DNA of 64,000 nucleotides from an uncultured Sphingomicrobium sp. (GTDB lineage Bacteria; Pseudomonadota; Alphaproteobacteria; Sphingomonadales; Sphingomonadaceae). The stretch is from contig CAXSCF010000001.1 in assembly GCA_964235815.1 (NCBI GenBank), positions 26,313 to 90,312 on the forward strand, in the 5' to 3' direction. Below are positions 1 through 64,000 of the stretch, one piece after another; position 1 is the stretch's first letter; the number at the start of each line of letters is the position of its first letter. A program made the position numbers and the translations under genes. Below the pieces are notes generated by a model. That model did not search any database, was not told where the DNA came from, and saw only the letters and a program-made list of their open reading frames with translations.

Positions 1-182
1 TTGCGCACCTGGACCGGCTGACGATAGACGTTGCGCACCTGGACGGCGTTGCGGCCGGCGCGCGGGGCGACCTGCTGCCTCTGCAGCTTGTGGACGGCAC
101 GATCATTGCGACCGCCCGGTGCGGCGTTGGCAGGCACCGCGAACAGCGTGGCGGCGGCGGCGATAAGAATGAACTTCTTCAT
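1..182 (-). CDS. Small secreted protein, 3' end runs off the window (partial)
   Basis: Hand translation of the minus strand from the ATG at 180-182 gives MKKFILIAAAATLFAVPANAAPGG..., a signal-peptide-like N-terminus, followed by a repeated VQVR(N) motif. The frame is open to position 1. Confidence 0.5.
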   Translation of the reverse strand, partial: MKKFILIAAAATLFAVPANAAPGGRNDRAVHKLQRQQVAPRAGRNAVQVRNVYRQPVQVR

Positions 183-301
183 GACGGGCTCCTTGAAAGA
201 CGCCTCGATCGGCGTTGATCAAGAGATAGGAGCGCCATGTCTGGGCGATGTGTCGGCGCGCAAGTGAAAGTGTCGCATATTGTATCGCGCCAGCGTGTCC
301 G

Positions 302-1030
302 TCAGTGCTGGCCGTTCGCGTCATCGTCGGCGCCGCCGGCCGCGGCCCCGGCCCCGATCCCGGCGCCAAGTCCGCCGATTCCCATCCCGGCGCCCATCCC
401 GCCGCCGCCGCCCGCCCCTCCGCCGCCGCCGCCGCCTTGCCGCCCTTCGCCGCCGTCGCTCTTGCCCTTGCCACCGCTGCCCGCGGTGCGCGTCGGGCCC
501 TGCATCGGAATGTCGAGCGCGGCGGGCACCGGGCCGAGCCCCAGCGCGCTGCGGATGAAGTCGCGAAGCGAGACGACCAGCGCGGCGGTGTGGACCTGGC
601 GTCCGGCGACCAGTTCTCGTGCCGCGTTGCTGGCAAGGCGGACATGATCGTCGGTGCCCAAGAGGATGATGTCGGACAAGGCCGCTTCGACCGCGTCCCG
701 CGTCCGCCGCGTGCGATCCGAACCGCTTGCCCGCGCCGCTGCAACGGAAGACTGCCCCGCCGCGCTTCCCCCGAGCCCGTCGCGCATCGCCAGATCGCGC
801 AAATGGGCCGGGTCCACCACCAGGTCGCCGGTGAACGACCCGCCGAGCGTCTTGTAGGCCGCGATCAAGGTTTTGAGGCGTTCATTGATCTGTCGGTTCT
901 CGCGCTCGCGGCGTTGCTGAATGGTCGCCATCGCGAGCAGTCGCACGCCAACCCCGATAATCGTGATCAACGCGAGGCTCGCCAGCGTCGAGAGAATGCC
1001 CTGCCAGCTACTGAAATCGAAATTGCGCAT
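302..1030 (-). CDS. Hypothetical membrane-anchored protein with a Gly/Ala-rich C-terminal tail
   Basis: 242-aa ORF with an ATG start and GGGAG about 8 nt upstream. It has one N-terminal TM segment (ILSTLASLALITIIGVGV) and a C-terminal GGGGGGGAGGGGGMGAGMGIGG low-complexity region. Confidence 0.55.
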   Translation of the reverse strand: MRNFDFSSWQGILSTLASLALITIIGVGVRLLAMATIQQRRERENRQINERLKTLIAAYKTLGGSFTGDLVVDPAHLRDLAMRDGLGGSAAGQSSVAAARASGSDRTRRTRDAVEAALSDIILLGTDDHVRLASNAARELVAGRQVHTAALVVSLRDFIRSALGLGPVPAALDIPMQGPTRTAGSGGKGKSDGGEGRQGGGGGGGAGGGGGMGAGMGIGGLGAGIGAGAAAGGADDDANGQH

Positions 1031-1263
1031 ATGGCGCTCCCACCGGTCGTCGGTTGCGCACTACGCGCCGCCGGGCAGGAAGTCCCCCGCGATCTGACTT
1101 CGGCTGGTTTGGCAAAGTGCGACCGTCGTGCAATATTTCGCGCCGGCGTGATCGCTCGGCCTTGAACGACGAAGCGCTTCGCAAGCGGCGCTGGCGGTTT
1201 TCCATTCGTGTACAGGTCAGAGTTCGCCCCAAGTATCGTGAAGCGTGATGACAGGGGATATCA

Positions 1264-2976
1264 ATGCGCGGGTTTCGAATTGCCGCTGTGCCGGTGTTGC
1301 TGGCACTGTGCGCCATGCAGCGGGCGCCCGATCCCACGGTCGATTATGAGCTTTCACCCGAGATGAAGGGCGATGCGATCGTCGCGCTTGACGTCACGAT
1401 CCGGCTTCGTGCCGATAAATCGGGCAGCACTACGCTCGACTGGGTCGACAGCTGGGCCGGCGACCGCAAGCTTGGCCAATGGATGCGCGACCTGCGGATC
1501 GAGGGCGCCGCATCGGTCGCGCCCGCGCCTTTTGGCGGCCGCATCGTGCGTTCGGCGCCCGGCGTGCCCTTGGTGATGCGATATCGGATCGTGTCCGCGT
1601 TCGCAGCCGATCCGACCGTCAGCGACAGCGAGCAGGCGCATCCCGTCGTTCGTCCCGACTGGTTTTATGCGGTCGGCGAAGTCCTCTATGCCCGGCCGGT
1701 CGGGCGCGACCAGGCGCCGGCGCGCTTCACCTGGAAGGGACCAAAGGACATCGGGTTCGCGTCCGATACCGAACATGCCCGCGGTCTGCGCGATCGACCG
1801 CGTCAGGTCGGCGATATCATCGAGAGCATCGCGATCGGTGGTCGCGACTTGTCCGTCGCGCGTGTCACCATCAATGGCGCGCCCGTCCGCATCGCCCATA
1901 TCGGGCGCTTTGGCTTCGACATTGGCGCCTTCGACAAGACCGCCCAGCAGGTCGTTGCAGTCGAGCAGAAATTCTGGCGCGACACGAGGCCGGGGCCGTT
2001 CCTGATCACCGCGATCCCGCTCGTGCCGGAGCCCGGGCGGATCAGTTTTGGCGGCACCGGGCGCAGCGACGCCTTCGCCACGTGGATTGATCGCGACGCT
2101 GAATTGCCGAGCCTGACATGGCTCCTCGCGCACGAATATTTTCACAGCTGGAATTTCCGCCAGCTCGGCCGTTTTCCCGAGGAAAACGAAGCTGAAGCCT
2201 ATTGGCTGAGCGAAGGATTCACCGATTTTTACGCACGCCGGCTGATGCTTCGCGCGGGATTGTGGACGCCCCGGAAGTTCGTCGACGATTGGAACGAAAT
2301 GTTGCGCGCTTACGCCGCCTCATCGGTCCGGACATCTGGCAATGTCGAGGCTGCGGCGAAATTCTGGAGTGGCAATGCCGATGCAGAAAAAATGCCCTAT
2401 CAGCGCGGGGCGATGCTCGCTGCCTTGTGGGATCGAGAGCTTCGGGCGCGCGGCTCGCCGGGCCTCGACGCGGTGCTGCGTGCCCAGCGCGACCGAACGA
2501 GCGCCGCCAGCGCGGCTCCAGTCGTGACCACCGCCTTCATCGCCGAAATGGGCCGCGCCGGCCTCGACATTGCTCCCGATGTCGATCGCTATTTAACGAA
2601 GGGCGAGCCGCTAGTCCTTTCCGAAGAAACGTTCGGCGATTGCGCACGGCTGACAACCGCCGATGTCCCAATCTTCGACCGGGGGTGGAATTCGGAAGCC
2701 ACGGCGAAGGCGGGCAACGTCCTTGCCGGCGTCGATCCGGCATCGAACGCTTATGCCGCCGGCCTGCGTGACGGGATGAAGGTTTTGCGCCGATCGGGGG
2801 GCGAGCCCGGCAATTCGGCGGTCGATTATGTGCTCGAGGTGCAGGACGGCGCGACCAGGCGCAGCGTCACGTTCCGCCCCGCCGGCCGAAAAACCGTCCG
2901 AACGCAGCAAATTATCCTCGACTCGGCGCGCTTCGCGGCGGAGCCGGACAGGTGTGGGGCCGCGCTCGCCGGTTAG
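1264..2976 (+). CDS. M61-type (glycyl aminopeptidase-like) zinc metallopeptidase, probable lipoprotein or secreted
   Basis: 570-aa ORF with AGGGGA before the ATG. Contains the HEYFHSWN HExxH zinc motif in an M61-like context and an N-terminal signal with LLALC. Confidence 0.7.
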   Translation: MRGFRIAAVPVLLALCAMQRAPDPTVDYELSPEMKGDAIVALDVTIRLRADKSGSTTLDWVDSWAGDRKLGQWMRDLRIEGAASVAPAPFGGRIVRSAPGVPLVMRYRIVSAFAADPTVSDSEQAHPVVRPDWFYAVGEVLYARPVGRDQAPARFTWKGPKDIGFASDTEHARGLRDRPRQVGDIIESIAIGGRDLSVARVTINGAPVRIAHIGRFGFDIGAFDKTAQQVVAVEQKFWRDTRPGPFLITAIPLVPEPGRISFGGTGRSDAFATWIDRDAELPSLTWLLAHEYFHSWNFRQLGRFPEENEAEAYWLSEGFTDFYARRLMLRAGLWTPRKFVDDWNEMLRAYAASSVRTSGNVEAAAKFWSGNADAEKMPYQRGAMLAALWDRELRARGSPGLDAVLRAQRDRTSAASAAPVVTTAFIAEMGRAGLDIAPDVDRYLTKGEPLVLSEETFGDCARLTTADVPIFDRGWNSEATAKAGNVLAGVDPASNAYAAGLRDGMKVLRRSGGEPGNSAVDYVLEVQDGATRRSVTFRPAGRKTVRTQQIILDSARFAAEPDRCGAALAG

Positions 2977-3008
2977 CGTCGATCAGCGGTACGCCCGGAT
3001 GGCGCGCA

Positions 3009-4160
3009 TCAGGTGGTTGAACCGCTCACTAGAGGTTGCTTCAGCAGAGGCGATTTGGTGTCGGGGAACAGCCGCGCCGCCGTCTGGCCGAGGTCCAACC
3101 CGAAATGCTGGGCAAGCGCGCTTGCGATCAGCGCGTCGAGATCGATCGTCGGTTTGAGGTCGCGGCCTTCGTAGAGCGCGGCGGCTGACAATCCCGGCCA
3201 GTCGGAAATGATCCTGCCGCCCGCGACCGCCCCGCCCACGAGCATCGCCATCGCTCCGGTGCCATGGTCGGTCCCGCCCGTGCCATTGGCCTTGGCGGTG
3301 CGCCCGAATTCGGTCGCAACGAGCACCAACGTATCGTTCCAGGCCGGCCCGAGCCCAAGCTTTAGCGCCGCCAGCAGCCCGTCCAGGTTGCGCAATTGCG
3401 CCGCGAGGCGGCCCCGCTGACCGTTGTGCGTGTCCCAGCCATTGGTCTCGATCATGGCCAGGCGGGCGCCGTCTGGCCCACTCATCAGCTTGGCGGTGAG
3501 GGTTCCGAGTTGACCGCCGCCAGCGCCCGACCCCGCCGCCCCGGCCTTGAGCCTGGTCGCCTGCGCCTCATTCCACAGCGGCGCCAATTGCCGGTCTTCG
3601 GCATAAAGATCGCCGATCCGGATCAGCAGGTCGTCGCTGGCCTGTGGAAGATTGGACGGCGCATAGCTTGCCACCGACACCGGCCCGCGCAACGCCAGGG
3701 GCACGGTCGGCGCGAGGGCCACCGCTTTCCCGCCGGGGAGTTCGCTCAGCAGGCGGTTCATCCAGCCGTCCTTGATCCGATAGGCCGCCGCTCCGCCGCT
3801 TTCGATCACATTCTGCCCGTCGAAATGCGACCGGTCGCGGTAGGGGGAGGCGACCGCGTGAACGAACAGGGCCTGCTTGGCGGCGTAAAGCCTGGCGGTC
3901 TCGGCCAGCGCCGGATGCAAGGTGAACATGTCATCGAGCTTGGCGCCGCCGACCTGATCGGTCGCAAGGTCGCCGCGCAATCCGGCATAGGCCGGATCGC
4001 CGAGCGGCGCGAGCGTTGCCAGCCCATCGGCGGCGCCGCGCTGAATCACGAACAGAAACCGCTTCTCGCTGCGCAGAGAAGCGGCAAAGGTAATGCGGGG
4101 GAGGCCGAGCAGGGCCAGGCCGGCGCCGCCAAATTGCAACAATCGACGACGATCCAGCAT
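3009..4160 (-). CDS. DUF1501 domain protein (sulfatase-fold, Tat-exported)
   Basis: Twin-arginine signal MLDRRRLLQFGGAGLALLGLP and GGAGG before the ATG. The body is DUF1501-like and the gene is paired with a DUF1800 gene immediately upstream. Confidence 0.75.
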   Translation of the reverse strand: MLDRRRLLQFGGAGLALLGLPRITFAASLRSEKRFLFVIQRGAADGLATLAPLGDPAYAGLRGDLATDQVGGAKLDDMFTLHPALAETARLYAAKQALFVHAVASPYRDRSHFDGQNVIESGGAAAYRIKDGWMNRLLSELPGGKAVALAPTVPLALRGPVSVASYAPSNLPQASDDLLIRIGDLYAEDRQLAPLWNEAQATRLKAGAAGSGAGGGQLGTLTAKLMSGPDGARLAMIETNGWDTHNGQRGRLAAQLRNLDGLLAALKLGLGPAWNDTLVLVATEFGRTAKANGTGGTDHGTGAMAMLVGGAVAGGRIISDWPGLSAAALYEGRDLKPTIDLDALIASALAQHFGLDLGQTAARLFPDTKSPLLKQPLVSGSTT

Positions 4161-4162
4161 TG

Positions 4163-5650
4163 CTACCTCCGCAACATTTCAGGACTGGCAAGGAACAGCG
4201 CAAGGCCGGTCGCCGGGCTTTCGGCGCGGGCGATCGCGGTTCTGGACCGGTCGCTCAACCCGCTGCCGAGGATCGACTGCGCCAGGCTGCGGGCATCGAT
4301 CGTCGTCCCGGCGCGTCCGGCGAAGCGCTCGGCCGCCTCCACTCGCCGGACCAGCGCGTCGGGGCCCGCCCAACTTGCGGCATCGTCGTCCCATCCGGCG
4401 GGCGACGGCGGCTGCCACACCGGCTGTCCCAATTGCCTGAGCAGTCCGACCGCGACTTGCGGCTGCATCTGCTTGACGCCAAGCGCGCGCAGCGAGGCGA
4501 CCGACCAGTCCCACGGACTGCGGAATTTGGTGACGGCCGGGTCCCATGCCTCGGGACTGGCAATCAACGCCCGGTAGACCGTCGGCAGGTCGCCCTTGCC
4601 GGCGAGAAAGGCCTGCTCGAGCCGCGCGACGATCGCGCGCGGCGGGTCGTCGCCGGCGAAGTGACGCGCCAGCTTGGTCGCCACGTGGCGGGCGGTGGCG
4701 GGGTGGACGGCAAGCACCGCGAGCACCGCGCGCGCCTGATCTTCGCCGGCCTCGGCAAAGCGGCGGCCAAGGATATTGCGCTGGCCCGGTTCGTGGAGCG
4801 CTTCGACGAAGGCAAATTCGCCCGGAGCGCCGCCCATGAAGCGCGCCGCCGGGCCGCGGCCGATCCCCGCGACTGTCCAGCCGGTAAGGGCGCGCGCGAA
4901 TTCGGTCACATCGGCCTGGGCATAACCGGTGCGAACGCCCAGCGTGTGCAGTTCGAGGATTTCGCGCGCCAGATTTTCGTTCAGGCCGCGGGTGTTGCCG
5001 CGCGCCGCGGCGCGGTCCCCGAACCTGCTGTTCGGGCCGATCGATTGCGCCTGGTCGAGATAGAGCAGCATCGCCGGATGGCGTTCCACGGCAAGGAGCA
5101 TTTCGCCGAACGTGCCCGTCACGTGCGGGCGGATGGCGTCCATCTCGAGCAGGCCGGCAAAGCCGACGGTGGTGATTTTCTGCGCCGACACGGCAAAATG
5201 ATTGGCCCAGAAATGCACCAGCCGTTCGATGAACGGGGTCGGCGTGTCGAGCGCCGACTGGACTCGAGCGCCAACCAGCGCGGCATAGGTGTCGCGGGCG
5301 GCGCGGCGGGTCTGCCGAACCGCGGGATCGACCGTTTTGACGGCCGCGGGCGAAGCCATAGCGGGTGCGGTCGCGGGGAGCGCGGTCGCGGCGGTCATCG
5401 CGATCGGGGCCGCGTTCGCCGCCTGGTCCATCCGGGCGTCGCGGCGGGCGGCGTAATAATCGCGCAGTTCGCCTGCAATCTCGGCCTTGGTCGGCAGTCC
5501 CGGCAAGGCCGGCTGGAAGCGCTTGATCTGCGCTTCGGCCCAGCCGCGCATATCGCCCGCGGGCTTGTCGCCACCGTCGCTTCGGGGGCCAAGCCCGAAG
5601 CGGCTTTCCGCAAAGCCGGGGTCGATCACATTTTCATCCAATTCTCGCAT
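4163..5650 (-). CDS. DUF1800 domain protein
   Basis: 495-aa ORF ending 2 nt before the DUF1501 start, the classic DUF1800/DUF1501 gene pair. Confidence 0.7.
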   Translation of the reverse strand: MRELDENVIDPGFAESRFGLGPRSDGGDKPAGDMRGWAEAQIKRFQPALPGLPTKAEIAGELRDYYAARRDARMDQAANAAPIAMTAATALPATAPAMASPAAVKTVDPAVRQTRRAARDTYAALVGARVQSALDTPTPFIERLVHFWANHFAVSAQKITTVGFAGLLEMDAIRPHVTGTFGEMLLAVERHPAMLLYLDQAQSIGPNSRFGDRAAARGNTRGLNENLAREILELHTLGVRTGYAQADVTEFARALTGWTVAGIGRGPAARFMGGAPGEFAFVEALHEPGQRNILGRRFAEAGEDQARAVLAVLAVHPATARHVATKLARHFAGDDPPRAIVARLEQAFLAGKGDLPTVYRALIASPEAWDPAVTKFRSPWDWSVASLRALGVKQMQPQVAVGLLRQLGQPVWQPPSPAGWDDDAASWAGPDALVRRVEAAERFAGRAGTTIDARSLAQSILGSGLSDRSRTAIARAESPATGLALFLASPEMLRR

Positions 5651-5762
5651 TGCCTGGGATTCCAGGCTGCGACCCGAGACATGAACCCGCCATGAGTGGC
5701 GCTGTCCTCGGGTGGCGAACGGCGCGATCGCGCCTCGTCCGGGGCGATCGATGTTTAGCCGC

Positions 5763-5837
5763 TGGTGACCCCTACGGGAATCGAACCCGTGCTTCAGCCG
5801 TGAGAGGGCCGCGTCCTAACCGCTAGACGAAGGGGCC
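5763..5837 (-). tRNA. tRNA-Glu: tRNA-Glu (anticodon CUC)
   Basis: The reverse complement reads GGCCCCTTCGTCTAGCGGTTAGGACGCGGCCCTCTCACGGCTGAAGCACGGGTTCGATTCCCGTAGGGGTCACCA. It has a 7-bp acceptor stem, a CUCUCAC anticodon loop, a GGTTCGATTCC T-arm and an encoded CCA. Confidence 0.9.
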
Positions 5838-5888
5838 TGAGCCACGCGGCGGGTAAGCGACGGGGGCTTCGCGGTCAAGCCGGGCGGC

Positions 5889-7598
5889 TCATCCATAGGC
5901 CGCATCCTCAAGGTGCATCTCGGCGGCATTCCCGCCATTCCATTCGTCGCGCTTGATCGTCCCGGCCAGCCAGAAGCGCCGATCGGGCGTGGCCGACAAC
6001 AAGGCCTGGCCGAGCACCGTGTCGGCGGCGCGAAAGGCGATCAGCTTGAACGATTTGCCGTCGTCGCCCGCGGCGATCGCGCGGACGTGGCCATTGCCGA
6101 CGATCGAGACCTTGAGCAATCGCGCCGGTCCGGCGGCGTCGAGCGCGTCGCACAGGCTTGCCGCGACTCCCCCCGGCGCGACGATCGCGTCGAGCAGCAG
6201 GTGGCGCCCGCCGCGCGCGGTCTCGATCGTCGCCGCCAGTCGATCATGGAGGAACAGGCGCAGCGGTTCGATCCCGCCGGGCGCGAGGGTCACCCCGGCG
6301 GCCATGGCGTGACCGCCCCCGGCGACAATCAGCCCGCTGTCCTTCGCGGCGAGGATCGCGGCGCCAAGATCGACCCCGCCGATCGACCGTCCCGACCCCT
6401 TGCCGACGCCCTCCTCGTCGAGCGCGATGACCAGCGCGGGGCGGCCGAAGCGTTCCTTCAAACGGCTGGCGACGATCCCGACCACCCCGGGGTGCCAGCC
6501 GCGCCCGGCGACGATGATCAATGGATCGTTGGCTTGGCGCTCGGCCTGGGCCGCGGCCTCTTCGCCGACGATCGTTTCGATCGCTCGGCGTTCCTCGTTG
6601 AGCCGGTCGAGTTCGATGGCGATGGTGCGCGCTTCCTCGGGGTCGGTCGCGGTCAGCAGGCGGACGCCAAGGTCGGACTTGCCGACCCGGCCCCCGGCAT
6701 TGATCCGCGGCCCCAGTGCGAAGCCGAGATCGCGGCACGACGGCGCCTTGACCAGCCGTGCCGCTTCGGCGAGCGCGACGAGGCCGATGTTGCCCCCTTG
6801 GCCCATCACCTTGAGCCCCTGGGTGACGAAGGCGCGGTTGAGCGACTTTAGCTTGGCGACGTCGGCAACGGTGCCGAGCGCAACCAGGTCGAGCAGGTCG
6901 ATGATCGCGGGCTCGGGGCGGGTCTCGTCGAACCGTCCGCGGCGGCGCAGTTCGCGCAACACGGCGACCCCCAGCAGGAACGCCATCCCGACTGCGGCGA
7001 GGTGGCCGTGCGCCGCGCCCTCGGTGCTCTCGTCGAGCCGGTTGGGGTTGATCATCGCCACCGCGGCGGGCAGCGCGGCGGAACATTGGTGGTGGTCGCA
7101 AACGATCACCTCGAGCCCGGCGGCCGCCGCCTGATCGAGCGCGTCGAACGCCTGCGCGCCGCAATCGACGGTGATCGCCAGGGTCGCCCCGCGCCGCTTG
7201 AGCTCGACCAGCGCGCTTCCGCTCGGGCCATAGCCTTCCATCAGCCGGTCGGGAATATAGACCATCGGTTCGACCCCGAGCCGGCGCAGGAGCAAGGTCA
7301 GCAGCGCCGCCGAAGTCGCACCGTCGACGTCATAATCGCCAAAGATGGCGACCGTCTCGCCGCGCTCGATGGCGTCGGCAATCCGCGCCGCGCCCTTGTC
7401 CATGTCGGCGAAGGAGGACGGGTCGGGCAGGAAATGGCGCAAGGTCGGCGCTCGATGGCGCGCGAGATCACCCGCCTCGACGCCGCGCGCGAGCAACAAT
7501 TGATCGACCAAATCGTGGCCGAGCCCGTCGCCGATGTCGCGGCGCGCACGCCAGGGCTGTCCGCTGACGGACGCGAGGGAGGCGAGAAGCGACGACAT
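5889..7598 (-). CDS. recJ: Single-stranded-DNA-specific exonuclease RecJ
   Basis: DHH-family motifs (IFGDYDVDGATSAALL, VIVCDHH) and RecJ-like length. The start is taken at the internal ATG (MSSLLASL...); the listed ORF extends 30 codons further upstream. Confidence 0.9.
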   Translation of the reverse strand: MSSLLASLASVSGQPWRARRDIGDGLGHDLVDQLLLARGVEAGDLARHRAPTLRHFLPDPSSFADMDKGAARIADAIERGETVAIFGDYDVDGATSAALLTLLLRRLGVEPMVYIPDRLMEGYGPSGSALVELKRRGATLAITVDCGAQAFDALDQAAAAGLEVIVCDHHQCSAALPAAVAMINPNRLDESTEGAAHGHLAAVGMAFLLGVAVLRELRRRGRFDETRPEPAIIDLLDLVALGTVADVAKLKSLNRAFVTQGLKVMGQGGNIGLVALAEAARLVKAPSCRDLGFALGPRINAGGRVGKSDLGVRLLTATDPEEARTIAIELDRLNEERRAIETIVGEEAAAQAERQANDPLIIVAGRGWHPGVVGIVASRLKERFGRPALVIALDEEGVGKGSGRSIGGVDLGAAILAAKDSGLIVAGGGHAMAAGVTLAPGGIEPLRLFLHDRLAATIETARGGRHLLLDAIVAPGGVAASLCDALDAAGPARLLKVSIVGNGHVRAIAAGDDGKSFKLIAFRAADTVLGQALLSATPDRRFWLAGTIKRDEWNGGNAAEMHLEDAAYG

Positions 7599-7734
7599 TG
7601 CTGGACCCTTAGGGGAGCCGGAGGAACGAGGGAACCGCGGCGTCCGAAAGCGCGGAAATTGTACGCCAGCGGACCGAAATGCAAACAAACATTAACGATA
7701 AGGGTCTGGTAAACCCAGAAACTTTAACCGACGC

Positions 7735-7935
7735 GTGCATGGCATGATCAAAAATATCGATGTGAATTTTCTGCTCGACCGGGTGGCTGACGAACTCTCG
7801 TTTGCCGCCGAGTCGCCCGATCCGTCGGCGGCGCACGTCCATCGCCAGATCGCTGCGCTCTACGCCCATCGATTAAGCGAATTGCGTGATCGCGGGATGA
7901 GCGTCTCCGCGGTGCCATTCATTGCCAACAATTGA
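7735..7935 (+). CDS. Small hypothetical protein, first of a tandem paralog pair
   Basis: 66-aa ORF with a GTG at 7735; the ATG at 7744 giving MIKNIDVNFLLDRVADEL is more likely. It shares the motif RV..EL..A...DP..A.VHRQ.AALYA...LR with the next ORF. Confidence 0.5.
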   Translation: MHGMIKNIDVNFLLDRVADELSFAAESPDPSAAHVHRQIAALYAHRLSELRDRGMSVSAVPFIANN

Positions 7936-7938
7936 ACG

Positions 7939-8190
7939 ATGTGGAGGGCAATCGTGAATCAGAACGCTGAAATCGAATATTTGACCCGCCGTGTTGAACA
8001 GGAACTCGACCTTGCCGACGCCGCGCGCGACCCGACGGTGGCCCGCGTTCATCGCCAGATGGCCGCGCTTTATGCTGAAAAAGTGGCCAAGTTGCGGATA
8101 GCTCCTCCCGTGCTGATCGCTGAACTGGGCGTCGCGCCCAAGGCCGTCCTTCAGACGACGATGCCTCAGCCTTCGACAAGCGCTCGGTAA
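7939..8190 (+). CDS. Small hypothetical protein, second of the tandem paralog pair
   Basis: 83-aa ORF. The GTG at 7954 is preceded by GGAGGG and gives VNQNAEIEYLTRRVEQEL, colinear with the previous ORF. Confidence 0.5.
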   Translation: MWRAIVNQNAEIEYLTRRVEQELDLADAARDPTVARVHRQMAALYAEKVAKLRIAPPVLIAELGVAPKAVLQTTMPQPSTSAR

Positions 8191-8873
8191 TTTGCTTCGG
8201 GAATTCCGTAATTGTCCATTGCTCGCTCCTCGAGCCCTTTGCGATTGACGATCGTGATATGGCCCCGGCTCGTCACGATCAATCCCGCGCCGACCAGGCT
8301 GTTGAGTGCATCGGTAACGCCGGCGCGACGTACCCCGAGCATCAACGACAAAAATTCGTGCGTCATTGGAATGCTGCTGCTTTCCGATCGATCGAAGCTC
8401 ATCAAAAGCCAGCGGCATAGGCGATTCTCGATGCTGAGCGTGGCGGTGGCGAGCGCAGTGTAGGAAATCTGGATCAGGAAGCTGTGCGCAAAGCCGAGCA
8501 CCAGACGCATGAAATCGGGACTCTTCTCGGTCATGGCGACAACTTCGGACGTGCGGATGGCATAACCTTCGCCCGGGATCTGGATAAAGATTTGCAGTGG
8601 CGAGATGGCTTTGCCCATCACGGTCGAGACGTCGACCATGCCTTCGCGCCCGATGATCCCGACTTCGGTCTGCTTGCCGTCGGCGCTGCTCGCCACGACC
8701 GATGCGACCCCCGATTCCAGAAAGAAACAGCGCTCGATCCGGACATTGGGAGTCACCAGCTGCGTCCGTTGCGGTAACGAAATGTGCGTAAGATGCGGCT
8801 CGATGCGGTCGAGATCGGCCGGCGTCAGCTGGGCGAGCAATCGATTACGGTAGTCGGCAGGCCTTGACAGCAC
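8166..8873 (-). CDS. Crp/Fnr family transcriptional regulator
   Basis: cNMP-binding-like core (RCFFLESGVASVV...GIIGREGMVD) and a C-terminal HTH (FLSLMLGVRRAGVTDALNSLVGAGLI). The start is set at the GTG at 8873 by family N-terminus length. The listed ORF begins at a TTG at 8987, and no in-frame ATG lies near the N-terminus. Confidence 0.8.
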   Translation of the reverse strand: MLSRPADYRNRLLAQLTPADLDRIEPHLTHISLPQRTQLVTPNVRIERCFFLESGVASVVASSADGKQTEVGIIGREGMVDVSTVMGKAISPLQIFIQIPGEGYAIRTSEVVAMTEKSPDFMRLVLGFAHSFLIQISYTALATATLSIENRLCRWLLMSFDRSESSSIPMTHEFLSLMLGVRRAGVTDALNSLVGAGLIVTSRGHITIVNRKGLEERAMDNYGIPEANYRALVEG

Positions 8874-9053
8874 GATTTCGCCCCACAATTTTAGGGGCGG
8901 GAGTGCATATGCCTCTCTCTGTCCGCCGCGCCCAATAAGCAAAGCGGCGGATGCCGACCTCTTAAGCGCATTTGATTGGGGACGCAATCGTTACGCGTCT
9001 GTACACTCTCGTACGCCAAGGCGAAATCTGCGGAAAATCGTTTAACGCCAATA

Positions 9054-10031
9054 TTACCCGTTCAATTTGCGATGCTCGCCCTTGACCCGGCGCACGGTCC
9101 CAGAACTCGCGCGCATGACGATGCTGTCGGTTTCGACTGTCCCGTCGCGGCGGCGCTTGACCCCGCCGAGCAGCGACCCGTCGGTGACGCCCGTGGCGGC
9201 GAAAATGCAATCGCCGCTGGCCATGTCCTCAAGCTTGTAGATGCGGTCGAGGTTCTCGATCCCCCAGCGCCGCGCGCGTCCGCGCTCGTCGTCGTTGCGG
9301 AACACCAGCCGGCCTTCGATCTGCCCCCCGACGCAGCGCAGGGCGGCGGCCGCGAGCACCCCTTCCGGCGCGCCGCCCGACCCGACATAAAGATCGATCC
9401 CGGTGTCGGGGTTGGTGGTCGCGATGACCCCGGCGACATCGCCATCGGGGATCAGCATGATGCCGCACCCGAGCGCGCGCAATTCGGCGATGATCGCGGC
9501 GTGGCGCGGGCGGTCGAGCACGCAGGCGATGATCTCGTCGGCGGCAACCCCCTTGGCCGCGGCGAGGCTGCGGACGTTGTCGGTCACCGAGCGCTCGAGC
9601 GAAATCACCCCGGCGGCATAACCCGGGCCGCACGCGATCTTGTCCATGTAGACGTCGGGGGCGTTGAGCAGCCCGCCCTGTTCGGCGATCGCCAGCACCG
9701 CGAGCGCATTGGCGCCGGCCTTGGCGGTGATCGTCGTTCCCTCGAGCGGATCGAGCGCGATATCGATGCGCGGCCCGCCATTGGGGGCGGATCCGACCTT
9801 TTCGCCGATATACAGCATCGGGGCTTCGTCGCGCTCGCCCTCGCCGATCACGACGGTGCCGTCCATCGGCAATTCGTTGAGCGCAGCGCGCATCGCCTCG
9901 ACCGCGGCGGCATCGGCGGCTTTCTCGTCCCCGCGCCCGACCAGATAGGATGCGGCAATCGCCGCCGCTTCGGTCACGCGAACCATTTCGAGGACGAGGA
10001 CGCGGTCGAGGACCGATGACGCAGTGACCAT
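9054..10031 (-). CDS. glpX: Class II fructose-1,6-bisphosphatase GlpX
   Basis: 325 aa, starting LEMVRVTEAAAIAASYLVGRGDEKAADAAAVEAMR..., a typical GlpX N-terminus and length. Confidence 0.9.
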   Translation of the reverse strand: MVTASSVLDRVLVLEMVRVTEAAAIAASYLVGRGDEKAADAAAVEAMRAALNELPMDGTVVIGEGERDEAPMLYIGEKVGSAPNGGPRIDIALDPLEGTTITAKAGANALAVLAIAEQGGLLNAPDVYMDKIACGPGYAAGVISLERSVTDNVRSLAAAKGVAADEIIACVLDRPRHAAIIAELRALGCGIMLIPDGDVAGVIATTNPDTGIDLYVGSGGAPEGVLAAAALRCVGGQIEGRLVFRNDDERGRARRWGIENLDRIYKLEDMASGDCIFAATGVTDGSLLGGVKRRRDGTVETDSIVMRASSGTVRRVKGEHRKLNG

Positions 10032-10155
10032 GATGACTCCTGATGGCGAGCTCCCCCAGCCCGTCCGGGCCGAGCCTTCAAAGCCCTGTTGTTGTGGACC
10101 GCCCTAGAAAAAGGACCGGCGTTTCACAAGCCTGTCCTGGGCGAGCGCGCGCGCT

Positions 10156-10662
10156 TCAGGACGAAGGGGTGGGCTCGCTCTCCTCCTCGGCTTCATGGTC
10201 GAGGATTTGGGTGCGGACGCGGACGCTGCGCGTCCCGAGCCGGGTTTCGAACAGGAAGATGGCGAAGCTCAGCGCGGTGAAGATCATTGCGGCGATGAAC
10301 AGCAAAGCGACCGCGGTGCCGATCTTGTACCCGGTCAGGAACGCGACGAACAGCAACACCACCACCGCCGAGATGATCAGCGCGGCAAGCACGGTCGAGA
10401 AAATCGCGGCATTGACGATGCGGATGCGGCGATCGAGCAGGCGCACTTCGCCGATCAGCCGCTCATGTTCGGCGCCGCGGCTGGCGAGGATGCGCGGTTC
10501 GAGCGCGCGGGCGCGATCGACGATCCGCGCCAGCCGGCCGGCGCAGACATTGAGGAACGCCCCGATCCCGGCGAGCAGGAACACCGGCGCGACCGCAAGC
10601 TGGATGATCTGCGCGAGGTGGGTCAGTTCGGGACTCGGCGGCAGGAGCGAGGGCGTCGTCAT
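10156..10662 (-). CDS. DUF2721 domain membrane protein
   Basis: The internal ATG (MTTPSLL...) overlaps the upstream gene's stop as ATGA. Sequence QLAVAPVFLLAGIGAFLNVCAGRLARIVDRAR and the TM pattern are DUF2721-like. Confidence 0.65.
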   Translation of the reverse strand: MTTPSLLPPSPELTHLAQIIQLAVAPVFLLAGIGAFLNVCAGRLARIVDRARALEPRILASRGAEHERLIGEVRLLDRRIRIVNAAIFSTVLAALIISAVVVLLFVAFLTGYKIGTAVALLFIAAMIFTALSFAIFLFETRLGTRSVRVRTQILDHEAEEESEPTPSS

Positions 10663-11237
10663 CCGCTGGGTGTGGAATCGCGCTCGCAACTGGCGATTTC
10701 GAGCAACAGCATGCCGGTGATGACGAAGCTGATCGCGAGGATCCAGGCGAAGCTGGCAACCATCGTCGGGGTCGGGCCGAACAGGCTGACGATCAGCGTC
10801 GAGATCGACAGGCCGACCAGCAGCAACAGCCCGAGTGCGAAATCGGTCGCCGCCGAAATCGCGATCCAACGCCGCACCGATCCGTGCGCCAGCGCGGTGG
10901 TGATCGCGAGGATCAGGCCGCGCACCAGCAGCCACGCGGTGACGATGGTGATCGCGGGGAGAAAGCGGGTGCTGGTGTCGATCAGGAACAGGATGCCGGC
11001 GACGGTCGTCACGGCGCCGGCGAGGAGGGCGAGGAATTTGGTCTGGTCGCGCAGGATCGCGGCGAACATCTCGACCAATCCGGCGGCGAGCAGCAGGATA
11101 CCGACGACGCGATTGCCTGCGATGCGGTCGAGGAACGGCAGCGCCGCGGCGCCCGTGCCGAGCAGGATGATGGCGACCCCCGCGGCGGTAACGAGGCTTG
11201 GGCGAGGGGTGTGCGAGGGGCGCGTGGCGTCGGTCAT
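10659..11237 (-). CDS. HdeD/DUF308 family membrane protein
   Basis: 192 aa with repeated DUF308-like TM hairpins (GILLLAAGLVEMFAA...). Confidence 0.65.
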   Translation of the reverse strand: MTDATRPSHTPRPSLVTAAGVAIILLGTGAAALPFLDRIAGNRVVGILLLAAGLVEMFAAILRDQTKFLALLAGAVTTVAGILFLIDTSTRFLPAITIVTAWLLVRGLILAITTALAHGSVRRWIAISAATDFALGLLLLVGLSISTLIVSLFGPTPTMVASFAWILAISFVITGMLLLEIASCERDSTPSG

Positions 11238-11303
11238 GCCGGGGCTTTAGCAGAGGAGCGGCGCGCGCTCCATCCGCCTCGGCGCGGAGCGGGTGCCCCC
11301 CGG

Positions 11304-11945
11304 CTAGCGATCATAGGCCGGCAAGCTCAGCCCGCGCGCGATCGCCGCGCCACGAAGCGAGAAGCCCGACAGGCCCGCGACCAGAGCGCCCAGCGCCGGG
11401 GGTGCGCCCGCCAGCGTGGCGATGACGTAGAGGCCCGAGGCCAACGCGGCGGCCGTGACGTAGAGCTCGGGGCGCATCAGGATCGACGGTTCGCTCGCCA
11501 GCACGTCGCGGATGATTCCCCCGACGCAGGCGGTCATCACCCCCATCGCAAAGGCCGGAACGGGGGCGACTCCAAAGGTCAGCGCCTTGGCCGCGCCGTA
11601 GGTCGCATAAGCGGCGAGCCCGAGCGCGTCGAACCACAGCAAGGCTTTCCCGGCAAAGGCGTGACTCGAGAACATCCACACCGCGAGCGCGGCGGCGATG
11701 CAGATCAGCAAGGTCGCATTGGTGTGGACCCAGAACACCGGCGCCCCGATCAGCAAGTCGCGCAGCGTTCCTCCGCCAACCCCGGTGACGACCGCAAAAA
11801 AGATAAAGGTGACCAGGGTCTGCTTTTTCTCCGCCGCGAGCAGCGCCCCCGACACCGCGAACACCGCAATCCCGACATAGTCGAGCAGGATGAGGGCGTC
11901 GGGCAGCGCGACGGGTGGCAAAGCGGGGGTCATGCGGGCGCTCAT
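11304..11945 (-). CDS. Trimeric intracellular cation channel (UPF0126/YadS) family protein
   Basis: LLDYVGIAVFAVSGALLAAEKK...GVGGGTLRDLLIG repeat architecture. The listed ORF starts at a TTG at 11969; I use the first ATG at 11945. Confidence 0.75.
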   Translation of the reverse strand: MSARMTPALPPVALPDALILLDYVGIAVFAVSGALLAAEKKQTLVTFIFFAVVTGVGGGTLRDLLIGAPVFWVHTNATLLICIAAALAVWMFSSHAFAGKALLWFDALGLAAYATYGAAKALTFGVAPVPAFAMGVMTACVGGIIRDVLASEPSILMRPELYVTAAALASGLYVIATLAGAPPALGALVAGLSGFSLRGAAIARGLSLPAYDR

Positions 11946-12018
11946 CGTCCCGGCACGGCGCTTATGCAACCGTCATCCGGGGTGACGACGTGGGGAAGGG
12001 AAGTGTAGGGTGCGACTC

Positions 12019-13770
12019 ATGACCGATCCTTCTCACGCCGCCCCCGACGCCACCCCGCCCCTCCCCGGGATCGAGGACATGCAGCACTGGACGATGGTCA
12101 TGGGCCGCGCGCAGCACATGCTGATGGAGGCGTGGGCGGACAATCTCGCCAAGGGCAGTGCGCTGCCTGGGTTCGGGCTCAAGACTCCGCCGGCCAGCGC
12201 CGACCCGATGGCGTGGATGAGCGCCGGGGCCGAGGCTTGGGCCAAGGGGCTCGAGGCGTGGAGCGACATGATCGGCCAGGCGACCAAGGCAAGCGAGGCC
12301 AAGGACCGCCGCTTCGGCGCCCCCGAATGGTCCGAAAACCCGATGTTCGACACGATGAAGCAAAGCTACCTCGCGATCAGCGACAAGTTGCTTGGCACGG
12401 TCGAGGAGATCGAGGGCCTCGACGACGCCGCCCGCAGCCGCCTGCGCTTCGCCACCAAGGGCTTCGTCGATGCGATGAGCCCGGCCAATTACCTCGCGCT
12501 CAACCCGCAGGTGATGAAGCGCACGATCGAAACCAAGGGCGAAAACCTCATCGCCGGCCTCAAGAACATGCTCGGCGACATCCAGCGCGGGCAGGTCAGC
12601 CAAAGCCCCGAAGGCGCGTTCGAGCTCGGCCGCAACCTCGCCGTCACTCCCGGCAAGGTGATCCACGAAACGCGGCTCTATCAATTGATCCAATATGCCC
12701 CCGCGACCGATCAGCTGCTCGACACGCCGCTGATCGTCTTCCCGCCGTGGATCAACCGCTTTTACATCCTCGACCTCACGCCCGAGAAAAGCTTCGTCAA
12801 ATGGACCGTCGACCAGGGCGTGACCCTGTTCATGGTCAGCTGGAAATCGGCCGACGCGAGCATCGCCGACGTGACGCAGGACGATTATATCGCGGCCCAG
12901 CTCGACGCGCTCGCCGTGGTGCGCGAGTTGCTCGGGGTCAAGGCGGTGCATGCCATCGGCTATTGCGTCGCGGGAACGACGCTGGCGGCGACGCTGGCCT
13001 ATCTGGCGACGAAGGGCGAGGCCGACACGATCGCCAGCGCGACCTTTTTCACCGCGCAGGTCGATTTCGAGGATGCGGGCGATTTGAAGCTGTTCCTCGG
13101 CGACGAGACGATGGCGACGCTCGGGCAATTGACCGCCGAGACCGGGGTGCTCGACGGGCGGGTGATGGCCGCGACCTTTAACCTGCTGCGCGGGCGCGAC
13201 CTGATCTGGAACTATGTCGTCAACAATTACCTGATGGGCAACGACCCGCCGCCGTTCGACCTGCTCCACTGGAATGGCGACGTCACCAACCTGCCCGGCG
13301 GCTGGCACCGCGACTATCTCCAGTCGCTATACCGCGACAATCAGCTGGTCGAGCCCGGCGCGATCAAGGTCATGGGGGTCCCGATCGACCTCACGACCAT
13401 CGCCACGCCGGCTTACATCCAGGCCGGGCGCGAGGACCATATCGCGCCGCCTGCCAGCGTGTGGAAACTGATGGGCATCCTGGGCGGTCCCAAGCGCTTC
13501 GTGCTTGCCGGGTCGGGTCATATCGCCGGGGTGGTCAACCATCCCGGCGCGAACAAATATCAATATTGGACCAACGACTCCGACCCCGCCTCGCTCGACG
13601 CCTTCGTCGCCGGCGCGACCGAGCATAAGGGCAGCTGGTGGCCCGACTGGATGGAATGGTTGCGCAAGCAGGCGCCCAACACGGTCAAACCCGACGGCGC
13701 GCGCGTGCCGGGGCAGGGCAATCTCGCCGCGATCGAAGACGCTCCTGGCCGATACGTGCGGACGCATTAG
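12019..13770 (+). CDS. phaC: Class I poly(R)-hydroxyalkanoate synthase PhaC
   Basis: ~583 aa with the lipase-box-like GYCVAGT and a PhaC N-terminal region. An alternative GTG start lies at 12010. Confidence 0.9.
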   Translation: MTDPSHAAPDATPPLPGIEDMQHWTMVMGRAQHMLMEAWADNLAKGSALPGFGLKTPPASADPMAWMSAGAEAWAKGLEAWSDMIGQATKASEAKDRRFGAPEWSENPMFDTMKQSYLAISDKLLGTVEEIEGLDDAARSRLRFATKGFVDAMSPANYLALNPQVMKRTIETKGENLIAGLKNMLGDIQRGQVSQSPEGAFELGRNLAVTPGKVIHETRLYQLIQYAPATDQLLDTPLIVFPPWINRFYILDLTPEKSFVKWTVDQGVTLFMVSWKSADASIADVTQDDYIAAQLDALAVVRELLGVKAVHAIGYCVAGTTLAATLAYLATKGEADTIASATFFTAQVDFEDAGDLKLFLGDETMATLGQLTAETGVLDGRVMAATFNLLRGRDLIWNYVVNNYLMGNDPPPFDLLHWNGDVTNLPGGWHRDYLQSLYRDNQLVEPGAIKVMGVPIDLTTIATPAYIQAGREDHIAPPASVWKLMGILGGPKRFVLAGSGHIAGVVNHPGANKYQYWTNDSDPASLDAFVAGATEHKGSWWPDWMEWLRKQAPNTVKPDGARVPGQGNLAAIEDAPGRYVRTH

Positions 13771-13775
13771 CGTCC

Positions 13776-13858
13776 GTCATCCCGGGCTTGACCCGGGATC
13801 CGCCTACTTCTGTGACCGCCACGTAATAAGGCAGGCCCCGGGTCAAGCCCGGGGTGAC
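13776..13858. repeat. Inverted pair of a ~22-nt GC-rich palindromic (REP-like) element between convergent genes
   Basis: GTCATCCCGGGCTTGACCCGGG (13776-13797) and CCCCGGGTCAAGCCCGGGGTGAC (13836-13858) are near-perfect reverse complements. Each arm also contains its own CCCGGG-N5-CCCGGG hairpin. Confidence 0.7.
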
Positions 13859-13862
13859 GGGA

Positions 13863-14084
13863 TCACAGAATCCCCCCACCGAGCATCAGCCGCACGATCC
13901 CGACCACGATCACCACCAGGTTCAGGTTGCGCCCCGCCTTGCCCGCGCTCGCCGCGCCGATCCCGGCGCCGATCAGCGCCAGCGGGATGATCAGCCAGTT
14001 GGCCCACCCGAGCAAAGGCAGGAAGGCGACGGCGGCGAGGACCAGCGAAACGAGGCCGATGATCACGGAGACGATGTTCAACAT
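13863..14084 (-). CDS. Small hydrophobic membrane protein (73 aa)
   Basis: ATG start, strongly GC3-biased codons, 2-3 predicted TM segments. No clear SD sequence. Confidence 0.5.
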   Translation of the reverse strand: MLNIVSVIIGLVSLVLAAVAFLPLLGWANWLIIPLALIGAGIGAASAGKAGRNLNLVVIVVGIVRLMLGGGIL

Positions 14085-14128
14085 GAAGCGCTAGATGGGT
14101 CTGCTAAGCTCGCCAAACAAGCGCTCGC

Positions 14129-15070
14129 TCAGTCGGAATTGGGATCAGCCCCGCGCTCGCGCGACTGCGGCCGCACGAACACCTTTAACAATTGCGGATG
14201 GCGCACCTTGATTGCTTTTTCGAGGCGATAGATGAGCTGTTCGACTTCCGGGACATGGAGCGATGGATCGATGATCACCCCCAGCGTGGCGATGACTTGA
14301 TCGGGAGCGAGCTGGGCGGTGGTGATCTCGACCACTTCCTCGATGCATTTGTCCTTGGTCGCGGTGGCGCGGATCGCATCGCTGAGCTCGGGCGAGGCAC
14401 GCTCGCCGATCAGCAATTCCTTGCTTTCGCGCGCCAGGATGATCGCCACCACCCCAAGCACGATCCCGATCAGGATCGAGGCCATTCCGTCGATCCGCGG
14501 ATCGTCGAGATAGAGCGCCAGCCCGGTGCCGACCGCCGCGATCGCGATGCCGAGCAGCGCGGCACTGTCTTCGAGCAGGACCATGAAACTGGTCGGATCC
14601 TTGCTGTCGGTGATTTCGGTCCACAGGCTGCGTCCGGTGCGGCTCGTCGAGAATGCCTGCCACGCGAACCACCACGACCCGCCCTCGAACAGCAAGGCCA
14701 GCCCGAGGACGACGAAATTGACGAGCGGCCGGGTGATCGGTTCGGGATTGCGAATGTGGACGACGCCTTCGTAAAAGGACACGCCGGCTCCGACCGCGAA
14801 CACCAGCAAGGCGACGACGAAGCACCAGAAATAAAGCTCGCGGCCATAGCCATAGGGATGGCGCTCGTCGGGCGCCTTGGCGGCGCGATGCTGGCCATAC
14901 AGCAACAACACCTCATTGCCGGTATCGACCAGCGAATGGACCGCCTCGCTGAGCATCGCCGAGCTGCCGGTGATCGCCGCGGCGACGCCCTTCGTCACCG
15001 CGATCAGGCCGTTGCCGATGAGAGCGGCGATGATCGCGGTGCGGGAACTATGCTTGGGCACGCGGGTCAT
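14129..15070 (-). CDS. Cation diffusion facilitator (CDF) family transporter
   Basis: [22 protein letters not shown] and a CDF TM/C-terminal domain pattern. The start is at the internal ATG (MTRVPKHSS); the upstream extension of the ORF overlaps purA. Confidence 0.8.
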
Positions 15071-15158
15071 AACCGCGCCGGCGACGGTTCGTTGCAGCGC
15101 TGGACGCGGTGGCGCGCAATCAATAGGAGCGCGGCGGTATAGGCCAAGGGGACCAATT

Positions 15159-16448
15159 GTGGGCAATGTCACCGTGATCGGCGCGCAATGGGGCGATGAG
15201 GGCAAGGGCAAGATCGTCGATTGGCTCGCCAGCCGCGCCGACATGGTCGTGCGTTTCCAGGGCGGGCACAATGCCGGGCACACGCTGGTCGTCGGCGATC
15301 AAATCTACAAGCTTTCGCTGCTGCCGTCGGGGATCGTGCGCGGCACCCCGTCGGTGATCGGCAACGGCGTGGTGCTCGACCCGTGGGCGCTCAAGGCCGA
15401 GATCGAGAAGCTCTCGGCGCAGGGCGTCGTCATCACCCCTGGCGTCCTCATGATCGCCGAGACCTGCCCGCTGATCCTCCCAATCCACCGCGATCTCGAT
15501 GCGCTGCGCGAGGATGCAAGCGGGGCGGGCAAGATCGGCACCACCCGGCGCGGGATCGGCCCGGCTTACGAAGACAAGGTCGGGCGCCGCGCGATCCGGG
15601 TGTGCGACCTCGCGCATTTGGGTGAGCTTGATCCGTTGCTCGACCGGCTGTGCGCGCATCATGATGCGCTGCTCGCCGGCTTTGGCCAGCCCCCGGTCGA
15701 TCGCGCCCGGCTCACCGCCGACCTCGCCGAAATCGCCGACTTCGTGCTCCAGTTCGCACGACCCGTGTGGCGCGACCTCGACGAGGCGTCGCGCGCGGGC
15801 AAGCGCATCCTGTTCGAAGGCGCGCAAGGCGTGCTGCTCGACGTCGATCACGGGACCTATCCGTTCGTCACCTCGTCCAACACCGTCGCCGGCACCGTCG
15901 GCCCGGGCAGCGGGATGGGGCCGAGCGCCGCCGGGTTCGTGCTCGGCATCGTCAAGGCCTATACGACGCGGGTCGGCAGCGGACCCTTTCCGACCGAACT
16001 CGACGACCAAACCGGCCAGCGGCTGGGCGAGCGCGGCCACGAATTCGGTACCGTCACCGGGCGCAAGCGCCGCTGCGGCTGGTTCGACGCCGTGCTCGTG
16101 CGCCAGTCGGCCGCGGTCAGCGGCGTCACCGGGATCGCGCTGACCAAGATCGACGTCCTCGACGGCTTCGACAGCGTCAAGATCTGCACCGGCTACCGCA
16201 TCGGCGACCAGCACTACGACTACCTCCCCGCCCACGCCGCCGACCAGGCCGGAGTCATCCCCGTCTACGAGGAATTCGACGGCTGGAGCGGCACCACCGT
16301 CGGCGCGCGCAGCTGGAACGACCTGCCCGCGCAGGCGATCAAATACGTCCGCCGCATCGAGGAACTGATCCGCTGCCCCGTCGCCCTCGTCAGCACCAGC
16401 CCCCAGCGCGACGACACCATCCTCGTCCGCGACCCCTTCGCCCGCTGA
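15159..16448 (+). CDS. purA: Adenylosuccinate synthase PurA
   Basis: [23 protein letters not shown] from the GTG at 15159, with AAGGGGA upstream. 429 aa. The listed ORF's long N-terminal extension is spurious. Confidence 0.9.
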
Positions 16449-16523
16449 GCGCCGTCATTTTTGCCCCTTTCCATCGCTGGCGAAGCGCCTAATCTCGCGC
16501 CCACCATTGATCAGGGGGATGGC

Positions 16524-18995
16524 ATGACCAAGCGCGCTTCGATGCTCACCGCGGGGACCGCGATCGCGGCCTGCCTGTCGCTCTCGTGCCCCGCTGGAGC
16601 GCAACCCGTGAGCATCGTCCAGCCCGGCATCCCCGGCGCCCCCGTCCGCGTCATCACCCCGGCACAGGCCGCGCAGATCGCCGACACGCGCTTCACCCCC
16701 GCCGATATCGCTTTCATGCAGATGATGACCGTCCATCACAATCAGGCGGTGGTGATGGCGGCGCTCGCGCCGTCGCGCACCAACAACCCCCAATTGCTGA
16801 CCGTGGCGAGCCGCATCACCGCCGCGCAAAAGGACGAGATGGCGTTCATGCGCGACTGGCTGCGCGCCCGCAACGCGCCGTTGACGATGCCGGCGATGGA
16901 CCATGCCATGATGGGCCATGACATGGCGGGCATGACGGGGGCGGCGATGCCCGGCATGTCCGACGCCCCGACGATGAAGGGCATGGCGACGCCGGCCCAG
17001 CTGACCGCACTCGGCGCCTCGAAAAGCGCTGCCTTCGACCGCATGTTCCTCGACCTGATGATCGCCCATCACCGCGGCGCGGTCGACATGGTCGAAACCC
17101 TGCTTCACCAGGTCGGTTCGGCGTCGGACCCCGTGCTGTACCAGTTCACCACCGACGTCAGCAATGAACAGACCGCCGAGATCAAGCGCATGGATACGCT
17201 GCGCGGCTCCTATGCGGGCGATCCGCGGGTCGATCTGAAGCCCGGCTTCCGCACGCCCGGCGAAGCCATCTCCAACCTCGTCAAGCTCGCCTCCTTGCCC
17301 AAGCCGGCGGGCTTCTTCGACCCCGCCAACCCCGAAGGCGTGCCCCCGCCCAAGGCGAAGAAGGGCGTCAAGCCCGGCGCCGCGCCGCGCCCCGGCGACG
17401 CCAAGGCCGACGGCGTCGAATGGAGCGAACGCGCGCCCTTGCTCAGCTTTGCCCAGACCGACATGGCGTTCGACCGCGACCGGCTGTTCGTCGGCAATTA
17501 TCACGGCTTCAACATCTATCAGCTCGACGCCGGCGGCATCCCCCACCACATCAGCTCGGTCGTCTGTCCCGGCGGGCAGGGCGACGTCTCGGTGGTCGGC
17601 AATCTCCTCCTGATGTCGGTCGAACAGGGCCGCGGCCGCACCGATTGCGGCAGCCAGGGGATCAACCAGGACATCAGCGCCGAGCGTTTCCGGGGGCTGC
17701 GCATCTTCGACATTTCGGACATCACGCGCCCGCGCCAGGTCGGCCAAGTCCAGACCTGCCGCGGATCGCACACCCATTCGGTGGTCAAGGGCCCCGAGGG
17801 CGACGGCCGCATCCTGGTCTATAATTCGGGCACCTCCGCCGTCCGCAAGGGCGAGGAACTGGCCGGCTGCGTCGGCAATGTCGCGGGTGACACGCGCACC
17901 GCTTTGTTCCGCATCGACATCATCGAAATCCCCGTCGCCAATCCCGGCGCGGCGCGGATCATCGCCAGCCCGCAAGTGTTCGCCGACGCCAGCGGGCGCC
18001 CCGCCGGGCTCGGCAAGGGCGGCAAATTGGTCGACGAGGGGCAGGACACCAGCGTCACCGACCAGTGCCACGACATCACCGTCTTCCCGACGCGCAAGCT
18101 CGCCGCCGGGGCCTGCTCGGGCAATGGCATCATCTTCGACATTTCCAACCCGCGCCAGCCGCGCCGGATCGACGTCGTCAGCGATCCGGGCTTTGCTTAC
18201 TGGCACAGCGCGACCTTCAACAATGACGGCACCAAGGTGCTGTTCACCGACGAATGGGGCGGCGGCGGGCGGCCGCGCTGTCGCAGCTTCGATCCGCGCA
18301 ACTGGGGCGCCGACGCGATTTACGACATCAAGGACGGCAAGCTCATGCGCCAGGGCACCTACAAGCTCGCCGCGCCCCAGTCCGAGCAGGAAAATTGCGT
18401 CGCCCACAACGGCTCGATCATTCCCGTCCCCGGCCGCGATATCATGGTCCAGTCGTGGTATCAGGGCGGCATTTCGGTGTTCGATTACACCGACAGCAGG
18501 ACCCCGACCGAGATCGCTTATTTCGACCGCGGTCCGCTCGACGCCAAGCGCCCCTCGCTCGGCGGTTACTGGTCGAGCTATTATTATCACGGCCGCATCT
18601 ACGGCACCGAAATCGCGCGCGGGCTCGACGTCTTCGCGTTGAAGCCAAGCGCGATGCTGTCGGCCAACGAGATCGCCGCCGCGGCGCTCGCCAACCCCGG
18701 CCAGACCTTTAACCCGCAACAGCAATATCCGGTCCAGTGGCCCGCCGAACCCGTCGTCGCCCGCGCCTACATGGACCAGCTGCGCCGCGCCGGGCAGCTC
18801 GACCCCGCGCTCGACCAGCGTCTCGGCGCGGCACTGGCGCAGGCGCAAGCACCGCTCGACACCCGCACCAAGATGCGCCCGTTGGCGGGGGAGTTGCGCT
18901 CGCTTGCGGATGCGGTGGGCGGCCAGTCGAACGATCCGGTGCGCCGCGGGGCCTTGTCGAATGTACTGAAGGCAATGGCGCGGCGGCTGGACTAG
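16524..18995 (+). CDS. Secreted DUF305 (ferritin-like) domain fused to an LVIVD-repeat beta-propeller protein
   Basis: The ATG at 16524 follows AGGGGGA and gives the signal peptide MTKRASMLTAGTAIAACLSLSCPAGAQ. DUF305-like halves are present (FMQMMTVHHNQAV, FLDLMIAHHRGAV), followed by ~550 aa with LVIVD-type repeats (GNLLLMSVEQ, GDGRILVYNS). Confidence 0.65.
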   Translation: MTKRASMLTAGTAIAACLSLSCPAGAQPVSIVQPGIPGAPVRVITPAQAAQIADTRFTPADIAFMQMMTVHHNQAVVMAALAPSRTNNPQLLTVASRITAAQKDEMAFMRDWLRARNAPLTMPAMDHAMMGHDMAGMTGAAMPGMSDAPTMKGMATPAQLTALGASKSAAFDRMFLDLMIAHHRGAVDMVETLLHQVGSASDPVLYQFTTDVSNEQTAEIKRMDTLRGSYAGDPRVDLKPGFRTPGEAISNLVKLASLPKPAGFFDPANPEGVPPPKAKKGVKPGAAPRPGDAKADGVEWSERAPLLSFAQTDMAFDRDRLFVGNYHGFNIYQLDAGGIPHHISSVVCPGGQGDVSVVGNLLLMSVEQGRGRTDCGSQGINQDISAERFRGLRIFDISDITRPRQVGQVQTCRGSHTHSVVKGPEGDGRILVYNSGTSAVRKGEELAGCVGNVAGDTRTALFRIDIIEIPVANPGAARIIASPQVFADASGRPAGLGKGGKLVDEGQDTSVTDQCHDITVFPTRKLAAGACSGNGIIFDISNPRQPRRIDVVSDPGFAYWHSATFNNDGTKVLFTDEWGGGGRPRCRSFDPRNWGADAIYDIKDGKLMRQGTYKLAAPQSEQENCVAHNGSIIPVPGRDIMVQSWYQGGISVFDYTDSRTPTEIAYFDRGPLDAKRPSLGGYWSSYYYHGRIYGTEIARGLDVFALKPSAMLSANEIAAAALANPGQTFNPQQQYPVQWPAEPVVARAYMDQLRRAGQLDPALDQRLGAALAQAQAPLDTRTKMRPLAGELRSLADAVGGQSNDPVRRGALSNVLKAMARRLD

Positions 18996-19972
18996 ATCAT
19001 CCGCAAGCGACGGAGCCACGCCTCGACCAAGGACGGCCACTGCCCAGTCGCATGGCCGGCCGGGCGCATCCCGAAGGCATGTCCACCGCTCGCCAGCAGA
19101 TGCACTTCGGTCGGCACGCCTGCCGCGCGCAACGCTCGCGCGTAGACGATCGTGTTGCACACCGGGTCCGTTGGGTCATCCCGCGCGTGGAGCAAGAAGG
19201 TTGGCGGCGTGGCTCTGGTGACCTTGATCCCGGGGTCGAGCTTGCGGTGGTCGCGGCATAAGTGGCCGGGGTAAAGCGCCATCGCCGCATCGGGGCGGCT
19301 TGACACCCGGTCGATCGCGTCGCGCGGCGGATAGATAGGCGCCACGATGTTGCTGGTCTGCGCCACCAGATAGCCGCCGGCCGAGAAGCCGAGCACGCCG
19401 ATTTTCGCGCGATCGATGCCCCATTCGCGAGCGCGAAACCGCACGGTGCGGACCGCGCGCTGGGCATCTTCGAGCGCGCTCAGCCGCTTGGGCGTGACGC
19501 CGCAATCGCACCGCTCGTCATAATGATGATTGGTGCCGGGCACGCGGTATTTGACTAGCACGCAAGTCACGTCCAGCCGGACCAGCCAGTCGCAGGCTTC
19601 CGTCCCTTCGAGATCGATAGCCAATTGCTGAAAGCCGCCGCCGGGAAATACCAGCATCGCCGCCCCGCGCCCGCGCCGGGCGGGCTTAAAGACGGTCAAG
19701 GTTGGCTCTGCAACGTTGAAGACGCCAGTCACCGGCAATCCGGCGAAGCGCTTCGGGTTGGTCGCCGTCCGGGAATATTCACGCGCCGGCCTGATCGCCG
19801 GCCCGCCGGGCACTCCGCCCGGCCACAGGCGCATGGTGATGCCGCTGGGGCTGCGCCATTGTCCGGGAGCGATGCGCTCATTGAGAAGCTTAGGCCGTTG
19901 GGCGCTCGATCCCCCGCCAACAATCAAGCCGCACAGGATGACCGCAACCGTCCAAAAGCTTTTCATCGTCAT
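18992..19972 (-). CDS. Alpha/beta hydrolase (esterase/lipase-like), secreted
   Basis: GFSAGG nucleophile elbow, a signal-like N-terminus (MKSFWTVAVILCGLIVGG) and a C-terminal HLLASGGHAF. The MKSFW start at 19966 is also plausible. Confidence 0.7.
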   Translation of the reverse strand: MTMKSFWTVAVILCGLIVGGGSSAQRPKLLNERIAPGQWRSPSGITMRLWPGGVPGGPAIRPAREYSRTATNPKRFAGLPVTGVFNVAEPTLTVFKPARRGRGAAMLVFPGGGFQQLAIDLEGTEACDWLVRLDVTCVLVKYRVPGTNHHYDERCDCGVTPKRLSALEDAQRAVRTVRFRAREWGIDRAKIGVLGFSAGGYLVAQTSNIVAPIYPPRDAIDRVSSRPDAAMALYPGHLCRDHRKLDPGIKVTRATPPTFLLHARDDPTDPVCNTIVYARALRAAGVPTEVHLLASGGHAFGMRPAGHATGQWPSLVEAWLRRLRMI

Positions 19973-20067
19973 CCCCGCTCAAGGGTAATATTGTCAGTTT
20001 GACCGCTTGCCACGAGGAGGGTGTCGTCAGCGAGAGGCAATTTGCCCGCAACGTCGGCGATCGCCAA

Positions 20068-20871
20068 TCATACCGTCGCAATATCTGGCGCGTCTTCGGC
20101 CTTCATCCCGATCACATTATACCCCGCGTCGACGTGATGGATTTCGCCCGTCACGCCCGACGCCAAATCGCTGCATAGATACAGCCCCGCCCCGCCGACA
20201 TCGTCGATCGTCACGTTGCGCCTGAGCGGCGCATTATATTCGTTCCACTTCATGATGTAGCGAAAGTCGCCGATCCCGCTCGCTGCCAGCGTCTTGATCG
20301 GCCCGGCGCTGATCGCGTTGACGCGAATGCCTTCGGGGCCAAGGTCGGCGGCAAGGTACTTGACCGATGCCTCGAGCGCCGCCTTCGCCACCCCCATGAC
20401 GTTGTAATGCGGGATGACCTTCTCGGCGCCATAATAGCTCAGCGTGAGCAACGACCCGCCGGGCTTCATCATCGTCCGCGCCCGCGCCGCCACCGCGCAG
20501 AACGAAAAGACCGAGATGTTCATCGTCATCAGGAAATTGTCGAGGCTGGTGTCGACATAGCCTCCGCGCAGCTCGTTCTTGTCCGAAAAACCGATCGCGT
20601 GGACGACGAAGTCGAGCCCGTCCCATCGGGCCTTCAACGCCTCGAACGCGGCATCGAGCGCGGCCATGTCGCTGACGTCGCAATCGATCAGCAAATCGCT
20701 GCCCAGCTCGGCGGCGAGCGGCGCGACTCGCTTGCGCAACGCATCCCCCTGATAGGCGAACGCCAGTTCGGCGCCCGCCGCGCTCAGCTGACGGGCGATG
20801 CCCCACGCCAGCGATCGATCATTGGCGAGGCCCATAATCAACCCGCGCTTGCCTGCCATGATACCGCTCAT
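20068..20871 (-). CDS. fabI: Enoyl-[acyl-carrier-protein] reductase FabI
   Basis: GKRGLIMGLANDRSLAWGIA... with SDR/FabI pattern, 267 aa. ATGA overlap with the upstream gene. Confidence 0.9.
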   Translation of the reverse strand: MSGIMAGKRGLIMGLANDRSLAWGIARQLSAAGAELAFAYQGDALRKRVAPLAAELGSDLLIDCDVSDMAALDAAFEALKARWDGLDFVVHAIGFSDKNELRGGYVDTSLDNFLMTMNISVFSFCAVAARARTMMKPGGSLLTLSYYGAEKVIPHYNVMGVAKAALEASVKYLAADLGPEGIRVNAISAGPIKTLAASGIGDFRYIMKWNEYNAPLRRNVTIDDVGGAGLYLCSDLASGVTGEIHHVDAGYNVIGMKAEDAPDIATV

Positions 20872-21896
20872 CGCTTGGTCCCCTTTGCCGTTGGCTTGCG
20901 GTCATATTCATCGGCGGCGGGCTCTGTCACGCTCAATTCGTCGCGGTGCGGGCCTTCATAATGCTCGCCCTTGAGCGCGACGTCGCCGGCATCGGCCAGC
21001 GCCGCGTTGAGCTCGGCCCCCGCGACCACGCCCAGCCCGATGATGAAGAAGAAGACCAAGGCAACCATCACTCCGGCAAGGCTGCCATAGGTCAGCGCAT
21101 AACCCCCGAACATGCCGATCGCGCGCGGCAGCAATTCGACCGTCAGCAGCCACCACGTCGTCACCAGCAGCGCCCCCGGCCACTTGCGGCACGACAGCTT
21201 GCGATAGCGCGACGGGGTCAGCGCCAGGAACAGGATGTAGAAGGTCACGTACAACGTCACCCCGGGGGCGATGCGGAACAGCCCGAGGCGATGCGCCAGC
21301 CCTTCGCTGAACGGCAGCCGCGCAGTGACATATTGATGCGCCGAGGTCAGGAACAACGTCAGCCCGAAGGCGATCAAAAGCAGGATCACGGCGGCGACGA
21401 TCACCGCCATCGACCCCAGGCGATAGGTCCAGAAGCTGGCCGAGTGGCGCACGCCATACGCTCGGCGCAGGATATCGCGGATCGTCTCGATGAAGCTCGC
21501 CGCGGTCCACAGCCCGACGATCGCGCCGAACCACAGCAAATTGCCCGACCGCCCGTGGAGCACTTCGGCGATCGGCGCGGCGAGCACTTCGCGGACCTGC
21601 ATCGGCAATCGGGCGAGGATGTTGACGACGGTGAACTGGCCATCGGCGCCGCCGAACAATCGCGCGATCGCGGCCGCGCAGATCAGGAACGGGAACAGAG
21701 CGACGAGCGACATGTAGGCGATGTTGCCGGCGTGGACGAAGCCGTCCTCATAGACCCCGAACGCGACGCGCTTGAGCACGACCAGCGGAGGCGGGCCACG
21801 CCGCAACCGCTTGATGAGCTTGTCGCCCCACCGCGCATGCGCCTGCGCCAGGCGCTTGCGCCGTTCTTCGGGGGACAAGGGGTGAACTTCCTCCAT
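20868..21896 (-). CDS. YihY/BrkB family membrane protein
   Basis: A multi-TM protein with YihY-like sequence (GNIAYMSLVALFPFLI...). The internal ATG (MEEVHPL) lies 4 nt after the upstream stop. Confidence 0.7.
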   Translation of the reverse strand: MEEVHPLSPEERRKRLAQAHARWGDKLIKRLRRGPPPLVVLKRVAFGVYEDGFVHAGNIAYMSLVALFPFLICAAAIARLFGGADGQFTVVNILARLPMQVREVLAAPIAEVLHGRSGNLLWFGAIVGLWTAASFIETIRDILRRAYGVRHSASFWTYRLGSMAVIVAAVILLLIAFGLTLFLTSAHQYVTARLPFSEGLAHRLGLFRIAPGVTLYVTFYILFLALTPSRYRKLSCRKWPGALLVTTWWLLTVELLPRAIGMFGGYALTYGSLAGVMVALVFFFIIGLGVVAGAELNAALADAGDVALKGEHYEGPHRDELSVTEPAADEYDRKPTAKGTKR

Positions 21897-21900
21897 CGGC

Positions 21901-22881
21901 TCAGACCCCCAGCGGGGCGCGGGGATTGCCCGCGCCGTTCCACTCGGCGGCAAAGGCTTCGAGCGCGGCATCGCCCGCGGGCAGATCGACGACCAGCTGC
22001 ACCACCTGGTCGCCGCGCGTTCCCGACTTGGCGGTAAAGCCGCGCCCCTTAAGGCGGAGCAACTTGCCAGAGGTCGATCCCTTGGGGACGGTCAGCATCA
22101 CCGCGCCCTCGGGGGTCGGCACCTTGACCTTGGCGCCGAGCACGGCTTCCTTGAGGCTGACCGGGAGCAAGAGGCGAATAGTATCGCCTTCGCGCGTGAA
22201 AAAGGCATGCGGGGCAATCTCGATCGTGACGATCGCGTCGCCATTGCCGGCGGGGCCCGCCTCGCCCTGGCCACTCAGCCGGATGCGTGCCCCATCCTCG
22301 ACCCCCTTGGGCAGCTTCAGGTCGATCGTCTTGCCCGCCGCCAGCGTCACGCGCTGTGGCTTGAGCGTCGCGGCATCGGCGAACGGGACTTGCAGTCGAT
22401 AGGCGATGTCGGCGCCTTTCTGGGCCGCGCGGCTGCGTCCGAACCCGGCCCCCGCGCCTGGCGCGGCGCGGCGCTGGCCGCCGCCGTTGAACAGGCCTTC
22501 GAACAGGTCGGACAGGTCGGGGCTTCCTCCGGTCTCGAACCCGCCACCAGGAAATCCGCCCCCGGGAAAGCCCTCGAACCCGCCCGGACGCGCGCCCGCG
22601 CCGCCGCCATAACCGCCGCCGCCGCCAAAGCCGCCGCCGCCAAAGCTCGACTTGGGATTGCCGTCCTCGTCGATCTCGCCGCGATCATAGCGCGCGCGCT
22701 TGTCCTTGTCGGACAGCAGGTCATAGGCGTTGGTGATCGCGGTGAAGCGCTCATTGGCCTTGGGATTGTCCTGGTTGCGGTCGGGATGAAGCTGTTTCGC
22801 CAGGCTGCGATAGGCTTTCTTGATCTCGGGCTCGGTCGCGCCGCGCTTGACGCCCAGTCGTTGATACAGGTCCATCGTCAT
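21901..22881 (-). CDS. DnaJ-family co-chaperone (CbpA-like; J domain, G-rich linker, DnaJ C-terminal domains, no zinc finger)
   Basis: DLYQRLGVKRGATEPEIKKAYRSLAKQLHPDRN, including the HPD motif. An alternative ATG lies at 22875. Confidence 0.8.
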   Translation of the reverse strand: MTMDLYQRLGVKRGATEPEIKKAYRSLAKQLHPDRNQDNPKANERFTAITNAYDLLSDKDKRARYDRGEIDEDGNPKSSFGGGGFGGGGGYGGGAGARPGGFEGFPGGGFPGGGFETGGSPDLSDLFEGLFNGGGQRRAAPGAGAGFGRSRAAQKGADIAYRLQVPFADAATLKPQRVTLAAGKTIDLKLPKGVEDGARIRLSGQGEAGPAGNGDAIVTIEIAPHAFFTREGDTIRLLLPVSLKEAVLGAKVKVPTPEGAVMLTVPKGSTSGKLLRLKGRGFTAKSGTRGDQVVQLVVDLPAGDAALEAFAAEWNGAGNPRAPLGV

Positions 22882-22952
22882 CCTCTAGCCGCAACCGACG
22901 CGAACCAACAAGCCGGTTGCCCGGTTCGGGGCCCGCGCCTAAGCCGCGAGTG

Positions 22953-23531
22953 ATGGCCGACGATCCCCTTGCCCTGTTCGACGCCTGGTTCGCCGAGGCC
23001 CGCGCGCACGAACGCAACGACCCCGAAGCCGTCGCGCTGGCCACCGCCGACGGCGCCGGGCGACCGTCGCTGCGGATGGTGCTGCTCAAGGGCCACGACG
23101 CGCGCGGCTTCGTCATCTACACCAACCTCGACAGCCGCAAGGGAGGCGAACTCGCCATGAATCCCCACGCCGCCTTGCTGTTCCACTGGAAGTCGCTGCG
23201 CCGCCAGGTCCGCCTCGAAGGCCCCGTCAGCCTCGTCGACGACGCCGAGGCCGATGCCTATTTCGCTACCCGCGGGCGCGATTCGCGGATCGGCGCATGG
23301 GCCTCCGACCAGTCGCGCTTGCTCGCCGACCGCGCCACCTTCGACGCCCGCGTCGCCGCCGTCCGGCATCGCTTCGAGGGCGCCGACGTTCCCCGCCCGC
23401 CGCGCTGGTCGGGGTTCCGCGTCACCCCTCAGCGGATCGAATTCTGGTCCGATCGCGAAGCCCGCCTCCACGAGCGCCGCTTGTTCACGCGCGACGGCGC
23501 GGGCTGGACCGAAGGCCTGCTCTACCCATGA
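22953..23531 (+). CDS. pdxH: Pyridoxamine 5'-phosphate oxidase PdxH
   Basis: MADDPLALFDAWFAEA...RMVLLKG...IEFWSDREARLHERRLF, a typical PdxH sequence. Confidence 0.9.
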   Translation: MADDPLALFDAWFAEARAHERNDPEAVALATADGAGRPSLRMVLLKGHDARGFVIYTNLDSRKGGELAMNPHAALLFHWKSLRRQVRLEGPVSLVDDAEADAYFATRGRDSRIGAWASDQSRLLADRATFDARVAAVRHRFEGADVPRPPRWSGFRVTPQRIEFWSDREARLHERRLFTRDGAGWTEGLLYP

Positions 23532-24466
23532 CCCAATATCACGAACAGCACGCCGAGCGCGCCAGGCTCGCGACCCGCGCCGCGCTGGCCAGCGTGTCGG
23601 TCGCCATTCTGCTGCTCGGGCTCAAGGGCTGGGCGGCCTGGTCGACCGCCTCGATGGCGATGCTCGGCAGCCTTGCCGATACCGGGCTCGACCTCATCGC
23701 CAGCCTCGTTACGCTCGCCGGGGTGCGCATCGCCTCGGCACCGGCCGACAGCGACCACCGTTTCGGCCACGGCAAGGCCGAAGCGCTGGTCGCTCTGTTC
23801 CAGATCGTCCTGATCACGATTTCGGCGGGGTGGATCGGTTATCGTTCGGTCGAACGATTGCTCGCCGGGGCCGAAACCGGGTCGGCCGAACTCGGCATCG
23901 GCGTGTCGCTCGTCGCCTTGGCCGCGACCTTCGCCCTGATCGCCTATCAGCGCCACGTCGTCACCCGCACCGGCTCGGTCGCGATCGCCACCGATCGTGT
24001 CCATTACCAGTCGGATCTGTTGCTCAATGGATCGGTCATCGTCGCATTGGTGCTCGACCAGTTCCTCGGGCTGGTTGGCGCCGATGCCTTGTTCGGGCTG
24101 CTCATCGCCGGCTGGCTGTTGTTCGGCGCGTGGCGCTCGTCGAGCCAGGCGATCGATCAGCTGATGGACCGCGAATGGCCGGAAGGCCAGCGCGCCGCCT
24201 TCCTCGCCGCCGCGGCCGACCATCCCGAGCTCGACGGCCTCCACGACCTCAGGACTCGCACCAGCGGATCGAACCATTTCGTCCAGTTCCACGTCTGGGT
24301 GCCCGGCGAATGGACCGTGCGCGAGGCCCACGACCGGCTCGACCTGGTCGAGGAAGCGCTCGAGGCACGGTTCCCCGGCACCGAAATCCTGATCCACCTC
24401 GACCCCCACGGCCATACCGATCGCGAGACGATGCTGCCCAGCCATCTGACCGAAACCGTGCAATGA
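23528..24466 (+). CDS. Cation diffusion facilitator family transporter (FieF-like)
   Basis: The internal ATG at 23528 overlaps the pdxH stop (ATGA). SMAMLGSLADTGLDLIASL and HRFGHGKAE are CDF motifs. Confidence 0.8.
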   Translation: MTQYHEQHAERARLATRAALASVSVAILLLGLKGWAAWSTASMAMLGSLADTGLDLIASLVTLAGVRIASAPADSDHRFGHGKAEALVALFQIVLITISAGWIGYRSVERLLAGAETGSAELGIGVSLVALAATFALIAYQRHVVTRTGSVAIATDRVHYQSDLLLNGSVIVALVLDQFLGLVGADALFGLLIAGWLLFGAWRSSSQAIDQLMDREWPEGQRAAFLAAAADHPELDGLHDLRTRTSGSNHFVQFHVWVPGEWTVREAHDRLDLVEEALEARFPGTEILIHLDPHGHTDRETMLPSHLTETVQ

Positions 24467-25242
24467 TCAACTTGCCCTTTTTTCAGGTCGATGCCTTTGC
24501 CGCGCGGCCGTTCGAGGGCAATCCGGCGGCGGTCATGCCGCTCGCCGAATGGCTCCCCGACGAAACGCTTCAGGCGATCGCCGCCGAGAATAATCTCAGC
24601 GAGACGGCCTTCGCGGTGCCGAGCGATGACCCCGCCGCCGATTATGCGTTGCGCTGGTTCACGCCGACGGTCGAGGTCGATCTGTGCGGCCACGCGACGC
24701 TCGCCAGCGGGCATGTCCTGATGACCGGCTCCACGATCCGCTTCGCCACGCGCTCGGGGGTGCTCGTCGTGACGCGCGAGGACGGCATATTGTGGCTCGA
24801 TCTGCCCGCCAGCCAGGTCGCCGCGGGCGACGAGCCCGGCCTCCACGACGCGCTCGGCGTGACCGGTCCGACCTATCTTGGCCGCGACGGCAATGGCGCC
24901 GCGATCGTCCTCCTCGCCGATGAAGCCGCGGTCCGCGCCGTCCGGCCCGATTTCGCCGCGCTGCGCACCATCGACCGCCTGGTGATCGTCACCGCGCCGG
25001 GCGACGCGAGCGATATCGCCAGCCGCGTCTTCGCCGCTTACCACGGGATCGACGAGGATCCGGTGACGGGTTCGGCCCATGCGGCGCTCGTTCCGTGGTG
25101 GGCGCAGCGCCTCGGCCGCACCCGCTTCAGCGCGATCCAGGCGAGCAGGCGCTCGGGCGCGATCGACTGCCACCTGGCCGGGGACCGCGTCCGCCTCGGC
25201 GGGCAGGCAGTGACCGTGATCGAAGGCTATTTTCAGCTCTGA
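24463..25242 (+). CDS. PhzF family isomerase-like protein
   Basis: The ATG at 24463 overlaps the CDF stop (ATGA). MINLPFFQVDAFAARPFEGNPAAV...ETAF...RWFTP..EVDLCGHATLA is the PhzF signature. Confidence 0.85.
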   Translation: MINLPFFQVDAFAARPFEGNPAAVMPLAEWLPDETLQAIAAENNLSETAFAVPSDDPAADYALRWFTPTVEVDLCGHATLASGHVLMTGSTIRFATRSGVLVVTREDGILWLDLPASQVAAGDEPGLHDALGVTGPTYLGRDGNGAAIVLLADEAAVRAVRPDFAALRTIDRLVIVTAPGDASDIASRVFAAYHGIDEDPVTGSAHAALVPWWAQRLGRTRFSAIQASRRSGAIDCHLAGDRVRLGGQAVTVIEGYFQL

Positions 25243-25293
25243 TCGCTGGGTTCGCGCGCTTGCCCCCTTGCGCGGAACCATCGCCCTGCCCAT

Positions 25294-25313
25294 TTATTGT
25301 GCACTGCAGCATA
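25294..25313 (+). promoter_or_regulatory. Candidate operator TTATTGTGCACTGCAGCATA (possible PhaR-type site) upstream of the PHB-depolymerase-family esterase
   Basis: This 20-mer is identical to the one abutting the phasin RBS (41141-41160, minus strand). It contains TGC-N3-GCA and the half-palindrome TTGTGC-N6-GCATAA, with 47 nt between its end and the ATG. Confidence 0.5.
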
Positions 25314-25360
25314 ACCCTGTTGCGGGCTCCGGCGCATTGCCGTCTCACAAGGAATTCATC

Positions 25361-26491
25361 ATGCGCCGATTGGGACCGACGATCGCCCGCCTCCACGCGT
25401 TCCGCCGCGGCCTTGATCTTGGCGAAACCGGAAATGGGGGCCGCTTAAGCATCTTGACCGGCTTCGGCGCCAATCCGGGCGCCTTGTCCGCCAAGACCTA
25501 CCTTCCTGCCTCTCTCGCCCCAGGCGCCGCGCTGGTGGTCGTGCTCCACGGCTGCACGCAGCAGGCCGAGCCTTATGATCGCGGCAGTGGCTGGTCGGCG
25601 CTTGCCGAGCGCGACGGGTTCGCGCTGCTCTATCCCGAACAGGTCCGGGCCAATAATCATAATCTGTGCTTCAACTGGTACGAACCGGGCGATGCGCGGC
25701 GCGGGCGGGGCGAGGCGGCGTCGATCGCGCAGATGGTCCGCCACCTGATCGCGACACACGGCCTCGATCCGGCGCGGGTCTATATCAACGGGCTGTCGGC
25801 CGGCGGGGCGATGACCGCGGCGATCCTCGCTTGCTATCCCGAACTGTTCGCTGGCGGCGCCATCCTTGCCGGCTTGCCGTTCGCCGTCGCGACGGGGGTC
25901 CCCGAAGCGCTTGAACGGATGCGCGCGCAGGGCATGCCATCGCGCGCCGCGCTTGCCAGCCGGATCGCCGGCGCCGCCGATCATCGTGGCCCGTGGCCGA
26001 CAGTGTCGGTGTGGCACGGCACCGCCGATCATGTCGTCAGCAACGCCAATGCGGGACGGATCGTCGATCAGTGGCGCGATCGCATCGGCCTTGGCCAGGC
26101 GCCCGCGGCGCGCGACACGGTCGGCGGTCAGGCGCGCACGCGCTGGCGCGATCCCTCGGGCAAGGTGATGGTCGAACGGATCGACATCGCCGGGATGGGC
26201 CACGGCACGCCGCTCGGCACTCGCGGCGGCTTCGGGCAGGCCGGGCCGCACATGCTCGAGGTCGGACTGTGCTCGACCAGCTATCTCGCGGCGGAATGGA
26301 AATTGGGCGCGACAGCGACGCGCGAGGCAGGCGTTCGGCCAGCGGTTCACGCCATGCCCGCGATCGCTTTGCCTGCCGTTGTCGCGGCCCCCGCCCAGCC
26401 CGCCGCCCTAAGCCGCCCGGCCGTGGCGCGAGCGACAGGGGTCGGCGCGGTGATCGAGGACGCCCTGCGCGCCGCCGGCCTGATGCGTTAG
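25361..26491 (+). CDS. PHB depolymerase family esterase (esterase_phb type)
   Basis: FGANPGAL...VVVLHGCTQ...NLCFNWYEPGDARRGRGE...INGLSAGGAM. AAGGAA precedes the ATG and there is no obvious signal peptide. Confidence 0.8.
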   Translation: MRRLGPTIARLHAFRRGLDLGETGNGGRLSILTGFGANPGALSAKTYLPASLAPGAALVVVLHGCTQQAEPYDRGSGWSALAERDGFALLYPEQVRANNHNLCFNWYEPGDARRGRGEAASIAQMVRHLIATHGLDPARVYINGLSAGGAMTAAILACYPELFAGGAILAGLPFAVATGVPEALERMRAQGMPSRAALASRIAGAADHRGPWPTVSVWHGTADHVVSNANAGRIVDQWRDRIGLGQAPAARDTVGGQARTRWRDPSGKVMVERIDIAGMGHGTPLGTRGGFGQAGPHMLEVGLCSTSYLAAEWKLGATATREAGVRPAVHAMPAIALPAVVAAPAQPAALSRPAVARATGVGAVIEDALRAAGLMR

Positions 26492-26964
26492 TTGACCGTC
26501 GGCCCGGGGGTGACGGCGTGGAGCGCCATGCGAAAGCGAAGCACGCTGTTGGCCGGGATCGGGCCCGTCGCGCGCGCGCCATAGCCCAGCTGGGGCGGGA
26601 TCCACACGATCCATTCGTCGCCGGGGCGCATCAATTTGAGCGCCTCGGTGAAGCCGGGAACGAAATCGCCGACCCCGCCGGTAATCGGCGTGCCCCGCGC
26701 GAAGCTGCTGTCGAAGGTCTCGCTTGTGGTCAACTTGCCTTCATAGTCGAAATTGACCTGATCTCCGTCGACCGGCAGGCGCCCCATCTTGGAACCCGAC
26801 TTGAGGACATAAAATTGCAATCCGCTGGCGGTCGTCACGACGCGCTTGACGGCGGCGTTGCGGGTCAGGAAGTCGGGGCCTGCCGCGGTCATCGGCTCCC
26901 TCGGCGCGGTGGCGCAGGCGGACAGGAGGGACAAAGCGAGCGCGGGGAGGAGAAGTGTTTTCAT
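26488..26964 (-). CDS. FKBP-type peptidyl-prolyl cis-trans isomerase, lipoprotein
   Basis: Lipobox LLSAC; GLQFYVLKSG...VNFDYEGKL...FDSS...VPGFTEAL..M..GD is the FKBP core. Confidence 0.85.
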   Translation of the reverse strand: MKTLLLPALALSLLSACATAPREPMTAAGPDFLTRNAAVKRVVTTASGLQFYVLKSGSKMGRLPVDGDQVNFDYEGKLTTSETFDSSFARGTPITGGVGDFVPGFTEALKLMRPGDEWIVWIPPQLGYGARATGPIPANSVLRFRMALHAVTPGPTVN

Positions 26965-27019
26965 GCCCCCTGTTTAACGCTGCCAACTTGAATGGGAATA
27001 TGCATTCGACACAATCCCA

Positions 27020-27048
27020 ACGTCCGCTTTCGACCCCTTGCGGACATT
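27020..27048. repeat. Hairpin repeat copy 1 (GTCCGC-N12-GCGGAC family)
   Basis: ACGTCCGCTTTCGACCCCTTGCGGACATT, located just downstream of the 60-aa ORF. Confidence 0.7.
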
Positions 27049-27059
27049 ACCGCTGATCC

Positions 27060-27242
27060 TCAGAGGCAATCGCCCCCTGCACACGCTATGAGCAAACCGG
27101 CCGACATGACGACGGGGTAGAGGACGACAGGAGCGGTGATAAGCAGCCACCATGCCCGGTGCCGACGTATTGCGGAAGCAGTCAGCGCCGCCCATGCAAT
27201 GACAGCGAGCCAAAAGAGCCACGCGAACCCGCCGAGGGCCAT
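27060..27242 (-). CDS. Small hydrophobic protein (60 aa), speculative
   Basis: ATG start and two TM-like segments (FAWLFWLAVIAWAALTA, WWLLITAPVVLYPVVMSAGLLIA). It lies in the low-GC islet and has no clear SD sequence. Confidence 0.35.
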   Translation of the reverse strand: MALGGFAWLFWLAVIAWAALTASAIRRHRAWWLLITAPVVLYPVVMSAGLLIACAGGDCL

Positions 27243-27370
27243 TTCAAGCCACCCGTGGCGGAACTGGGTCTGTCAGAGGGGAAGCGCGACGGCGATGATG
27301 ATCGGGAACAGCAGCCACCAGAGGCGGCTCACGGGTCGAGGCGTTTCCATCGACGGTATCGTTGCACGTC

Positions 27371-27402
27371 GAATGTCCGCTTTCCACCCATTGCGGACAT
27401 TC
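27371..27402. repeat. Hairpin repeat copy 2
   Basis: GAATGTCCGCTTTCCACCCATTGCGGACATTC forms a 10-bp stem. It overlaps the stop of the Sel1-like ORF. Confidence 0.7.
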
Positions 27403-27850
27403 AGGGCACAGCAGCGTGCGTCCCTCTGAACGCAAAGCTCAAGGCACCTTCTATGGCCCACCTCCATCCGCGCGGTATGTCACGTAGGCCGAGCTTCCCC
27501 AGCATCATCCATCGTGCAAGCAAAAGTTTCGCTTCCGGATGGCCCCATTTTGCAGCGTGATTGAGGAGAGGTCGGACTTCTCGGCGCACTTTGCCGGTCT
27601 CGGACCGCTTGTATCGGAGCCAAGCGAGCCAGAAGTAGGCTGGGACGAAACCAGAGGTGACGCCGTCCTCTAAGGTTCGTTCGCAATCATCGTAACGCTC
27701 GAGTTCCGCAAGAAGTCTGGCGTAGTGGATCGTTGCGCCCCACGATCCCCCGCAGATCGCTCGATAGTAATATTCCAGCGCCATTTGAGGGTCAGCGGCG
27801 ACCCCCGTCCCCGCCCAGTAATGCCATCCAACCCGTTCCAAGGACCACAC
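27401..27850 (-). CDS. Sel1-like repeat protein, possibly 5'-degraded (pseudogene candidate)
   Basis: Sel1/TPR-like repeats (GWHYWAGTGVAADPQMALEYYYRA...). The only start is the GTG at 27850, yet the frame stays open and protein-like upstream to 28156 with no ATG, GTG or TTG. Confidence 0.45.
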   Translation of the reverse strand: MWSLERVGWHYWAGTGVAADPQMALEYYYRAICGGSWGATIHYARLLAELERYDDCERTLEDGVTSGFVPAYFWLAWLRYKRSETGKVRREVRPLLNHAAKWGHPEAKLLLARWMMLGKLGLRDIPRGWRWAIEGALSFAFRGTHAAVP

Positions 27851-28117
27851 CGATCCTGCCTCCGCCGCCTCGCGGTAGAGCCGAAGCGCAGATTCCCCAT
27901 CCGCATCGTCTATCTCAGCGGCGCGCCGGATTAGTGCCCAGTTTTCGTCGGTTTCAGCCGAAAGAAGCTGATCCTCGTTTGAGGCCGCTCTCTCCCAAGC
28001 GTCTGAATGGGCAGAGAAGGCGTCCCAGAACTTGGCGCAGACTTTACAGATCGAAGCTCTCCTGCGGCCTGTAGTGCGTGCTGCAAGCCTCGACCTGCAG
28101 CCGTCGTTAACGCGCCT

Positions 28118-28147
28118 AACGTCCGCTTTCCACCCATTGCGGACTTT
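28118..28147. repeat. Hairpin repeat copy 3
   Basis: AACGTCCGCTTTCCACCCATTGCGGACTTT. Its loop and stem core are identical to copy 2. Confidence 0.7.
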
Positions 28148-28479
28148 CGGAAATCCCTATCTTACATCCTCGTGCTCCGGCGCAGGCCGGAGCGGTGCGA
28201 GGTAAGGGTGTCGCGCAACATCCGCGCAACGCTCCGGCATGCGCCAGAACACGACAAAAATAAGACTCGCAAAATAGGATTTCACCTGCTTGGTTCGAAT
28301 CGGCTCTTTCTATCTGTCGATCATGTCGAGTCGTCACGCTGTTTGGAAGTGGCCCTTCCATCGTTTGCGCCGACGTGAGTCCCCGGCGAACTTGATGAAA
28401 GTCACACTTTTGCGTGCGAGGGCATCAACTTCGAACGCATTTGCGCGGTTTTTCAGCTTTCGGCGTCAACTTCGCCCCG

Positions 28480-29601
28480 CTAGGCCGCGAGGGGTTCGCC
28501 GATCTCCGCCGCCTCGGTCGCGCTGATCGTGCCCCCGCCCAGCAACCGCTCGCCGTCATAGAAGACCGCCGACTGGCCGGGGGCGACGCCATATTCGGGG
28601 GTGTCGAAGTTCACGCGCATACCGTCCCATCTGGCTGGCGCGGCGCGCGCCATCGAGCGCACCTTGGCTTCGACCGCGATCTGGTCCTCGGCGAGCCAGT
28701 TCAGCCCGTCCACCTTCGCCGCGGCGACCGCCAATGCGCGCCGCGGGCCGACTACCAGCCGCCGCGTCTCGGGCTCGATCCGCACGACGTAAAGCGGCTC
28801 CGCCTGCCCGCCGATCTCGATCCCGCGGCGCTGGCCGATGGTGAAGTGGACCACCCCCTGGTGGCGGCCGAGCTTGATTCCGTCGAGCCCGACGATGTCG
28901 CCCGGGGCGGCGGTCTCGGGGCGCAATTTCTTGACCAGGCTGGCATAATCGCCGTCGGGCACAAAGCAGATGTCCTGGCTGTCGGGCTTGTTGGCGACCA
29001 CTAACCCCGCCTCCTCGGCCAGCCGCCGCACGTCGCTTTTGGGCAAATCGCCCAGCGGGAAGCGCAGGAAGTCGAGCTGTTCCGCCGTCGTCCCATAAAG
29101 GAAATAGCTCTGGTCGCGCGCCGGGTCGCGGCCCTTCCACAGTTGCGGCTTGCCATCCACCACCACCCGGCGGACGTAGTGTCCGGTGGCGAGGCAGTCG
29201 GCGCCAAGCTCGCGGGCAAAGGCGATCAGGTCGACGAACTTGACCCCCTGGTTGCACAGGCTGCACGGCACCGGGGTCCGCCCGGCGGCATATTCGTCGG
29301 CGAACTTGTCGATCACGCTGCTGCGAAAGCGGCTTTCATAGTCGAGCACATAATGCGCGATGCCGAGCCGGTCGCAGACGGTCTTGGCATCGTCGATATC
29401 CTGCCCCGCGCAGCACGACCCGCTGCGCTTGACGGCCTCGCCATGGTCGTAAAGCTGGAGCGTGACCCCAATCACTTCGGCCCCGCTCTTTGCGGCGAGC
29501 GCGGCGACGACGCTGCTGTCGACCCCGCCCGACATGGCGACGACGATGCGGGCGGAACTCGGTCCGTTACGGAGATCGAACTGGCAGGGCATGGTCGACA
29601 T
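28480..29601 (-). CDS. mnmA: tRNA 2-thiouridine(34) synthase MnmA
   Basis: [20 protein letters not shown]-loop and MnmA body. The internal ATG (MSTMPCQF) has GGAG upstream; the listed ORF's 117-codon extension is spurious. Confidence 0.9.
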
Positions 29602-29668
29602 CTTTACTCCAAATTCACCTCGTCCGGCTAGAGCCAGTCGCAAGCAGTGGCGTATTGAGGGGTCGGAC

Positions 29669-29899
29669 TTGTCGAAGCATGACAGCGATATCAGTCCGGC
29701 GAGCGCGGTGTCGGATGAACTGGCCGAGCTTCTCGCCACGCTCGGCGACATGCCGCGGGCGAACCCCGACCGGTCCGACGCAATGGCGCAATATCTCTCG
29801 GGGGAAGATGGCTGGCGCGATGCCCGCCGCACCTTGCGCGGAGCCTTCGCCAAGGGGTCCCGCGCCGGCACAGGGTTAACCGGAAGGCAGGACAGATGA
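29669..29899 (+). CDS. Candidate small ORF (~76 aa), hypothetical
   Basis: The TTG at 29669 follows GAGGGG by 6 nt. Codons are GC3-rich and the sequence is protein-like ([39 protein letters not shown]). It sits in the otherwise empty mnmA/sciP-like intergenic region. Confidence 0.3.
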
Positions 29900-29990
29900 A
29901 GCCGGCTGAAACCAGCGTGTTTCAGTTTTTCGCAAGGCCTCTCGTTTAACAATTGGCCATCGACCGCAAATTAACGTGATTGAGGATGGG

Positions 29991-30290
29991 ATGCTCGAGA
30001 ACCAGAAAATCAAGCCTGCCCAGGTGATCGGCCCGCTCGGAGAGTCGCTGACCCTGGACTCGCTGCCCGCGCCGAGCACCACCCGCTGGGTCGTGCGGCG
30101 CAAGGCCGAAGTGGTCGCCGCGGTGGCCGGCGGCCTGCTCAGCGTCGATGAAGCCTGCGCCCGTTACACGCTCAGCCTCGAGGAATTCACCAGCTGGCAG
30201 CGCGCCGTCGACCGTTCGGGGATGCCCGGCTTGCGGGTCACGCGGATCAAGCATTATCGCGATCAATACGAGCGCCAGCAGCGCTACTAG
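29991..30290 (+). CDS. DUF1153 protein (SciP-like small CtrA-inhibitor family)
   Basis: RWVVRRKAEVVAAVAGGLLSVDEACARYTLSLEEFTSWQRAVDRSGMPGLRVTRI matches the DUF1153/SciP core from memory. The ATG at 29991 follows GAGGA; the listed ORF starts at a GTG at 29976. Confidence 0.75.
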   Translation: MLENQKIKPAQVIGPLGESLTLDSLPAPSTTRWVVRRKAEVVAAVAGGLLSVDEACARYTLSLEEFTSWQRAVDRSGMPGLRVTRIKHYRDQYERQQRY

Positions 30291-30330
30291 AAGTGAGGTA
30301 GGCGGCACCGAGCCGCTCATCACGACGAAG

Positions 30331-30362
30331 GGGCTCGACCGGCGACGGTCGGGTCCTTTTCG
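30331..30362 (+). terminator. Intrinsic terminator after the DUF1153 gene
   Basis: GGGCTCGACCG-GCGA-CGGTCGGGTCC forms an 11-bp stem (two G-U pairs) with a GNRA loop, followed by TTTT. Confidence 0.65.
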
Positions 30363-30402
30363 CTTCCCTGGCTCTCCGCACTAGACAGAGCGTTCTTTAT
30401 CC

Positions 30403-30428
30403 GGAACAATCATTGCGCATCACGCGTC
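30403..30428 (+). promoter_or_regulatory. Candidate EcfG-type (general stress response) promoter
   Basis: GGAAC-N17-CGTC compared with the recalled consensus GGAAC-N16/17-CGTT. It lies ~55 nt upstream of the GlsB/YeaQ-family gene, a typical general-stress-response target class. Confidence 0.35.
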
Positions 30429-30484
30429 TTGATGCCGGAAGGTCGTCTCGCAACGAACGGGACGACCACGAACAGGAGGAACGC

Positions 30485-30757
30485 ATGCTTACTTGGATCC
30501 TTATTATCATCGTCGGCGGTGTCTTGGGCTGGCTCGCCAGCCTCGTGATGCGCACTGACGGACAGCAGGGCATCTTGCTCAATGTCGTCGTCGGCATCAT
30601 CGGCGCCATTCTCGGCGGCCTGGTGCTTGCCCCGCTGCTTGGTGGCGGCTCGATCACCACCGGCGACTTCTCGCTTCCCAACCTGCTGATTTCGCTGCTT
30701 GGCGCGATCATCCTGCTGGCGATCGTCAACCTCGTTCGCCGCGGGTCGGTTCGCTAA
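30485..30757 (+). CDS. GlsB/YeaQ/YmgE family stress-response membrane protein
   Basis: MLTWILIIIVGGVLGWLASLVM...GILLNVVVGIIGAILGG, with AGGAGGA before the ATG. Confidence 0.8.
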   Translation: MLTWILIIIVGGVLGWLASLVMRTDGQQGILLNVVVGIIGAILGGLVLAPLLGGGSITTGDFSLPNLLISLLGAIILLAIVNLVRRGSVR

Positions 30758-30787
30758 GCGCTTTACCGCGACGCAGACCAAAGAATT

Positions 30788-30819
30788 GGGCCGCCCGATA
30801 TGTCGGGCGGCCCTTTTTT
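30788..30819. terminator. Strong intrinsic terminator between convergent genes
   Basis: GGGCCGCCCGA-TATG-TCGGGCGGCCC is a perfect 11-bp stem followed by TTTTTT. The opposite strand has a weaker U-tract. Confidence 0.8.
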
Positions 30820-30821
30820 GC

Positions 30822-31553
30822 TTATTGCAAGTCGAAGCTCATCGACAGTGTAACCTCGAGGTCCTGGCTGCCCGGATCGATGTCCGTCCGCGAAATCTTC
30901 GATCCGGTCACGACAATGCTGCGTTCGGCCATCGGCATCGGCGGGCGCGGATAATTTCCACCGCCCTCGCTGACCGCGACCAGCCGCACCACCCGCATTC
31001 CCAGGCCGCGGGCGTACAGTTCGGCCCGCGCCCGGCCAGCGGCGATCGCTTTGATCCGTGCCTCATCATACGCTGTTTCGGGCTTGTCGATCGTCAGGCT
31101 CGGCCCGTTGATCTGGTTGGCTCCCTCCGCCACCAGCGCGTCGAGGATGCGCCCCGAGTTCCGGATGTCGCGAAATTTGATCGAAACCGTGTTCGACGCT
31201 TGATAGCCCGTCAGAACGGGTGTCCGATTGTCCTCGTAACGATAGTCGGGGTTGAGGTTGATCGAGCTGGTCTGAATATCGCGATCGGCGATCCCGGCGT
31301 GCTTCAAGGCGGCACGGACCTTTTCCATGCGCACCGCATTGTCGGCAATCGCGCCCGACGCAGTGGTCGATTTGGTCACCACCCCGGCCGAAATGATCGC
31401 CAGGTCGGGAATGCGGGTGACGGTGCCCGTGGCGCTGATATCGAGCCGGGTCGCCGCATTGGCGCGGGCGATCGGCGCCGGTTCCTGCGCGGCGGCGGAG
31501 ACCGCGGTCACATTCGCGACGCCGATCAGCAGCGCTATCATGGTCCTGGTCAT
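30822..31553 (-). CDS. SIMPL (DUF541) domain periplasmic protein
   Basis: The internal ATG (MTRTMIALLIGVANVTAVSAAAQ) has AGGAAG upstream. LTGYQASNTVSIKFRD is a SIMPL-like pattern. Confidence 0.75.
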   Translation of the reverse strand: MTRTMIALLIGVANVTAVSAAAQEPAPIARANAATRLDISATGTVTRIPDLAIISAGVVTKSTTASGAIADNAVRMEKVRAALKHAGIADRDIQTSSINLNPDYRYEDNRTPVLTGYQASNTVSIKFRDIRNSGRILDALVAEGANQINGPSLTIDKPETAYDEARIKAIAAGRARAELYARGLGMRVVRLVAVSEGGGNYPRPPMPMAERSIVVTGSKISRTDIDPGSQDLEVTLSMSFDLQ

Positions 31554-31639
31554 GATCACTTCCTTTGTTGCAAAACATCGCGCCGACGCTGGGCGCGGCG
31601 CGATGGCTTGTCGCTGAACAACCGTGAACTCCAAAGCAG

Positions 31640-31900
31640 CTAGCGCCGGCGCATGATCATCCGATAGAGAAACAGGATGATGAACGCCCCGACGATCGCG
31701 GCGACGAAGCCCGCCGCCTCGCCATCGCGATACCAACCGATCGACTTGCCGATGAACCCCGCCAACACGGCACCCGCGATGCCCAGCAGGATGGTGACGA
31801 TGCACCCGCCCGGATCCTTGCCCGGCATCAGGAGTTTGGCGATCCCGCCGGCGATCAGGCCGATGACGATCCAGCCGAGGATCCCGTGAGTCTCGATCAT
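31640..31900 (-). CDS. GlsB/YeaQ/YmgE family stress-response membrane protein (second copy)
   Basis: GILGWIVIGLIAGGIAKLLMPGKDPGGCIVTILLGIAGAVLAGFIG, with AAGGGAG before the ATG. Confidence 0.8.
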   Translation of the reverse strand: MIETHGILGWIVIGLIAGGIAKLLMPGKDPGGCIVTILLGIAGAVLAGFIGKSIGWYRDGEAAGFVAAIVGAFIILFLYRMIMRRR

Positions 31901-32103
31901 GCGTGCGCTCCCTTAGCGTGTGACAAGTATGCGCCATTCGACCATGATCGCGGCGGATTGGCAACCGTCGCCGTCCGCCGCCACGACATCGCCGTTGGTA
32001 GAAAAAGTCTTTTGCGGTATCGAACCGTCGCGCAGTTGCGAGTAGTGCCTTAGGTGTGTAACACAGCACGGATCGAAGGTCGATACGTGCTGGACGAGAA
32101 AGA

Positions 32104-33288
32104 ATGCCACCAATGAACCGGGAAACGATCATCGAAAGCTCCGACCGACTGATCGTCGTCGATCGCGCCAAGCGGCGGCGGACGATGGTCATTGCCGCGG
32201 TGGTGATCGTGGCGGTGCTGATCGGGGCTTATTTCCTGTTCGGACGCCATGACACTGTGCCCGACGCCATGTCGGGCGGGCGTCCGGCCGGGGGCCAGGT
32301 CCCAAGCGTTACCGTGGTGGTTCCCGGACGCACCGATGTGGTCCGCACCATTACGGCCTCGGGCTCGCTCGCTGCGCGGCGGGAAGAGCCGGTGGGGGTC
32401 GCGGGCGAAGGCGGGCGCGTCGCCCAAGTCTATGTCGATTCCGGCAGCTGGGTCCGTCAGGGGCAGGTGCTCGCCAGCATCGATCGCTCGGTCCAGGGGC
32501 AGGAAGCCAATCAGCTCGCTGCTTCGATCGCGGTCGCGCGGGCCGATGCCGCTCTCGCCCAGAATGAACTCGACCGAAGCGCGTCGCTGGTCGGGCGCGG
32601 GTTCGTGAGTAAGGCCGATCTCGATCGAAAGCGCGCGGCGCGCGATTCGGCCAATGCCCGGGTGCGTGTCGCCGAGGCCCAACTCGGTGGCGCGCGTGCG
32701 CGCATCGGCCGGCTCGATGTCCGCGCGCCCAGCGCCGGACTGATCCTCGCCCGCAACGTCGAAGTCGGACAAGTGGTGAGCGCGGGTGCGGGCGGATTGT
32801 TCCGGCTGGCGCGCGGCGGCGAGATGGAAATGCGCGCGGCCTTGTCGCAGCAGGATCTGGCAGCGATCAAGGTCGGGATGATGGCAACGGTTACCCCGAC
32901 AGGCGCCGATCATAGTTTTGCCGGCCGGGTGTGGCAGATCGCGCCGGTGATCGACCCGACCAGCCGCCAGGGCGAAGTCAAGATCGCCATTCCCTATGAT
33001 CCTTCGGTTCGTCCCGGCGGATTCGCCCAGGCCAAGATCGCCAGCGGTTCGACGACCGCCCCGCTGCTTCCCCAAAGCGCGGTGCTGAGCGACGAGCAGG
33101 GCAATTACGTGTTCATCGTCACCCCCCAGCGCAAGATCGAGCGCCGCCCGATCAAGGTTGGCTCGATCGACGATGACGGGGTGACCGTGGTCGAAGGGCT
33201 GACGGGTCAGGAATCGGTCGTGCTCTCGGCCGGTGCCTTCCTCAATCCCGGGCAGAAGGTTGCTCCTCGTCGCCAGGCGGCGCGTTAG
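32104..33288 (+). CDS. Efflux RND transporter periplasmic adaptor (MFP/HlyD family)
   Basis: N-terminal TM anchor, coiled-coil and beta-barrel pattern. It lies directly upstream of the RND pump gene. Confidence 0.85.
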   Translation: MPPMNRETIIESSDRLIVVDRAKRRRTMVIAAVVIVAVLIGAYFLFGRHDTVPDAMSGGRPAGGQVPSVTVVVPGRTDVVRTITASGSLAARREEPVGVAGEGGRVAQVYVDSGSWVRQGQVLASIDRSVQGQEANQLAASIAVARADAALAQNELDRSASLVGRGFVSKADLDRKRAARDSANARVRVAEAQLGGARARIGRLDVRAPSAGLILARNVEVGQVVSAGAGGLFRLARGGEMEMRAALSQQDLAAIKVGMMATVTPTGADHSFAGRVWQIAPVIDPTSRQGEVKIAIPYDPSVRPGGFAQAKIASGSTTAPLLPQSAVLSDEQGNYVFIVTPQRKIERRPIKVGSIDDDGVTVVEGLTGQESVVLSAGAFLNPGQKVAPRRQAAR

Positions 33289-33299
33289 AAAGACGTTTC

Positions 33300-36200
33300 A
33301 TGAATTTTCGCAACGTCTCTTCGTGGGCAATCCGCAATCCGCTGCCGCCGATCGTGCTGTTCATCGCTTTGCTGCTGGCGGGTATCGTCTCGTTCATGGG
33401 AATGGACGTTAACGATAGTCCCGACGTCGAATTCCCGTTCGTCAACATCAGCATCTCGCAGCCCGGCGCGGCCCCGACCGAACTCGAGACGCAGGTCACG
33501 CAAAAGGTCGAGGCGGCGGTGCGCGGCGTCACTGGGGTCGAAGAAATCAATTCCTCGGTTCGCGAGGGCAATTCGAACACCTTCGTCCAGTTCGCCATCG
33601 GCACACCGGTCGATCGCGCCACCAACGATGTCCGCGACGCGGTTTCGCAAATCCGCGGCGACCTGCCCGAAGGCATCCTCGAGCCGCAGGTGGTGCGCGC
33701 CGAGGGCGGCAGCCAGCTCGCCATCTTCGCGGTCGAAACCACCGACATGACGCTCGAGCAATTGAGCTGGTATGTCGACAATGACGTGTCGAAAAGATTG
33801 CTGTCGATCCCCGGCATGGCGAGCGTCGACCGCTACGGCGGCGTGCAGCGCGAAATTCGGGTCATCCTCAACCCTGCCGCGATTTCTGCGCAGGGCATCA
33901 CCGCAGCCCAAGTCAACCAGCAGCTCCGCCAGATCAACCTCGACAGTGCCGGCGGCCGCGCCGAAATTGCCGGCTCGGAACAGTCGGTGCGCGTGCTCGG
34001 CAATACCAAGGGCGCGGCGCAACTGGCCCAAACCCAGATTTCGCTTCCGGGCGGCCGCGCAGTACGGCTCGGCGACATCGCTCAGGTGATCGACGGCAAC
34101 AGCGAACAGCGCTCGATCAGCAAGATGGACGGCAATCAGATTCTCAGCTTCGGCATTTCGCGCGCCAAGGGCGCGTCGGACGTCACCACTTATCAGGAAG
34201 CTGAAAAGGCGCTGCGCAAGATCGAGGCCGACAGCAATGGCCGCGTCAAGTTCAACCGCATCTACACCGAGGTCGATTCGACCATCGAGCAGTACCGATC
34301 GTCGATGGAAATGCTGTGGGAAGGGGCCTTGCTCGCCGTCATCGTCGTATGGATTTTCCTGCGAGACTGGCGCGCGACGATGATCGCCGCAGTCGCGATC
34401 CCGCTATCCGCAATCCCGACTTTTTTCTTTCTCGACCTGATGGGCTTCACGCTCAACTTCCTTAGCCTGCTCGCGCTGAGCCTGGTCGCGGGGGTGCTGG
34501 TCGATGATGCCATCGTCGAGATTGAAAATATCGTCAGGCACATGCGAATGGGCAAAACCGCTTATCAAGCGTCGATCGACGCCGCCGACGAGATCGGGCT
34601 GGCGGTGCTGGCGACGACCTCGGCGATCATCGCGGTGTTCCTGCCAGTTGGGCTGATGCCTGGCATTTCCGGGCAATTCTTCAAGAATTTCGGGTTCACC
34701 GTGGTGGTCGCGGTGCTGATCAGCCTGTTCGTCGCGCGGCTCATCACCCCCCTCATGGCGGCCTATCTGCTCAAGGGTCATGGCCATGAGCCCCACGCCG
34801 AAAATGCCATCATGCGGTGGTATCTGCGCGCGTTGAAATGGACCCTGCGCAACCGCTGGTCGGCAATCGCCGGTGGTGTCGCTTCGCTGGTGCTGACCGG
34901 CTTGCTGTTCAGCCAGATCAGCTTCGCGTTCATGCCGCCGCAGAACCGCGATTTCAGCCAGGTCCGCATCTTCCTCGCCCCCGGGTCGACCCGGGCACAG
35001 GCCGAACAGGTGTCGAGCGAGGCGCGGCGAATCGTCCAGGCCGCGCCCGAGGTCGAGCGCGTGGTGGAGCGCGTCAATGTCGGTAGCGCGACGCTCAACC
35101 TGACCCTGTCCAAGAGCCGCAAGCGGACCTCGACCGAGATCGAGCGCAGCCTTGCGCCAAAATTGTCCGAAATCGCCGACGCGCGGGTCAACTTTCAGTC
35201 CCAGTCGCAAGGCGGCCCCGATGGCGGCAGCGGCGGCGGGCGCGACATGACGCTTAACCTCGGCGGCGACGATCCCGAGGTCCTGCTGGCGACCGCCAAC
35301 AAGATCGCGGCCGAAATGGAAAGCTTGCCTCAGTTGCGCGCCCCGCGCGTCAACGGCGACCTCGTCCGTCCAGAAATCATCATCCGCCCGCGGCAGGACC
35401 TTGCCGCCGACCTTGGGGTTACGACCACCGCACTGGGCTCGACGATCCGCCTCGCGACGCTCGGCGACATCGATCAGAACAGCGCCAAATTTTCGCTGAG
35501 TGATCGCCAGGTGCCGATCCGCGTGGCAATTTCGGAGAATGACCGACGCGACCTCGCGACCCTGGAGAACCTCCCCGTCCCGACCCAGTCCGGGGGTTCG
35601 GTGCCGTTGAAATCGGTCGCCAACATCTCGTTCGGCGCCGGGCCGACCACGGTCCAGCGAACCAATCAGATGCGGCGTATCGCGGTCGGCGCCGATCTCG
35701 CCCCGGGGATCGTGTCGGGCGAGGCGTGGAACAAGATTCGCGCGCTCCCGACGATGAAGAATCTTCCCGCCGGCGTGATCGAGCTCCAGCTCGGCGACAG
35801 CAAGTGGCAGGGCGAACTGATCCGCAACTTCATCATTGCCGTCGTCGCGGGGATCCTGATGGTGTTCGCGGTGCTGGTGCTGCTCTACAAGCGCGTGCTG
35901 GTGCCGTTCGTCAACATGGGGTCATTGCTGCTCGCGCCGCTCGGTGCCGCGGTGGCGCTGACGATCAGCGGCGATCCGGTGTCGCTGCCGGTGTTCATCG
36001 GCCTCCTGATGCTGCTTGGGATCGTCGCCAAGAACAGCATCCTGCTGGTCGATTTCGCGGTCGAGGAGATGGATCGCGGGGTCGACAAGGACGAGGCGAT
36101 CGCCGAGGCCGGGCACAAGCGCGCCCAGCCGATCGTGATGACGACGGTGGCGATGGTCGCGGGGATGGTCCCGGTCGCATTGTCGCTGACCGGCGAAAGC

Positions 36201-36392
36201 TCTTTCCGCGGCCCGATGGGGGTGACCGTGATTGGCGGATTGATCTTCTCGACCGTGCTCACCTTGCTGATCGTCCCGGCGAGCTTCAGCATGGCGGTCG
36301 ATGTCGAAAGCTGGCTCGGTCGCAGGTTCGCCAAGTTCCTCGACAATGGCGAGCCCCATCGCGCCGGCGCGGACCCGCTTCCTGCCGAGTGA
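33300..36392 (+). CDS. Efflux RND transporter permease (AcrB/AcrD/AcrF family)
   Basis: 1030 aa, MNFRNVSSWAIRNPLPPIVLF..., with 12-TM RND architecture. No outer-membrane factor gene is adjacent. Confidence 0.9.
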   Translation: MNFRNVSSWAIRNPLPPIVLFIALLLAGIVSFMGMDVNDSPDVEFPFVNISISQPGAAPTELETQVTQKVEAAVRGVTGVEEINSSVREGNSNTFVQFAIGTPVDRATNDVRDAVSQIRGDLPEGILEPQVVRAEGGSQLAIFAVETTDMTLEQLSWYVDNDVSKRLLSIPGMASVDRYGGVQREIRVILNPAAISAQGITAAQVNQQLRQINLDSAGGRAEIAGSEQSVRVLGNTKGAAQLAQTQISLPGGRAVRLGDIAQVIDGNSEQRSISKMDGNQILSFGISRAKGASDVTTYQEAEKALRKIEADSNGRVKFNRIYTEVDSTIEQYRSSMEMLWEGALLAVIVVWIFLRDWRATMIAAVAIPLSAIPTFFFLDLMGFTLNFLSLLALSLVAGVLVDDAIVEIENIVRHMRMGKTAYQASIDAADEIGLAVLATTSAIIAVFLPVGLMPGISGQFFKNFGFTVVVAVLISLFVARLITPLMAAYLLKGHGHEPHAENAIMRWYLRALKWTLRNRWSAIAGGVASLVLTGLLFSQISFAFMPPQNRDFSQVRIFLAPGSTRAQAEQVSSEARRIVQAAPEVERVVERVNVGSATLNLTLSKSRKRTSTEIERSLAPKLSEIADARVNFQSQSQGGPDGGSGGGRDMTLNLGGDDPEVLLATANKIAAEMESLPQLRAPRVNGDLVRPEIIIRPRQDLAADLGVTTTALGSTIRLATLGDIDQNSAKFSLSDRQVPIRVAISENDRRDLATLENLPVPTQSGGSVPLKSVANISFGAGPTTVQRTNQMRRIAVGADLAPGIVSGEAWNKIRALPTMKNLPAGVIELQLGDSKWQGELIRNFIIAVVAGILMVFAVLVLLYKRVLVPFVNMGSLLLAPLGAAVALTISGDPVSLPVFIGLLMLLGIVAKNSILLVDFAVEEMDRGVDKDEAIAEAGHKRAQPIVMTTVAMVAGMVPVALSLTGESSFRGPMGVTVIGGLIFSTVLTLLIVPASFSMAVDVESWLGRRFAKFLDNGEPHRAGADPLPAE

Positions 36393-36422
36393 CTTATGCC
36401 AAGCGGCGTCTAGAGTGACGGC

Positions 36423-37682
36423 ATGAGCCAACTGCCCGCTTTGTCGCGATTGATGCCGGTCCAGCAGGGCGCGGCGGGGATGAAGGCCGCCGCGACGGGA
36501 TTGCTCGTGGTGATGGCGGTGATCTTCATCGGCGCACGCTTGCTCGAGCCGCGCTATCCGGGACTCGATTGGGTCAAGGCCTTTGCCGAAGCGGGGATGG
36601 TTGGTGGGCTCGCCGACTGGTTCGCGGTGACGGCGCTGTTCCGCCATCCGCTCGGTCTGCCGATCCCACACACCGCGATCATTCCGCGCAACAAGGATCG
36701 CATCGGCGAGGCGCTGGCGACCTTCCTCAAGGAAAATTTCCTGATCGCCCCGGTCGTTGCGCGGCGAATGCGCAATATCGACCTTGCCGGCGCGGCGGGG
36801 CGTTTTCTCCAGGCTCCGCAGGGCGAAGCAACGCGAATCCGCCAGGGCGCGAGCCGCTTGATCGCCGATCTGTTCGAAAGCCTTGACGACGAACGCCTGG
36901 GCGGACTGGTCAAGGGCGCCATCTCCAACCGCCTGCGCAAGGCCGAAATTGCGCCGCTGATCGGACACGCCCTCGCCAGCGCGATCAACGAGGATCGCCA
37001 CGTGCCGATGCTCGAGGCCGCGATTCGCTGGGTCGACCGCGCGCTCGACGCCAATGAAAGCCTGATCCGGGAAATGGTGACCAAACGCACCAATTGGGTG
37101 CTCAAGCTTGCCGGGATCGACTCGCGGCTGTCGGATTCAATTCTCGATGGACTGCGCAAGCTGGCCGAGGACATGGCGCACGATCCCGCGCATCCGGTGC
37201 GGGTCAAGATCGAGGAAGCGCTGGCGCAGCTCGCCAACGATCTGCAAACGCGCCCCGAAACGCGCGACAAGGTCGAGGAATATAAGATCCAATTGCTCGA
37301 CAACCGGTCGGTCGGTCTGTGGCTCGACACCTTGTGGCAGAAAGGCCGCGAAGCGATCATCCGCGCCGCGCGCAACCCCGACGCGGCAATGGCCGGCAAG
37401 CTCGGCGACGTGCTCAAATCGATGGGCCAAAATCTTGAGCGCGACCCCAAGATGAAGCGCGCGATCAATCAGTTCGCCCGTCGCGCGGTGGCCGGGATGG
37501 CGGCAAGCTATGGCGGGTCGATCGTCAAGCTGGTGAGCGAGACGGTGCGCGGCTGGGACGCGCGCACGATCACCGCCCGGCTTGAAAGCGCGGTCGGGCG
37601 CGACCTCCAATATATCCGTATTAACGGGACGCTCGTCGGGGGTACCGTCGGGGTGCTGCTTCACGCACTCGATACGCTGTAA
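36423..37682 (+). CDS. DUF445 domain membrane protein
   Basis: GGLADWFAVTALFRHPLGLPIPHTAIIPRNKDRIGE is the DUF445 signature. Confidence 0.75.
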   Translation: MSQLPALSRLMPVQQGAAGMKAAATGLLVVMAVIFIGARLLEPRYPGLDWVKAFAEAGMVGGLADWFAVTALFRHPLGLPIPHTAIIPRNKDRIGEALATFLKENFLIAPVVARRMRNIDLAGAAGRFLQAPQGEATRIRQGASRLIADLFESLDDERLGGLVKGAISNRLRKAEIAPLIGHALASAINEDRHVPMLEAAIRWVDRALDANESLIREMVTKRTNWVLKLAGIDSRLSDSILDGLRKLAEDMAHDPAHPVRVKIEEALAQLANDLQTRPETRDKVEEYKIQLLDNRSVGLWLDTLWQKGREAIIRAARNPDAAMAGKLGDVLKSMGQNLERDPKMKRAINQFARRAVAGMAASYGGSIVKLVSETVRGWDARTITARLESAVGRDLQYIRINGTLVGGTVGVLLHALDTL

Positions 37683-37704
37683 GACCGCGGGAAAGGAGAA
37701 TGTC

Positions 37705-38022
37705 GTGCGTTTGAAGGTGAAAGCCTGGGCCGGCCGAGCAATCATGCTAACGCTGATCGCGGCGCTGATGCTCGGTCTTGCTTACACGGCGCCGCTTGAT
37801 CTGGCGCTGATCGGCGCGATCGACCTGGCGACTTATATCGATGCGCTGCTCGGCGTGTATGTGATCGCGCAGATTAGCCGCTTGCGGCCGATGCTCGCGA
37901 TGTCACGATTGTGGATCGCGGCCCGGCTGCGGCGTCCCCGTTCGCGTGCGACCGCCGTCCGTCCGGCCGAAAAGGCATTGCCCGCCAATGACGACGATCG
38001 ACCGCATGCGCTCGCCGCCTGA
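37705..38022 (+). CDS. Small membrane protein (about 105 aa), hypothetical
   Basis: The GTG at 37705 lies 6 nt after AAGGAG. It has two TM-like segments and GC3-rich codons. Confidence 0.4.
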   Translation: MRLKVKAWAGRAIMLTLIAALMLGLAYTAPLDLALIGAIDLATYIDALLGVYVIAQISRLRPMLAMSRLWIAARLRRPRSRATAVRPAEKALPANDDDRPHALAA

Positions 38023-38102
38023 GCCGGTTCACTCAGCGATTCGCATCGCTTCTACGCGCACATGGGGTTCGAGATGACCAGCAAACGATTCGCGAAAACG
38101 CT

Positions 38103-39386
38103 CTAGCCCGCGCTGCGCCGCTCGATCGTCGCGCCGACTCCCTGGAGCTTTTCCTCGAGCCGCTCGTAGCCGCGGTCGAGATGATAGACGCGCAACACCT
38201 CGGTCTCGCCCTCGGCACACAGCCCGGCGAGCACGAGGCTCATCGAAGCGCGCAGGTCGGTCGCCATGACTTGCGCCCCTGTCATGGTCTCGACCCCGTG
38301 GACGATCGCCGATCGCCCGCGGACATCGATGTTCGCGCCCATCCGGCGCAATTCGGGGACGTGCATGTAGCGGTTCTCGAAGATCGTTTCCTCAAGGAAG
38401 CTTTCACCCGGCGCCTTGCACAGCATAGCCATGAACTGCGCCTGCATGTCGGTCGGGAAACCGGGGTACGGCGCGGTCGAAATGGCCAGTGGCTTGAGCG
38501 GACCATCGGCGGTGACCTTGATTCCGTCGGCAGTGAATTCGACCATCAACCCGGCGGCGGCGAGCGCGTTGGTGATCGCCAGCATGTCGCGCGGGCGCGC
38601 CCCGACCAGTTCGATTGAGCCGCCGGTGATGCCCGCGGCGCAGGCATAGCTGCCGGCCTCGATGCGGTCGGGCATGACGTCGTAGCTGCAGCCGTTGAGG
38701 CCTTCGACGCCATCGATCGTGAGGTGGGAGGTGCCAATGCCGGCGATCCCACCGCCCATCGCCACCAGCAATTGGCACAAATCGACGATTTCGGGCTCGC
38801 GCGCGGCATTGAACAATTGGCTTTTGCCCGTCGCCAGCACCGCCGCCATCAGCGCATTTTCGGTTGCCCCGACCGAAACCACCGGGAAACTGTAATCGCC
38901 GCCGGTCAGGCGGCCCTTGGGCGCGGTCGCCTTGACGTAGCCGGCCGCGATCTCGATTTCGGCGCCAAGCGCTTCGAGTGCCTGCAAGTGAAGATCGATC
39001 GGGCGATCGCCGATCGCGCACCCGCCGGGCAACGACACCGTCGCTTCGCCGGCCCGCGCCAGCATCGGGCCAAGAACGAGGATCGAGGCGCGCATCTTGC
39101 GCACCATGTCGTAAGGGGCGACGGTCGAGGCGATGTCGCTCGCCTGGAGCGTCATGCGGCGGCCATATTCGCCCTTCTTGACCCCGGCGACCTTGGTCGA
39201 TGTCCCAAGCCCGTTGAGCAGATGCGAGAAATTGTCGACGTCGGCGAGCCGCGGCAAATTGCCAAGCGTCAATTTGTCCGCCGTAAGCAGCGCGCACGGC
39301 AGCAGCGTCAGCGCGCTATTCTTTGCCCCGGAAATCGGGATGCGGCCTTCGAGGCGCTTGCCGCCGACGACGTGAATGGAGTCCAT
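38103..39386 (-). CDS. murA: UDP-N-acetylglucosamine 1-carboxyvinyltransferase MurA
   Basis: 427 aa, [34 protein letters not shown]..., a canonical MurA. Confidence 0.95.
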
Positions 39387-39422
39387 AGTCGCGCTTTACG
39401 CATCCGCGCGCCCCATGCAAGC

Positions 39423-39794
39423 TTACCAGAGGTTCTTGCCGTCGAGCACGGTGACCGGATGGTCGGCGGCCTCGAAATTGTCGAACAGGCGCGCGTTGGC
39501 GCCAACGCGTCGGGTCTTCCCGTCCCATGTTCCGTCGCGCGCAAAGGCAGGGCTGTCAGAATAAAGGAAACATCCGCAGGCACTACAGAAATGCTGCGCC
39601 ACCTGCTTGGTCTGCCAGCGGTAGATGGCATCGCTGGTTGCATCGGTCATGGCGAACTGGTCGGGCGGAAAATAAGCATATAGCGCGCCGCGGGTCGAAC
39701 AGAAGGAACAGGTGCAGCGCGTCAGCTGATCGGGAATGTCGCCGTCAATGTGAAACCGGTTGCGCTTGCAGTGGCAGCCGCCGTCGATCGCCAT
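39423..39794 (-). CDS. GFA (glutathione-dependent formaldehyde-activating / CENP-V-like) family protein
   Basis: The Cys pattern GGCHCKRNRF...CTCSFC...FCSACG is typical of the GFA zinc sites. Confidence 0.75.
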   Translation of the reverse strand: MAIDGGCHCKRNRFHIDGDIPDQLTRCTCSFCSTRGALYAYFPPDQFAMTDATSDAIYRWQTKQVAQHFCSACGCFLYSDSPAFARDGTWDGKTRRVGANARLFDNFEAADHPVTVLDGKNLW

Positions 39795-39842
39795 GAGAAG
39801 TCCTCCTCGCCCAACAAACCAGTCGGTACGAAAGCGGTTCCG

Positions 39843-40220
39843 TCACGCTTTCTCGAGCGTGCACTGCAGCGGATGCTGGTGCTCGCGCGCGAAGTCGATC
39901 ACCTGGCTGACCTTGGTTTCGGCGACCTCGTAGGTGAACACCCCGCACACCGCGACGCCGTTCTGATGAACTTGCAGCATTACCCGCGTCGCATCCTCGA
40001 TGCTCATGGTAAAGAATTGCTGGAGGATGAGGACGACAAACTCCATCGGAGTATAATCGTCGTTGAGCATCAACACTTTGTAATTGGAAGGCTTCTTGGT
40101 GCGCGGGCGCGTGCGCGTGACGACACCGGTCTCGATGTCGTCGAGTCCGTCACCGCGTCCGGGCTCGTCGCCCGCCATGAGAATCGTCAGCCTGTCCATT
40201 GGTTGCCCACGATATGGCAT
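39843..40220 (-). CDS. clpS: ATP-dependent Clp protease adaptor ClpS
   Basis: [24 protein letters not shown]...[17 protein letters not shown]. The listed ORF starts at a TTG at 40238; I use the first ATG at 40220. Confidence 0.85.
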
Positions 40221-40322
40221 CCCGCTCCCGCCCTGCAAGATGCCACGGCCACAAATGCGAAACGGCCGCCTTCCTGGGGTGGGAAAGCGGCCGTCGGTTT
40301 GGCAGTAACCCCAGGAGGGAGG

Positions 40323-41129
40323 TTAGGCCATGAGCTCGTTGACGCGTTCGGCATTGACGCTGGCGCGGTTCGAGATCGGCTGGATCGCTTCGCCGGCAAG
40401 CTTGACAATCTGCTCGGTCAGCTTCGAGCTTTCGGCCACCATGCGGTCGAACGACGAACGAACGATTTCCGACTGGCGCTGGAAGAACTCGGTCGGCGAC
40501 TTGGCGTCGGCGAGCGTCTTGACCGCTTCCGAAGCTTGCTCGAAGCCACTGCGGCTCGAGGCGACGACGTCTTGGCCGATCGACTTGACGCCGGCGGCAG
40601 CGATGCGGCCGGCTTCGGCAATCGCTTCGACATTGGCCTTGGCAAGGTCGGTCATTTCCTGGCCCTTGGTGACCATGTCCTGGCTTCGCACGCCGGCATC
40701 GCCGAACAGGCCCTGGAACTTGTCGGCGCCGGGCAGCTGGAAGCCGGCGAACATCTGGGTGAAATCATTGGTCATCTTGGAAGTCCTTTCGATCTGACGG
40801 TCGGCGCCGTGGGCGGCGGCCTGGGTGATACGGCGCGCATTGGTCGCGGCGCGCTGAGTGGTTTTGGCGGCAGTGTTAACGACCTTGGCCTTGGTCGTGC
40901 GGGCCGTGCCAGCGGTCGCGGTCTTGGCGCCTGTTTTGGCGGTGGCCTTGCGCGCCGTCTTGGGCTTGCGGATATTCTTGGCAACTGTCTTCGCCGCGTT
41001 CTTGCGTGCAGTCGTCGTGGCTGGTGTCGACACGGCGCTCTGGGTAACGGCTTCAACCGTGGCGGCCGTGGTCTTGGCGGCGTCGGCAACGGCCTGGATC
41101 GTCTTGTCGGTCTGGGTCTGGTCAACCAT
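40323..41129 (-). CDS. phaP: Phasin family protein with an N-terminal Lys/Ala/Thr-rich extension
   Basis: The C-terminal ~160 aa look like a Phasin_2 domain (MTNDFTQMFAGFQLPGADKF...). The ATG at 41129 lies 6 nt after AGGAGA. About 105 aa of AKT-rich low complexity precede the phasin core. Confidence 0.75.
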   Translation of the reverse strand: MVDQTQTDKTIQAVADAAKTTAATVEAVTQSAVSTPATTTARKNAAKTVAKNIRKPKTARKATAKTGAKTATAGTARTTKAKVVNTAAKTTQRAATNARRITQAAAHGADRQIERTSKMTNDFTQMFAGFQLPGADKFQGLFGDAGVRSQDMVTKGQEMTDLAKANVEAIAEAGRIAAAGVKSIGQDVVASSRSGFEQASEAVKTLADAKSPTEFFQRQSEIVRSSFDRMVAESSKLTEQIVKLAGEAIQPISNRASVNAERVNELMA

Positions 41130-41140
41130 GATGTATCTCC

Positions 41141-41160
41141 TATGCTGCAGTGCACAATAA
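41141..41160 (-). promoter_or_regulatory. Candidate operator, identical 20-mer TTATTGTGCACTGCAGCATA (minus strand), abutting the phasin RBS
   Basis: Exact match to 25294-25313, 11 nt from the phasin ATG. Confidence 0.5.
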
Positions 41161-41186
41161 GCGTGTTGCGGCAAAGTTTCAAGGTT

Positions 41187-41206
41187 TATTGTGCGTTGCA
41201 GCACAA
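41187..41206 (+). promoter_or_regulatory. Third, palindromic copy of the operator-like motif (TTATTGTGCGTTGCAGCACA)
   Basis: 17 of 20 positions match the other copies, and it contains the perfect TTGTGC-N6-GCACAA inverted repeat. It is oppositely oriented in the phasin/gmk divergent intergenic region. Confidence 0.45.
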
Positions 41207-41256
41207 GACGAATTCGAGCGCCTTGACGGCGCCCCCCGGCCAAGGCATTTGCGGAC

Positions 41257-41910
41257 ATGGCCGACCCCACTGCACCGCACATCCCGAGCCGCCGTCGCGG
41301 TCTGCTGATCGTCCTGTCGTCGCCGTCGGGGGCGGGCAAGACGACGATCAGCCACATGCTGCTCAGGGCCGATCCGGGGATCACCATGTCGATCTCGGCG
41401 ACGACCCGGCCCAAGCGCCCGGGCGAGATCGACGACGTCCATTATCACTTCGTCGATGCGGCCGGATTCAAGGCGCTGATCGACGACGGCGAACTCGCCG
41501 AATGGGCCTATGTGTTCGACCATCGCTACGGCACGCCCAAGGCGCCGATCAAGGCCGCGCTCAAGTCCGGCAGCGACATCCTGTTCGACATCGACTGGCA
41601 GGGTACGCAACAACTCGAAGCGGGGATGGGCGAGGACCTCGTCAGCATCTTCATCCTGCCGCCCTCGATGCCCGAACTCGACCGCCGCCTGCGCACCCGC
41701 GCGACCGACAGCGAAGACGTCATCGCCGATCGCATGCGTCGCGCGGCGAGCGAGATCGGGCACTGGGCCGAATATGATTATGTCCTGATCAACGAGGACA
41801 TGGATCGTTGCCTCGAAGATGTGAAGGCGATCGTCGCCGCCGAACGGCTCAAGCGGACGCGGCAGCCGGGGCTGGTGGCGTTCGTGCGCGAACTGGTCGA
41901 GCGGCCTTAG
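41257..41910 (+). CDS. gmk: Guanylate kinase
   Basis: GLLIVLSSPSGAGKTTI P-loop and Gmk body, 217 aa. Confidence 0.9.
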   Translation: MADPTAPHIPSRRRGLLIVLSSPSGAGKTTISHMLLRADPGITMSISATTRPKRPGEIDDVHYHFVDAAGFKALIDDGELAEWAYVFDHRYGTPKAPIKAALKSGSDILFDIDWQGTQQLEAGMGEDLVSIFILPPSMPELDRRLRTRATDSEDVIADRMRRAASEIGHWAEYDYVLINEDMDRCLEDVKAIVAAERLKRTRQPGLVAFVRELVERP

Positions 41911-41934
41911 TCGGGTCAGCGGCGGTTTCCCCTT

Positions 41935-41964
41935 CCCGCTCAGTCCCTCCTCAGGATGAGCGGG
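41935..41964. repeat. GC-rich hairpin / REP-like fragment between convergent gmk and the ATP12-family gene
   Basis: CCCGCTCA-N14-TGAGCGGG, with an inner TCC/GGA pairing. No U-tract. Confidence 0.35.
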
Positions 41965-41972
41965 GTTGGGAC

Positions 41973-42659
41973 CTAATCCAGTAGCCTCAAAAAATGCGCC
42001 GCGGCTGCAAAGTCCCGCTCGCGGCTAGCGAGGGAGGCGACGGCTTCGTGGTCGGCGCCCCATTGCTCGATCTGCCAGCGCTCGTCGAGCGACACCCCGT
42101 CCCAAGCCGTTTGAAGGTCGATGGCGCGATCGAGCAGGAGCAGCGCGGTGATCAGCGAGCCGCCGATGGTGATGAGGGGCGACAGTGCGGCGCGCTGAAA
42201 CGGCGAGGCGACGGTGAGCGCGGCGGTGAGACGGGCGATCGTCGGGGCCGGCTGGGGGACGTGGACGATGCCGCTTGTGACAATGAAATCAACGCTGTAT
42301 CGGGTTTTCGCCAAGGCCAGCAGCGGATCCCACGCGGCGGCTTGGGAGCCGATCAGCGCGGGCGGGTGATCGGCGCGGTAGCACAGCAGATCGCCCTCGG
42401 CATATTGGCCGAGGTCGGCGGCGAAGGCGGGGCGCGGGGCATGATCGACGGCGGCGTTGGCAAGCCCCGTCAGCGGCATCGCGCGCGGGTCGATTTCCTC
42501 GCCGCACTCGCGCCATTCACTCGCGATCGCCTCGCCCAGCGCCGCGCTCGGGACAACGAGGTCGGCGCGCGCCGGGGTCTTAAGCGCCCGCCCGTCGAGC
42601 GCGATCCCCCAACCGTTTTCGGTCGCGGCCAGCGCGACCTCCTTCCAGAACCTTTTCAC
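41973..42659 (-). CDS. ATP12 family F1-ATPase assembly chaperone
   Basis: KRFWKEVALAATENGWGIALDGRALKTPARADLVVPSAALGEAIASEW is the ATP12 signature. It starts at a GTG overlapping the upstream stop (GTGA). Confidence 0.8.
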   Translation of the reverse strand: MKRFWKEVALAATENGWGIALDGRALKTPARADLVVPSAALGEAIASEWRECGEEIDPRAMPLTGLANAAVDHAPRPAFAADLGQYAEGDLLCYRADHPPALIGSQAAAWDPLLALAKTRYSVDFIVTSGIVHVPQPAPTIARLTAALTVASPFQRAALSPLITIGGSLITALLLLDRAIDLQTAWDGVSLDERWQIEQWGADHEAVASLASRERDFAAAAHFLRLLD

Positions 42660-42886
42660 TCGCCGCGCCAGCGCTTTCGCAGGATGATTGGTATTACGGC
42701 AAGGTCGGTCAATCCGAAGATGAGCAGCGCAATACCAATGACGCGATTGCCGCCCGGGTGGAACACGTCACTGAACCCGACGAGGAGGCCGAGCAGTGCG
42801 ATTACCGTCCCGCTCAGCCGAAACAACATCAAGGTGAAGAAGCGACGCTTCCAGATATCGGGTCGCTCGTTCATCTCGCGATCCAT
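42656..42886 (-). CDS. Small membrane protein (72-76 aa)
   Basis: Two TM segments. The second ATG at 42874 would overlap the HAD gene's stop as ATGA. Confidence 0.5.
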   Translation of the reverse strand: MDREMNERPDIWKRRFFTLMLFRLSGTVIALLGLLVGFSDVFHPGGNRVIGIALLIFGLTDLAVIPIILRKRWRGE

Positions 42887-43527
42887 TGTTGTGCTAACCC
42901 AGCGACCTCGTGCGGCGCGTCGGCGACCACTATCGCGCCCATCGCGATCATCTCGTCATGGTCGTGATAGCCCCAGCCAACCCCGATCGGCCCGCACCCG
43001 GCGGCGCGGGCACAGCCCATGTCCCACCCGGTGTCGCCGATGAACACGGTCTCCTCGGGCAAGGCGCCGGCCTCGGCCATCGCCGCCAGCGCCATCGCAG
43101 GATGGGGCTTGGACGGGTTGCGGTCGGCGGTCTGGAGCGTGACGAAGCGATCGGCAAGGTCGTGCGCGGCAAGGCAATGGCGCAGTCCGCGGTCGCTCTT
43201 GCCCGTCGCCACCCCGAGCAGCCAGCCATCGTTTGCGAGCGCGTCGAGCAAGTCGACCATCCCGTCGAACAACGGCTCCTCGACCTCGCCCGCGCCGCGC
43301 ATCGCGATGAACGCATCCTTGTAGCTTGCGCTTAGCGCCTCATGGTCGGCGTTAGGGATCAGCGCGGCCATCGCTTCGTCAAGGCTCAGCCCGATGACCT
43401 TGCGCGTCACGCTCGCCGCTGGGCAGTCGAGCCCATGCGCGGCAAAAGCGGTGCGCAACGCCTGATGGATCGCGCCCCCGCTATCAACCAGCGTTCCGTC
43501 GCAATCGAAAATCGCGAGCCGGGTCAT
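42871..43527 (-). CDS. HAD family hydrolase (phosphoglycolate phosphatase-like)
   Basis: MTRLAIFDCDGTLVDS motif I, SKPHP and GDTGWD motifs. ATGA overlap with the upstream pseudouridine synthase gene. Confidence 0.8.
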   Translation of the reverse strand: MTRLAIFDCDGTLVDSGGAIHQALRTAFAAHGLDCPAASVTRKVIGLSLDEAMAALIPNADHEALSASYKDAFIAMRGAGEVEEPLFDGMVDLLDALANDGWLLGVATGKSDRGLRHCLAAHDLADRFVTLQTADRNPSKPHPAMALAAMAEAGALPEETVFIGDTGWDMGCARAAGCGPIGVGWGYHDHDEMIAMGAIVVADAPHEVAGLAQQWIAR

Positions 43528-44840
43528 TTCCGCGTCGGCGGCGGGCGCTTGGCGGGCGCCGGTCGCCGGGCAGGAGCGGTGCGTTTGGCAGGAGCAGGTT
43601 TCTGGCTCGCCGCGATGCTCTTGCCGGTGGCGACGCGCCGGCTGACGGCTGCGCCCTTGCCCGGAGCGGCAGTGCGGGCAGGAGCGTCCTTGGCGCCCGC
43701 CTTCGCCTTGGGCTTGGCCGACGCGCGGGTCGGCGCGGGCTCGCCGCGCGATCGGCGTTCGCCCTTGCGCGCCTTGCGCGCCGCCTTGGCGGTGGCGGCG
43801 ACGCGCTTGATCTTGGTCTCGAGCGACTTGGCGGGATCGGGATTGTCGAGCGGCAGCATGTCCCCGGCAAGCTGCTCGAACCCCAACGTTGCCATCGTCT
43901 CGGCAAAATGAGCCGGGAGTTCGGCCGTGTGGTCGATCGCCTTGCCGTCGGTCCCGTCGATCCTCAGGCGCCGCGCGTGCAAGTGCATCTTGCGGCTGAT
44001 TCCGCCCGTCAAAAAGGCTGCCGGACCGCCATATTTGGCATCGCCGACGATCGGGTGGCCGATCGCCGCCATGTGCGCCCGCAACTGGTGAGTGCGCCCT
44101 GTCATCGGCTGCAATTCGACCCACGTGGCGCGATTGCCGGCGCGGTCGATCTGGCGATAGCGCGTGCGCGCCGGGAGCCCGTCCTTTTCATCGACCATCA
44201 TCTTTTCGCCGCCCGACCCGGGCTGCTTGGCAAGCGGGGCGTCGATCACGCCTTCCGAGGTTGATGGCCAGCCGACGACTAGCGCCCAATAGACCTTGCG
44301 CGCGGTGCGGCCCGCAAATGCCTTGGCAAAATGACCCGCGGCGCGCGCCGACCGTGCGACCAGCAACACGCCGCTCGTATCCTTGTCGAGGCGGTGGACG
44401 AGCTTGGGGCGCTGGCCCTTCTCGTCGGCCAGCGCGTCGAGCAACCGGTCGAGATGCTGGACCAGCTTGGTCCCGCCCTGCGTCGCAAGCCCGGGCGGCT
44501 TGTTAAGCATGATCCAGTCCTTGCCCCGCGCGAGGACCATGTCCTGAACGAACTCGGCTTCCTCGGCGGTCAGCGGCTCGACCATGCGCAACGGGCGCCC
44601 CTCGGGCCCTTCGGCTGGGGCGGCCTCGGCGGGGGGCAGGCGCAGCACCTGCCCCGTGGCGACGCGATCGCCCGGCGCGACGCGCTGATCATCGACCTTG
44701 AGCAGCCCGATGCGGGCCCAGCGCGACACCAGATTGAAACTGATCTCGGGCAGATGCCGCTTGAACCAGCGATCGAGCCGGATGCCATCATCGTCTTGGG
44801 CAACGATAAAAGTCCGAAAATTGTCGGGAGGGGAGGCCAT
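43524..44840 (-). CDS. RluA-family (RluC-like) pseudouridine synthase with a Lys/Ala/Pro-rich C-terminal tail
   Basis: S4-like N-terminus, catalytic HRLDKDTSGVLLVARS, and then ~100 aa of AKP-rich tail (KAARKARKG...AKPKAKAGAK...PAPAKRPPPTRK). Confidence 0.85.
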   Translation of the reverse strand: MASPPDNFRTFIVAQDDDGIRLDRWFKRHLPEISFNLVSRWARIGLLKVDDQRVAPGDRVATGQVLRLPPAEAAPAEGPEGRPLRMVEPLTAEEAEFVQDMVLARGKDWIMLNKPPGLATQGGTKLVQHLDRLLDALADEKGQRPKLVHRLDKDTSGVLLVARSARAAGHFAKAFAGRTARKVYWALVVGWPSTSEGVIDAPLAKQPGSGGEKMMVDEKDGLPARTRYRQIDRAGNRATWVELQPMTGRTHQLRAHMAAIGHPIVGDAKYGGPAAFLTGGISRKMHLHARRLRIDGTDGKAIDHTAELPAHFAETMATLGFEQLAGDMLPLDNPDPAKSLETKIKRVAATAKAARKARKGERRSRGEPAPTRASAKPKAKAGAKDAPARTAAPGKGAAVSRRVATGKSIAASQKPAPAKRTAPARRPAPAKRPPPTRK

Positions 44841-44875
44841 GGCGTGCCCTTAGCCTGTCGAATCGTCCGCGTCGA

Positions 44876-45751
44876 TCAGTCGACCGGTTCGTGCGGCCGT
44901 GTGACGAGCATCTTGATATACGCCGGCAACGTCGTCGCGCCGTGCTCGGGTCGATCGGGCATGGGATAACATTGATCGAGCACAACCTCGGTCATGCGCG
45001 CATAGGATCGGGCGGCGGGACGCGAAAAGCCGATCGACGCGAACATGTGTGCCAATTGGTCGCGGGGAGTCGTGACGACGCGCACAACGCGGTCCATCGC
45101 TGCGGCAAAGGCCTCGGCCACGTCCTGCGCGCTGTAGCGCGCCGGTCCTTCGACATGAAGCGGATCAGGCCTTGGCCTCGCTGCGACCATCAACCGCGCC
45201 GCAACCTTGCCAAGATCATCGGGGGCCACCATCGGCAGCTTGAAATCGGGCGGAAATGTCGATGGAACCGTGCCTTCTTGTCGCGCGGGGTCGCTCGCCA
45301 TGTCCCAATTGGTAAAATAATAAGCGGCGCGAATGATGTTGTGCGGGATCGATTGCGCGGCAAGGCGCTGCTCGAGTTCGAACAGCGTATTGAGATCGCC
45401 GAGATGATCGCCCGCTTGCGCGCCATAGGTCGATTCGGCGACGATGTGGCGCAGTCCGGACCCTTCGACCGCCGCCATGATCGACGCGACCGAGGCGCGC
45501 TCGACCGCGTCGGTGTCGCTCGCGGGAGCGGCCGGGGGATTGAGCAGGAACAAGGTGTCGCCACGGTGCAGGACGTTGCGGAGCGACGCCGCATCGGTGA
45601 CATCGGCGACGGCGATTTCAGCGCCCTGATCGCGCCACCGTTCGGCCTTTCTGCCATCGCGCGTGACGATGGTGACAGGTTCGCCGCCCTCGATCAGCGC
45701 GCTCGCGGTGGCGGACCCGACATGACCCGTTCCGCCGAGGATGATGTGCAT
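44876..45751 (-). CDS. NmrA-family / NAD(P)H-binding protein
   Basis: MHIILGGTGHVGSATASALIEGG Rossmann motif, 291 aa. Confidence 0.7.
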   Translation of the reverse strand: MHIILGGTGHVGSATASALIEGGEPVTIVTRDGRKAERWRDQGAEIAVADVTDAASLRNVLHRGDTLFLLNPPAAPASDTDAVERASVASIMAAVEGSGLRHIVAESTYGAQAGDHLGDLNTLFELEQRLAAQSIPHNIIRAAYYFTNWDMASDPARQEGTVPSTFPPDFKLPMVAPDDLGKVAARLMVAARPRPDPLHVEGPARYSAQDVAEAFAAAMDRVVRVVTTPRDQLAHMFASIGFSRPAARSYARMTEVVLDQCYPMPDRPEHGATTLPAYIKMLVTRPHEPVD

Positions 45752-45804
45752 CGTTCAATCTTCTTGTCGTCGCCCCGCACAGAACGATTGGAGCTGGATG
45801 GGGT

Positions 45805-46182
45805 TCAATGCACATCCGTTGCTTTAAGCCAAAAATCGAATGCCTTCGTCTGCAATTTAACAACGAATTGCGCAGCCGCCACGCCTTCCCATGGCCCGCA
45901 ATAGCCATGCTCGACCGGACCGCCGCCGACCCACCAGCCTTGCCCGGGCAGCCCGTCCGCCTGGCGCACGACAAGCACCGCCAGTTCGGGCTCGCCGTGC
46001 GCCGCCGCCTGAGCGTCGATCGCGCTCAGCGTCTTGCACAACGCGCGCATCTTGGGCCGCGAAAAGCCGTGGCCAAGCTGGGCCAGCAATTCCGAATAGC
46101 TCAGCGGATGTCCGGCAGTCGCGGCGGCGACTAGCAAGGCGCGCACCGCGACCCGGTCCGAAATGCCCGCCGCCGCCGGCAT
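45805..46182 (-). CDS. Hypothetical protein (125 aa)
   Basis: The internal ATG (MPAAAGISDRV) overlaps the upstream stop (TGATG). No family recognised. Confidence 0.45.
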   Translation of the reverse strand: MPAAAGISDRVAVRALLVAAATAGHPLSYSELLAQLGHGFSRPKMRALCKTLSAIDAQAAAHGEPELAVLVVRQADGLPGQGWWVGGGPVEHGYCGPWEGVAAAQFVVKLQTKAFDFWLKATDVH

Positions 46183-46856
46183 CAGCCCTTGGGTTGTTCG
46201 GCGACCGGGGTCAGTTCGAACACCTGCAATTTGGTCCCGTCCTGCGGGAACGGAATGACCAGTCGCCACACGAATGGCGCGATGCGCTCGAACGCACCGG
46301 CAACGTCGCGGCGCGGATCGTCGCCATAAGCGCGGGCCTCATCCTCGCTGCCGAGCGCAAGGCTGCCAAGGAAGATGAGCCGGGTCGCAACGTCGTCTTC
46401 CCATAACCGGCCCGCGGGGCGCTGGCTGCCCGTCTGCTTGACGATCGTGAACTGATCGCCTTCGAGATTGATGTAGCAGAAGAACGGCTTGAATTTCTCG
46501 AACGCGGGGCCGCGCTTGGTCGATCGGCCCAGTGAGACCACGCTGCAGCGGTAGGATCCCGGGGTTGGCGCGGGCCGGGCCAGCGCGCCGCCACTGACCA
46601 GCAATCTGCCTTGGCTCTTGATCTCGTCGCCGAAACCGCGGTTCCGGGCTTCGGCGAGCCCCGTCTGCCACGCCTCGGCGGTGCGCCCGATCCGCGCACG
46701 GTCGGCGGCGCTCGCCACCGCCATCCACGCATCGCTTCGCAACACGACCGCGGTGACTGGAGGAACCGCCGGCGGCTCCTGTGTCTTGCGAGTGATGCAG
46801 CCACTCACCGCCAGCGCGCCGCTGATCATGATCATGGTGCGCAAACCGACTCTCAT
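46182..46856 (-). CDS. Lipoprotein, possibly DUF4893 family
   Basis: Lipobox ALAVSGC. The family name comes from memory of similar sphingomonad proteins and is uncertain. Confidence 0.55.
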   Translation of the reverse strand: MRVGLRTMIMISGALAVSGCITRKTQEPPAVPPVTAVVLRSDAWMAVASAADRARIGRTAEAWQTGLAEARNRGFGDEIKSQGRLLVSGGALARPAPTPGSYRCSVVSLGRSTKRGPAFEKFKPFFCYINLEGDQFTIVKQTGSQRPAGRLWEDDVATRLIFLGSLALGSEDEARAYGDDPRRDVAGAFERIAPFVWRLVIPFPQDGTKLQVFELTPVAEQPKG

Positions 46857-46970
46857 AGACGTGCCCTCATTTGCCAGCAGCTATCACATGGCCCTCGTAT
46901 CAACGCGCGCTAGGCAATCGCGGGTTCCGCCGCAATTGACTTGTTCGATTTCGGGATTAGCGCCGCCCGC

Positions 46971-47882
46971 ATGAACGCTCCCCGGCCGATCGTACATCCT
47001 GACCGGAAACGCGCACGCATCGGCTTGTTGTGCGGATTGGCGGCTTATGCCGCGTGGGGGGTGCTGCCGATCTATTTCAAGGCGCTGGGCGATATCGCGC
47101 CGACGCTGATCGTGGCCCACCGAATCGTCTGGTCGCTGATCGCGCTCGCGGCGCTCGTCACGCTGGTCGGGGGTTGGCCCAGGGTGCGTAATGCAGCGCG
47201 ACGGCCGCGCCTGCTTGCCGCGCTGGCGCTGAGCGCGACGCTCGTTGCGATCAATTGGCTGTTTTATGTTTACGCCATCAATTCGGGACACATACTCGCC
47301 GGCAGCCTAAGTTATTATCTCAATCCCTTGGCCAATATCCTTCTCGGGCGCTTTTTCCTCGCCGAGCGCCTGTCGGCGCGACAGTGGACCGCGGTGGCGA
47401 TCGCCGCCGCCGGGGTGGCGGTGCTTGCGGTTGGGGCGCTCGACACGTTGTGGATCAGCCTCACCTTATGCTTCAGCTTCGCCACTTACGGGCTGATCCG
47501 CAAGCGACTGGCGGTCGATTCGATCAGCGGCCTGATGATCGAAACCGTGCTTCTGGCGCCGTTCGCCGCGGCCTATTTGTGGCTCGAGGCGCGCCACGGG
47601 GTGGCAATCTTCGGTCACGGGCGCGGCGATCTCGCGCTGCTGCTCGCCGTTGGCCTTATCTCGACGACGCCCTTGCTGTTGTTCACCGAGGCGGCGCGGC
47701 GCTTGCCTTATGCCACCGTTGGGATGCTCCAGTTCATCGCCCCGACGGTCCAGTTCCTGCTCGCGGTTTTGGCCTATGGGGAGCCGGTGACCCGCGCCCA
47801 TGCGGTCGCCTTTGCCGCGATCTGGGCCGCGGTTGCGCTCTATTCATCGGGCATGATCGCCCAGCGCCGCGTCAAAAGCTGA
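46971..47882 (+). CDS. rarD: EamA-family transporter RarD
   Basis: GLLCGLAAYAAWGVLPIYFKAL... and a 10-TM DMT pattern. The start is at the internal ATG. Confidence 0.8.
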   Translation: MNAPRPIVHPDRKRARIGLLCGLAAYAAWGVLPIYFKALGDIAPTLIVAHRIVWSLIALAALVTLVGGWPRVRNAARRPRLLAALALSATLVAINWLFYVYAINSGHILAGSLSYYLNPLANILLGRFFLAERLSARQWTAVAIAAAGVAVLAVGALDTLWISLTLCFSFATYGLIRKRLAVDSISGLMIETVLLAPFAAAYLWLEARHGVAIFGHGRGDLALLLAVGLISTTPLLLFTEAARRLPYATVGMLQFIAPTVQFLLAVLAYGEPVTRAHAVAFAAIWAAVALYSSGMIAQRRVKS

Positions 47883-49452
47883 GCGGCACCACTTCGCGCA
47901 CGCCCTCAAGTCGGCATAAGGACTTCACCACCGCAGGCGCGACCTCGCCATCGACCGCGACCAGCGCGACCGCTTCTCCTCCGGCCGCACGGCGCCCAAG
48001 GTTGAAAGTCGCGATGTTGATTCCTGCCTCGCCGAGCGCGGTGCCGAGCTTGCCGATGAACCCGGGGGCATCGGTGTTAACGAGGTAGATCATGCTCCCC
48101 TCAAGCTCGGCCTCGACCTCGACCCCGAAGATATCGACCAGCCGAGCGGCTTTGTTGCCGAACAAGGTTCCTGCGACGCAGCGCTCGCCCGCCTTCGTGC
48201 CGACCGTAACGCGCAGCAAGGTATGATAATCGCCTTCGCGGTCGTGACGGATTTCGGTCACGTTGAGTCCGCGTTCCCTGGCGAGGGTCGGCGCGTTAAC
48301 CATGTTGACGGTCTGCGAATAGGTTCCCATCAGCCCCGCCAGCACCGCCCCGGTGATCGGTTTCTGGTTGAGCTGCGCGGCCGCCCCCTCGACCTCGACC
48401 GCGATCGAGCGGACGTCTTCGCCGACGATCTGGCCGATCAGGCGCCCAAGCTTTTCGGCGAGCGCCATATAGGGCTTGAGCCGCGGCGCTTCTTCGGCGG
48501 TCAGGCTCGGCATATTGATGGCGTTCGTGACCCCGCCGAGCAACAGGAAGTCGCTCATCTGCTCGGCCACCTGGATCGCGACATTGACCTGCGCTTCGCT
48601 GGTCGACGCGCCGAGGTGAGGGGTCGAGATGAAGTTGGCCGTCCCGAACAAGGGCGACGCCGTGGCCGGTTCGCTCTCGAATACGTCCAGTGCCGCGCCC
48701 CCGACCTGTCCGCTGTCGAGCGCGTCCTTCAATGCCGCCTCGTCGATCAGCCCGCCGCGCGCGCAATTGATGATTCGCACCCCGGGCCTGGCCTTGGCCA
48801 GCGCCGCGCGGCTGAGGAGGCCGCGGGTCTGATCGGTCAGCGGGGTGTGGAGCGTGATGAAGTCGGCGCGGGCGAGCAACGAGTCGAAGTCAGCCTTTTC
48901 GACCCCCATCTCGATCGCGCGTTCCGGCGTCAGGAAGGGGTCGAACGCAACCACCTTCATCTTGAGGCCCAGCGCTCGCGCGGCCACGATCGAACCGATG
49001 TTGCCCGCCCCGATCAGGCCGAGTGTCTTGCCGGTCACCTCGACCCCCATGAAGCGGTTCTTTTCCCACTTGCCCGCCTGGGTCGAGGCGTCGGCCTCTG
49101 GCAATTGGCGCGCGAGCGCGAACATCAGGGCAATGGCATGTTCCGCGGTGGTAATCGAATTGCCGAACGGAGTGTTCATCACCACCACCCCACGTTGCAT
49201 CGCCGCGGCAAGATCGACGTTATCGACCCCGATCCCGGCGCGCCCGACGACCTTCAGCCGGGCGGCGCTCTCGAGCAATTTCGCCGTGACCTTGGTCGAG
49301 GATCGGATCGCGAGCCCGTCATAATCGCCGATCATCGCGGCAAGCTCGTCGAGGCTCTGGCCAGTGATCTCGTCGACCTCGATCCCGCGCTCGCGGAAAA
49401 TGGCTGCAGCGCGCGGGTCCATTGCGTCGGAAATCAGCACTTTCACGGTCAT
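47872..49452 (-). CDS. serA: D-3-phosphoglycerate dehydrogenase SerA (long form with ACT domain)
   Basis: MTVKVLISD..., GLIGAGNIGS NAD motif, 526 aa. ATGA overlap with the serC stop. Confidence 0.9.
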   Translation of the reverse strand: MTVKVLISDAMDPRAAAIFRERGIEVDEITGQSLDELAAMIGDYDGLAIRSSTKVTAKLLESAARLKVVGRAGIGVDNVDLAAAMQRGVVVMNTPFGNSITTAEHAIALMFALARQLPEADASTQAGKWEKNRFMGVEVTGKTLGLIGAGNIGSIVAARALGLKMKVVAFDPFLTPERAIEMGVEKADFDSLLARADFITLHTPLTDQTRGLLSRAALAKARPGVRIINCARGGLIDEAALKDALDSGQVGGAALDVFESEPATASPLFGTANFISTPHLGASTSEAQVNVAIQVAEQMSDFLLLGGVTNAINMPSLTAEEAPRLKPYMALAEKLGRLIGQIVGEDVRSIAVEVEGAAAQLNQKPITGAVLAGLMGTYSQTVNMVNAPTLARERGLNVTEIRHDREGDYHTLLRVTVGTKAGERCVAGTLFGNKAARLVDIFGVEVEAELEGSMIYLVNTDAPGFIGKLGTALGEAGINIATFNLGRRAAGGEAVALVAVDGEVAPAVVKSLCRLEGVREVVPLSF

Positions 49453-50591
49453 CTTGTCTGTTCCCACGCATAATCGAGCCAAGCGCCGAGCGCCTCGATG
49501 TCGGCCGTCTCGACCGTCGCCCCGCACCAGATGCGCAGGCCGGGCGGGGCGTCGCGATGACCGGTGATGTCATAAGCGACATCCTCATGCTCGAGCAGCC
49601 GCGCGATCGCCTTGATCCGCGCCTCGTCGGCGCCGTCGAGCGTCAGGCACACGCTGGTCGTCGAGCGCGTGGCAGGGTCGCGCGCGAGATGGCCCAGCCA
49701 CGGCCGCGCGACGACGATCCGGTCGAGCGCCGCGGCATTGGCCGCGCTGCGAGCGATCATCACCTCCAGCCCGCCCAGTCCAAGCGCCCATTCGAGCGCG
49801 AAGATGGCGTCCTCGACCGCCAGCATCGACGGCGTGTTGATCGTCTCGCCGGTAAAGATGCCTTCGCTCAGCTGGCCTTTCGACACCAGCCGGAACAGCT
49901 TGGGCAAGGGGCGGTCGGGGACGAAGCTCTCCAGCCGGTCGACCGCGCGCGGCCCCAGGATCAGCACCCCGTGGCCGCCTTCGCCGCCAAGCACTTTTTG
50001 CCAGCTGAACGTGGCGACGTCGATTTTCGGCCAGTCGATCGGATAAGCGAAGACCGCACTCGTCGCATCGGCCAAGCTCAGCCCCGCGCGACCCGCCGGA
50101 ATCCATTCGGCGTCGGGCACCCGGACACCCGACGTCGTGCCGTTCCAGGTGAACAGCACGTCGGTCGACCAATCAACCGCAGCCAGGTCGGGAAGCGCAC
50201 CATAATCGGCGCGTATCACGGTCGGGTCGAGCTTCAATTGCTTGACCGCGTCGGTCACCCAGCCTTCGCCGAAACTTTCCCACGCCAGCGTCGTCACCCC
50301 GCGCGCGCCGAGCATCGTCCACATCGCCATTTCGAACGCACCGGTGTCCGACCCGGGGACGATGCCGATGCGGTGCGTGTCGGGCAATTTCAGCAGCCGA
50401 CGCATGAGGCCGATGCAATGCTTGAGCCGCTGCTTGCCGAGCCCGCTGCGATGCGACCGGCCGAGCACCCGCAAATCGAGTTGTTCGGGGGTCCAGCTTG
50501 GCGGCTTGGCGCACGGGCCGGAAGAGAAATAGGGTCGCCTCGGGCGATTTTCGGGCTTGGCGCGGGGCGCCAGCGGCGGTGGCGTCGTCAT
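49449..50591 (-). CDS. serC: Phosphoserine aminotransferase (alphaproteobacterial SerC type)
   Basis: RPYFSSGPCAKPPSW... with AAGGAGAG before the internal ATG at 50591. Confidence 0.85.
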   Translation of the reverse strand: MTTPPPLAPRAKPENRPRRPYFSSGPCAKPPSWTPEQLDLRVLGRSHRSGLGKQRLKHCIGLMRRLLKLPDTHRIGIVPGSDTGAFEMAMWTMLGARGVTTLAWESFGEGWVTDAVKQLKLDPTVIRADYGALPDLAAVDWSTDVLFTWNGTTSGVRVPDAEWIPAGRAGLSLADATSAVFAYPIDWPKIDVATFSWQKVLGGEGGHGVLILGPRAVDRLESFVPDRPLPKLFRLVSKGQLSEGIFTGETINTPSMLAVEDAIFALEWALGLGGLEVMIARSAANAAALDRIVVARPWLGHLARDPATRSTTSVCLTLDGADEARIKAIARLLEHEDVAYDITGHRDAPPGLRIWCGATVETADIEALGAWLDYAWEQTR

Positions 50592-50995
50592 GCTTTCTCT
50601 CCTTACAGAGAGCACGCGCCGCGTTGGGACGGCGTGGCCCGTCGCCTTTGTGGGCGCCTAAGCAAGCTCGCGCAACCCATCTTTCGCAGGTGCAGCAAAG
50701 GGGGAATCACGCCTGTTCGTTTTGAGCATGTGTGTCCGCGACATCTCCGCGACATCCTTTTTGCTTAACCTGAATCAAGTCAAAAACTCGTTTCATCCCG
50801 GGCAACGGACGGTTCATCCTTGCTTGCGGAACTACTGGTTGAAAGCCTTAACCAAATCCCGCCAAGTCTCCTGGTCCGAACAGTGATGGGCAAATCACTG
50901 ATCGAACAGCGCGGGGGCTGGGGAGCTCCACGACTGACGAAGTTGCCGACGTCGCGATCATCGCGGCGATCGGGATTTTGGGAGCGTGTTGAGGA

Positions 50996-52042
50996 ATGAA
51001 ACACTTGGTCAACGCGAAGGGATGCGTCATCCGCAGCCGTGATATCTTCTTGCACGATGGGCAGCACCTGCGCCGCGTGCGTCTTTCGGTCGGGCTGCAG
51101 GCGCTGGTCGCCGCGTTGATCGTCGCCCTCATCGCCTGGTCGGGTTTTGCCACCGCGCGAATCATCAGCGGTCCGCGCGGCGATCTCGCCACCCTCGCCG
51201 CCGCCACCGAATTGCGCGCCCGTCAGATCGAACAACGCCAGGACCTTCTCGCCAAGATGCTCTCGGGCCAGGATGTCGGTGCGCTCCCCGCCACGACGCG
51301 AATCAGCTCGCTCCCCGCAGAACTCGCTGCCCCGCTCGCCCGTGCCGACCGCGCGATGGTCGCTCAGGCGCTCGCCACTGCGCATGAATTCGACGCCCGT
51401 TATGCCCGTACCGCGGACGCGCTGCGCCAACGCGGCATCAATCCGGGTCGGGTCCTTGCGGAGGGTGGTCCCTACGAGCCGGTGACCGGCGGCGACGCGA
51501 CCTTCAAGCAATTGTTTACCAGCTGGAAAAAGCTCGACAACATCGCCGACGGTGCGATCGCGGTGCCGTCCGACAAGCCGGTGCGGATTGCCGCCTTCAC
51601 CTCGGGCTATGGCGTCCGCTCCGATCCGTTCAAGGGCCGCGCCGCGATGCACGCCGGGATCGATCTGGCGGGGCCGATCGGCACGCCCATCTATGCCACC
51701 GCCGACGGCACCATCACCGATGCGGGGTTTAACAACGGCGGCTACGGCAATCTCGTCAAGATCGACCACGGCCGCGGGATCGAGACCCGCTACGGTCACA
51801 TGTCGGCGATCCTCGTTCACGCCGGGCAGCATGTTGTCCGCGGTCAGCAGATCGGTCGCATGGGTTCGACCGGCCGCTCGACCGGCAGCCACCTCCATTA
51901 TGAAGTCCGCATCGACACCCGCGCCGTCAACCCGATCCCGTTCATGAAATCGAGCGATTATCTGTTCGCCATGCAGCGCAAGAGCTTCGGGACGCATTCG
52001 ATGGATGGTGCCGTCGCGCTCGGCGGTCCCGACAAGCGCTAG
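50996..52042 (+). CDS. M23 family metallopeptidase
   Basis: HAGIDLAGPIGTPIYATADG...GYGNLVKIDHG...GSTGRSTGSHLHYEV. Confidence 0.9.
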   Translation: MKHLVNAKGCVIRSRDIFLHDGQHLRRVRLSVGLQALVAALIVALIAWSGFATARIISGPRGDLATLAAATELRARQIEQRQDLLAKMLSGQDVGALPATTRISSLPAELAAPLARADRAMVAQALATAHEFDARYARTADALRQRGINPGRVLAEGGPYEPVTGGDATFKQLFTSWKKLDNIADGAIAVPSDKPVRIAAFTSGYGVRSDPFKGRAAMHAGIDLAGPIGTPIYATADGTITDAGFNNGGYGNLVKIDHGRGIETRYGHMSAILVHAGQHVVRGQQIGRMGSTGRSTGSHLHYEVRIDTRAVNPIPFMKSSDYLFAMQRKSFGTHSMDGAVALGGPDKR

Positions 52043-52079
52043 GCTTGTTGTTGGTCCCCTTCGCGCCTATCTCGCAAGC

Positions 52080-52403
52080 GTGACCGGCCTCTCCCTCACC
52101 CCCAGCGCCGCCCGGCGCGTCGCGTTCATCGCCGACCGCCAGGGCAAGCCCGCGATCCTCCGCCTGTCGGTCGATGGCGGTGGTTGCGCCGGTTTTTCCT
52201 ACAAGTTTGAAATGGGTGTCATCGCCGAAGACGACGCGCAGGTCGACACCGACGGCGTGACTTTGGTGGTCGATCCGGTCAGCCTCGATTTGCTCGACGG
52301 CTCGGCGGTCGATTATGTCGAGGGCCTCGGAGGCTCGGCGTTCAAGGTCACCAACCCCAACGCCGCCTCAGGCTGCGGCTGCGGCTCGAGCTTTTCGGTC
52401 TAG
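52080..52403 (+). CDS. HesB/IscA family iron-sulfur cluster insertion protein (ErpA-like)
   Basis: LRLSVDGGGCAGFSYKF...NPNAASGCGCGSSF. GTG start at 52080, 107 aa. Confidence 0.85.
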   Translation: MTGLSLTPSAARRVAFIADRQGKPAILRLSVDGGGCAGFSYKFEMGVIAEDDAQVDTDGVTLVVDPVSLDLLDGSAVDYVEGLGGSAFKVTNPNAASGCGCGSSFSV

Positions 52404-52436
52404 CCCCTCGGGACTTGCTCCGCGTAGGAGTGGGTC

Positions 52437-53210
52437 ATGAAACTGGTCACCTTCAACATCAACGGGATCCGCGCGCGCATGCCGCGGCTGACCGAGTATC
52501 TGGCGCGCGAACGGCCCGACGTGGTCTGCCTCCAGGAACTCAAATGCGCCGACGAGGCGCTCCCCGTCGGCGACATCGAGGCGGCGGGCTATCGCGCGGT
52601 GTGGCATGGGCAGAAGGGCTTCAACGGAGTCGCCATCCTCGCCCGCGACCATGCCCCCGTGCTGCGCCAGGTCGGGCTGCCGGGCGAACCCGACGACAGC
52701 CACAGCCGCTATATCGAGGCCGAGGTCGACGGGCTGATCGTCGCCTCAATCTATCTACCCAACGGGAACCCCATCGGCACCGATAAATTCACCTATAAAT
52801 TGCGTTGGATGGAACGGCTCGCGGCTCGCGCGGCGGATTTGCTTGCCGAGGAACGCCCGGTGGTGCTGGCGGGAGACTTCAATGTCATTCCCGAGGACCG
52901 CGATACTTTTTCGGTCCGCGCCATGGCGCACGACGCCCTGATGCAGACCGAAAGCCAGGCGGCGTTTCGCACGCTCGTCAACCACGGCTGGACCGATGCC
53001 CTGCGCGCGCTCAACCCCACCGAGCCGCGTTTGTACACCTTCTGGGATTATCAGGCCGGCGCTCTCGCCCGCGACGCCGGGTTCCGCATCGACCATTTGC
53101 TGTGCAGTCCGCAAGCCGCCGACCGCCTGCGCGGCGCCGGCGTCGACAAATGGGCCCGCGCCGAGGACAAAGCCAGCGACCACGCGCCGACGTGGGTCGA
53201 GCTGGCCTAG
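52437..53210 (+). CDS. xthA: Exodeoxyribonuclease III
   Basis: MKLVTFNINGIRAR...CLQELK...SDHAP, with AGGAG before the ATG. Confidence 0.9.
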   Translation: MKLVTFNINGIRARMPRLTEYLARERPDVVCLQELKCADEALPVGDIEAAGYRAVWHGQKGFNGVAILARDHAPVLRQVGLPGEPDDSHSRYIEAEVDGLIVASIYLPNGNPIGTDKFTYKLRWMERLAARAADLLAEERPVVLAGDFNVIPEDRDTFSVRAMAHDALMQTESQAAFRTLVNHGWTDALRALNPTEPRLYTFWDYQAGALARDAGFRIDHLLCSPQAADRLRGAGVDKWARAEDKASDHAPTWVELA

Positions 53211-53215
53211 AGTTC

Positions 53216-53323
53216 CTCCCCCTGCGCTTGCAGGGGGAGGGGGACCATGCGCAGCACGGTGGAGGGGTAACCGGTGCCGCACCTAAGCTACCCCTCCACC
53301 ATCCTGCGGACGGTCCCCCTCCC
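53216..53323. repeat. Composite palindromic element: a 10-bp-stem hairpin plus two inverted ~35-nt GC-rich repeat units
   Basis: CTCCCCCTGC-GCTT-GCAGGGGGAG (53216-53239). GGGGGAGGGGGACCATGCGCAGCACGGTGGAGGGGTA (53233-53269) against the reverse complement of TACCCCTCCACCATCCTGCGGACGGTCCCCCTCCC (53289-53323). Confidence 0.7.
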
Positions 53324-53345
53324 GAAGCGAAGGCTTGGGAAGGGA

Positions 53346-54488
53346 CTAAGCGAGCGCTTTCTCGTACACCCGATACCGATGATTGATCACCGCGCCGGGC
53401 AATTCGGCGATCGACATCATCCCCTGATTGTCCTCGAGCACCCACCCGAACTCGCCCTGTTTGACGCCATAATTCTCGACACACGCGCGGCGGATATATT
53501 CGATCAATGTGTAGGCGATCTGCCCCCCAAGCCGAGTCCCGTGAAGTCGCTTGGTTACCCCCATCAGCGGGACGCGCACCCGGCTCACCTTGGGCTTGCG
53601 CAGGCGCCACAGCAATTTGACGAACCCGAAAGGGAACAGCTCACCGTCCAGATCGCGGATCATCTCGTTGATGTCGGGGATGGTCAGCATGAAGCCAACC
53701 GGCTCGCCGTCGAGCTCGGCGATCCGCACCAGGTCTTCGAAGATGATCGGCTTCAACTTCTTGCCGGCATAAGCGATTTCGGCGTCGGTCAAGGGCACGA
53801 ATCCCCAATTGTCCGACCAGGCATCGTTGAGCAGATTGAGGATGATTCCCGAATCGCGCGCAAACTTCGCCTTGTCGACGGTACGAATGCGGATCCGCGG
53901 ATTGCGCTCGGTCGCGGCGACCATGCGATTGATCAGCTCGGGCTGGTCCTTGGCGATGTCGAGGTCGTAGGTGACGAGGTCCTTGGCCTTGGCATAGCCC
54001 GCCGCCTCGATCCACGCCCGATAGGCCGGGCGATGATGCCCCATCATCGCCGTCGGGGGCTGGTCGAAGCCCTCGATCAGCAGCCCCGGCTCGTCCCAGA
54101 TCGAGATCGAGATCGGCCCCATCGCGGTGCTCATCCGTTGGTCGCGAAGCCATCCCTCGGCGGCCGCGATTAGGGCGGCTGCGGCCTCGGCGTCGAGCGC
54201 TTCGAACAGGCCCCATTGGCCAAGGCCCGTTTGCATGTATTCCTGCACCAGCGAGTCGACCTGGGCGCTGATCCGGCCGACGATGCGCCCGTCGCGCTCG
54301 GCAACGAACAGCGCCGCGCGGCCATGGCCGAACCACGGGTTCTTCTTGGGGTCGATCAGCCCGTGGACCTCGTCCTTGAGCGGGGGAACCCACATCGGGT
54401 CGTCCTTGTATACGTGCCAGGCAAAGTCGACGAAGGCGCGGCGCTCGGCTTTGGTCGTGACGGGGCGGATCGTAAGGCTGCGGTTCAT
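53346..54488 (-). CDS. GNAT-like acyltransferase family protein (380 aa)
   Basis: LTIRPVTTKAERRAFVDFAWHVYKDDPMWVPPLKDEV...LFVAERDGRIVGRISAQVD, a family usually annotated as N-acetyltransferase. The function is unproven. Confidence 0.6.
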   Translation of the reverse strand: MNRSLTIRPVTTKAERRAFVDFAWHVYKDDPMWVPPLKDEVHGLIDPKKNPWFGHGRAALFVAERDGRIVGRISAQVDSLVQEYMQTGLGQWGLFEALDAEAAAALIAAAEGWLRDQRMSTAMGPISISIWDEPGLLIEGFDQPPTAMMGHHRPAYRAWIEAAGYAKAKDLVTYDLDIAKDQPELINRMVAATERNPRIRIRTVDKAKFARDSGIILNLLNDAWSDNWGFVPLTDAEIAYAGKKLKPIIFEDLVRIAELDGEPVGFMLTIPDINEMIRDLDGELFPFGFVKLLWRLRKPKVSRVRVPLMGVTKRLHGTRLGGQIAYTLIEYIRRACVENYGVKQGEFGWVLEDNQGMMSIAELPGAVINHRYRVYEKALA

Positions 54489-54510
54489 GCGTCATGGGCT
54501 AGCGAGATAG

Positions 54511-55701
54511 GTGGCTCTTGTCACGCGCCGCGCGGCGCTCCCAAGAGCGCCATCGTCATGCCACAGTCGCACGGCAATCGGCCATTTCGCACAAGAGGTT
54601 ACGATCATTTTCGAAACGTCGACCACGCCCGCCGCTCCAGCCCCGGACACGGCTCCTGCGCCGCTCAAGGCGCAGTGCAACGACAAGGCGATGCTGCGCG
54701 CCGCGGCGGACGTGACGCGCGACCTCAACGTGCCCTCGGCGCGGACTTACTGGACCGACTTCCTCGCCTCGGCGGCGGTGGGCTATGCCGCGCTGGCGCT
54801 GGCCGCGATGACCCCTAGCGGGCTAGTCATGATCGTTGCCGGGCTAGTCAGCATCGTCGGCCTGTTCCGCGCCGGCAGCTTCATCCACGAACTGACCCAC
54901 ATCAAGAAGGGCGAACTGCGGGGCTTCAAGCTCGGCTGGAACCTCATCGCCGGGGTGCCGTTGCTGATCCCATCGTTCCTCTATGAAGGGATCCACAACC
55001 TTCACCATGCCAAGATCCGCTACGGCACGGTCGAAGATCCCGAATATCTTCCGCTCGCGCTGATGAAGCCGTGGACGCTGCCGGTGTTCCTGGTCGCCGC
55101 GACGCTGGCCCCGCTCGCCTTGATGTTCCGCTTTGCCGTGCTCGCGCCGCTGTCGCTGCTCGTCCCGCGCCTGCGCACTTTGGTCGTCGAACGTTATTCG
55201 GGACTCCAGATCAACCCCCACTTCCGCCGCAAGCCGGCCGAGGGCGAGTTGGCCCGCCAGTGGCGCTGGCAGGAAGCCGCGGCGAGCGTGTGGGCCATCA
55301 CCTTGATCGCGCTGGTCGCGACGGGGCTTGTCTCGCTCCACGTTTTTGCCGTGTTCCTGGCGATCACCGCCGGCACGATGCTGCTCAACCAGACGCGCAC
55401 GCTGGTCGCGCATTTGTGGGAAAATGACGGCGAGCCGCTGAGCGTGACCGAACAGTTCCTCGACAGCGTCAACGTCCCGCCGCCCGGCCCGATGGCCGAG
55501 TTCTGGGCGCCGGTGGGCTTGCGCTATCACGCGCTGCACCACCTCCTGCCGGGATTGCCCTATCACGCGCTGCCGACCGCGCATCGCCGGATCAAGGCTG
55601 CGCTGGCGTCCGATTCGGCCTACCACGGGGCCAATTATGGTGGGTTGTTGCCGCTTGTCAGACGGCTGGCGGCAGCGTCGTGGCGCGGACGACCCGCCTG
55701 A
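54511..55701 (+). CDS. Membrane fatty acid desaturase family protein
   Basis: Three His boxes: HELTH, HNLHH, HALHH. The listed start is a GTG only 22 nt from the divergent GNAT start; the ATG at 54691 is a plausible true start. Confidence 0.75.
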   Translation: MALVTRRAALPRAPSSCHSRTAIGHFAQEVTIIFETSTTPAAPAPDTAPAPLKAQCNDKAMLRAAADVTRDLNVPSARTYWTDFLASAAVGYAALALAAMTPSGLVMIVAGLVSIVGLFRAGSFIHELTHIKKGELRGFKLGWNLIAGVPLLIPSFLYEGIHNLHHAKIRYGTVEDPEYLPLALMKPWTLPVFLVAATLAPLALMFRFAVLAPLSLLVPRLRTLVVERYSGLQINPHFRRKPAEGELARQWRWQEAAASVWAITLIALVATGLVSLHVFAVFLAITAGTMLLNQTRTLVAHLWENDGEPLSVTEQFLDSVNVPPPGPMAEFWAPVGLRYHALHHLLPGLPYHALPTAHRRIKAALASDSAYHGANYGGLLPLVRRLAAASWRGRPA

Positions 55702-55704
55702 AGC

Positions 55705-56802
55705 TCATTCTTCCGAGCGGACCAGCACCATCTCGCCGATGAACAAAAACAGCAGGAACGGCGCCCACGCCGCCAGCAGCGGCGGATAGGCCCCGACATT
55801 GCCCAGCGCCAGGCTCAGGCTATCGACCAGGAAATAGGTGAAGCCCAGCGCCATTCCGATCGCGGCGCGGATCAGCACCTGACCCGATCGCGCCAGCCCG
55901 AACGCGGCCAGGCCGGCGAGCAACGGCATCAGCGTGATCGACAGGGGGCCACTGATCTTGTGCCACCATCCGCTGCGCGCCGTCGCCGACGGACGCCCCG
56001 CGCGATCGAGGTCGGTAATCGCCTGTTCGAGCGAGTTGAAGTCCTGGCTTGTGGCGTTGATTTTGGCGAGCGTGAAGCGCGTCGCTTCAACGCCGTTCAG
56101 CGTGTCGAGGATCGGCTGCTTGCGCACGACATTCATCGCGGTGTCGTACGTCCGTGCGTTAAACAATCGCCAACCGCCCGGTCGCTGGCGGGCAAGGGGC
56201 GCATCGATCAATCCTTCAAGCGCTCCGCCGCTGCGCTGATAGATGGTCACTCCCTCCAACCGCACCTTCGCGCCGCGCCCGGCGACCAGCCGGACGTGGA
56301 CCAATTGCTCGCCGTCGCGCGCCCAGACATTACTGAGCACTCCACTGTCGGGCGGGATCGGCTTGTAATCGGCACCCGTCCAGGCGTCGGCCGTGCGCGA
56401 GGCGCGGACCACCACCGTTTCGTTGAAGGCAAAGGCGATCAAGGCCACGGCGATACTGGCGAGGATCATCGGCGCGAGTATCTGGTGCGCCGACAGTCCC
56501 GCCGCCTTCATCGCCACCACTTCGCTATTCTGATTGAGACTGGTGAGGGCGATCAGCGTGCCGAGCAGTATCGCGAACGGCAGAAAGCGCGATGCGAGCA
56601 TCGGAACGCGCAACCCGACATAGCGCCACAGCTCGGGTTCGCCATTGCCGGGGACGGCAAGAATCTTGCCCGATTCGCCCAGCAGGTCGAGCGCCATCAG
56701 CACCATCACGAGCATGATCAGCACGGCGAAGCTACGGCTCGCGAACAGCCGCGCCATGTAGATCGCGATCCGCCGCGAAGGGAGGAAGTTGAAACCGGTC
56801 AT
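55705..56802 (-). CDS. lptG: LPS export ABC transporter permease LptG
   Basis: YjgP/YjgQ permease pattern (LPSRRIAIYMARLF...). The internal ATG overlaps the lptF stop (ATGA). Confidence 0.8.
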   Translation of the reverse strand: MTGFNFLPSRRIAIYMARLFASRSFAVLIMLVMVLMALDLLGESGKILAVPGNGEPELWRYVGLRVPMLASRFLPFAILLGTLIALTSLNQNSEVVAMKAAGLSAHQILAPMILASIAVALIAFAFNETVVVRASRTADAWTGADYKPIPPDSGVLSNVWARDGEQLVHVRLVAGRGAKVRLEGVTIYQRSGGALEGLIDAPLARQRPGGWRLFNARTYDTAMNVVRKQPILDTLNGVEATRFTLAKINATSQDFNSLEQAITDLDRAGRPSATARSGWWHKISGPLSITLMPLLAGLAAFGLARSGQVLIRAAIGMALGFTYFLVDSLSLALGNVGAYPPLLAAWAPFLLFLFIGEMVLVRSEE

Positions 56803-58040
56803 GCCACGGTTGCGCCGCGCAGCCGGCGGCGTGGACGCAGCTTGCCGATCCACTTGCCAAGCGTGGCAAAGGCGGCCTCGAGCGCGCCGATCGGTTGACC
56901 GCCGGGACGGTGGGCGATGACGTGGTACATCCAGCCGATCAAAGCGACGAAGGCAAGAAACGGCAACCACAGCGCCAGTTCAGGGATCAGGCGCCCCTGC
57001 GCGCCCGCGCTTTCGGCATATTGATTGATCTTGTGATAGGTCACGACCATCACGATCGCGATGAAGATGCCGAGCCCCGACGACGATCGCTTGGGTGGCA
57101 CCGCGAGCGCGATGGCAAGCAATGGCAGCATCAACATCATCACCACTTCGACCAGCCGGTAATGGAGGTTGGCGCGCGCCTCGAGATTATCATGCACGCT
57201 GACCCTGGCTGCGGCGGCACCATAAGCGCGTGAGCTGATCTCCATCAGGTTCAACTCCTCGCGATCGCTGCCGCGGCCGCGAAACGGGTCGATCGAGGGC
57301 AAGTTGATCGGCATGTCGTAGCTGTCGAAGGCCAACGTGCGCGGGGTAGTAAATTTGGGGCTGTCCTGCACTAACCGGCCTTTCTTGAGCCGAAAGATGA
57401 TCGTGTCGGGATCGCCGGTCGACAGGAACTGACCGCTTTGCGCGCTCGCCGCGATGCGCATCCCGTTCGTGTCTTCGAGCGCGGTGAAGATGCCGCCGAG
57501 ACTGGTGCCCTTCTTTTCGCTGCGATCGATCCTCAGCGTCATGTGCTTGCCCATGGTGTTGAACTCGCCGACCTTGATCGCCGCGCCGAGCGCGCCCGAA
57601 CGCAGGTCGAACCGCAACCCTTCGTAGCGGTAGCGCGAATAGGGCTCGATCCAGCCGACGATTGCGATGTTGAGCAGCAGCAAGCCGACGGCGAAGGCGT
57701 AGGGCACGCGCAGCAAGCGACCATAACCGATCCCGATGCCGCGCAGCGCGTCGAGCTCGGACGACAGCGCGAGCTTGCGAAAGGCGAGCAGGATGCCAAG
57801 CAGCAGCCCGATCGGGATGCCCAACGCGAAATATTCGGGGAGCAGATTTGCGAGCATCCGCCAGACCACGCTGACCGGCCCGCCGGCATCGATCACGAAA
57901 TCGAACAGGCGCACGATCTTGTCGAGCACCAGCAGCATCGCCGCCAGCAGAAGCGTTCCTAGCAACGGAACGGTGATGCTTCGCGCCAAATATCGGTCGA
58001 TCAGGGCAAGCCGTCCCACGTTTCGTCGTCCCTGCACCAT
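56799..58040 (-). CDS. lptF: LPS export ABC transporter permease LptF
   Basis: LIDRYLARSITVPLLGTLLL... YjgP/YjgQ family. I use the internal ATG at 58040, and a later GTG start is possible. Confidence 0.8.
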   Translation of the reverse strand: MVQGRRNVGRLALIDRYLARSITVPLLGTLLLAAMLLVLDKIVRLFDFVIDAGGPVSVVWRMLANLLPEYFALGIPIGLLLGILLAFRKLALSSELDALRGIGIGYGRLLRVPYAFAVGLLLLNIAIVGWIEPYSRYRYEGLRFDLRSGALGAAIKVGEFNTMGKHMTLRIDRSEKKGTSLGGIFTALEDTNGMRIAASAQSGQFLSTGDPDTIIFRLKKGRLVQDSPKFTTPRTLAFDSYDMPINLPSIDPFRGRGSDREELNLMEISSRAYGAAAARVSVHDNLEARANLHYRLVEVVMMLMLPLLAIALAVPPKRSSSGLGIFIAIVMVVTYHKINQYAESAGAQGRLIPELALWLPFLAFVALIGWMYHVIAHRPGGQPIGALEAAFATLGKWIGKLRPRRRLRGATVA

Positions 58041-58129
58041 GATTTGGCCGCAAACGGGCCCGACATACACTGTGACGGCGACTCCCGCAGAATGGGGGGC
58101 GGAGACACCGGAACTTCGGCTGTAGCAGA

Positions 58130-58651
58130 ATGGACATGGATTTCATGCGCAAATCTCGCTCTCCCCTGGCTTTCGGGGCCACGCTCGTCGCGCTCGGCCT
58201 TGCCCAGCCCGCGGCTGCGGTCATCGTCGGCGCGGACGCGGCCGTCTGTGCCGCGGGCAAGCCGGCCCTGCTTGTCCGCGTCGCCGGGCTGCAGCGGCCG
58301 ACTGGCTCGCTCAAATTGTCGGTCTATGGCAATAATCCGTCGGTCTATCTCAAGAAGGAGGGGCGCCTGCGCCGGATCAAGGTGCCGGTCAGCAGCCGCG
58401 GCCCGATCGACGTTTGTATCGCAGTGCCCGGTGCGGGTCGCTACGCCGTCGCGGTCCATCACGACCTCAACGGCAATGGCGACAAGGATCGCCACGACGG
58501 TGGCGGCTATTCGAACAACCCGCGCGTTTCGTTGATGAACATGCGGCCTGCCTTTGCGCGGACGGCAGTGTCCGTCGGCCGTTCGCCGACCCGCACCGAA
58601 GTCCACTTGCTCTATGTCCACGGCCTGTCGGTGGGGCCTGCGCAAAGCTGA
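58130..58651 (+). CDS. DUF2141 domain secreted protein
   Basis: Signal peptide (MRKSRSPLAFGATLVALGLAQPAAA). The HHDLNGNGDKD motif is typical of DUF2141. Confidence 0.65.
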   Translation: MDMDFMRKSRSPLAFGATLVALGLAQPAAAVIVGADAAVCAAGKPALLVRVAGLQRPTGSLKLSVYGNNPSVYLKKEGRLRRIKVPVSSRGPIDVCIAVPGAGRYAVAVHHDLNGNGDKDRHDGGGYSNNPRVSLMNMRPAFARTAVSVGRSPTRTEVHLLYVHGLSVGPAQS

Positions 58652-59625
58652 TGAAGCGACCGAGGATCGCCTTGCTGTCGAACCCCAAGTCGACCGGAAA
58701 TATCGCCCAGCTGCCGCGGATTCGCGCCTTTTGCGCCGATCACATCGATATTTTCCATTATGAGGTCGAGCGCGCTAACCAGATCGGCGAAGCGATGGCG
58801 ACGATCGCCCGCGTCCAGCCCAAATTGCTGGTCATCAACGGCGGCGACGGCACTGTCCAGGCGGCGCTGACCGAGCTCTACAATGGCGGTCACTTCGGCG
58901 CCTCGCCGCCCCCCGTCGCGGTACTGCCAAGCGGCAAGACCAACCTCATCGCGCTTGATCTGGGCGCCGGGGGAGATCCGGTGGTGGCGCTTGGGCGACT
59001 GCTCGAACTCGCCCAGAGCGACCTTGCCCCGCACATTGTCCCGCGCGAACTGATCGCGCTGTCGGGCGGAATGGACGGGATCAAGCCGGTCATTGGCATG
59101 TTCCTCGGCGGAGCTGGCCTTGCCGACATCATGCTTTACTGCCGCAACCGAATTTACCCGCTCGGATTGCCCAATTCGATCAGCCATATCATTACCGCAA
59201 TCGCCGTCGTGCTGGGTCAGGTGTTTCGCATGCGCGCCAGCTTCCTTCCGCCCGAGCCGGCGCACCTCAGCGTCTCCTTGCGCCGGGAGGGAGCGATGCG
59301 AGGCCGTTTCTCGTTGCTGTTTGTCACGACCCTCGAAAAAGTCCTGCTGTCGAGTGACGTCGGCTCACACCACAGCGGCTCGCTCAAGTTCGTCGCGGTT
59401 GAGCAGCGGTCGGGGTCGTTGCTGCGCGCCTTTGGAGCAAGCCTTTTCGGACGCCTCGGCAAAACCAAGATGGCGGGCGTTCACGTCGAGGAAGCCGATG
59501 AAATCTCGATCGAGGGCGAAGGCAGCGACGTGATCCTCGACGGTGAAACGTTCCGCGCGGGTATCGGCAAGCCCATCCTGCTTCGCTCGGCGCTGCCACT
59601 GTCGTTCGTGCGCCTCGCCGCCTGA
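58651..59625 (+). CDS. Diacylglycerol-kinase-fold lipid kinase (YegS/BmrU-like)
   Basis: LLVINGGDGTVQ and LPSGKTNLIA catalytic-domain motifs. The start overlaps the DUF2141 stop (TGATG). Confidence 0.7.
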   Translation: MKRPRIALLSNPKSTGNIAQLPRIRAFCADHIDIFHYEVERANQIGEAMATIARVQPKLLVINGGDGTVQAALTELYNGGHFGASPPPVAVLPSGKTNLIALDLGAGGDPVVALGRLLELAQSDLAPHIVPRELIALSGGMDGIKPVIGMFLGGAGLADIMLYCRNRIYPLGLPNSISHIITAIAVVLGQVFRMRASFLPPEPAHLSVSLRREGAMRGRFSLLFVTTLEKVLLSSDVGSHHSGSLKFVAVEQRSGSLLRAFGASLFGRLGKTKMAGVHVEEADEISIEGEGSDVILDGETFRAGIGKPILLRSALPLSFVRLAA

Positions 59626-59627
59626 CG

Positions 59628-60488
59628 ATGACGACGATCGAGGCGCTCGTCGCCGATGAACTGGCACAACCGGTCGATCCACGCGTCGCGGCGATGGCCA
59701 GGGCGGTGGCGGCGCGGCACGGCGCGGCGAGCCGCGCGGTGCTGTTCTACGGATCCTGCCTGCGGGAACGGCAACTCGACGGGTTGATGCTCGATTTCTA
59801 TTTGATCGTGTCGGACTATCGCAGCGCCTATGACAAGCCGTGGCTGGCGCGCGCCAATGCGCTGATCCCGCCCAATGTCTTTCCTTTCGAGCACGCCGGT
59901 CTGGCTGCCAAATATGCCGTCCTCAGCGAAGCCGACTTTGCGCGCCTCAATCGGCCGGAAACGCGCAACGTGTCGGTGTGGGCGCGCTTCGCCCAGCCGT
60001 CGCGACTGGTGTGGGCCGCCGACGACAAGGCGCGCCATGCAACCGTGGCCTCGGTCGCGCGCGCCGCGCCGACCCTGCTCGCCGCGGCCGGGCGGATCGC
60101 GGGGGAAGCGCCGCTCGACTGGTGGCGGCGGGCCTTTTCGCTTACCTATTCGGCCGAGCTTCGCGCCGAACGCAAGACCCGCGCCGGATCGGTCGTCGAT
60201 CAGGACCGCGCCCGCTACGAACGCTTTTCGCAAGCTGCCATCGCCGCCATTTGCCCCACTGCCTCGAGCGGGGGTTGGGGGCGCCGGCGGATCGAGGGCA
60301 AATTGCTATCGGTTGTGCGTCTCGCCAAAGCCAGCGCGACCTACGCCGGGGGCGCCGAGTACATCGTGTGGAAGATCAATCGCCACGCCGGGACCGATTT
60401 CGTGCTTAAGCCGTGGCAGCGGCGCCATCCCTTGCTCGGCGCGCTCAGCCTGTTGCCGCGGCTCCTGAAATCGGGTGCGATCCGCTAG
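59628..60488 (+). CDS. Tam41/Mmp37-like nucleotidyltransferase-fold protein (tentative)
   Basis: VLFYGSCLRE..LDFYLIVSDY...NVFPFEHAGLAAKYAVLSEADFARL...WARFAQPSRLV is colinear with my memory of the Tam41 motifs (GYGSGV, DLILVV, YFNPF..IKYGVV, LYLAGRLQKPV). It starts 2 nt after the kinase stop. Confidence 0.45.
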   Translation: MTTIEALVADELAQPVDPRVAAMARAVAARHGAASRAVLFYGSCLRERQLDGLMLDFYLIVSDYRSAYDKPWLARANALIPPNVFPFEHAGLAAKYAVLSEADFARLNRPETRNVSVWARFAQPSRLVWAADDKARHATVASVARAAPTLLAAAGRIAGEAPLDWWRRAFSLTYSAELRAERKTRAGSVVDQDRARYERFSQAAIAAICPTASSGGWGRRRIEGKLLSVVRLAKASATYAGGAEYIVWKINRHAGTDFVLKPWQRRHPLLGALSLLPRLLKSGAIR

Positions 60489-62427
60489 ATCCGCGCGCCA
60501 AGGCCCCGGCCACCGAGGATGCCAGCGCGGCGACCGTGAAGGGCTTGCGGAGCAGTTCATGCCCGACCAGATCGTCGCTGTCGCCATCCCCGACGAAGCC
60601 GGTAACGAACAGGACCGCGATGTCGGGGCGCCGGGCCCGCAACTCCCGGATCAGCTCCGGTCCGGTCATTTCGGGCATGATCACGTCGGACACGACGAGC
60701 TCGAAATCGGCTGCGGCGAACAACCGCATCGCTTCCGCCCCGCTGGAGCAGCTGACCGGGTCATAGCCCAGATCCTCAAGCGCTCCGACGGTCGCGGTCC
60801 GCACGCGCGGATCATCCTCGACCAGCAGGATCCGCGCTCCGGGAACGGTGATGTCGGCTTCCTGGCGCTGCGCTGCAGGATGCAGGCGGACGTTGGTCGC
60901 GGCTTCGGCGGTGCGCGGCAGATAGATTGATACGGTCGTGCCCTTGCCCGGACGACTGTCGATCCCGACCTCGCCCCCTGACTGGTGCGCGAAGCCGAAG
61001 ATCTGGCTCAGCCCCAGCCCGGTGCCCTTGCCGACGGCCTTGGTGGTAAAGAAAGGCTCGAACGCGCGGTCGATAACTTCCCGACTCATTCCGCAACCGC
61101 TGTCGCTTACCGAAATGCGAAGATAATCGCCCGGCTGAATGTCCCCGACGGCGTTGGCGGTGACCGTCTCGTTGGCGGTCGAGATTGTCAATTCACCCTC
61201 GCCATCCATCGCGTCACGGCCATTGACCGCAAGGTTGAGAATGGCATTCTCGAGCTGGTGCATGTCAACGAATACCGGCCATGCGGCAGGGTCGAGCACG
61301 GTGCGCACTTCGACCCGCTCGCCCAGCGTTCGGTCGAGCAACTCGCTCATGCCGCCGACCAGTTGCGCGCTGTCGACGCATTCGGGAAGCAGGGGCTCGG
61401 ACCGCGCGAAGGACAGTAAGCGGCGGGTCAGCGCCGCGGCGCGCGTGGCGCCTTCCATCGCGTTGGTGAGGTGGATCATCACTTCGCTGCGCGGGCCGTT
61501 GAGCCGCCGCCGGGCGAGATCGATCCCGCCGACGACCACGGCCAGCATATTGTTGAAGTCGTGCGCGATGCCCCCGGTCAACTGGCCAACGGCTTCCATC
61601 TTCTGAACCTGGCGCAGCTGGGCTTCGGCGGCGTGGCGTTCGACCGCTTCGGCCTTTAGCGCAAGGTTGGCGTCGCTCAGTTCGCGGGTGCGATCGGCGA
61701 CCGCCTGCTCAAGCACCTGCGAGCGTTCGGCTTCGCTGTCCGCCTCGCGCCGCGCGATCGCGTTGAGGCGCAGGGCCTGGACCGCGACCGCGCCGAGAAA
61801 CACCGCCATCGCCCCGACGATCACCCCCAGCCAGCTTAGATAATCGCTCAATTTATCGGCGCGAGCGGCAAAGAAACGAGTCCGCTGCATTCGCTCGTTG
61901 AGAACCAGTCGCTCGCCTTCGGCAATATCGCTCAGGACACGCCGCACTGCGGGCCCGGTCGGCGACTGCGCCGCGGCGTAATAATAGCCCGTGCCTCCGG
62001 CGCCGCGCCCGGCGACCGTGGCTCGCGCGGCGAGCGCAAATTCTTCGCCACGCTGGCGATACAATTGTTGCAGTCGGATCAGCCGATCGCTTTGCGACGG
62101 CTCGTCGTGAAGCAATTTGCCCAGATCGAAGATTTGCTGCCCGGCTAGGCGCCACTGCGAATAATAGATGTTGCCACTGGTCTTGACCTGCTCGTCAAGC
62201 ACGAACCGCCCGAGCGCGGCTTCGGCCCGCGACACGCTGGCATCGAGCGAGCGGGTCAGCAAGGTCACTTCATAAGCGTGGCGCTCGCCATCGAGCGCTT
62301 CGTCGCGGGCATCGTTCGATGCCGCCACCAGGAACACCATGCCGAGCAAAATAAGCGCGGCAAGCAGCGCCCCGGCGGCCGCCCCGCCACCGCGCCAGTC
62401 AAAGCGCCGATCTTCCCCTGCGGTCAT
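60445..62427 (-). CDS. Hybrid sensor histidine kinase/response regulator with a CHASE3-like sensor region
   Basis: Two TM segments flank a ~170-aa sensor, followed by a coiled coil, the H-box GGIAHDFNNML, an HATPase domain (GTGLGLS) and a C-terminal receiver (ILLVEDD...). Confidence 0.85.
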   Translation of the reverse strand: MTAGEDRRFDWRGGGAAAGALLAALILLGMVFLVAASNDARDEALDGERHAYEVTLLTRSLDASVSRAEAALGRFVLDEQVKTSGNIYYSQWRLAGQQIFDLGKLLHDEPSQSDRLIRLQQLYRQRGEEFALAARATVAGRGAGGTGYYYAAAQSPTGPAVRRVLSDIAEGERLVLNERMQRTRFFAARADKLSDYLSWLGVIVGAMAVFLGAVAVQALRLNAIARREADSEAERSQVLEQAVADRTRELSDANLALKAEAVERHAAEAQLRQVQKMEAVGQLTGGIAHDFNNMLAVVVGGIDLARRRLNGPRSEVMIHLTNAMEGATRAAALTRRLLSFARSEPLLPECVDSAQLVGGMSELLDRTLGERVEVRTVLDPAAWPVFVDMHQLENAILNLAVNGRDAMDGEGELTISTANETVTANAVGDIQPGDYLRISVSDSGCGMSREVIDRAFEPFFTTKAVGKGTGLGLSQIFGFAHQSGGEVGIDSRPGKGTTVSIYLPRTAEAATNVRLHPAAQRQEADITVPGARILLVEDDPRVRTATVGALEDLGYDPVSCSSGAEAMRLFAAADFELVVSDVIMPEMTGPELIRELRARRPDIAVLFVTGFVGDGDSDDLVGHELLRKPFTVAALASSVAGALARGSSGSHPISGAAATG

Positions 62428-62445
62428 GGCTCGTGTCTAGTCCCC

Positions 62446-63708
62446 TCACCCGGCGAGCGAAACCCCGTTCGTCGAAGGGATGCAGCCGGTCGCGCGACCC
62501 GCCGCCTCGAACATCGTCAGAATCTGGCGGACCTGCTCGGCATCGTGCTCGGCACAGAGCGAGCAACGCAGCAGGGTCATGTTGCCCGGTGTCGCCGGCG
62601 GCCGCGCCAAGTTCACGTACAATCCCTCCTGAAGCAGCGCTTCCCACATCGCCGCCCCGGTCTCGAGGTCGGGCACGAGCACCGCGATGATCGCCGATTG
62701 CGGGGTCTCGGTGCCGAGCGTGAAGCCGAGCGCCTTCAGTCCGCGATGAAGCGTCTTGCTATTTTCCCACAGATGCGCGCGCTTGTCCGCGCCGTCCATC
62801 AGCTTGCGGATCGAGGTCGCCGCGGTCGCCACGACCGACGGCGGCAGCGAGGCGGTGAACACGTACGGCCGGCACACCAGCCGCAAAATCTCGAACTTGG
62901 GATGGTTCGAGACGCAGAAACCGCCGACCGTCCCGACCGACTTCGAAAAAGTGCCGATGATGAAGTCGACGTCGTCGATCACCCCCTGCGCCTCGGCCAC
63001 GCCGCGGCCATGCTCGCCGATGAAGCCCATCGAATGCGCCTCGTCGACCAGCACCATCGCCCCCGCCGCCTTGGCCACCGCGACCATTTCCTTCAACGGC
63101 GCGATGTCGCCGAGCATCGAATAGACTCCCTCGAGGATGACCAAAGTCTTGGCGCCTTCGGGAATGCGCTTGAGGCGCTTCTCGAGCGCGTCGATGTCAT
63201 TGTGGCGGAACGGCACGATATTGGCATTGCCGAGCGCGCAGCCGTCGTAGATCGAGGCGTGGCTGTCGATGTCGAGGACGATATAATCGTCCTTGCCGGC
63301 GATGGTCGAGATGATCCCGAGGTTGGCCTGATAGCCGGTCGAGAAGACCATCGCATGGTCCATGTCGTAGAACGTCTTGAGCGCTTCCTCGCACGCTTTG
63401 TGCCCGGCGTAGGTGCCATTGAGCACGCGGCTCCCCGTCGTTCCCGCGCCATAGTCGTCGAGCGCCTGCTTGCCCGCCGCGATGACCTCGGGGTCGAAGG
63501 TCATGCCCATGTAATTGTAGGTGCCGAGCAGGATCGTCCGCTGCCCGTTGCAGATCGCCACGGTCGGGCTTTCGACGCGCTCCATGACGAGGTTAAAGGG
63601 GTCGGTCAGCCCGGTCGATAGCAGGCTCTCGCGCTGCGCGATAAGGCCGTCGAACTTGGAGAAAAGATCCCCGCCCGCCACTTCGCCGGGGGCGCCGCCG
63701 TCGGTCAT
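62446..63708 (-). CDS. spt: Serine palmitoyltransferase
   Basis: 420 aa from the internal ATG. LLGTYNYMGMTFDP...FSTGY.ANLGIIST..GK..Y..LD.DSHASIYDGC...VLEGVYSMLGDIAPLKEMVAVAK..GAMVLVDEAHSMGF..GTFSKSVGTVGGF is nearly colinear with the Sphingomonas paucimobilis SPT as I remember it. Confidence 0.9.
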   Translation of the reverse strand: MTDGGAPGEVAGGDLFSKFDGLIAQRESLLSTGLTDPFNLVMERVESPTVAICNGQRTILLGTYNYMGMTFDPEVIAAGKQALDDYGAGTTGSRVLNGTYAGHKACEEALKTFYDMDHAMVFSTGYQANLGIISTIAGKDDYIVLDIDSHASIYDGCALGNANIVPFRHNDIDALEKRLKRIPEGAKTLVILEGVYSMLGDIAPLKEMVAVAKAAGAMVLVDEAHSMGFIGEHGRGVAEAQGVIDDVDFIIGTFSKSVGTVGGFCVSNHPKFEILRLVCRPYVFTASLPPSVVATAATSIRKLMDGADKRAHLWENSKTLHRGLKALGFTLGTETPQSAIIAVLVPDLETGAAMWEALLQEGLYVNLARPPATPGNMTLLRCSLCAEHDAEQVRQILTMFEAAGRATGCIPSTNGVSLAG

Positions 63709-63725
63709 GGCCAGTCCGGGGTCGG

Positions 63726-63968
63726 TCACGCCGTCATCTTCTCGACCGCGTCGACCAACTGTCCGACCGTCTCGATCTCGGCTTGCTGGTTCATGGTGAT
63801 CAGGATGTCGAACTCGTCCTCGATCGTGGCGACGAAATCGAGCACGGTCAGGCTGTCCCACTCAAGGTCCTGGGCAAAGCGCGTGTCGTCGCCGACGTCG
63901 ACGCCGTTCTTGTTGAACGGTTCGATGAGGGCTTTCACTCGGTCGTCGGTGGCGGCGCGTGTGGTCAT
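63726..63968 (-). CDS. Acyl carrier protein (sphingolipid-associated)
   Basis: 80 aa with the phosphopantetheine site LEWDSLTVLDF, ending 17 nt upstream of spt. The first ATG is at 63968; the listed ORF starts at a TTG at 63974. Confidence 0.8.
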   Translation of the reverse strand: MTTRAATDDRVKALIEPFNKNGVDVGDDTRFAQDLEWDSLTVLDFVATIEDEFDILITMNQQAEIETVGQLVDAVEKMTA

Positions 63969-64000
63969 CGGCAAGTCCTAATCTGGGGGCATCGCATAAG

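Follow-up and report, generated by a model that had tools for sequence, protein, structure and literature searches.

Genes and Repeated Sequence at the Locus

The stretch of DNA analyzed here (64,000 nt, hereafter the window) includes a gene for a protein of the Esterase_PHB family and, on the opposite strand, a gene for a phasin, and the same 20-mer precedes both (Table 1). The esterase matches the NCBIfam model NF050058 (type-1 catalytic domain scl-PHA depolymerase) with 305 bits (cut-off 150), TIGR01840 with 206 bits and the Pfam family Esterase_PHB (PF10503) with 119 bits, and the closest solved structure is 8DAJ, described as 'Esterase, PHB depolymerase family'. The sole GLSAG lipase box (S146) is preceded by an oxyanion HG (residue 63), and both motifs are invariant in 12 homologues. 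On the basis of hydropathy the protein has no hydrophobic N-terminal segment, the first hydrophobic stretch occurring no earlier than residue 52, and no Pfam domain is found C-terminal of residue 256. Its named relatives come from Sphingomonas or Sphingomicrobium metagenome-assembled genomes, and it shares 50% identity over 100% of the length with the product of positions 1115368–1116459 (minus strand) of plasmid pSymA of Sinorhizobium (S.) meliloti 1021. The enzyme thus probably degrades PHB in the cytoplasm by means of a type-1 catalytic domain and belongs to the class represented by SMa1961, PhaZ3, and PhaZd.

The C-terminus of the esterase consists of a Pro/Ala-rich linker followed by a 17-residue tail, GVGAVIEDALRAAGLMR (window 26380–26491, residues ~340–376; positions 1400–1492 in the related locus L081). 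In 12 homologues with 58–70% identity, 13 of the 17 positions are invariant and three more are conserved at 90% or above; the tail is also common to SMa1961 of S. meliloti, where it reads AVIERALRSAGLMR. It stands where extracellular depolymerases have their substrate-binding domain, and a role in granule targeting or partner binding would be a guess.

The phasin matches Phasin_2 with 82 bits. Its residues 1–156 (window 40662–41129) are rich in Ala, Thr, and Lys, carry a net charge of +16 and have no Pfam match; homologues differ widely here in both length and sequence. The region somewhat recalls the basic histone-like tails of PhaF and PhaM, which tether granules to the nucleoid. Divergent from the phasin gene lies the guanylate kinase gene gmk (41257–41910), an arrangement present in 61 of the 61 related loci where gmk was found. 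On the strand of gmk, 59/62 loci keep a CTTGAC (41222–41227 in the window) just past the distal phasin box. Only ~6 nt lie between a possible -10 element and the gmk ATG, so that gmk may be transcribed without a leader. Since the distal box stands ~61 nt upstream of the gmk start region, PhaR might also influence gmk.

The 20-mer, TTATTGTGCACTGCAGCATA, occurs exactly at 25294–25313 (plus strand) and at 41141–41160 (minus strand). The first copy is separated from the esterase ATG (25361) by 47 nt (25314–25360) and the second from the phasin ATG (41129) by 11 nt (ggagatacatc), the AGGAGA that precedes the phasin gene being formed by the final A of the 20-mer plus GGAGA. The flanks diverge right at the ends of the 20-mer (ccaT/Accc at the esterase, acgc/Ggag at the phasin). 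The original prediction, which described a PHB-depolymerase-family esterase with no obvious signal peptide, a phasin and an identical 20-mer before both, at 47 and 11 nt from the respective ATGs and in contact with AGGAGA, is borne out in each of these particulars by the exact search, the profile matches and the hydropathy analysis. A third copy, which it had missed, was found at 41186–41205 (plus strand): TTATTGTGCGTTGCAGCACA has 3 mismatches to the 20-mer, is inverted with respect to the phasin gene and has its centre 46 bp from that of the proximal copy.

Table 1. Features of the esterase and phasin loci in the window.
Feature	Position	Strand	Description and basis
Candidate -35 of the esterase promoter, CTTGCGC	25267..25273	+	Putative; CTTGC recurrence in aligned sphingomonad orthologues
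Putative single PhaR box, esterase	25294..25314	+	TTATTGTGCACTGCAGCATAA, the 20-mer + 1 base; centre 25304
Esterase_PHB-family gene	25361..26491	+	376 aa; Pfam/NCBIfam matches, homology to SMa1961
Phasin gene	40323..41129	-	268 aa; Phasin_2 domain at residues 157–255
Putative proximal PhaR box, phasin	41140..41160	-	TTATTGTGCACTGCAGCATAG; centre 41150; includes -10, adjoins ribosome-binding site
Phasin -10, TATTGT	41159–41154	-	Promoter scan; inside proximal box
Phasin -35, TTGAAA	41177..41182	-	Promoter scan; 17 nt upstream of TATTGT
Putative distal PhaR box, phasin	41186..41206	+	TTATTGTGCGTTGCAGCACAA, inverted; centre 41196; directly upstream of -35

A sequence CTGCAG, which is the recognition sequence of PstI, is central in the 20-mer. 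The centre of the box varies in orthologues (for instance CAGTGCAG and CAGCGCAG), and CTGCAG therefore looks incidental rather than a target of restriction or methylation.

Fit to Published PhaR Motifs

Two operator motifs of the PHB-responsive repressor PhaR (also AniA) have been defined experimentally in rhizobia. The consensus of Bradyrhizobium (B.) diazoefficiens, TGCRNYGCASMA, derives from DNase I footprints on phaP1 and phaP4 together with gel-shifted promoters (PMC6201568), and the 21-bp palindrome of S. meliloti, WNWDDNYGCRNYGCRNHHWNW, with AT-rich arms, derives from a regulon-wide search and gel shifts with point mutants (PMC12542648).

The B. diazoefficiens consensus has 6 exact matches in the 64-kb window against 1.0 expected, a number that no shuffled sequence reached. 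All 6 correspond to three boxes read on both strands, namely the single box before the esterase and the two boxes before the phasin, and none lies elsewhere in the 64 kb. To the S. meliloti palindrome the esterase box (25294–25314) has 0 mismatches and the phasin boxes 1 each; this degenerate motif is by itself not enriched in the window (6 matches, 6.3 expected), so that the match counts only as fit. The three boxes follow the plan of an imperfect 21-bp palindrome, TTAT-NN-TGCA-N-TGCA-NN-ATAA, in which 16/21 (esterase), 14/21, and 12/21 positions are self-complementary, as fits binding by a symmetric protein. In addition, the reverse strand of the 20-mer (CTGC-AGT-GCAC) agrees with the PhaR site of Rhodobacter (R.) sphaeroides, CTGCNNNGCAG, at 7 of 8 specified bases.

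Sphingomonads presumably encode PhaR. A probe for this protein scores 107 bits with Pfam PHB_acc_N and 69 bits with PHB_acc and retrieves annotated alphaproteobacterial phaR genes at E ~1e-23 to 1e-25. It found nothing at E ≤ 10 in the 64-kb window, in keeping with the statement of the original prediction that phaR is not among the genes there; the same probe found no phaR in 161 related loci and gave no sphingomonad matches on plasmids. The searchable literature yielded no experimentally tested PhaR operator in any sphingomonad, and the paper on Caenibius does not treat the PhaR of that organism.

Conservation of the Boxes in Orthologous Loci

A scan of one genome per species yielded 80 esterase loci from Sphingomonadales, Hyphomicrobiales, and Acetobacteraceae; since the scan patterns included the C-terminal tail, all 80 are of the SMa1961 type. 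An exact match to TGCRNYGCASMA lies within -300 to +60 of the start in 72 of them, and a box with one mismatch takes the same position in 6 of the other 8, giving a total of 78/80. The remainder of the same loci supplies the background, which amounts to 13 sites in 512 kb or ~0.009 per 360 bp. The box centre usually stands 57–83 nt before the ATG (57 nt in the window) and conservation is limited to approximately -10 to +8 around it, with the consensus TTATTGTGCAGTGCAGCAA; the arm positions -10 to -5 are conserved though they were absent from the search pattern. A pattern-free count of 8-mers in the 80 upstream regions returned fragments of the box only.

The 13 extra boxes of the esterase loci are mostly inside long ORFs or beside small ones, and no further member of the regulon emerged among them. 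Two are intergenic (L010, 1590–1930, and L012, 6503–6864; Rhizobium and Sphingomonas genomes) and precede ORFs of 93 and 79 aa by 49 nt and 111 nt, respectively; these ORFs could be additional small PhaR targets.

For the phasin, 80 metagenomic loci were gathered, of which 61 were usable, and the boxes were analyzed independently of start-codon calls. Two boxes 45–49 bp apart are present in 59/61 usable loci. Promoter elements were counted in the 62 phasin loci that possess both boxes and for which 45 nt or more of upstream DNA is available: every one of them (62/62) has a TTGAAA-like hexamer in the stretch flanked by its boxes (exact TTGAAA in 55/62), and the spacing of this hexamer to a TATTGT-like hexamer in the proximal box is 17–19 nt in 62/62 and 17–18 nt in 61/62. 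These counts suggest that sphingomonad phasin promoters have a fixed layout composed of a box, the -35 element, 17–18 nt and a -10 element embedded in the second box. The promoter in the window has this layout, and its proximal operator would therefore contain the -10 element and the likely transcription start, with the distal one adjoining the -35 element.

A strict sigma-70 scan upstream of the esterase gene detected no promoter. The candidate -35 element in Table 1 was chosen because CTTGC, though weakly conserved, recurs in sphingomonad orthologues ~33–36 nt before the box centre. The -10 element may reside in ATTTAT(T) (~25292–25298), where it would overlap with the left, AT-rich arm of the box, and the transcription start presumably lies within the box. 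This geometry agrees with the start of SMa1961, mapped 14 nt into its own box (PMC12542648). Occlusion of the esterase promoter is accordingly suggested by analogy with SMa1961 and by the weakly conserved CTTGC.

Comparison with Experimentally Studied PhaR Systems

The nearest counterpart of the window is S. meliloti, for which the following is taken from one study (PMC12542648). The PhaR box of SMa1961, ATATTGTGCAGTGCAGCAACA, was reported at pSymA 1116518–1116538, 79 nt before the ATG, and this sequence can be read at exactly that position upstream of the gene matched by the window esterase. The SMa1961 protein is ~30-fold up in a phaR mutant and the activity of a SMa1961 promoter-EGFP fusion follows protein abundance; His6-PhaR shifts the box efficiently and mutations in the palindrome abolish the shift. 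SMa1961 is regarded there as a depolymerase by annotation and proteomic behavior. As in the window, the PhaR targets of S. meliloti include phasins (phaP1 and phaP2) and an Esterase_PHB-family depolymerase, with two boxes per phasin promoter and one at the depolymerase over the -10 element and start, and the first 15 nt of the phaP1 box, TTATTGTGCACTGCACAAATT, are shared with the window 20-mer. The two organisms differ in spacing and placement. According to the published coordinates, the distance between box starts in S. meliloti is 18 bp for phaP1 and 28 bp for phaP2, and both boxes are described as flanking the -35 element; the boxes of the window phasin are 46 bp apart, the distal one preceding the -35 element and the proximal one covering the -10 element. 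They also differ in the host, which is a rhizobium in one case and a Sphingomonadales-like metagenome-assembled genome, known from sequence, in the other.

In B. diazoefficiens USDA110 the PhaR regulon comprises phaP1, phaP4, phaP5, phaZ1, and phaZ3 (blr0899); PhaZ3 contains an Esterase_PHB motif, its promoter is gel-shifted by PhaR at TGCAGTGCAGCA and it is de-repressed in a phaR mutant (PMC6201568). Of the cores present in the 80 esterase orthologues, that of the PhaZ3 box, TGCAGTGCAGCA, is also the most frequent. The likeness of PhaZ3 to the window esterase refers to the Esterase_PHB motif and not to a direct alignment, and the published 12-mer is without the AT-rich arms, which are conserved in the window boxes.

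More distant parallels are found in other bacteria. In R. sphaeroides and Paracoccus (P.) denitrificans repression of the phasin is relieved when PhaR binds PHB (Chou and Yang, 2010; Maehara et al., 2002; both as cited in PMC12542648). The R. sphaeroides site and the window boxes have the core TGC-N3-GCA in common but differ at the outer positions, with the left arm CTGC in R. sphaeroides and TTGTGC in the window. Among depolymerases, PhaZd/PhaZ6 and PhaZ7 of Ralstonia (R.) eutropha H16 are intracellular enzymes with an 'extracellular type-1' catalytic domain (PMC2666664, PMC3430594). By description, the PhaZd class is like the window esterase in lacking a signal peptide, in the placement of the oxyanion His before the lipase box and in a length of ~360–380 aa; PhaZd is described without a linker, whereas the window esterase has the Pro/Ala-rich linker and 17-residue tail also seen in SMa1961.

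Origin and Identity of the Shared Box

Considered together, the match to published motifs, the homology of the esterase to the PhaR-repressed SMa1961 and the conservation of boxes and promoter architecture indicate, with a probability of roughly 90%, that the 20-mer is an operator of the PHB-sensing repressor PhaR. The original prediction had proposed a shared operator with PhaR as the leading candidate regulator and had placed the esterase in the phasin regulon; the boxes at 78/80 esterase and 59/61 phasin loci, the fit to two published motifs and the kinship with SMa1961 all lend support to this view.

It had also offered a Crp-type box as an alternative, with the Crp/Fnr-family protein encoded at 8166–8873 as a possible regulator. 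This gene is real but on the minus strand (HTH_Crp_2 at 54 bits and a weak match to cNMP_binding, the longest ORF extending to 8987), it belongs to the window, and the distal phasin box holds a perfect TGTGC-N6-GCACA where the 20-mer holds TGTGC-N6-GCATA. Nevertheless, that the boxes serve this or another regulator in place of PhaR is very improbable. When esterase sites are anchored on TGTGC-N6-GCA alone, the spacer reads RNYGCA in 51/52 cases as compared with 1/24 for the same anchor elsewhere, and spacer positions 4–6 are GCA in 51/52, contrary to the free spacer of a Crp-type site. The centre of the box is its most constrained part, which fits the PhaR core TGC-N3-GCA and not a Crp-type spacer, and the symmetry axis is set by two invariant TGCA blocks and coincides with the PhaR axis. 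Furthermore, the near-identical box of SMa1961 is bound by purified PhaR and loses binding upon point mutation (PMC12542648), and the Crp-family gene adjoins neither target, at distances of 17 kb (esterase) and 32 kb (phasin); no link between it and the boxes was found.

A PhaR operator at both genes does not in itself fully account for the perfect identity of the two copies, which is uncommon even between two PhaR boxes. Two independent draws from the profiles of the esterase box and of the proximal phasin box would be identical with a chance of ~2e-4, as against ~6e-12 per position pair from base composition, and most of the 20/20 coincidence is therefore explained by shared operator constraint. 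The remainder could come from adaptation of both boxes to one PhaR or from conversion over a short tract. A stronger version, in which the identity stems from recent copying or conversion of promoter DNA (-10 element plus leader) between the two genes instead of independent selection for a regulator site, draws on the low figure of ~2e-4 and on the -10-like TATTGT within the 20-mer, and merits very little credence. The identity ends at the borders of an operator-sized 20-mer with unrelated flanks, the esterase boxes of the nearest relatives have at least 2 mismatches to the 20-mer, pointing to independent evolution, and neither box is a recent arrival, given that the orthologous positions are occupied in distant genomes. 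Moreover, a converted tract of 20 bp would still work as an operator, and this explanation addresses the perfect identity only. The identical 20-mer also occurs at the proximal position in 7 related metagenomic phasin loci.

That the 20-mer matches by chance and has no function, or that it belongs to a mobile element or a dispersed repeat, can practically be dismissed, as no 20-mer match at ≤3 mismatches appeared in any of 100 dinucleotide-preserving shuffles of the window, in line with the ~6e-12 above and with the earlier claim that chance was unlikely, and all occurrences (≤2 mismatches) in 735 kb of related loci are phasin or esterase boxes.

Proposed Regulation and Its Meaning

On the PhaR reading, we infer that the host genome encodes PhaR and that the protein binds these boxes. 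In the absence of PHB, PhaR would sit on the boxes and block RNA polymerase, at the phasin promoter through one box just upstream of the -35 element and another over the -10 element and likely start, and at the esterase promoter through a single box over the putative -10 element and start region. As granules form, PhaR would be drawn to the polymer surface, and its titration by PHB would de-repress the granule-coat phasin and the cytoplasmic PHB depolymerase together.

The control by PhaR of a signal-peptide-less depolymerase of the Esterase_PHB family has already been published, for PhaZ3 in 2018 and for SMa1961 in 2025, and the system in the window would be a known kind of PhaR switch in a new, Sphingomonadales-like host lineage. 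The accepted model in which PhaR is titrated by PHB granules is unchanged. Besides the host lineage, three modest additions to published work are suggested by the comparisons made here: the PhaR box of this depolymerase family appears to be kept across at least three alphaproteobacterial orders, the AT-rich arms described for S. meliloti in 2025 appear to be conserved well beyond rhizobia, and the phasin promoters of sphingomonads appear to have the fixed layout given above.

A broader and rather doubtful proposal can be formulated from the retention of the box at 78/80 orthologues in three orders. The SMa1961/PhaZ3-type esterase, and not the canonical PhaZ1 type, would be the ancestral and near-universal PhaR-controlled PHB depolymerase of alphaproteobacteria; its invariant tail (AVIE[DR]ALR[AS]AGLMR) would be a signal, overlooked so far, that targets the enzyme to granules or binds a partner and replaces the substrate-binding domain of extracellular enzymes; and the identical boxes would be the highest-affinity operators of a sphingomonad PhaR. 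If this were true, the coat protein and the depolymerase would be released at the same PHB threshold.

As judged from sequence, two genes of an uncultured bacterium akin to sphingomonads thus gain a probable regulator and a probable physiological role. The esterase would be better annotated as a PhaR-controlled intracellular PHB depolymerase of the SMa1961/PhaZ3 type than as a secreted enzyme or simply as an esterase.

Follow-up and report, generated by a model that had tools for sequence, protein, structure and literature searches.

Two divergently oriented genes in the window (the whole 64,000-nucleotide stretch of DNA analysed here) raise the question of which steps of sphingolipid synthesis they might encode. 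One specifies a 380-aa GNAT-like protein, which the original prediction had put forward as a ceramide synthase, and the other a membrane enzyme that it had described as a sphingolipid desaturase or hydroxylase. Both genes are sphingomonad counterparts of those for the bacterial ceramide synthase (bCerS/CerS) and the ceramide acyl-chain hydroxylase of Caulobacter, a finding that for the most part is not new, and we consider it very probable that the pair encodes these two enzymes from one divergent control region (Table 1). While the finding opens no new kind of biology, it corrects routine annotation, in that genes usually called "N-acetyltransferase", "dATP pyrophosphohydrolase" or "fatty acid desaturase" are assigned to two defined steps in the synthesis of ceramide by bacteria. 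The source genome is a MAG-like assembly with a completeness of 90.5%.

By analogy with the Caulobacter literature, from which both activities are predicted, the 380-aa protein would be a cytoplasmic N-acyltransferase, either soluble or peripheral. Its substrate would be the Spt product (3-ketosphinganine or sphinganine), whose amino group would receive the acyl chain of an activated donor to yield an (oxidised) dihydroceramide. Its partner would be an O2-dependent membrane di-iron enzyme with three His boxes, which most likely hydroxylates the amide-linked acyl chain of ceramide and in sphingomonads would yield a 2-hydroxy acyl chain. The two proteins would then be consecutive enzymes of ceramide synthesis, transcribed from a common divergent control region.

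Table 1. Features of the divergent gene pair and of the neighbouring sphingolipid genes (positions in the window)
Feature	Position	Strand	Basis
cerS/bcerS ortholog, candidate tandem-GNAT N-acyltransferase, 380 aa	53346..54488	-	orthology and fold model
Divergent intergenic/regulatory region	54489..54603	.	alignment to the DNA of 8 related loci; 50 loci scanned for motifs
Longest ORF of the PF00487 membrane di-iron enzyme, 396 aa	54511..55701	+	ORF list
ACG codon where close relatives have an ATG start, followed by ATC (54604) and ATT (54607)	54601..54603	+	locus alignment
Putative ceramide acyl-chain hydroxylase ortholog (PF00487), span as annotated	54604..55701	+	orthology, His boxes
lptG-like permease (LptG2 of the Caulobacter cluster)	55705..56970	-	PF03739, E 2.5e-63; 27% identity to the gene beside SL161 cerS
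lptF-like permease (LptF2 counterpart)	56799..58070	-	PF03739, E 5.1e-59; Caulobacter cluster comparison
DAGK_cat lipid kinase, counterpart of CC_1160 (ceramide kinase)	58414..59625	+	PF00781, E 2.5e-13; tblastn match 58663-59562
CC_1161-like gene, 286 aa (phosphosphingolipid synthesis step after the kinase)	59628..60488	+	38% identity, E 9e-40
spt (serine palmitoyltransferase)	62446..63861	-	PF00155, E 2.4e-52; 52% identity to Caulobacter Spt

The PF00487 enzyme and its Caulobacter ortholog

The product of the plus-strand ORF contains FA_desaturase (PF00487, E 3.8e-27) as the sole Pfam domain reported, and the three His boxes read from it in the original prediction (HELTH, HNLHH and HALHH) were found in it and do not vary across 37 orthologs, with H95/H99, H131/H134/H135 and H309/H312/H313 all conserved. 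The protein is 48% identical to ACL93669.1 of C. vibrioides NA1000 (347 aa, E 1e-104), and the reverse search from ACL93669.1 returned the window gene as its single match (E 2.7e-96); a family search of the genome found no PF00487 gene other than this one. ACL93669.1 has the UniRef name "Ceramide hydroxylase" and belongs to the same 90% identity cluster as AAK22189.1, which is CC_0202. The Caulobacter proteins were located from a MAG labeled "Caulobacteraceae", by a PF00487 search in five genomes of its family and exact cluster look-ups; a profile search of genome contigs with a 12-sequence alignment gave Sphingomonadales-like loci only and no Caulobacter. The other PF00487 type of Caulobacter is unrelated to the window enzyme (E > 0.003). 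We also considered whether CC_0202 might be the short (∼315 aa) DesA-like PF00487 type, found at ∼216 kb in Caulobacter sp. SL161, and rejected this assignment, as CC_0202 clusters with the 351-aa type, the one to which the window enzyme corresponds.

The window enzyme thus resembles the C. crescentus ceramide hydroxylase (CCNA_00202 = CC_0202) in (i) its identity across the catalytic body, with reciprocal best hits, (ii) identical His boxes (HExxH, HNxHH, and HALHH), and (iii) the conserved residues H270, H321, and H327. The two differ in the N-terminal tail, and the start codon of the relatives is lost here. Further, the hydroxylase gene of C. crescentus lies far from the sphingolipid cluster (∼1 Mb from cerS in SL161), whereas the window gene shares the cerS promoter region. 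According to PMC11324152, the amide-linked acyl residue of the Caulobacter lipid is hydroxylated by CC_0202/CCNA_00202, an assignment that we take from this secondary citation and from the UniRef name; no bacterial paper under the name ceramide hydroxylase was found in the literature examined. Of the two activities left open in the original prediction, it is the hydroxylase that is matched by orthology to an enzyme with this assignment.

Hydroxylation or desaturation

Either reaction, desaturation or hydroxylation, can be carried out by enzymes of the PF00487 family, and their regiochemistry is not settled by sequence. A role as a true desaturase, with the long-chain base or the N-acyl chain as substrate, would fit the family, most members of which are desaturases, and would fit the predicted structure (pLDDT 87), for which Foldseek returned only desaturase-like chains (8xks_K and 8xqw_M) and AlkB (8f6t); moreover, sphingomonad glycosphingolipids can have unsaturated long-chain bases. 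Other searches of the protein gave little, with no relative in the PDB sequence search and only GntB, far below threshold, in NCBIfam. Pfam did not find the N-terminal Lipid_DES domain of DEGS-type delta4-desaturases, and the N-terminus is a short tail predicted to be disordered. We nevertheless regard a desaturase as unlikely, given (i) the Caulobacter ortholog, which is reported to be required for hydroxylation of the amide-linked acyl chain, (ii) the distribution of a second hydroxylase type at the same locus, and (iii) a family search of the genome for P450 proteins (PF00067), which found none and so leaves no alternative 2-hydroxylase of that kind.

The second of these arguments emerges from a comparison of genomes. 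The PF00487 gene adjoins cerS divergently in 50 of 80 sphingomonad loci and, in another family of the order, lies beside cerS on the same strand, so that the adjacency persists across families despite different gene orientations. In our sample of the order, cerS is present in 114 of the 117 hydroxylase-positive genomes, the three exceptions being at most 85% complete. Among 61 Caulobacteraceae genomes, five have the hydroxylase and all five are cerS-positive, whereas none of the 46 cerS-negative genomes has it. Sphingomonads without the PF00487 enzyme usually have a PF04116 hydroxylase beside cerS, whose best solved relative is yeast Scs7p, a ceramide fatty-acid hydroxylase (E 1.5e-7). Both types were checked in 25 genomes, of which one has both and three have neither; we therefore dropped strict mutual exclusion. 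The genome studied here has no ortholog of the cerS-adjacent PF04116 gene. The two types are nonetheless largely complementary across genomes, which favors hydroxylase over desaturase for the window enzyme. Yeast Scs7p and FA2H-type ceramide fatty-acid 2-hydroxylases are also di-iron membrane proteins with His boxes that depend on O2 and hydroxylate the acyl chain of ceramide, as predicted for the window enzyme, but their family and fold are unrelated, making this an analogy rather than a homology.

For the putative hydroxylase, C2 is the probable position of attack, because sphingomonad sphingolipids have known 2-hydroxy fatty acids and because the complementary enzyme is Scs7-like. Such 2-hydroxy acyl chains mark the outer-membrane glycosphingolipids of sphingomonads. 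A proposed source is P450SPalpha (CYP152B1) of Sphingomonas paucimobilis (PMC10002949), a soluble H2O2-dependent heme enzyme with free fatty acids as substrate, in contrast to the membrane di-iron enzyme of the window; with no P450 found in the genome, a CYP152-type fatty-acid 2-hydroxylase is no alternative here.

We tentatively extend this to the family, in a combined reading that we rate as plausible but somewhat short of probable: in Sphingomonadaceae, the slot beside cerS would be filled, largely exclusively, by a di-iron hydroxylase of either the PF00487 (CerH) type or the unrelated PF04116 (Scs7/FA2H) type through nonorthologous displacement, with a noncanonical hydroxylase start (ACG, ATC, or ATT) being possible in this genome. 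We found no description of such a displacement beside cerS in the literature examined. If it is true, the two enzyme types introduce one and the same 2-hydroxyl into the acyl chain of ceramide, and its physiological source is not the P450 route of the textbooks. The comparison of genomes yields the testable prediction that CerH-type and Scs7-type enzymes are alternative cerS partners for the 2-hydroxy acyl chains of sphingomonads.

The hydroxylase start and the divergent control region

The gap between the two longest ORFs is 22 nt (54489-54510), as previously stated, and had been taken to mean that the PF00487 gene starts at the ATG at 54691, which is also the start in the public gene call. 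This start is doubtful: residues upstream of it are conserved, some orthologs lack that Met, and close relatives have an ATG at the position of 54601-54603. Here that codon is ACG, with the window sequence TTACGATC aligned to TTATGACC or TTATGAAC in four related loci (L003, L012, L007, and L077). In frame between 54511 and 54691 there is no ATG, GTG, or TTG, which makes the ATG at 54691 the next canonical start. The GTG at 54511 is unlikely to serve because it lies upstream of a conserved promoter-like element. An AAGAGG Shine-Dalgarno-like site is present at 54593-54598. From the sequence, the hydroxylase may be translated from a noncanonical codon (ACG, ATC, or ATT) after loss of the ancestral ATG.

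The promoter-like element has also changed. Related loci contain GCCACTATCTC, which includes a -10-like CTATCT, and the window holds a degenerate copy, GCCACAGTCGC (54560-54570), altered at 3 of 11 positions; where several relatives have CTGTAA as a -35-like box, AAGAGC is found. Together, the ATG-to-ACG change and the three changes in the -10-like element suggest that the hydroxylase may be expressed weakly or in an altered way. Carried further, the mutated start and promoter elements (ACG for ATG, the altered GCCACTATCTC element, and AAGAGC for CTGTAA) could mean that the gene is silent or decaying and that the organism makes non-hydroxylated ceramide. We think this improbable, since the ORF is intact, with 68% identity to its nearest relative and no frameshifts or stops, and keeps all 68 invariant alignment columns, every His ligand included. 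Moreover, usable starts are left in the ATC and ATT behind AAGAGG, the ATG at 54691, and the GTG at 54511; the residues before ∼27 are predicted to be disordered in the model, and a shorter protein could stay active. The ACG itself may be a consensus error of the metagenome assembly.

The ceramide synthase candidate and its gene cluster

The 380-aa protein aligns over its full length with WP_268067076.1 ("ceramide synthase [Caulobacter sp. SL161]"; 381 aa, 41% identity, E 9e-94), and a reverse search with the SL161 protein gave the 380-aa gene as the sole match in its own genome (E 2.1e-86), where cerS is single copy. The protein compared is that of SL161, which is closely related to C. vibrioides, rather than ACL94677.1 (CCNA_01212). 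Pfam gave Acetyltransf_1 below threshold (E 0.0046; score 17.7 bits, cut-off 20.7 bits), and neither NCBIfam nor the PDB sequence search returned a match. The GNAT nature of the protein is borne out by its predicted structure, an all alpha/beta tandem GNAT (pLDDT 96) with Foldseek matches to 2wpw (E 7e-15) and 7q3a (E 1e-14), as well as to MshD. Its secondary-structure map lacks a long helical hydrophobic segment, in keeping with a soluble protein.

These features are also those of C. crescentus CerS (CCNA_01212 = CC_1154), which the candidate resembles in full-length homology, a size of ∼380 aa, a tandem-GNAT fold, and the lack of a Pfam family of its own. In both, cerS adjoins lptG2/lptF2 and has spt within ∼8 kb. 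The arrangements differ in that cerS of Caulobacter follows immediately downstream of lptG2, with both genes on one strand, whereas here, and in most Sphingomonadaceae, the divergent hydroxylase gene lies between them. That a protein with database names such as "N-acetyltransferase" and "dATP pyrophosphohydrolase" and a subthreshold Pfam GNAT match is a generic N-acetyltransferase without a sphingolipid role is highly improbable in view of its status as a reciprocal-best-hit ortholog of the Caulobacter enzyme, its single copy, its position kept in the spt/cerR/acpR/lptFG cluster, and its near-universal presence in the order (146 of 151 genomes sampled). The assignment as ceramide synthase candidate thus holds, on the reciprocal best match, the single copy, and synteny with published clusters.

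The spt-like gene indeed lies ∼8 kb from cerS, past lptG and lptF. Between cerS and spt are lptG, lptF, a DUF2141 gene, the DAGK_cat kinase, the 286-aa ORF, and a hybrid histidine kinase. The true start of the DAGK_cat kinase is probably later than 58414. The "kinase trio" described earlier is imprecise, since the 286-aa ORF, which has no Pfam match, is CC_1161-like and no kinase; its SL161 counterpart is flanked by the kinase gene and spt. PP-binding and Epimerase-family ORFs on the same contig (locus L118), just past the end of the window, correspond to acpR and cerR. In a published table of orthologs, the CerS entry for S. wittichii is Swit_3908 (45% identity to CC_1154), and the genes listed are spt (3900), 3902, 3903, lptF2 (3905), lptG2 (3906), and cerS (3908), with 3907 unlisted; the gene order found here is that of Swit_3897-3908. 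The full set (cerR, acpR, spt, histidine kinase, CC_1161-like gene, ceramide-kinase-like gene, lptF, lptG, hydroxylase, and cerS) is that of the published Caulobacter/S. wittichii cluster, which gives this small sphingomonad genome a compact, nearly complete sphingolipid cluster.

The ceramide synthase ortholog and its gene cluster

The assembly is small, high-GC, and of sphingomonad type (2.25 Mb, 140 contigs, 90.5% complete), with its nearest named homologs in Sphingomicrobium and Sphingomonas, and it carries both divergent ORFs of the original prediction, whose longest forms are indeed separated by 22 nt. The leftward ORF, cerS, proposed as a candidate ceramide synthase, has thousands of full-length homologs of ~380 aa, and its genome contains just one copy. 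The route to the Caulobacter proteins led from the family to which a Caulobacteraceae MAG belongs, by a PF00487 family search, to exact cluster look-ups. In Caulobacter sp. SL161, the proteins of which share 90% clusters with C. vibrioides NA1000, the gene that best matches cerS immediately follows an lptG paralog; it is named 'ceramide synthase' by NCBI (WP_268067076.1) and is 41% identical to the cerS protein end to end (E 9e-94), and a reverse search of the window's genome with it returned cerS as the sole match. The AlphaFold model of the protein, built on 52 homologs (pLDDT 96), is a tandem GNAT whose closest folds are the clavulanate tandem GNAT 2wpw, MAB_4324 (7q3a), and mycothiol synthase. 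The end-to-end identity, the reverse search, and a gene order matching that of S. wittichii bear out the candidate assignment: judged by homology, the 380-aa GNAT-like protein is an ortholog of Caulobacter ceramide synthase. Work on Caulobacter describes this enzyme as an N-acyltransferase of the cytoplasm that binds the membrane peripherally and acylates the Spt product, which CerR then reduces in the periplasm; by analogy, the cerS protein would acylate the Spt product. For sphingomonads, the cerS assignment has been published: in the ortholog table of Geiger and co-workers (PMC11324152, S2B), Swit_3908 of S. wittichii is the CerS counterpart of CC_1154, with 45% identity.

To the right of the gene pair lie lptG and lptF, followed by a DUF2141 gene, a kinase of the DAGK_cat family, an ORF of 286 aa, a hybrid histidine kinase, and an aminotransferase resembling Spt. 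Just past the window's end, the same contig encodes a small acyl carrier protein and a reductase of the epimerase family, which match acpR and cerR. In S. wittichii, the order is cerR (3897), acpR (3899), spt (3900), 3902, 3903, lptF2 (3905), lptG2 (3906), the unlisted 3907, and cerS (3908) (PMC11324152, S2B), and the order of Swit_3897-3908 is repeated gene for gene on the window's contig. No second lptF or lptG copy was found by tblastn with the window genes across the 90.5%-complete genome, so the sole LptFG pair sits within the sphingolipid cluster, whereas LptF2/G2 of Caulobacter is a second LptFG copy. The hybrid histidine kinase (HisKA, HATPase_c, and receiver), between spt and a CC_1161-like gene, has kept this place in many loci of the Sphingomonas type, with 41-81% identity (e.g. 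L003, L007, L012, L013, and L019), whereas the Caulobacter cluster has no counterpart of it; it may regulate sphingolipid synthesis. The DUF2141 gene, between lptF and the ceramide-kinase-like gene, is likewise kept in place in most sphingomonad loci (33-54% identity), and because its ORF overlaps with the kinase's longest ORF, the kinase probably starts near 58650. The genome also seems to have what is needed for ceramide phosphoglycerate-type lipids, since counterparts of the Caulobacter phosphosphingolipid genes are present on two other contigs.

Coordinates of the cerS locus, related genes elsewhere in the same genome (G000), and PF04116 genes just upstream of cerS in sphingomonad loci whose genomes lack the PF00487 hydroxylase
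Feature	Position	Strand	Remark
cerS	53346-54488	-	380 aa; Pfam GNAT match sub-threshold
Hydroxylase, longest ORF	54511-55701	+	396 aa; Pfam FA_desaturase PF00487, E 3.8e-27
LptFG pair	55705-58070		
DUF2141 gene	58130-58651	+	
Hybrid histidine kinase	60445-62427	-	
Spt-like aminotransferase	62446-63861		
CC_1152-like gene	G000 C25:8222-8944		outside window
CC_1153-like and CC_1159-like genes	G000 C68:8029-9881		adjacent; outside window
PF04116 gene	L070:9155-9928	+	
PF04116 gene	L018:5063-5839		
PF04116 gene	L046:8995-9789		
PF04116 gene	L067:5200-5988		
PF04116 gene	L029:1146-1919		

Identity of the divergent membrane enzyme

The divergent gene is the only PF00487 gene in the window's genome. 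Its protein carries the His boxes HELTH, HNLHH, and HALHH, its model adopts a membrane fold of the desaturase/AlkB kind (pLDDT 87), and the eight canonical His, as well as H270, H321, and H327, are invariant in an alignment of 37 orthologs. Pfam found no Lipid_DES domain in it, which rules out a eukaryote-type delta4-desaturase. Caulobacter genomes contain two unrelated PF00487 types: one of ~315 aa, which does not meaningfully resemble the window protein (E > 0.003), and one of ~351 aa with 46-48% identity to it. By exact look-up, the cluster of the ~351-aa type contains ACL93669.1 of C. vibrioides NA1000, with the UniRef name 'Ceramide hydroxylase', and AAK22189.1 of CB15 ('hypothetical protein CC_0202'). 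The window protein is 48% identical to ACL93669.1 over 347 residues (E 1e-104), and ACL93669.1, used in turn as the query, matched nothing in the window's genome but the hydroxylase gene (E 2.7e-96). On this reciprocal similarity, the 'desaturase' is an ortholog of the Caulobacter ceramide hydroxylase. In Caulobacter sphingolipids, the hydroxyl on the amide-linked acyl residue is reported to depend on CC_0202/CCNA_00202, whose loss leads to colistin resistance (PMC11324152). All in silico membership tests for the families of Caulobacter bCerS and ceramide hydroxylase placed the two window proteins there; their activities are predictions.

Distribution of the hydroxylase and its alternation with a PF04116 gene

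Of 80 cerS loci taken from named genomes (nearly all of them Sphingomonadales), 50 have the hydroxylase beside cerS in divergent orientation. A sample of 151 genomes from the order contains 146 in which cerS was found and 117 with the hydroxylase; 114 of the latter also have cerS, and the three that do not are assemblies with a completeness of <=85%. Another family of the order likewise has the two genes as neighbors, but on the same strand (e.g. G447, G509, and G484), and the adjacency thus outlasts the change in orientation. The hydroxylase was found in 5 of 61 sampled Caulobacteraceae genomes, all five cerS-positive, and in none of the 46 cerS-negative ones; these tallies take in three unpublished genomes (G027, G281, and G391), on which no specific claim rests. 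We found no description of the placement beside cerS in the literature searched. Two minor observations concern individual assemblies. Sphingomonas sp. PAMC 26605 has two cerS copies on different scaffolds (L017 and L047; 61% and 55% identity to the window protein), just one of which adjoins the hydroxylase. The 'Caulobacteraceae bacterium' MAG (L053/G001) contains a sphingomonad-type cerS contig (57% identity) and a Caulobacter-type fragment (44%), which points to a mis-binned contig.

In 13 of the 80 loci, a gene of ~260 aa lies just upstream of cerS on the cerS strand, and a 14th has it elsewhere in the locus. Its family is PF04116 (FA_hydroxylase, E about 1e-20), and the only significant solved relative of its protein is yeast Scs7p, a ceramide very-long-chain fatty-acid hydroxylase (E 1.5e-7). 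The PF00487 and PF04116 genes occurred together in none of the 80 loci. Genome-wide, (i) five genomes whose cerS locus contains the PF04116 gene lack the PF00487 enzyme; (ii) five with the PF00487 enzyme lack a PF04116 gene of the cerS-adjacent type; (iii) in each of three complete genomes from the window's own family that lack the PF00487 enzyme, the PF04116 gene directly adjoins cerS; (iv) eleven with neither gene beside cerS comprise four with PF00487 only, three with PF04116 only, one with both, and three with neither; and (v) the window's genome has the PF00487 enzyme only. In total (n = 25), 10 have PF00487 only, 11 PF04116 only, 1 both, and 3 neither, and the two types are largely complementary across genomes. 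As the partner family is that of a known ceramide 2-hydroxylase, this complementarity is the best available argument that the window enzyme would hydroxylate rather than desaturate. Of the two activities originally offered for it, hydroxylation is favored over desaturation. S. paucimobilis has a CYP152-type fatty-acid 2-hydroxylase (review PMC10002949); no P450 was detected in the window's genome, and this alternative was therefore dropped. The literature searched held no description of an alternation between a cerS-adjacent hydroxylase and an Scs7-type enzyme; this displacement pattern and a lost start codon are the points of interest in the locus.

The hydroxylase start codon

The original prediction placed the true start at ATG 54691, which is the next canonical in-frame start after 54511 (there is no in-frame ATG, GTG, or TTG between them) and the start of the public gene call (336 aa). 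Several lines of evidence count against this being the ancestral start: a 'DD' two to three residues before the Met is conserved in orthologs; the Met itself is replaced by Leu or Ile in several of them, including that of Caulobacter; and the ATG start of the closest loci aligns, at the DNA level, with an ACG in the window (54601-54603). Ahead of this ACG stands a similar Shine-Dalgarno-like AAGAGG (54593-54598), and the next codons are ATC and ATT. Moreover, the annotated Caulobacter hydroxylase begins nine residues before the position of the Met. Further upstream, an element, GCCACTATCTC, with a -10-like CTATCT is conserved in many relatives, with a -35-like CTGTAA 17 nt upstream in several loci; the window copy (54560-54570) differs at 3 of 11 positions, and GTG 54511 lies upstream of it. 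The hydroxylase may start at a non-canonical codon or at the downstream ATG 54691, and the options may be listed as near-cognate initiation within 54601-54609, initiation at 54691, reduced expression, or an assembly consensus error. Because residues before about position 27 (counted from 54604) are disordered in the model, a protein starting at ATG 54691 would lose little structure.

Follow-up and report, generated by a model that had tools for sequence, protein, structure and literature searches.

A probable cpgB-cpgC module and its putative DUF2141 accessory gene in a sphingomonad sphingolipid locus

Introduction

In Caulobacter crescentus, CpgB is a biochemically proven ceramide kinase (Dhakephalkar et al. 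2023, PMC10331486); the Caulobacter enzyme is the only one for which Mg2+-dependent formation of ceramide-1-phosphate from ceramide has been shown. In a published phylogeny, cpgB is almost confined to genera that either produce sphingolipids or carry the corresponding genes. The subsequent conversion of ceramide-1-phosphate to ceramide phosphoglycerate (CPG) needs CpgC: a cpgC deletion keeps ceramide-1-phosphate and loses CPG, a cpgA deletion still produces CPG, and the working model has glycerate added by CpgC through a mechanism that is not specified (Zik et al. 2022). The same study found CpgC homologues solely in Caulobacterales and Sphingomonadales.

Within the Sphingomonadales, Swit_3903/3902 and ZMO1391/1390 are given as orthologues of CC_1160/CC_1161, with CPG synthesis predicted in S. 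wittichii and Z. mobilis (Olea-Ozuna et al. 2024). Swit_3902 matches CC_1161 at 39% identity (E 8e-44; S2 Table of that study), and the CpgB identities between Caulobacter and sphingomonads listed there are just 25-29%. The published S. wittichii locus comprises Swit_3908 (bCerS), 3906/3905 (LptG2/F2), 3903 (CpgB), 3902 (CpgC), 3900 (Spt) and 3899 (ACP), and an InterPro Tam41 signature is reported for CC_1161/CpgC (Olea-Ozuna et al. 2024). Tam41 itself is described as retaining only one of three nucleotidyltransferase (NTase) acids, with CTP bound by basic residues. The role of LptF2/G2 in Caulobacter is covered by a preprint (10.64898/2026.04.12.717747).

Results

The window, the whole 64-kb stretch of DNA analysed, carries a sphingolipid locus in the order bCerS-like gene, desaturase gene, lptG2, lptF2, DUF2141 gene, cpgB-type gene, cpgC-type gene, hybrid histidine kinase gene, spt and acyl carrier protein gene. 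The central trio lies on the forward strand, divergent from the lptF2/lptG2 sphingolipid exporter genes, and consists of the DUF2141 gene (ORF1, 58130-58651, 173 aa; the database copy P0407 starts five codons later, at 58145), a CpgB-type lipid kinase gene (ORF2, 58651-59625, 324 aa, a putative ceramide kinase) and a CpgC-type gene (ORF3, 59628-60488, 286 aa, with a Tam41-like fold). ORF1 and ORF2 meet in TGATG, where the TGA stop (58649-58651) and the ATG (58651-58653) have the A in common; between the ORF2 stop (59623-59625) and the ORF3 ATG at 59628 lie the two letters CG. Third-position GC is 0.78-0.81 in all three frames, typical of real genes in this window (65.7% GC), and a promoter and terminator scan of 57900-60700 returned nothing exceeding expectation. 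The coupled same-strand trio that the first-pass annotation had described, with its TGATG overlap and 2-nt gap, stands, as does its reading of the first two products as a secreted DUF2141 protein and a GGDGT lipid kinase (PF09912 and PF00781, with a signal-peptide-like N-terminus on the former).

Locus counts given here refer to the best 80 loci from a genome-contig scan, all of them from Sphingomonadales. Upstream, on the reverse strand, the LptF2-type permease (56799-58070; PF03739, E 5e-59; TIGR04407, 233.7 bits; 71/80 loci) forms part of a putative sphingolipid exporter, together with the LptG2-type permease (55705-56970; PF03739, E 2.5e-63; TIGR04408, 266 bits; 68/80 loci). The lptG2 frame is over-extended at its 5' end, PF03739 matching from residue 71, and its likely start is at ~56802, just past the lptF2 stop. 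A member of the fatty-acid desaturase/hydroxylase family (54511-55701, forward strand; PF00487, E 3.8e-27; 39/80 loci) probably modifies ceramide, and beyond it on the reverse strand a 380-aa protein with a weak GNAT match (53346-54488; PF00583; 40/80 loci) holds the bCerS position of Swit_3908 (CC_1154).

Downstream, the three further genes of the locus run on the reverse strand. A hybrid sensor histidine kinase gene (60445-62427; HATPase_c, Response_reg, HisKA and weak CHASE3 domains; 61/80 loci) is convergent with ORF3 and overlaps its 3' end by 44 nt. It is followed by the serine palmitoyltransferase gene spt (62446-63861; NF047603, 790.5 bits against a cut-off of 670), whose frame is over-extended 5' (the match begins at residue 64), and, upstream of spt, by a dedicated AcpR-type acyl carrier protein gene (63726-63974; PF00550, E 2.2e-9) at the position of Swit_3899/CC_1163. 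The trio was earlier placed next to spt; spt does lie 2 kb downstream, but the convergent histidine kinase gene stands between it and ORF3. No PF01066 CDP-alcohol phosphatidyltransferase gene (cpgA) occurs among the window genes that were scanned, nor any cpgD-like cytidylyltransferase, HIT or metallophosphoesterase gene.

ORF2 belongs to the DAGK_cat family (PF00781, E 1.6e-13), with the ATP-binding GGDG motif present as GGDGT at residues 64-68, invariant in alignment A4, and a C-terminal DGE motif. It has two cysteines only (C28, C164), and the CxxxCxxC motif known from eukaryotic ceramide kinases is absent. Its matches to the NCBIfam lipid-kinase equivalogs of the YegS/DgkB type are weak (15-24 bits against cut-offs of 274-400), and its nearest PDB relatives are DgkB (E 1e-3) and YegS (E 0.015). 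Judged by sequence, ORF2 is set apart from the YegS, DgkB and eukaryotic CERK clades. Its counterpart at the cpgB position of Dongia soli is 36% identical over 151 aa (E 2e-22).

The AlphaFold2 model of ORF3 (pLDDT 94.7) has two domains, first a nucleotidyltransferase domain and then a helical one. The five top Foldseek matches are all Tam41 chains (E 4.9e-7 to 2.2e-5, probability 1.00, TM 0.49-0.53 over 236-283 columns), led by 6ig4_A (E 4.9e-7, TM 0.51/0.53) and including 7ecd (E 6.7e-7); the next folds fall to a TM of ~0.3. The third protein's resemblance to Tam41, which the first-pass annotation had noted, is borne out at this level, and it agrees with the InterPro signature reported for CpgC. 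Structural comparison of 59628-60488 favours Tam41 and the Pfam profile PF09139 does not: ORF3 has no Pfam (PF09139 included, E up to 0.01) or NCBIfam match of its own, PF09139 weakly matches 7/74 family members (best 4.5e-5) and none of 10 further relatives, and phmmer and profile searches of PDB sequences did not reach Tam41. The proposed connection thus comes entirely from the fold search, at a moderate TM of ~0.5, and from those seven weak Pfam matches.

The NTase motif of ORF3 reads YGS (41-43) followed by D56-F-Y58. D56 is the single invariant acidic residue of the family motif hG[GS]...Dh[DE]h, the second acid position being occupied by a nearly invariant Y58, and R120, E177, R179, K234 and K249 are also invariant. 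The family counts 1205 representatives at 50% clustering. ORF3 is 46% identical over its full length (298 columns, E 3e-75) to the product of the gene following cpgB in Dongia soli (locus L081, 10001-10924) and 40% identical to P0334. With the sphingomonad clade left out, the taxa named by a profile search were Dongia, Rhodospirillales and Marinimicrococcus alone; no Caulobacter name appeared when 10 family representatives were traced to their clusters, and the published forward primer for cpgB had no match in a metagenome scan.

A kinase-like gene directly precedes the CpgC-like gene in 74 of the 80 loci, with gaps mostly of -4 to +13 nt, so the pairing is not chance, and the earlier reading of the kinase and Tam41-like genes as coupled partners near spt extends to a conserved pairing within sphingolipid loci. 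The two genes are adjacent also in L081, L086-L089 and the Roseomonas, Pseudomonas and Qipengyuania records, and almost all sampled genomes have the pair within spt/ACP/bCerS/LptF2G2 loci. Direct coupling of CpgC-like genes to CDP-alcohol phosphatidyltransferase genes is frequent (L081, L085, L087); a CDP-lipid synthase would naturally pair with such an enzyme.

The Dongia soli locus follows the published order of the Caulobacter genes CC_1152-CC_1165, and the order in the window fits the published Swit numbering, the unlisted Swit_3904, 3907 and 3901 falling at its DUF2141, desaturase and histidine kinase positions. Position and homology, by way of the Dongia soli proxy, support a correspondence of the kinase and third genes to Caulobacter-type cpgB and cpgC, in line with the similarity of gene order pointed out earlier; the case for orthology combines synteny, this proxy and the published tables. 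We consider the locus probably a sphingomonad cpgB-cpgC module to which the DUF2141 gene is accessory.

ORF1 is a DUF2141 protein (PF09912, E 1.9e-17, 63.6 bits against a cut-off of 24.4, model positions 1-110 of 112). Its N-terminus is signal-peptide-like, with a hydrophobicity peak at residues 15-33, and the product is predicted to be exported to the periplasm or secreted. An alignment of 37 homologues shows two invariant cysteines and the conserved motif HHDLNxNGxxDxxxDGGGYSNNP. The AlphaFold2 model is a beta-sandwich (pLDDT 84) with a disordered N-terminus (residues 1-28, pLDDT <50). In a fold search against the PDB, no match had E <9e-3, and the top matches, all at E 9e-3 or worse, were fimbrial/adhesin, pilotin, CBM20 and metal-binding domains. 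A beta-jellyroll lipid bridge of the LptA/LptC kind was considered and rejected, the model being a generic beta-sandwich.

The DUF2141 gene lies ahead of the kinase gene in 42 of the 80 loci, and wherever it is present in these Sphingomonadales loci the gap to the kinase is -1 to +17 nt. Gaps of -972 and similar, which suggested DUF2141-kinase fusions, proved to be ORF-extension artefacts; in L043 the two are separate genes 6 nt apart. Four arrangements place DUF2141 beside cpgB/cpgC: same-strand and coupled to the kinase/CpgC genes in Sphingomonadaceae; in the order of the window at L088, whose CpgC is only 40% identical; convergent and downstream of cpgB/cpgC in Qipengyuania, with no spt nearby; and between HIT and metallophosphoesterase genes in the Roseomonas cluster. 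The gene is missing from 38/80 loci, including the close relatives L003, L004 and L006, and from the Dongia, L086, L087, L089, Pseudomonas pPNP1 and Diaphorobacter pDCB2 clusters. With these absences, which take in most sampled non-sphingomonad clusters, DUF2141 cannot be essential; it is probably a facultative accessory of the module, and is neither a core enzyme nor CpgA. Separately, a DUF2141 paralogue adjoins the carotenoid gene crtG in Sphingomonadales.

Discussion

The data are consistent with a four-step route. A cytoplasmic CpgB-type ORF2 would phosphorylate ceramide with ATP to ceramide-1-phosphate, as suggested by homology, gene position and the published orthologue tables. ORF3, with its Tam41 NTase fold, would then convert ceramide-1-phosphate and CTP to CDP-ceramide and pyrophosphate, to which a CDP-alcohol phosphotransferase encoded outside the window, either CpgA-like or a housekeeping PgsA-like enzyme, might add a glycerate- or glycerol-type head group. 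The anionic lipid would finally be exported by LptB2-F2G2, by analogy with Caulobacter genetics, the DUF2141 protein being exported to the periplasm as an accessory of the module. A point against this route is that the Caulobacter cpgA deletion still makes CPG, so that a transferase other than CpgA would be required. CTP-dependent activation of ceramide-1-phosphate to CDP-ceramide is the likeliest activity that we can assign to ORF3, and we put it forward tentatively, CDP-ceramide being a hypothesis in the literature too.

Alternatively, ORF3 may directly transfer a glycerate- or phosphoglycerate-derived group to ceramide-1-phosphate, its NTase fold repurposed and no CDP-lipid formed. The accumulation of ceramide-1-phosphate without CPG on cpgC deletion, set beside the CPG made on cpgA deletion, makes a single enzyme for this conversion the simplest genetic reading; a 2025 pathway scheme keeps the CpgC mechanism as 'unidentified', and replacement of the second NTase carboxylate by Tyr58 would also suit such a change of function. 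We nevertheless regard direct transfer as rather doubtful: among solved structures, those nearest to ORF3 are CTP-dependent phosphatidate cytidylyltransferases, the pattern of a single Asp with basic residues fits the description of Tam41, and coupling of CpgC-like genes to genes for CDP-alcohol phosphatidyltransferases is common. We know of no NTase-fold enzyme that links a hydroxy acid to a phosphomonoester by esterification unless nucleotide activation comes first.

The DUF2141 gene could likewise be a passenger, its TGATG overlap reflecting compact operon packing only and no functional tie to the kinase/CpgC pair. Its patchy occurrence (38/80 loci and six other clusters without it), the paralogue beside crtG and the generic fold are compatible with this, and the tight spacing and the four arrangements speak against it, because a neighbour kept despite rearrangement is a usual sign of a functional link. 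We therefore judge a passenger to be a minority prospect. The simplest conjecture for an accessory DUF2141 protein is that it handles or modifies the anionic sphingolipid in the periplasm.

A glycerolipid role for ORF2 and ORF3, as a diacylglycerol kinase making phosphatidate and a Tam41-type enzyme providing a second route to CDP-diacylglycerol, is very improbable: CpgB does accept diacylglycerol in vitro with an efficiency close to that for ceramide, Tam41 enzymes, one bacterial included, make CDP-diacylglycerol, and some Dongia homologues bear the UniRef name 'phosphatidate cytidylyltransferase', but a Caulobacter cpgB deletion loses ceramide-1-phosphate with phosphatidate unchanged, a cpgC deletion loses CPG, the pair sits in sphingolipid loci in nearly all sampled genomes, and cpgB shows the near-confinement to sphingolipid genera noted above.

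Taken alone, the locus contributes little, since published work already predicts the cpgB-cpgC pair in Sphingomonadales; an anionic phospho-sphingolipid pathway had earlier been called new for this group, a claim that Zik et al. (2022) and Olea-Ozuna et al. (2024) precede. What is new is DUF2141 as a recurrent cpgB/cpgC neighbour across several bacterial lineages, previously unreported, which gives this family of unknown function its first pathway context. In addition, the high-confidence Tam41-fold model offers concrete, testable chemistry for CpgC, for which the field has yet to list a mechanism. Together, that the CpgC family are CTP:ceramide-1-phosphate cytidylyltransferases and that DUF2141 is a dedicated periplasmic component of the pathway is a speculative proposition, unlikely to hold in both parts. 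If true, the pathways to bacterial phospho-sphingolipid head groups would branch from CDP-ceramide, much as those of glycerolipid synthesis do from CDP-diacylglycerol; to our knowledge, CDP-ceramide, an activated sphingolipid, has no description in any organism. DUF2141 could then be a chaperone or hand-over factor for anionic sphingolipids exported by LptF2G2, or a metal-dependent head-group modifier, and would fill part of an acknowledged gap in how sphingolipids cross the periplasm. [quoted passage not shown]

Among described proteins, the closest to ORF3 in structure is Tam41/Mmp37 (PDB 6IG2/6IG4 from S. pombe; 7ECD from a Firmicutes bacterium), aligned over ~270-283 columns; both have an NTase plus helical domain, and the one conserved NTase aspartate and the conserved basic residues of ORF3 fit the description of Tam41. 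Tam41 differs at 12-16% sequence identity and a TM of ~0.5, with ORF3 below the PF09139 threshold, and its substrate is phosphatidate, whereas ceramide-1-phosphate would be expected for ORF3. Caulobacter CpgC (CCNA_01219/CC_1161) resembles ORF3 in size (~290-310 aa), in having no Pfam domain of its own, in its remote Tam41 signature and in following the kinase gene and preceding spt, from which the inserted histidine kinase gene separates ORF3 here.

Caulobacter CpgB (CCNA_01218/CC_1160) shares with ORF2 a DAGK/LCB5-type domain with GGDG, the absence of CxxxCxxC and a gene immediately upstream of a cpgC-type gene in a sphingolipid locus, and its orthologues Swit_3903 and ZMO1391 hold the same locus position as ORF2; its own upstream neighbour is cpgA, in contrast to DUF2141 here. 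The trio had been likened to cpgABC, and like that operon it is a coupled, same-strand three-gene unit near spt with a kinase gene second and cpgC third. That equation fails at gene 1, which in cpgABC encodes CpgA, a PgsA-like CDP-alcohol phosphatidyltransferase, and here a secreted DUF2141 protein, with no PF01066 gene among those scanned in the window. The closest described loci are Swit_3899-3908 of Sphingomonas (Rhizorhabdus) wittichii RW1 and ZMO1390-1394 of Zymomonas mobilis. The published analysis (Olea-Ozuna et al. 2024, S2 Table) is silent on the genes at the DUF2141, histidine kinase and desaturase positions; the order of both loci fits the window gene for gene, and in Z. mobilis the unlisted ZMO1392 falls at the position that DUF2141 holds here.

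Organization of the trio and its locus

ORF1 (58130–58651), ORF2 (58651–59625), and ORF3 (59628–60488) are open reading frames on the forward strand. The stop codon of ORF1 shares one base with the start codon of ORF2 (TGATG), and a 2-nt gap follows the ORF2 stop before ORF3 begins; re-reading the ORFs returned exactly the positions, shared strand, and junctions of the first-pass annotation. Third-position GC is 0.78–0.81 across the three frames, like that of other genes of the 65.7% GC window. Identical copies of ORF1 and ORF3 are carried by one public 94-kb contig, and the nearest named genome for ORF3 among the best 80 loci matched is Sphingomonas edaphi (78%), which assigns the window to the Sphingomonadaceae.

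Domain and NCBIfam model matches of the neighbors place the trio inside a sphingolipid locus. A fatty-acid desaturase-family gene (54511–55701, +) lies between the bCerS-position gene (53346–54488, −) and lptG2, and the LptG- and LptF-type permeases (55705–58070, −) are divergent from the trio. On the other side, a hybrid histidine kinase gene (60445–62427, −), whose product has a receiver domain and a weak match to CHASE3, converges with ORF3, overlaps its 3′ end by 44 nt, and separates cpgC from the serine palmitoyltransferase gene spt (62446–63861, −; NF047603, 790 bits) and an acyl carrier protein gene (63726–63974, −). The best 80 loci retrieved with the ORF3 family are all from Sphingomonadales and show narrow gene spacing throughout. 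An ORF2-like gene stands immediately 5′ of the ORF3-like gene in 74 of these 80, LptF-like and LptG-like genes lie upstream in 71 and 68, Spt lies downstream in 64, and the hybrid kinase is placed between the ORF3-like gene and spt in 61.

The hybrid kinase at this position is ~43–51% identical in Sphingopyxis and Sphingobium. Clusters of the Dongia type, the Roseomonas cluster, and others lack it. A possible role is regulation of sphingolipid synthesis specific to this lineage, and the literature examined made no mention of it. The desaturase-family gene is present in 39/80 loci, with genes of the FA_hydroxylase or sterol-desaturase families similarly placed in comparison loci L082 and L086–L088. 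The desaturase-family gene probably encodes an enzyme that hydroxylates or desaturates ceramide. The predicted ORFs of lptG2 (55705–56970), lptF2 (56799–58070), and spt are too long at their 5′ ends, with model matches beginning at residues 71, 26, and 64, respectively. Using the likely starts, the lptG2 start abuts the lptF2 stop and the overlap between spt and the acyl carrier protein gene mostly vanishes.

Five Sphingobium loci (L071, L075, L076, L079, and L080) retain the CpgC-like gene with the hybrid kinase gene, spt, and the acyl carrier protein gene downstream. The 8 kb upstream yielded no cpgB-like, LptF/G-like, or DUF2141 gene in any of them, so the lipid kinase is either missing or encoded elsewhere. 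A serA-type D-3-phosphoglycerate dehydrogenase gene (47872–49527, −), linked to Spt through serine supply, is 4 kb away from the sphingolipid locus, and a GlpX fructose-1,6-bisphosphatase gene (9054–10031, −) is more distant. In Caulobacter, an FBPase mutant (CC_1385) reportedly shows cofitness with mutants of cpgC and cpgD; in the window, both genes are probably coincidental housekeeping.

The kinase and the Tam41-like protein

Domain search and alignment revealed that ORF2 carries GGDGT within a DAGK catalytic domain and a DGE motif in its C-terminal part, bearing out its initial designation as a GGDGT lipid kinase; the curated YegS, DgkB, and MamU models matched it only very weakly. For homology to the Caulobacter proteins, the Dongia soli locus (L081) served as proxy in place of Caulobacter sequence. 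ORF2 is 36% identical to its cpgB-position product over 151 residues (E 2e-22), and ORF3 is 46% identical to the cpgC-position product over its full length (E 3e-75). Caulobacter cpgB (CCNA_01218) encodes a ceramide kinase, an activity proven with purified CpgB (Dhakephalkar et al. 2023, PMC10331486), and by analogy ORF2 would phosphorylate ceramide.

ORF3 belongs to a family of 1205 representatives (50% clustering, E of 1e-3 or better). An AlphaFold2 model built on an alignment of 74 diverse members reached a pLDDT of 94.7. Its five top PDB fold matches are all Tam41 CDP-diacylglycerol synthases, from S. pombe (6IG4/6IG2) and Firmicutes (7ECD), with E of 4.9e-7 to 2.2e-5 and TM of 0.49–0.53 over 236–283 columns; aminoglycoside nucleotidyltransferases follow at TM ~0.3. 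The resemblance to Tam41 proposed earlier thus holds for the fold but does not extend to Pfam family membership, since ORF3 matched no Pfam or NCBIfam model; PF09139 is weakly matched by 7 of the 74 family members. The family keeps the nucleotidyltransferase hG[GS] motif (Y41-G42-S43) and a single invariant aspartate, D56, with Tyr58 at the place of the second carboxylate; R120, E177, R179, K234, and K249 are also invariant. Tam41 itself is described as retaining only one of the three nucleotidyltransferase acids and handling CTP by basic residues. The InterPro Tam41 signature is carried by homologues of Caulobacter CpgC (CC_1161) (Olea-Ozuna et al. 2024).

Proposed route to the head group

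In Caulobacter, cpgC (CCNA_01219), which is without a conserved domain, is needed to convert ceramide-1-phosphate to ceramide phosphoglycerate (CPG) (Zik et al. 2022), and its mechanism is still termed unidentified in the 2025 literature. The fold of ORF3, its conserved residues, and the frequent coupling to CDP-alcohol phosphatidyltransferase genes suggest, tentatively, that ORF3 could use CTP to convert ceramide-1-phosphate to CDP-ceramide, to which a CDP-alcohol phosphotransferase would then attach the polar head. The main rival, direct transfer of the head group by CpgC, is favored by a Caulobacter cpgA deletion that still makes CPG, and we regard it as somewhat less likely. Caulobacter genetics and the setting of the pair within the locus make a glycerolipid role, as DAG kinase and CDP-DAG synthase, improbable. 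We judge the first-pass scheme of a kinase, a Tam41-like enzyme, and a ceramide-1-phosphate route to be right, with enzyme activities that we infer.

Several non-sphingomonad clusters contain two CDP-alcohol phosphatidyltransferase genes (Dongia soli L081, 2480–3712 and 7783–9018; L087, 2221–3426 and 6864–8042; Diaphorobacter plasmid L085, 1791–2999 and 6754–7887), compared with one in the published Caulobacter cluster. The second could be the missing enzyme using a CpgC product.

A DUF2141 protein in place of cpgA

ORF1 encodes a DUF2141 protein (PF09912, E 1.9e-17). Its N-terminus resembles a signal peptide, and it has two invariant cysteines along with the conserved motif HHDLNxNGxxDxxxDGGGYSNNP. 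Caulobacter cpgA (CCNA_01217) encodes a PgsA-like CDP-alcohol phosphatidyltransferase (Zik et al. 2022), so the first gene is not a cpgA homologue. In Dongia, L087, and Roseomonas, a CDP-alcohol phosphatidyltransferase gene precedes the kinase gene, a position occupied by DUF2141 in the window; on the Diaphorobacter plasmid the phosphatidyltransferase gene is instead immediately 5′ of the CpgC-like gene. Among ~35 other window genes scanned, none matched PF01066 or a CpgD-like cytidylyltransferase, and the final head group is therefore not readable from the window.

DUF2141 occurs with the lipid kinase and CpgC-like genes in four arrangements. In 42/80 Sphingomonadales loci it is coupled upstream, between the LptF and lipid kinase genes. 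L088 has the same order, with a CpgC that shares only 40% identity with ORF3. A Qipengyuania chromid locus with no spt nearby has it downstream in convergent orientation (33% identity), and in a complete Roseomonas cluster it stands between the HIT and metallophosphoesterase genes (32% identity). DUF2141 was not found in the other 38 Sphingomonadales loci, Dongia, L086, L087, L089, or the Pseudomonas and Diaphorobacter plasmids, which marks it as a facultative companion. Another DUF2141 paralogue adjoins the carotenoid 2,2′-hydroxylase gene crtG in many Sphingomonadales (PMC5989583, PMC9241875), tying the family to two hydrophobic-molecule pathways in this order. The predicted ORF1 structure is a β-sandwich (pLDDT 84) with no significant neighbor in the PDB, and the fold search ruled out an LptA/LptC-like protein. 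DUF2141 is unmentioned in the sphingolipid literature searched for the term; we infer no more than an accessory function in the periplasm that relates to the anionic sphingolipid. In Caulobacter, export of anionic sphingolipid requires LptF2/G2, as shown in a 2026 preprint (10.64898/2026.04.12.717747) that also places S. wittichii LptF2/G2 homologues within the sphingolipid region and calls the periplasmic steps unknown.

Comparison with known systems

The Dongia soli locus reproduces the published Caulobacter order from CC_1152 to CC_1165: two nucleotidyltransferases, the bCerS-position gene, LptF/G, HIT, metallophosphoesterase, CDP-alcohol phosphatidyltransferase, DAGK, CpgC-like, Spt, acyl carrier protein, epimerase, and AMP-ligase. 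Four more chromosomal loci, as well as Roseomonas, Pseudomonas, and Qipengyuania plasmids, have the same kinase-CpgC pair; in Diaphorobacter, the plasmid-borne CpgC-like gene is followed ~2 kb further downstream by the kinase gene. Two IncP plasmids, pDCB2 of Diaphorobacter sp. JS3051 and pPNP1 of Pseudomonas sp. JS425 (L083), carry CPG-type head-group and transport genes (CDP-alcohol phosphatidyltransferase, CpgC-like, DAGK, LptF/G, metallophosphoesterase, and nucleotidyltransferases), with HIT in pDCB2 only and no spt in the displayed stretches of either. pDCB2 is typed as conjugative, and its copies of these genes adjoin mercury and arsenic resistance genes. These plasmid-borne sets suggest that the pathway is horizontally mobile.

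By BLAST, CpgC homologues were confined to Caulobacterales and Sphingomonadales (Zik et al. 2022). The first-pass view that the module is new for sphingomonads does not stand: orthologues of CC_1160/CC_1161 are listed in S. wittichii (Swit_3903/3902) and Z. mobilis (ZMO1391/1390), and CPG synthesis is predicted for both (Olea-Ozuna et al. 2024). The kinase-CpgC pair itself has already been predicted for this group; what remains of interest is the CDP-ceramide hypothesis and DUF2141 as a hitherto unreported accessory of the module. Swit_3905/3906 are assigned to LptF2/G2, Swit_3908 to bCerS, Swit_3900 to spt, and Swit_3899 to the acyl carrier protein (Olea-Ozuna et al. 2024). Ten window genes fit the S. 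wittichii numbering one for one, with the unlisted Swit_3904, 3907, and 3901 corresponding to the DUF2141, desaturase, and hybrid kinase positions of the window.

Follow-up and report, generated by a model that had tools for sequence, protein, structure and literature searches.

Sphingolipids are a building material of the sphingomonad outer membrane. It is only in recent work (PMC9386255, PMC9393093) that the enzymes behind bacterial ceramide synthesis have been clarified, and the gene clusters described there are compared below with the locus presented here. Padilla-Gomez et al. (2022, PMC9386255) described an acpR-spt operon in alpha-, beta- and gamma-proteobacteria and placed the acyl-ACP synthetase of the Sphingomonadaceae elsewhere in the genome; in the main text of that paper the terms "kinase", "sensor" and "two-component" each have 0 occurrences. 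In Caulobacter, spt has the genes cpgA-cpgB-cpgC as neighbours (CCNA_01217-01220; Zik et al. 2022, PMC9393093). CpgB is sphingosine-kinase-like, CpgC has no conserved domains and is confined to Caulobacterales and Sphingomonadales according to the accessible part of that study, and the regulator discussed there is Fur. Our own literature search returned no report of an spt-linked kinase, sensor or two-component system, in agreement with an earlier statement, made in the first-pass annotation of this DNA, that no regulator of bacterial spt was known to have been described.

The locus studied here lies in a 64,000-nt stretch of DNA from an uncultured Sphingomicrobium sp. (the window). It shares with the acpR-spt operon of PMC9386255 an acp gene directly before spt on one strand, with an spt that is the alpha-proteobacterial equivalogue, and differs from the operon as set out there in that a hybrid histidine kinase gene follows spt, both in this genome and in 26 others of the sample. 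As in the Caulobacter cluster (PMC9393093), a DUF2141 gene, a DAGK-fold lipid kinase gene and a domain-less 286-aa open reading frame (ORF) are found near spt; by their gene numbers the Caulobacter cpg genes directly adjoin spt in that report, whereas here the kinase sits in between.

Among described sensor kinases, RsbK of Bacillus cereus (PMC4574943) resembles the sphingomonad protein in its N-terminal CHASE3 domain, a signalling helix before the core and a C-terminal receiver, and it too is without an Hpt domain. RsbK as presented there differs from the sphingomonad kinase by the presence of HAMP and GAF domains, of a partner methyltransferase (RsbM) and of a neighbouring PP2C response regulator, for which we saw no counterpart here, as well as in phylum and in output (sigma B). 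The best family-level matches are to CckA-type kinases (NF046020, NF046026 and PRK13557), which cover residues ~222-643 and have the AHDFNN H-box in common with our protein. Identity with CckA itself was rejected, since the scores of 355 and 278 bits compare with equivalogue cut-offs of 1000 (NF046020/NF046026) and only the core and receiver align; the sensor is CHASE3 here, and not the N-terminal part of CckA.

The acp-spt-kinase locus

The gene order acp, spt, kinase was read directly from the sequence and is head-to-tail throughout on the minus strand:

63726..63968, minus strand: acp, specialised acyl carrier protein (AcpR-like; PP-binding, 38 bits), first gene of the acpR-spt pair
62446..63708, minus strand: spt, serine palmitoyltransferase (NF047603, 791 bits; Aminotran_1_2, 179 bits)
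62428..62445, minus strand: spt-kinase gap of 18 nt, read directly, without a terminator-like site
60445..62427, minus strand: hybrid sensor histidine kinase, 660 aa (ORF with Pfam and NCBIfam matches)
59628..60488, plus strand: convergent CpgC-like ORF, 286 aa and domain-less, with a 44-nt overlap between its 3' end and that of the kinase

The acp ORF (63968..63729) encodes an 80-aa PP-binding acyl carrier protein by Pfam, which NCBIfam ACP models also match, below their cut-offs. The assignment of spt is firm, with a score well above the cut-off of 670 bits for the serine palmitoyltransferase equivalog model NF047603, and the window thus shows the acpR-spt arrangement, with acp directly preceding an spt of alpha-proteobacterial type in the same orientation. 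The spt stop codon TGA occupies 62448..62446 and the kinase ATG 62427..62425. A scan of 59800..64000 found no terminator-like site in the 18-nt gap; the four sites that it did find all lie within coding sequence, and their number is in line with the shuffled expectation of 2.9 +/- 1.9. Upstream of the CpgC-like ORF are a DAGK_cat (CpgB-like) gene and the DUF2141 gene. No response-regulator gene was present among the ORFs scanned around the kinase (53346..60488 and 4.2 kb beyond acp), and the closest further receiver-domain match along this contig (C1:25584-25973) lies just ahead of the window start.

The kinase itself is divided as follows:

62320..62379, minus strand: predicted transmembrane helix 1 (aa ~17-36), a hydrophobic stretch within one long helix of the structure model, topology inferred
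61885..62283, minus strand: periplasmic CHASE3 domain (aa 49-181), from Pfam, profile comparison with PDB and structure model
61771..61839, minus strand: predicted transmembrane helix 2 (aa ~197-219), running into a coiled-coil linker, from translation and structure model
61396..61587, minus strand: HisKA/DHp domain with phospho-acceptor His289 (codon 61563..61561) in an AHDFNNML box, from Pfam and alignment
60910..61260, minus strand: HATPase_c catalytic domain (69 bits)
60532..60831, minus strand: C-terminal receiver domain with Asp581 (codon 60687..60685; 60.5 bits)

The protein is thus predicted to run from a transmembrane helix through a periplasmic CHASE3 domain, probably a four-helix bundle, a second transmembrane helix and a coiled coil to the DHp domain with His289, the ATPase domain and the receiver with Asp581; no HAMP family was matched in Pfam. 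The HATPase_c and Response_reg matches clear their cut-offs of 26.4 and 30.2 bits. HisKA reaches 20.6 bits in the window kinase, under the cut-off of 26.9, and is matched in 27/27 orthologues, in all of which alignment shows His289 and the AHDFNNML box, as well as the receiver residues E537, D538, D581 and K628, to be invariant. By the presence of HisKA/DHp, HATPase_c and receiver domains, the protein is a hybrid two-component histidine kinase of predicted activity.

For the sensor domain, CHASE3 (PF05227) scores 18.6 bits in the window kinase (E 0.0018), under the Pfam cut-off of 28, and is matched in 27/27 orthologues at E <= 0.01 (best 1.2e-14). The structure model of the sensor is all helical (pLDDT 90.7), and the hydrophobic stretches at aa ~17-36 and ~197-219 that flank CHASE3 both fall in long helices of the model, so that hydrophobicity and model together would place the domain extracytoplasmically, between two transmembrane helices. 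The sole solved structure matched by the sensor profile is the sensor domain of Rhodopseudomonas palustris HK9 (3VA9; E 1.4e-6, positions 35-175). It is also the top Foldseek match of the model in PDB, a weak one (E 4e-3, TM 0.33/0.65, 20% identity) in a search that gave no match at E <= 0.001, and the other best matches are four-helix-bundle sensor domains. The search output for 3VA9 gives neither ligand nor function. The first-pass annotation had described a CHASE3-type hybrid kinase, 18 nt after spt on the same strand with no terminator in the gap and no adjacent DNA-binding response regulator, and this description stands.

Distribution of the kinase among sphingomonads

We found the sensor domain in 27 of 120 other genomes of the family and in none of 200 genomes taken from the class outside the family, a sample that may or may not include Caulobacter. 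In 26 of the 27 holders, spt directly precedes the gene in the same orientation. The sole non-adjacent match (L028) is weak and at paralogue level, with an E value of 4e-6 and a kinase that aligns from aa 199 only; thus all 26 clear orthologues adjoin spt, and among the 120 family genomes none was found away from it. The linkage proposed earlier is therefore kept in relatives. A core-pattern search of genome contigs returned 79 loci from many phyla, mostly unrelated paralogues, among which only L090 (a Sphingomonas sp. MAG) covers residues 30-643. Judged by sequence, these membrane hybrid histidine kinases form a genuine orthologue group specific to the family. Gaps between spt and the kinase among orthologous loci range from 18 to 185 nt, with a median of 57 nt. 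A 1273-aa open frame in one genome (G026) suggested a fusion of spt and kinase and was rejected, as spt ends in a stop codon and the kinase lies in a different frame.

The kinase is found directly after spt in about a quarter of the sphingomonad genera sampled, and an adjacent kinase is absent from 90 of 116 spt-carrying family genomes. Since roughly three quarters of the sampled genera keep spt without it, the kinase appears dispensable for sphingolipid synthesis as such. It seems to have been lost often, with 11 label changes on the SPT tree, which is a quick tree with weak support. We fetched 60 of the 90 loci without an adjacent kinase. All but one of these 60 have an acp match before spt, one (L035) reaches the contig end right after spt, and what follows spt differs freely from genome to genome. 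In two kinase-less genomes, a receiver-only gene occupies the slot of the kinase, and its best match in the genome of the window is the kinase receiver. The CpgB-like gene is less tightly tied to the locus: of the 26 holders, 14 have it within ~4 kb and 8 at a separate place in the genome, while the search found none in the other 4. Its co-occurrence with the kinase on the SPT tree is weaker than that of Hpt (see below), with 5 independent pairs and a median p of 1.

Expression of the kinase gene

Sigma-70 promoters of leaderless genes have a TANNNT hexamer ending 5-9 nt before the start codon and a -35 element about 17 nt further upstream, and an internal cistron usually needs a Shine-Dalgarno-like (SD-like) motif. 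The sequence before the kinase in the window can be read against both expectations, with the order TTTCGC, 17 nt, TAGACA, 6 nt, ATG, the final T of the hexamer being absent:

62457..62462, minus strand: -35-like TTTCGC inside the last spt codons, 17 nt upstream of the -10-like hexamer
62434..62439, minus strand: -10-like TAGACA, 6 nt before the kinase ATG, a predicted promoter element supported by positional conservation

A TA(G) starts at -17 to -10 of the kinase ATG in 19 of 27 genera, compared with a mean of 5.5/27 over all 8-nt windows; the motif was recognised after viewing the sequences and the tested windows were chosen post hoc, with internal and external controls. The consensus of the -10-like element is GGCTAGNCT, the hexamer being TAGNCT-like with T at position 6 in 12/19. 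A TT(T)C lies 17 nt above the hexamer, such that TT is found exactly 23 nt upstream of TA in 13 of the 19 anchored loci, and at other offsets in 0-4/19, except for the neighbouring one. The same TA test gave 23/59 at acp starts and 6/46 at spt starts. SD-like motifs precede 4/27 kinase starts, 38/59 acp starts and 6/46 spt starts, and in most of the loci listed the distance from the acp stop to the spt start is -8 to +11 nt. Other searches did not single out this element: a sigma-70 scan of 59800..64000 gave no promoter-like site, and an unbiased EM motif search of the 45 nt before the ATG returned a -35-like GCTTT at scattered positions, not the TAG motif.

The conserved and precisely spaced -35/-10-like pair suggests that the kinase probably has its own start, from a conserved promoter that spans the end of spt and the gap, giving a leaderless or near-leaderless mRNA. 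Only 1 of 27 orthologous gaps contains a terminator-like hairpin with a T-run, and since the remaining 26 do not, read-through from acp-spt may add to kinase expression. A search for RNA runs containing the locus listed none, and two soil runs with a 0.06 share of its words yielded short contigs of relatives at 90-95% likeness, none of which crosses the spt-kinase junction (62333..62450). The first-pass annotation had made the kinase the third gene of the acp-spt transcription unit and had named a separate promoter in the gap or the spt 3' end as telling against this; it is there that the conserved predicted pair is found (62462..62457 and 62439..62434). What survives of that proposal is the adjacency and the absence of a terminator-like site, while the conserved pair and the rarity of SD-like motifs count against it. 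We therefore regard the kinase as linked to spt, yet probably not simply as a third cistron. It follows from the predicted promoter that a polar mutation in spt may not silence the kinase, and that operon predictions merging acp, spt and the kinase may be wrong. In the genome of the window, the strict bipartite motif has 32 matches. An ATG follows at a distance of 4-9 nt in 5 of them, with an ORF of >= 60 aa in 3 of the 5; no regulon emerged from this search, and the sphingolipid cluster holds no second copy.

Possible relay and output

Because the kinase has no Hpt domain, we propose that a separate Hpt protein takes part. The first-pass annotation had pointed to a phosphorelay with a partner encoded elsewhere. 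Stand-alone Hpt candidates are present in the genome of the window, and the best of them would be a protein of ~125 aa (G000:C81:3543-3917). An Hpt of this C81 type is found in 26 of 28 kinase holders compared with 12 of 59 non-holders (87 genomes), the other two holders being without one at E <= 1e-8; in one genome (G086, locus L017) it is convergent with, and adjacent to, the kinase 3' end. After correction for kinship this co-occurrence is not significant (5 independent pairs, with 3.4 the same way, 0.1 opposite and 1.6 without difference; median p 0.25). The co-occurrence is thus confounded by kinship and, on the quick SPT tree, is no evidence of co-evolution.

The explanation that we favor, at about even odds (roughly 0.5), is that of a family-specific kinase group beside spt, with its own promoter, which acts through an Hpt relay on an output in the sphingolipid outer membrane. 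The periplasmic CHASE3 domain would sense an envelope or external cue. Given the intact invariant motifs, the kinase would autophosphorylate on His289 and pass the phosphoryl group to its own Asp581, from where, as the co-occurrence suggests, the signal may travel via the separate Hpt to a response regulator encoded elsewhere. Judging from gene order, the output could be acp-spt, the cpgABC-like head-group genes or transport, and we infer that the kinase is a candidate regulator of the sphingolipid outer membrane. A sharper version, in which CHASE3 reads the state of the (glyco)sphingolipid leaflet or an intermediate and the kinase, as the sensor of a dedicated relay for outer-membrane sphingolipid homeostasis, tunes acp-spt, the cpgABC-like genes and a neighbouring LptF/G-type exporter via a free-standing Hpt and a response regulator from a distant locus, seems unlikely. 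Lipid-status sensing had also been suggested in the first-pass annotation; as worded there it is conjecture, and most sampled genera keep spt without the kinase. If true, such a relay would be the first known case of signalling control over sphingolipid synthesis in bacteria, and would lead on to asking how an outer leaflet of sphingolipids is sensed and adjusted. The position beside spt in 26/26 clear holders provides a concrete gene and a candidate Hpt partner, and should the kinase not control sphingolipids, the synteny around it would be unusually stubborn.

That last case, in which the kinase has stayed next to spt by inheritance of gene order, with no link in function, and regulates something other than sphingolipids, is in our view improbable. 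It would fit the lack of a kinase next to spt in 90/116 spt-carrying genomes, the free variation downstream of spt where the kinase is missing, a probable promoter of the kinase's own and the lack of a known target, but it leaves unexplained why 26/26 clear orthologues stay beside spt when the kinases are only 40-62% identical by alignment and the flank opposite spt is rearranged in at least 12/26. No copy was found away from spt other than the paralogue-level L028, and a receiver-only gene most like the kinase receiver holds the same slot in two kinase-less genomes. Tighter coupling than we propose would exist if the kinase had no promoter and were the third cistron of one acp-spt-kinase mRNA, its level tracking sphingolipid synthesis. 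Same-strand order across an 18-nt gap free of terminator-like sites, short gaps throughout (median 57 nt), terminator-like sites in 1/27 of them and the empty sigma-70 scan all speak for this arrangement. It is nevertheless quite unlikely, given a conserved spaced pair that ends 6 nt before the ATG and SD-like motifs at only 4/27 kinase starts; spt starts also mostly do without (6/46), but they lie near the acp stop, and kinase gaps of 31-185 nt are at odds with translational coupling.

A further alternative bears on the relay step alone. By analogy with RsbK, the receiver could be an intramolecular inhibitory or phosphate-sink domain, with the kinase passing phosphate directly to an orphan response regulator and no Hpt relay. 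RsbK is likewise a CHASE3 hybrid without Hpt, whose output becomes constitutive when the receiver is deleted (PMC4574943), and both the loss of significance of the Hpt co-occurrence after kinship correction and the 2/28 holders without a C81-type Hpt would agree with such a mechanism. We consider it possible but doubtful: stand-alone Hpt genes exist here, whereas the RsbK authors, in the accessible part of PMC4574943, report finding none in B. cereus; an Hpt accompanies the kinase in 26/28 holders and adjoins it in one; and the core and receiver are most like those of CckA-type relay kinases, with scores far under the cut-offs. The genome of the window also carries a ChpT-type HPTransfase gene and four other hybrid kinases, whose cores match equally well (41-45% identity) and which could use the C81-type Hpt too.

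The kinase and its place behind spt

The first-pass annotation had placed a hybrid histidine kinase third in a row behind genes for an acyl carrier protein and serine palmitoyltransferase, and this head-to-tail layout is correct.

63968..63726, minus strand: acyl carrier protein gene (acp), 80 aa, first of the three genes
63708..62446, minus strand: spt, 791 bits (cut-off 670) to the NCBIfam equivalogue alpha-proteobacterial serine palmitoyltransferase
62427..60445, minus strand: kinase open reading frame, 660 aa, third of the three genes

Read from the sequence, the spt stop codon (TGA, 62448..62446) is separated by 18 nt from the kinase start codon (ATG, from 62427). A scan of 59800..64000 for intrinsic terminators found none in this gap; the four terminator-like sites in the interval all lie within coding sequence, and their count is not above that of shuffles.

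The kinase itself is of an ordinary kind, a CHASE3 hybrid kinase. Its HATPase_c (69 bits) and receiver (60.5 bits) domains score over the Pfam cut-offs, and HisKA (20.6 bits) and CHASE3 (18.6 bits, E 0.0018) score under them. In an alignment of 27 kinase orthologues, one per genome, Pfam CHASE3 matches every member at E <= 0.01 (best 1.2e-14), and on these scores the kinase of the window belongs to a real CHASE3 group, within which it scores low. His289 (in the AHDFNNML box), the ATP-lid glycines and the receiver residues E537, D538, D581 and K628 are invariant in the alignment, and both phospho-acceptor sites look functional. The Pfam search gave no HAMP, PAS, GAF or Hpt domain. A profile of the sensor part matched one solved structure, 3VA9 (the sensor domain of R. 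palustris HK9; E 1.4e-6). The alignment-based AlphaFold model of residues 12-262 is all helical and of high confidence (pLDDT 90.7), with two hydrophobic segments continuous with its first and last helices; Foldseek ranked 3VA9 at the top, followed by four-helix-bundle sensor domains of chemoreceptors and kinases, none at E <= 0.001. The likeness of the kinase core and receiver to CckA-type relay kinases is sub-threshold only (355 bits versus 1000), and four paralogous hybrid kinases of the same genome are 41-45% identical to the kinase in this region.

Conservation of the kinase-spt linkage

The linkage of the kinase to spt is conserved in relatives, much further than the first-pass annotation could have told. 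In a sample of 120 other Sphingomonadaceae genomes, which span 112 genera, 27 gave a match to the sensor part (aa 1-260), and in 26 of these the gene directly upstream, on the same strand, is spt. The remaining match (locus L028, E 4e-6) aligned from residue 199 only, has no adjacent spt and was taken as a paralogue. Beyond the family, none of 200 alphaproteobacterial genomes gave a match to the sensor at E <= 1e-8.

The synthase gene is far more widespread, being present in 116 of the 120 genomes. Loci were fetched for 60 of the 90 spt carriers that have no adjacent sensor (one kinase-less locus stops at a contig end), and the gene after spt varies widely among them, encoding transporters, OsmC, PilZ, beta-lactamase-fold proteins, regulators and others. 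In one locus (L074) the slot is taken by a 604-aa hybrid kinase whose N-terminus is divergent, and two kinase-less loci have a receiver-only gene right after spt.

L030:1868-2224, plus strand: receiver-only gene, starting 14 nt after the spt match
L056:~1915-2214, plus strand: receiver-only gene, directly after spt

The best match of these receivers in the genome of the window is the receiver of the kinase (42-43% identity versus <=38% for others), and these genes may be a remnant or minimal version of the kinase. In a quick tree of SPT, each half contains kinase holders and one large crown group lacks them altogether; from this unrooted, weakly supported gene tree the linkage looks old, with repeated loss.

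Transcription of the kinase gene

Taking the first ATG past the spt stop as the kinase start, the spt-kinase gaps measure 18 to 185 nt (median 57, n=27). Since just 1 of the 27 holds a hairpin and T-run by the rule of the terminator scan, read-through from spt is plausible almost everywhere. The exception (L026) has its hairpin 6 nt past the spt stop codon; its gap is the longest of all (185 nt) and its kinase, by the first-ATG rule, the shortest (632 aa). Another gap (L020, 178 nt) owes its size to an insertion bearing long G/C-rich inverted repeats of the CCCTCTCCC ... GGGAGAGGG type, apparently a small palindromic element of the repeated kind.

The gaps cannot be aligned apart from a positional signal. 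In 19 of 27 genera a TA begins 10-17 nt before the kinase ATG; averaged over every 8-nt window of the upstream 90 nt, the figure is 5.5 of 27. Around this TA the local consensus reads GGCTAGNCT, and 12 of the 19 have T as the sixth base of the hexamer. In 13 of the 19, TT precedes the TA by exactly 23 nt, which makes the spacer 17 nt long; other offsets give 0-4, and the neighbouring offset gives 9 because of TTT. With acp and spt starts from kinase-less genomes of the family as controls, the TA window is filled at 23 of 59 acp and 6 of 46 spt starts, and a Shine-Dalgarno-like motif precedes the ATG in 4 of 27 kinase genes versus 38 of 59 acp genes. The corresponding elements in the window are as follows.

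62462..62457, minus strand: -35-like TTTCGC, within the last spt codons, 17 nt from TAGACA
62439..62434, minus strand: -10-like TAGACA, followed by 6 nt and the kinase ATG; final T absent

Among sigma-70 promoters, such geometry is that of a promoter of a leaderless or nearly leaderless mRNA. A kinase promoter of this kind is likely as a prediction from a motif recognised after seeing the sequences; the tool scan of 59800..64000 found no sigma-70-like site, and an unbiased EM motif search did not pick the TAG-type pattern. The kinase had been assigned to the acp-spt operon, a claim to be softened: a separate kinase promoter overlapping the spt end is probable, and read-through from spt may also occur.

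The acp start in the same genome (63969..64000 and just beyond, on contig C1) has a kinase-like geometry (TTGCTT, 17 nt, TAGGAC, 6 nt, ATG), with no Shine-Dalgarno-like motif to be seen over the 12 nt ahead of its ATG, and acp may be leaderless there too. In three gaps (L018, L020, L021), the -10-like motif is preceded at a distance of ~9-10 nt by TTAACCAT or close variants, with variants also in L022, L023 and L007; this resembles the CtrA half-site of alpha-proteobacteria.

Candidate relay partners, gene surroundings and proposed role

No response-regulator gene was seen adjoining the kinase. The same genome has genes for a stand-alone Hpt protein (located after der, contig C81), an Hpt-like open reading frame beside a single receiver (contig C111) and a ChpT-type protein. 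The C81-type Hpt occurs in 46 of the 120 family genomes and, over the 87 genomes with loci, in 26 of 28 kinase holders (the divergent L074 included) versus 12 of 59 others; corrected for kinship, this co-occurrence leaves 5 independent contrasts with a median p of 0.25 and is not significant. The C81-type Hpt is thus a lead, not a finding, as a partner of the kinase, and as an alternative to an Hpt relay the receiver may act as an inhibitory domain; PMC4574943 describes an inhibitory receiver in RsbK, a CHASE3 hybrid kinase of B. cereus. In genome G086 (L017:1-276), a C81-type Hpt gene is convergent with the kinase and ends ~25 nt from its stop, the sole such adjacency among Hpt-positive kinase holders.

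The kinase lies within a sphingolipid gene cluster, since spt is on one side and cpg-like genes are on the other. The convergent side downstream holds a DUF2141 gene, a DAGK_cat lipid-kinase gene and a 286-aa open reading frame without a Pfam match; judged by PMC9393093, their counterpart is the Caulobacter trio CpgA, CpgB and CpgC (CCNA_01217-01219), which makes ceramide phosphoglycerate and is numbered adjacent to spt (CCNA_01220). This flank is less durable than the kinase-spt pairing: of the 26 holders, 14 have a CpgB-like gene no more than about 4 kb from the kinase, 8 have one elsewhere, and in 4 none was found. The 3' ends of the kinase and the convergent CpgC-like frame overlap by 44 nt (60445..60488), with no terminator-like site between the two genes there, and neither tail is kept in relatives. 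Beyond the window, upstream of acp, an epimerase/dehydratase-family gene and then obg follow, the former in the position of the 'epi' reductase of the acpR-spt neighbourhood, which is drawn, with the operon defined, in PMC9386255.

The main text of that paper contains no 'kinase', 'sensor' or 'two-component', and its figures or supplements may draw an unlabelled kinase. Our literature search found CHASE3 and sphingolipid together nowhere; 'histidine kinase' is absent from the top-ranked literature on serine palmitoyltransferase, sphingolipid and Sphingomonas, Swit_3901 is not mentioned in the literature searched, and Swit_3900 and Swit_3899 are named only in PMC9386255. The association of a kinase with the gene for the committed step of sphingolipid synthesis is notable and, it seems, not described before. 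The gene order is best read as pointing to a role in sphingolipid or outer-membrane homeostasis, and most relatives lack the kinase; from gene order alone, we propose the kinase as a testable first candidate regulator of bacterial sphingolipid synthesis.

The 286-aa frame is followed by two genes of the LptF/LptG family, one of the fatty-acid-desaturase family and a 380-aa open reading frame.

55705..58070, minus strand: LptF/LptG-family permease pair, 215 and 200 bits, within the sphingolipid cluster, between the cpg-like and desaturase-family genes

The same pair directly follows spt in two kinase-less relatives (L032 and L081), and these permeases may serve the export of sphingolipids rather than LPS. 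The divergent starts of the 380-aa frame and the desaturase-family gene (53346..54511) share a 22-nt gap, in which CTATCTCGCTAGCCC stands right before an ATG, another case of a -10-like motif near a start codon.
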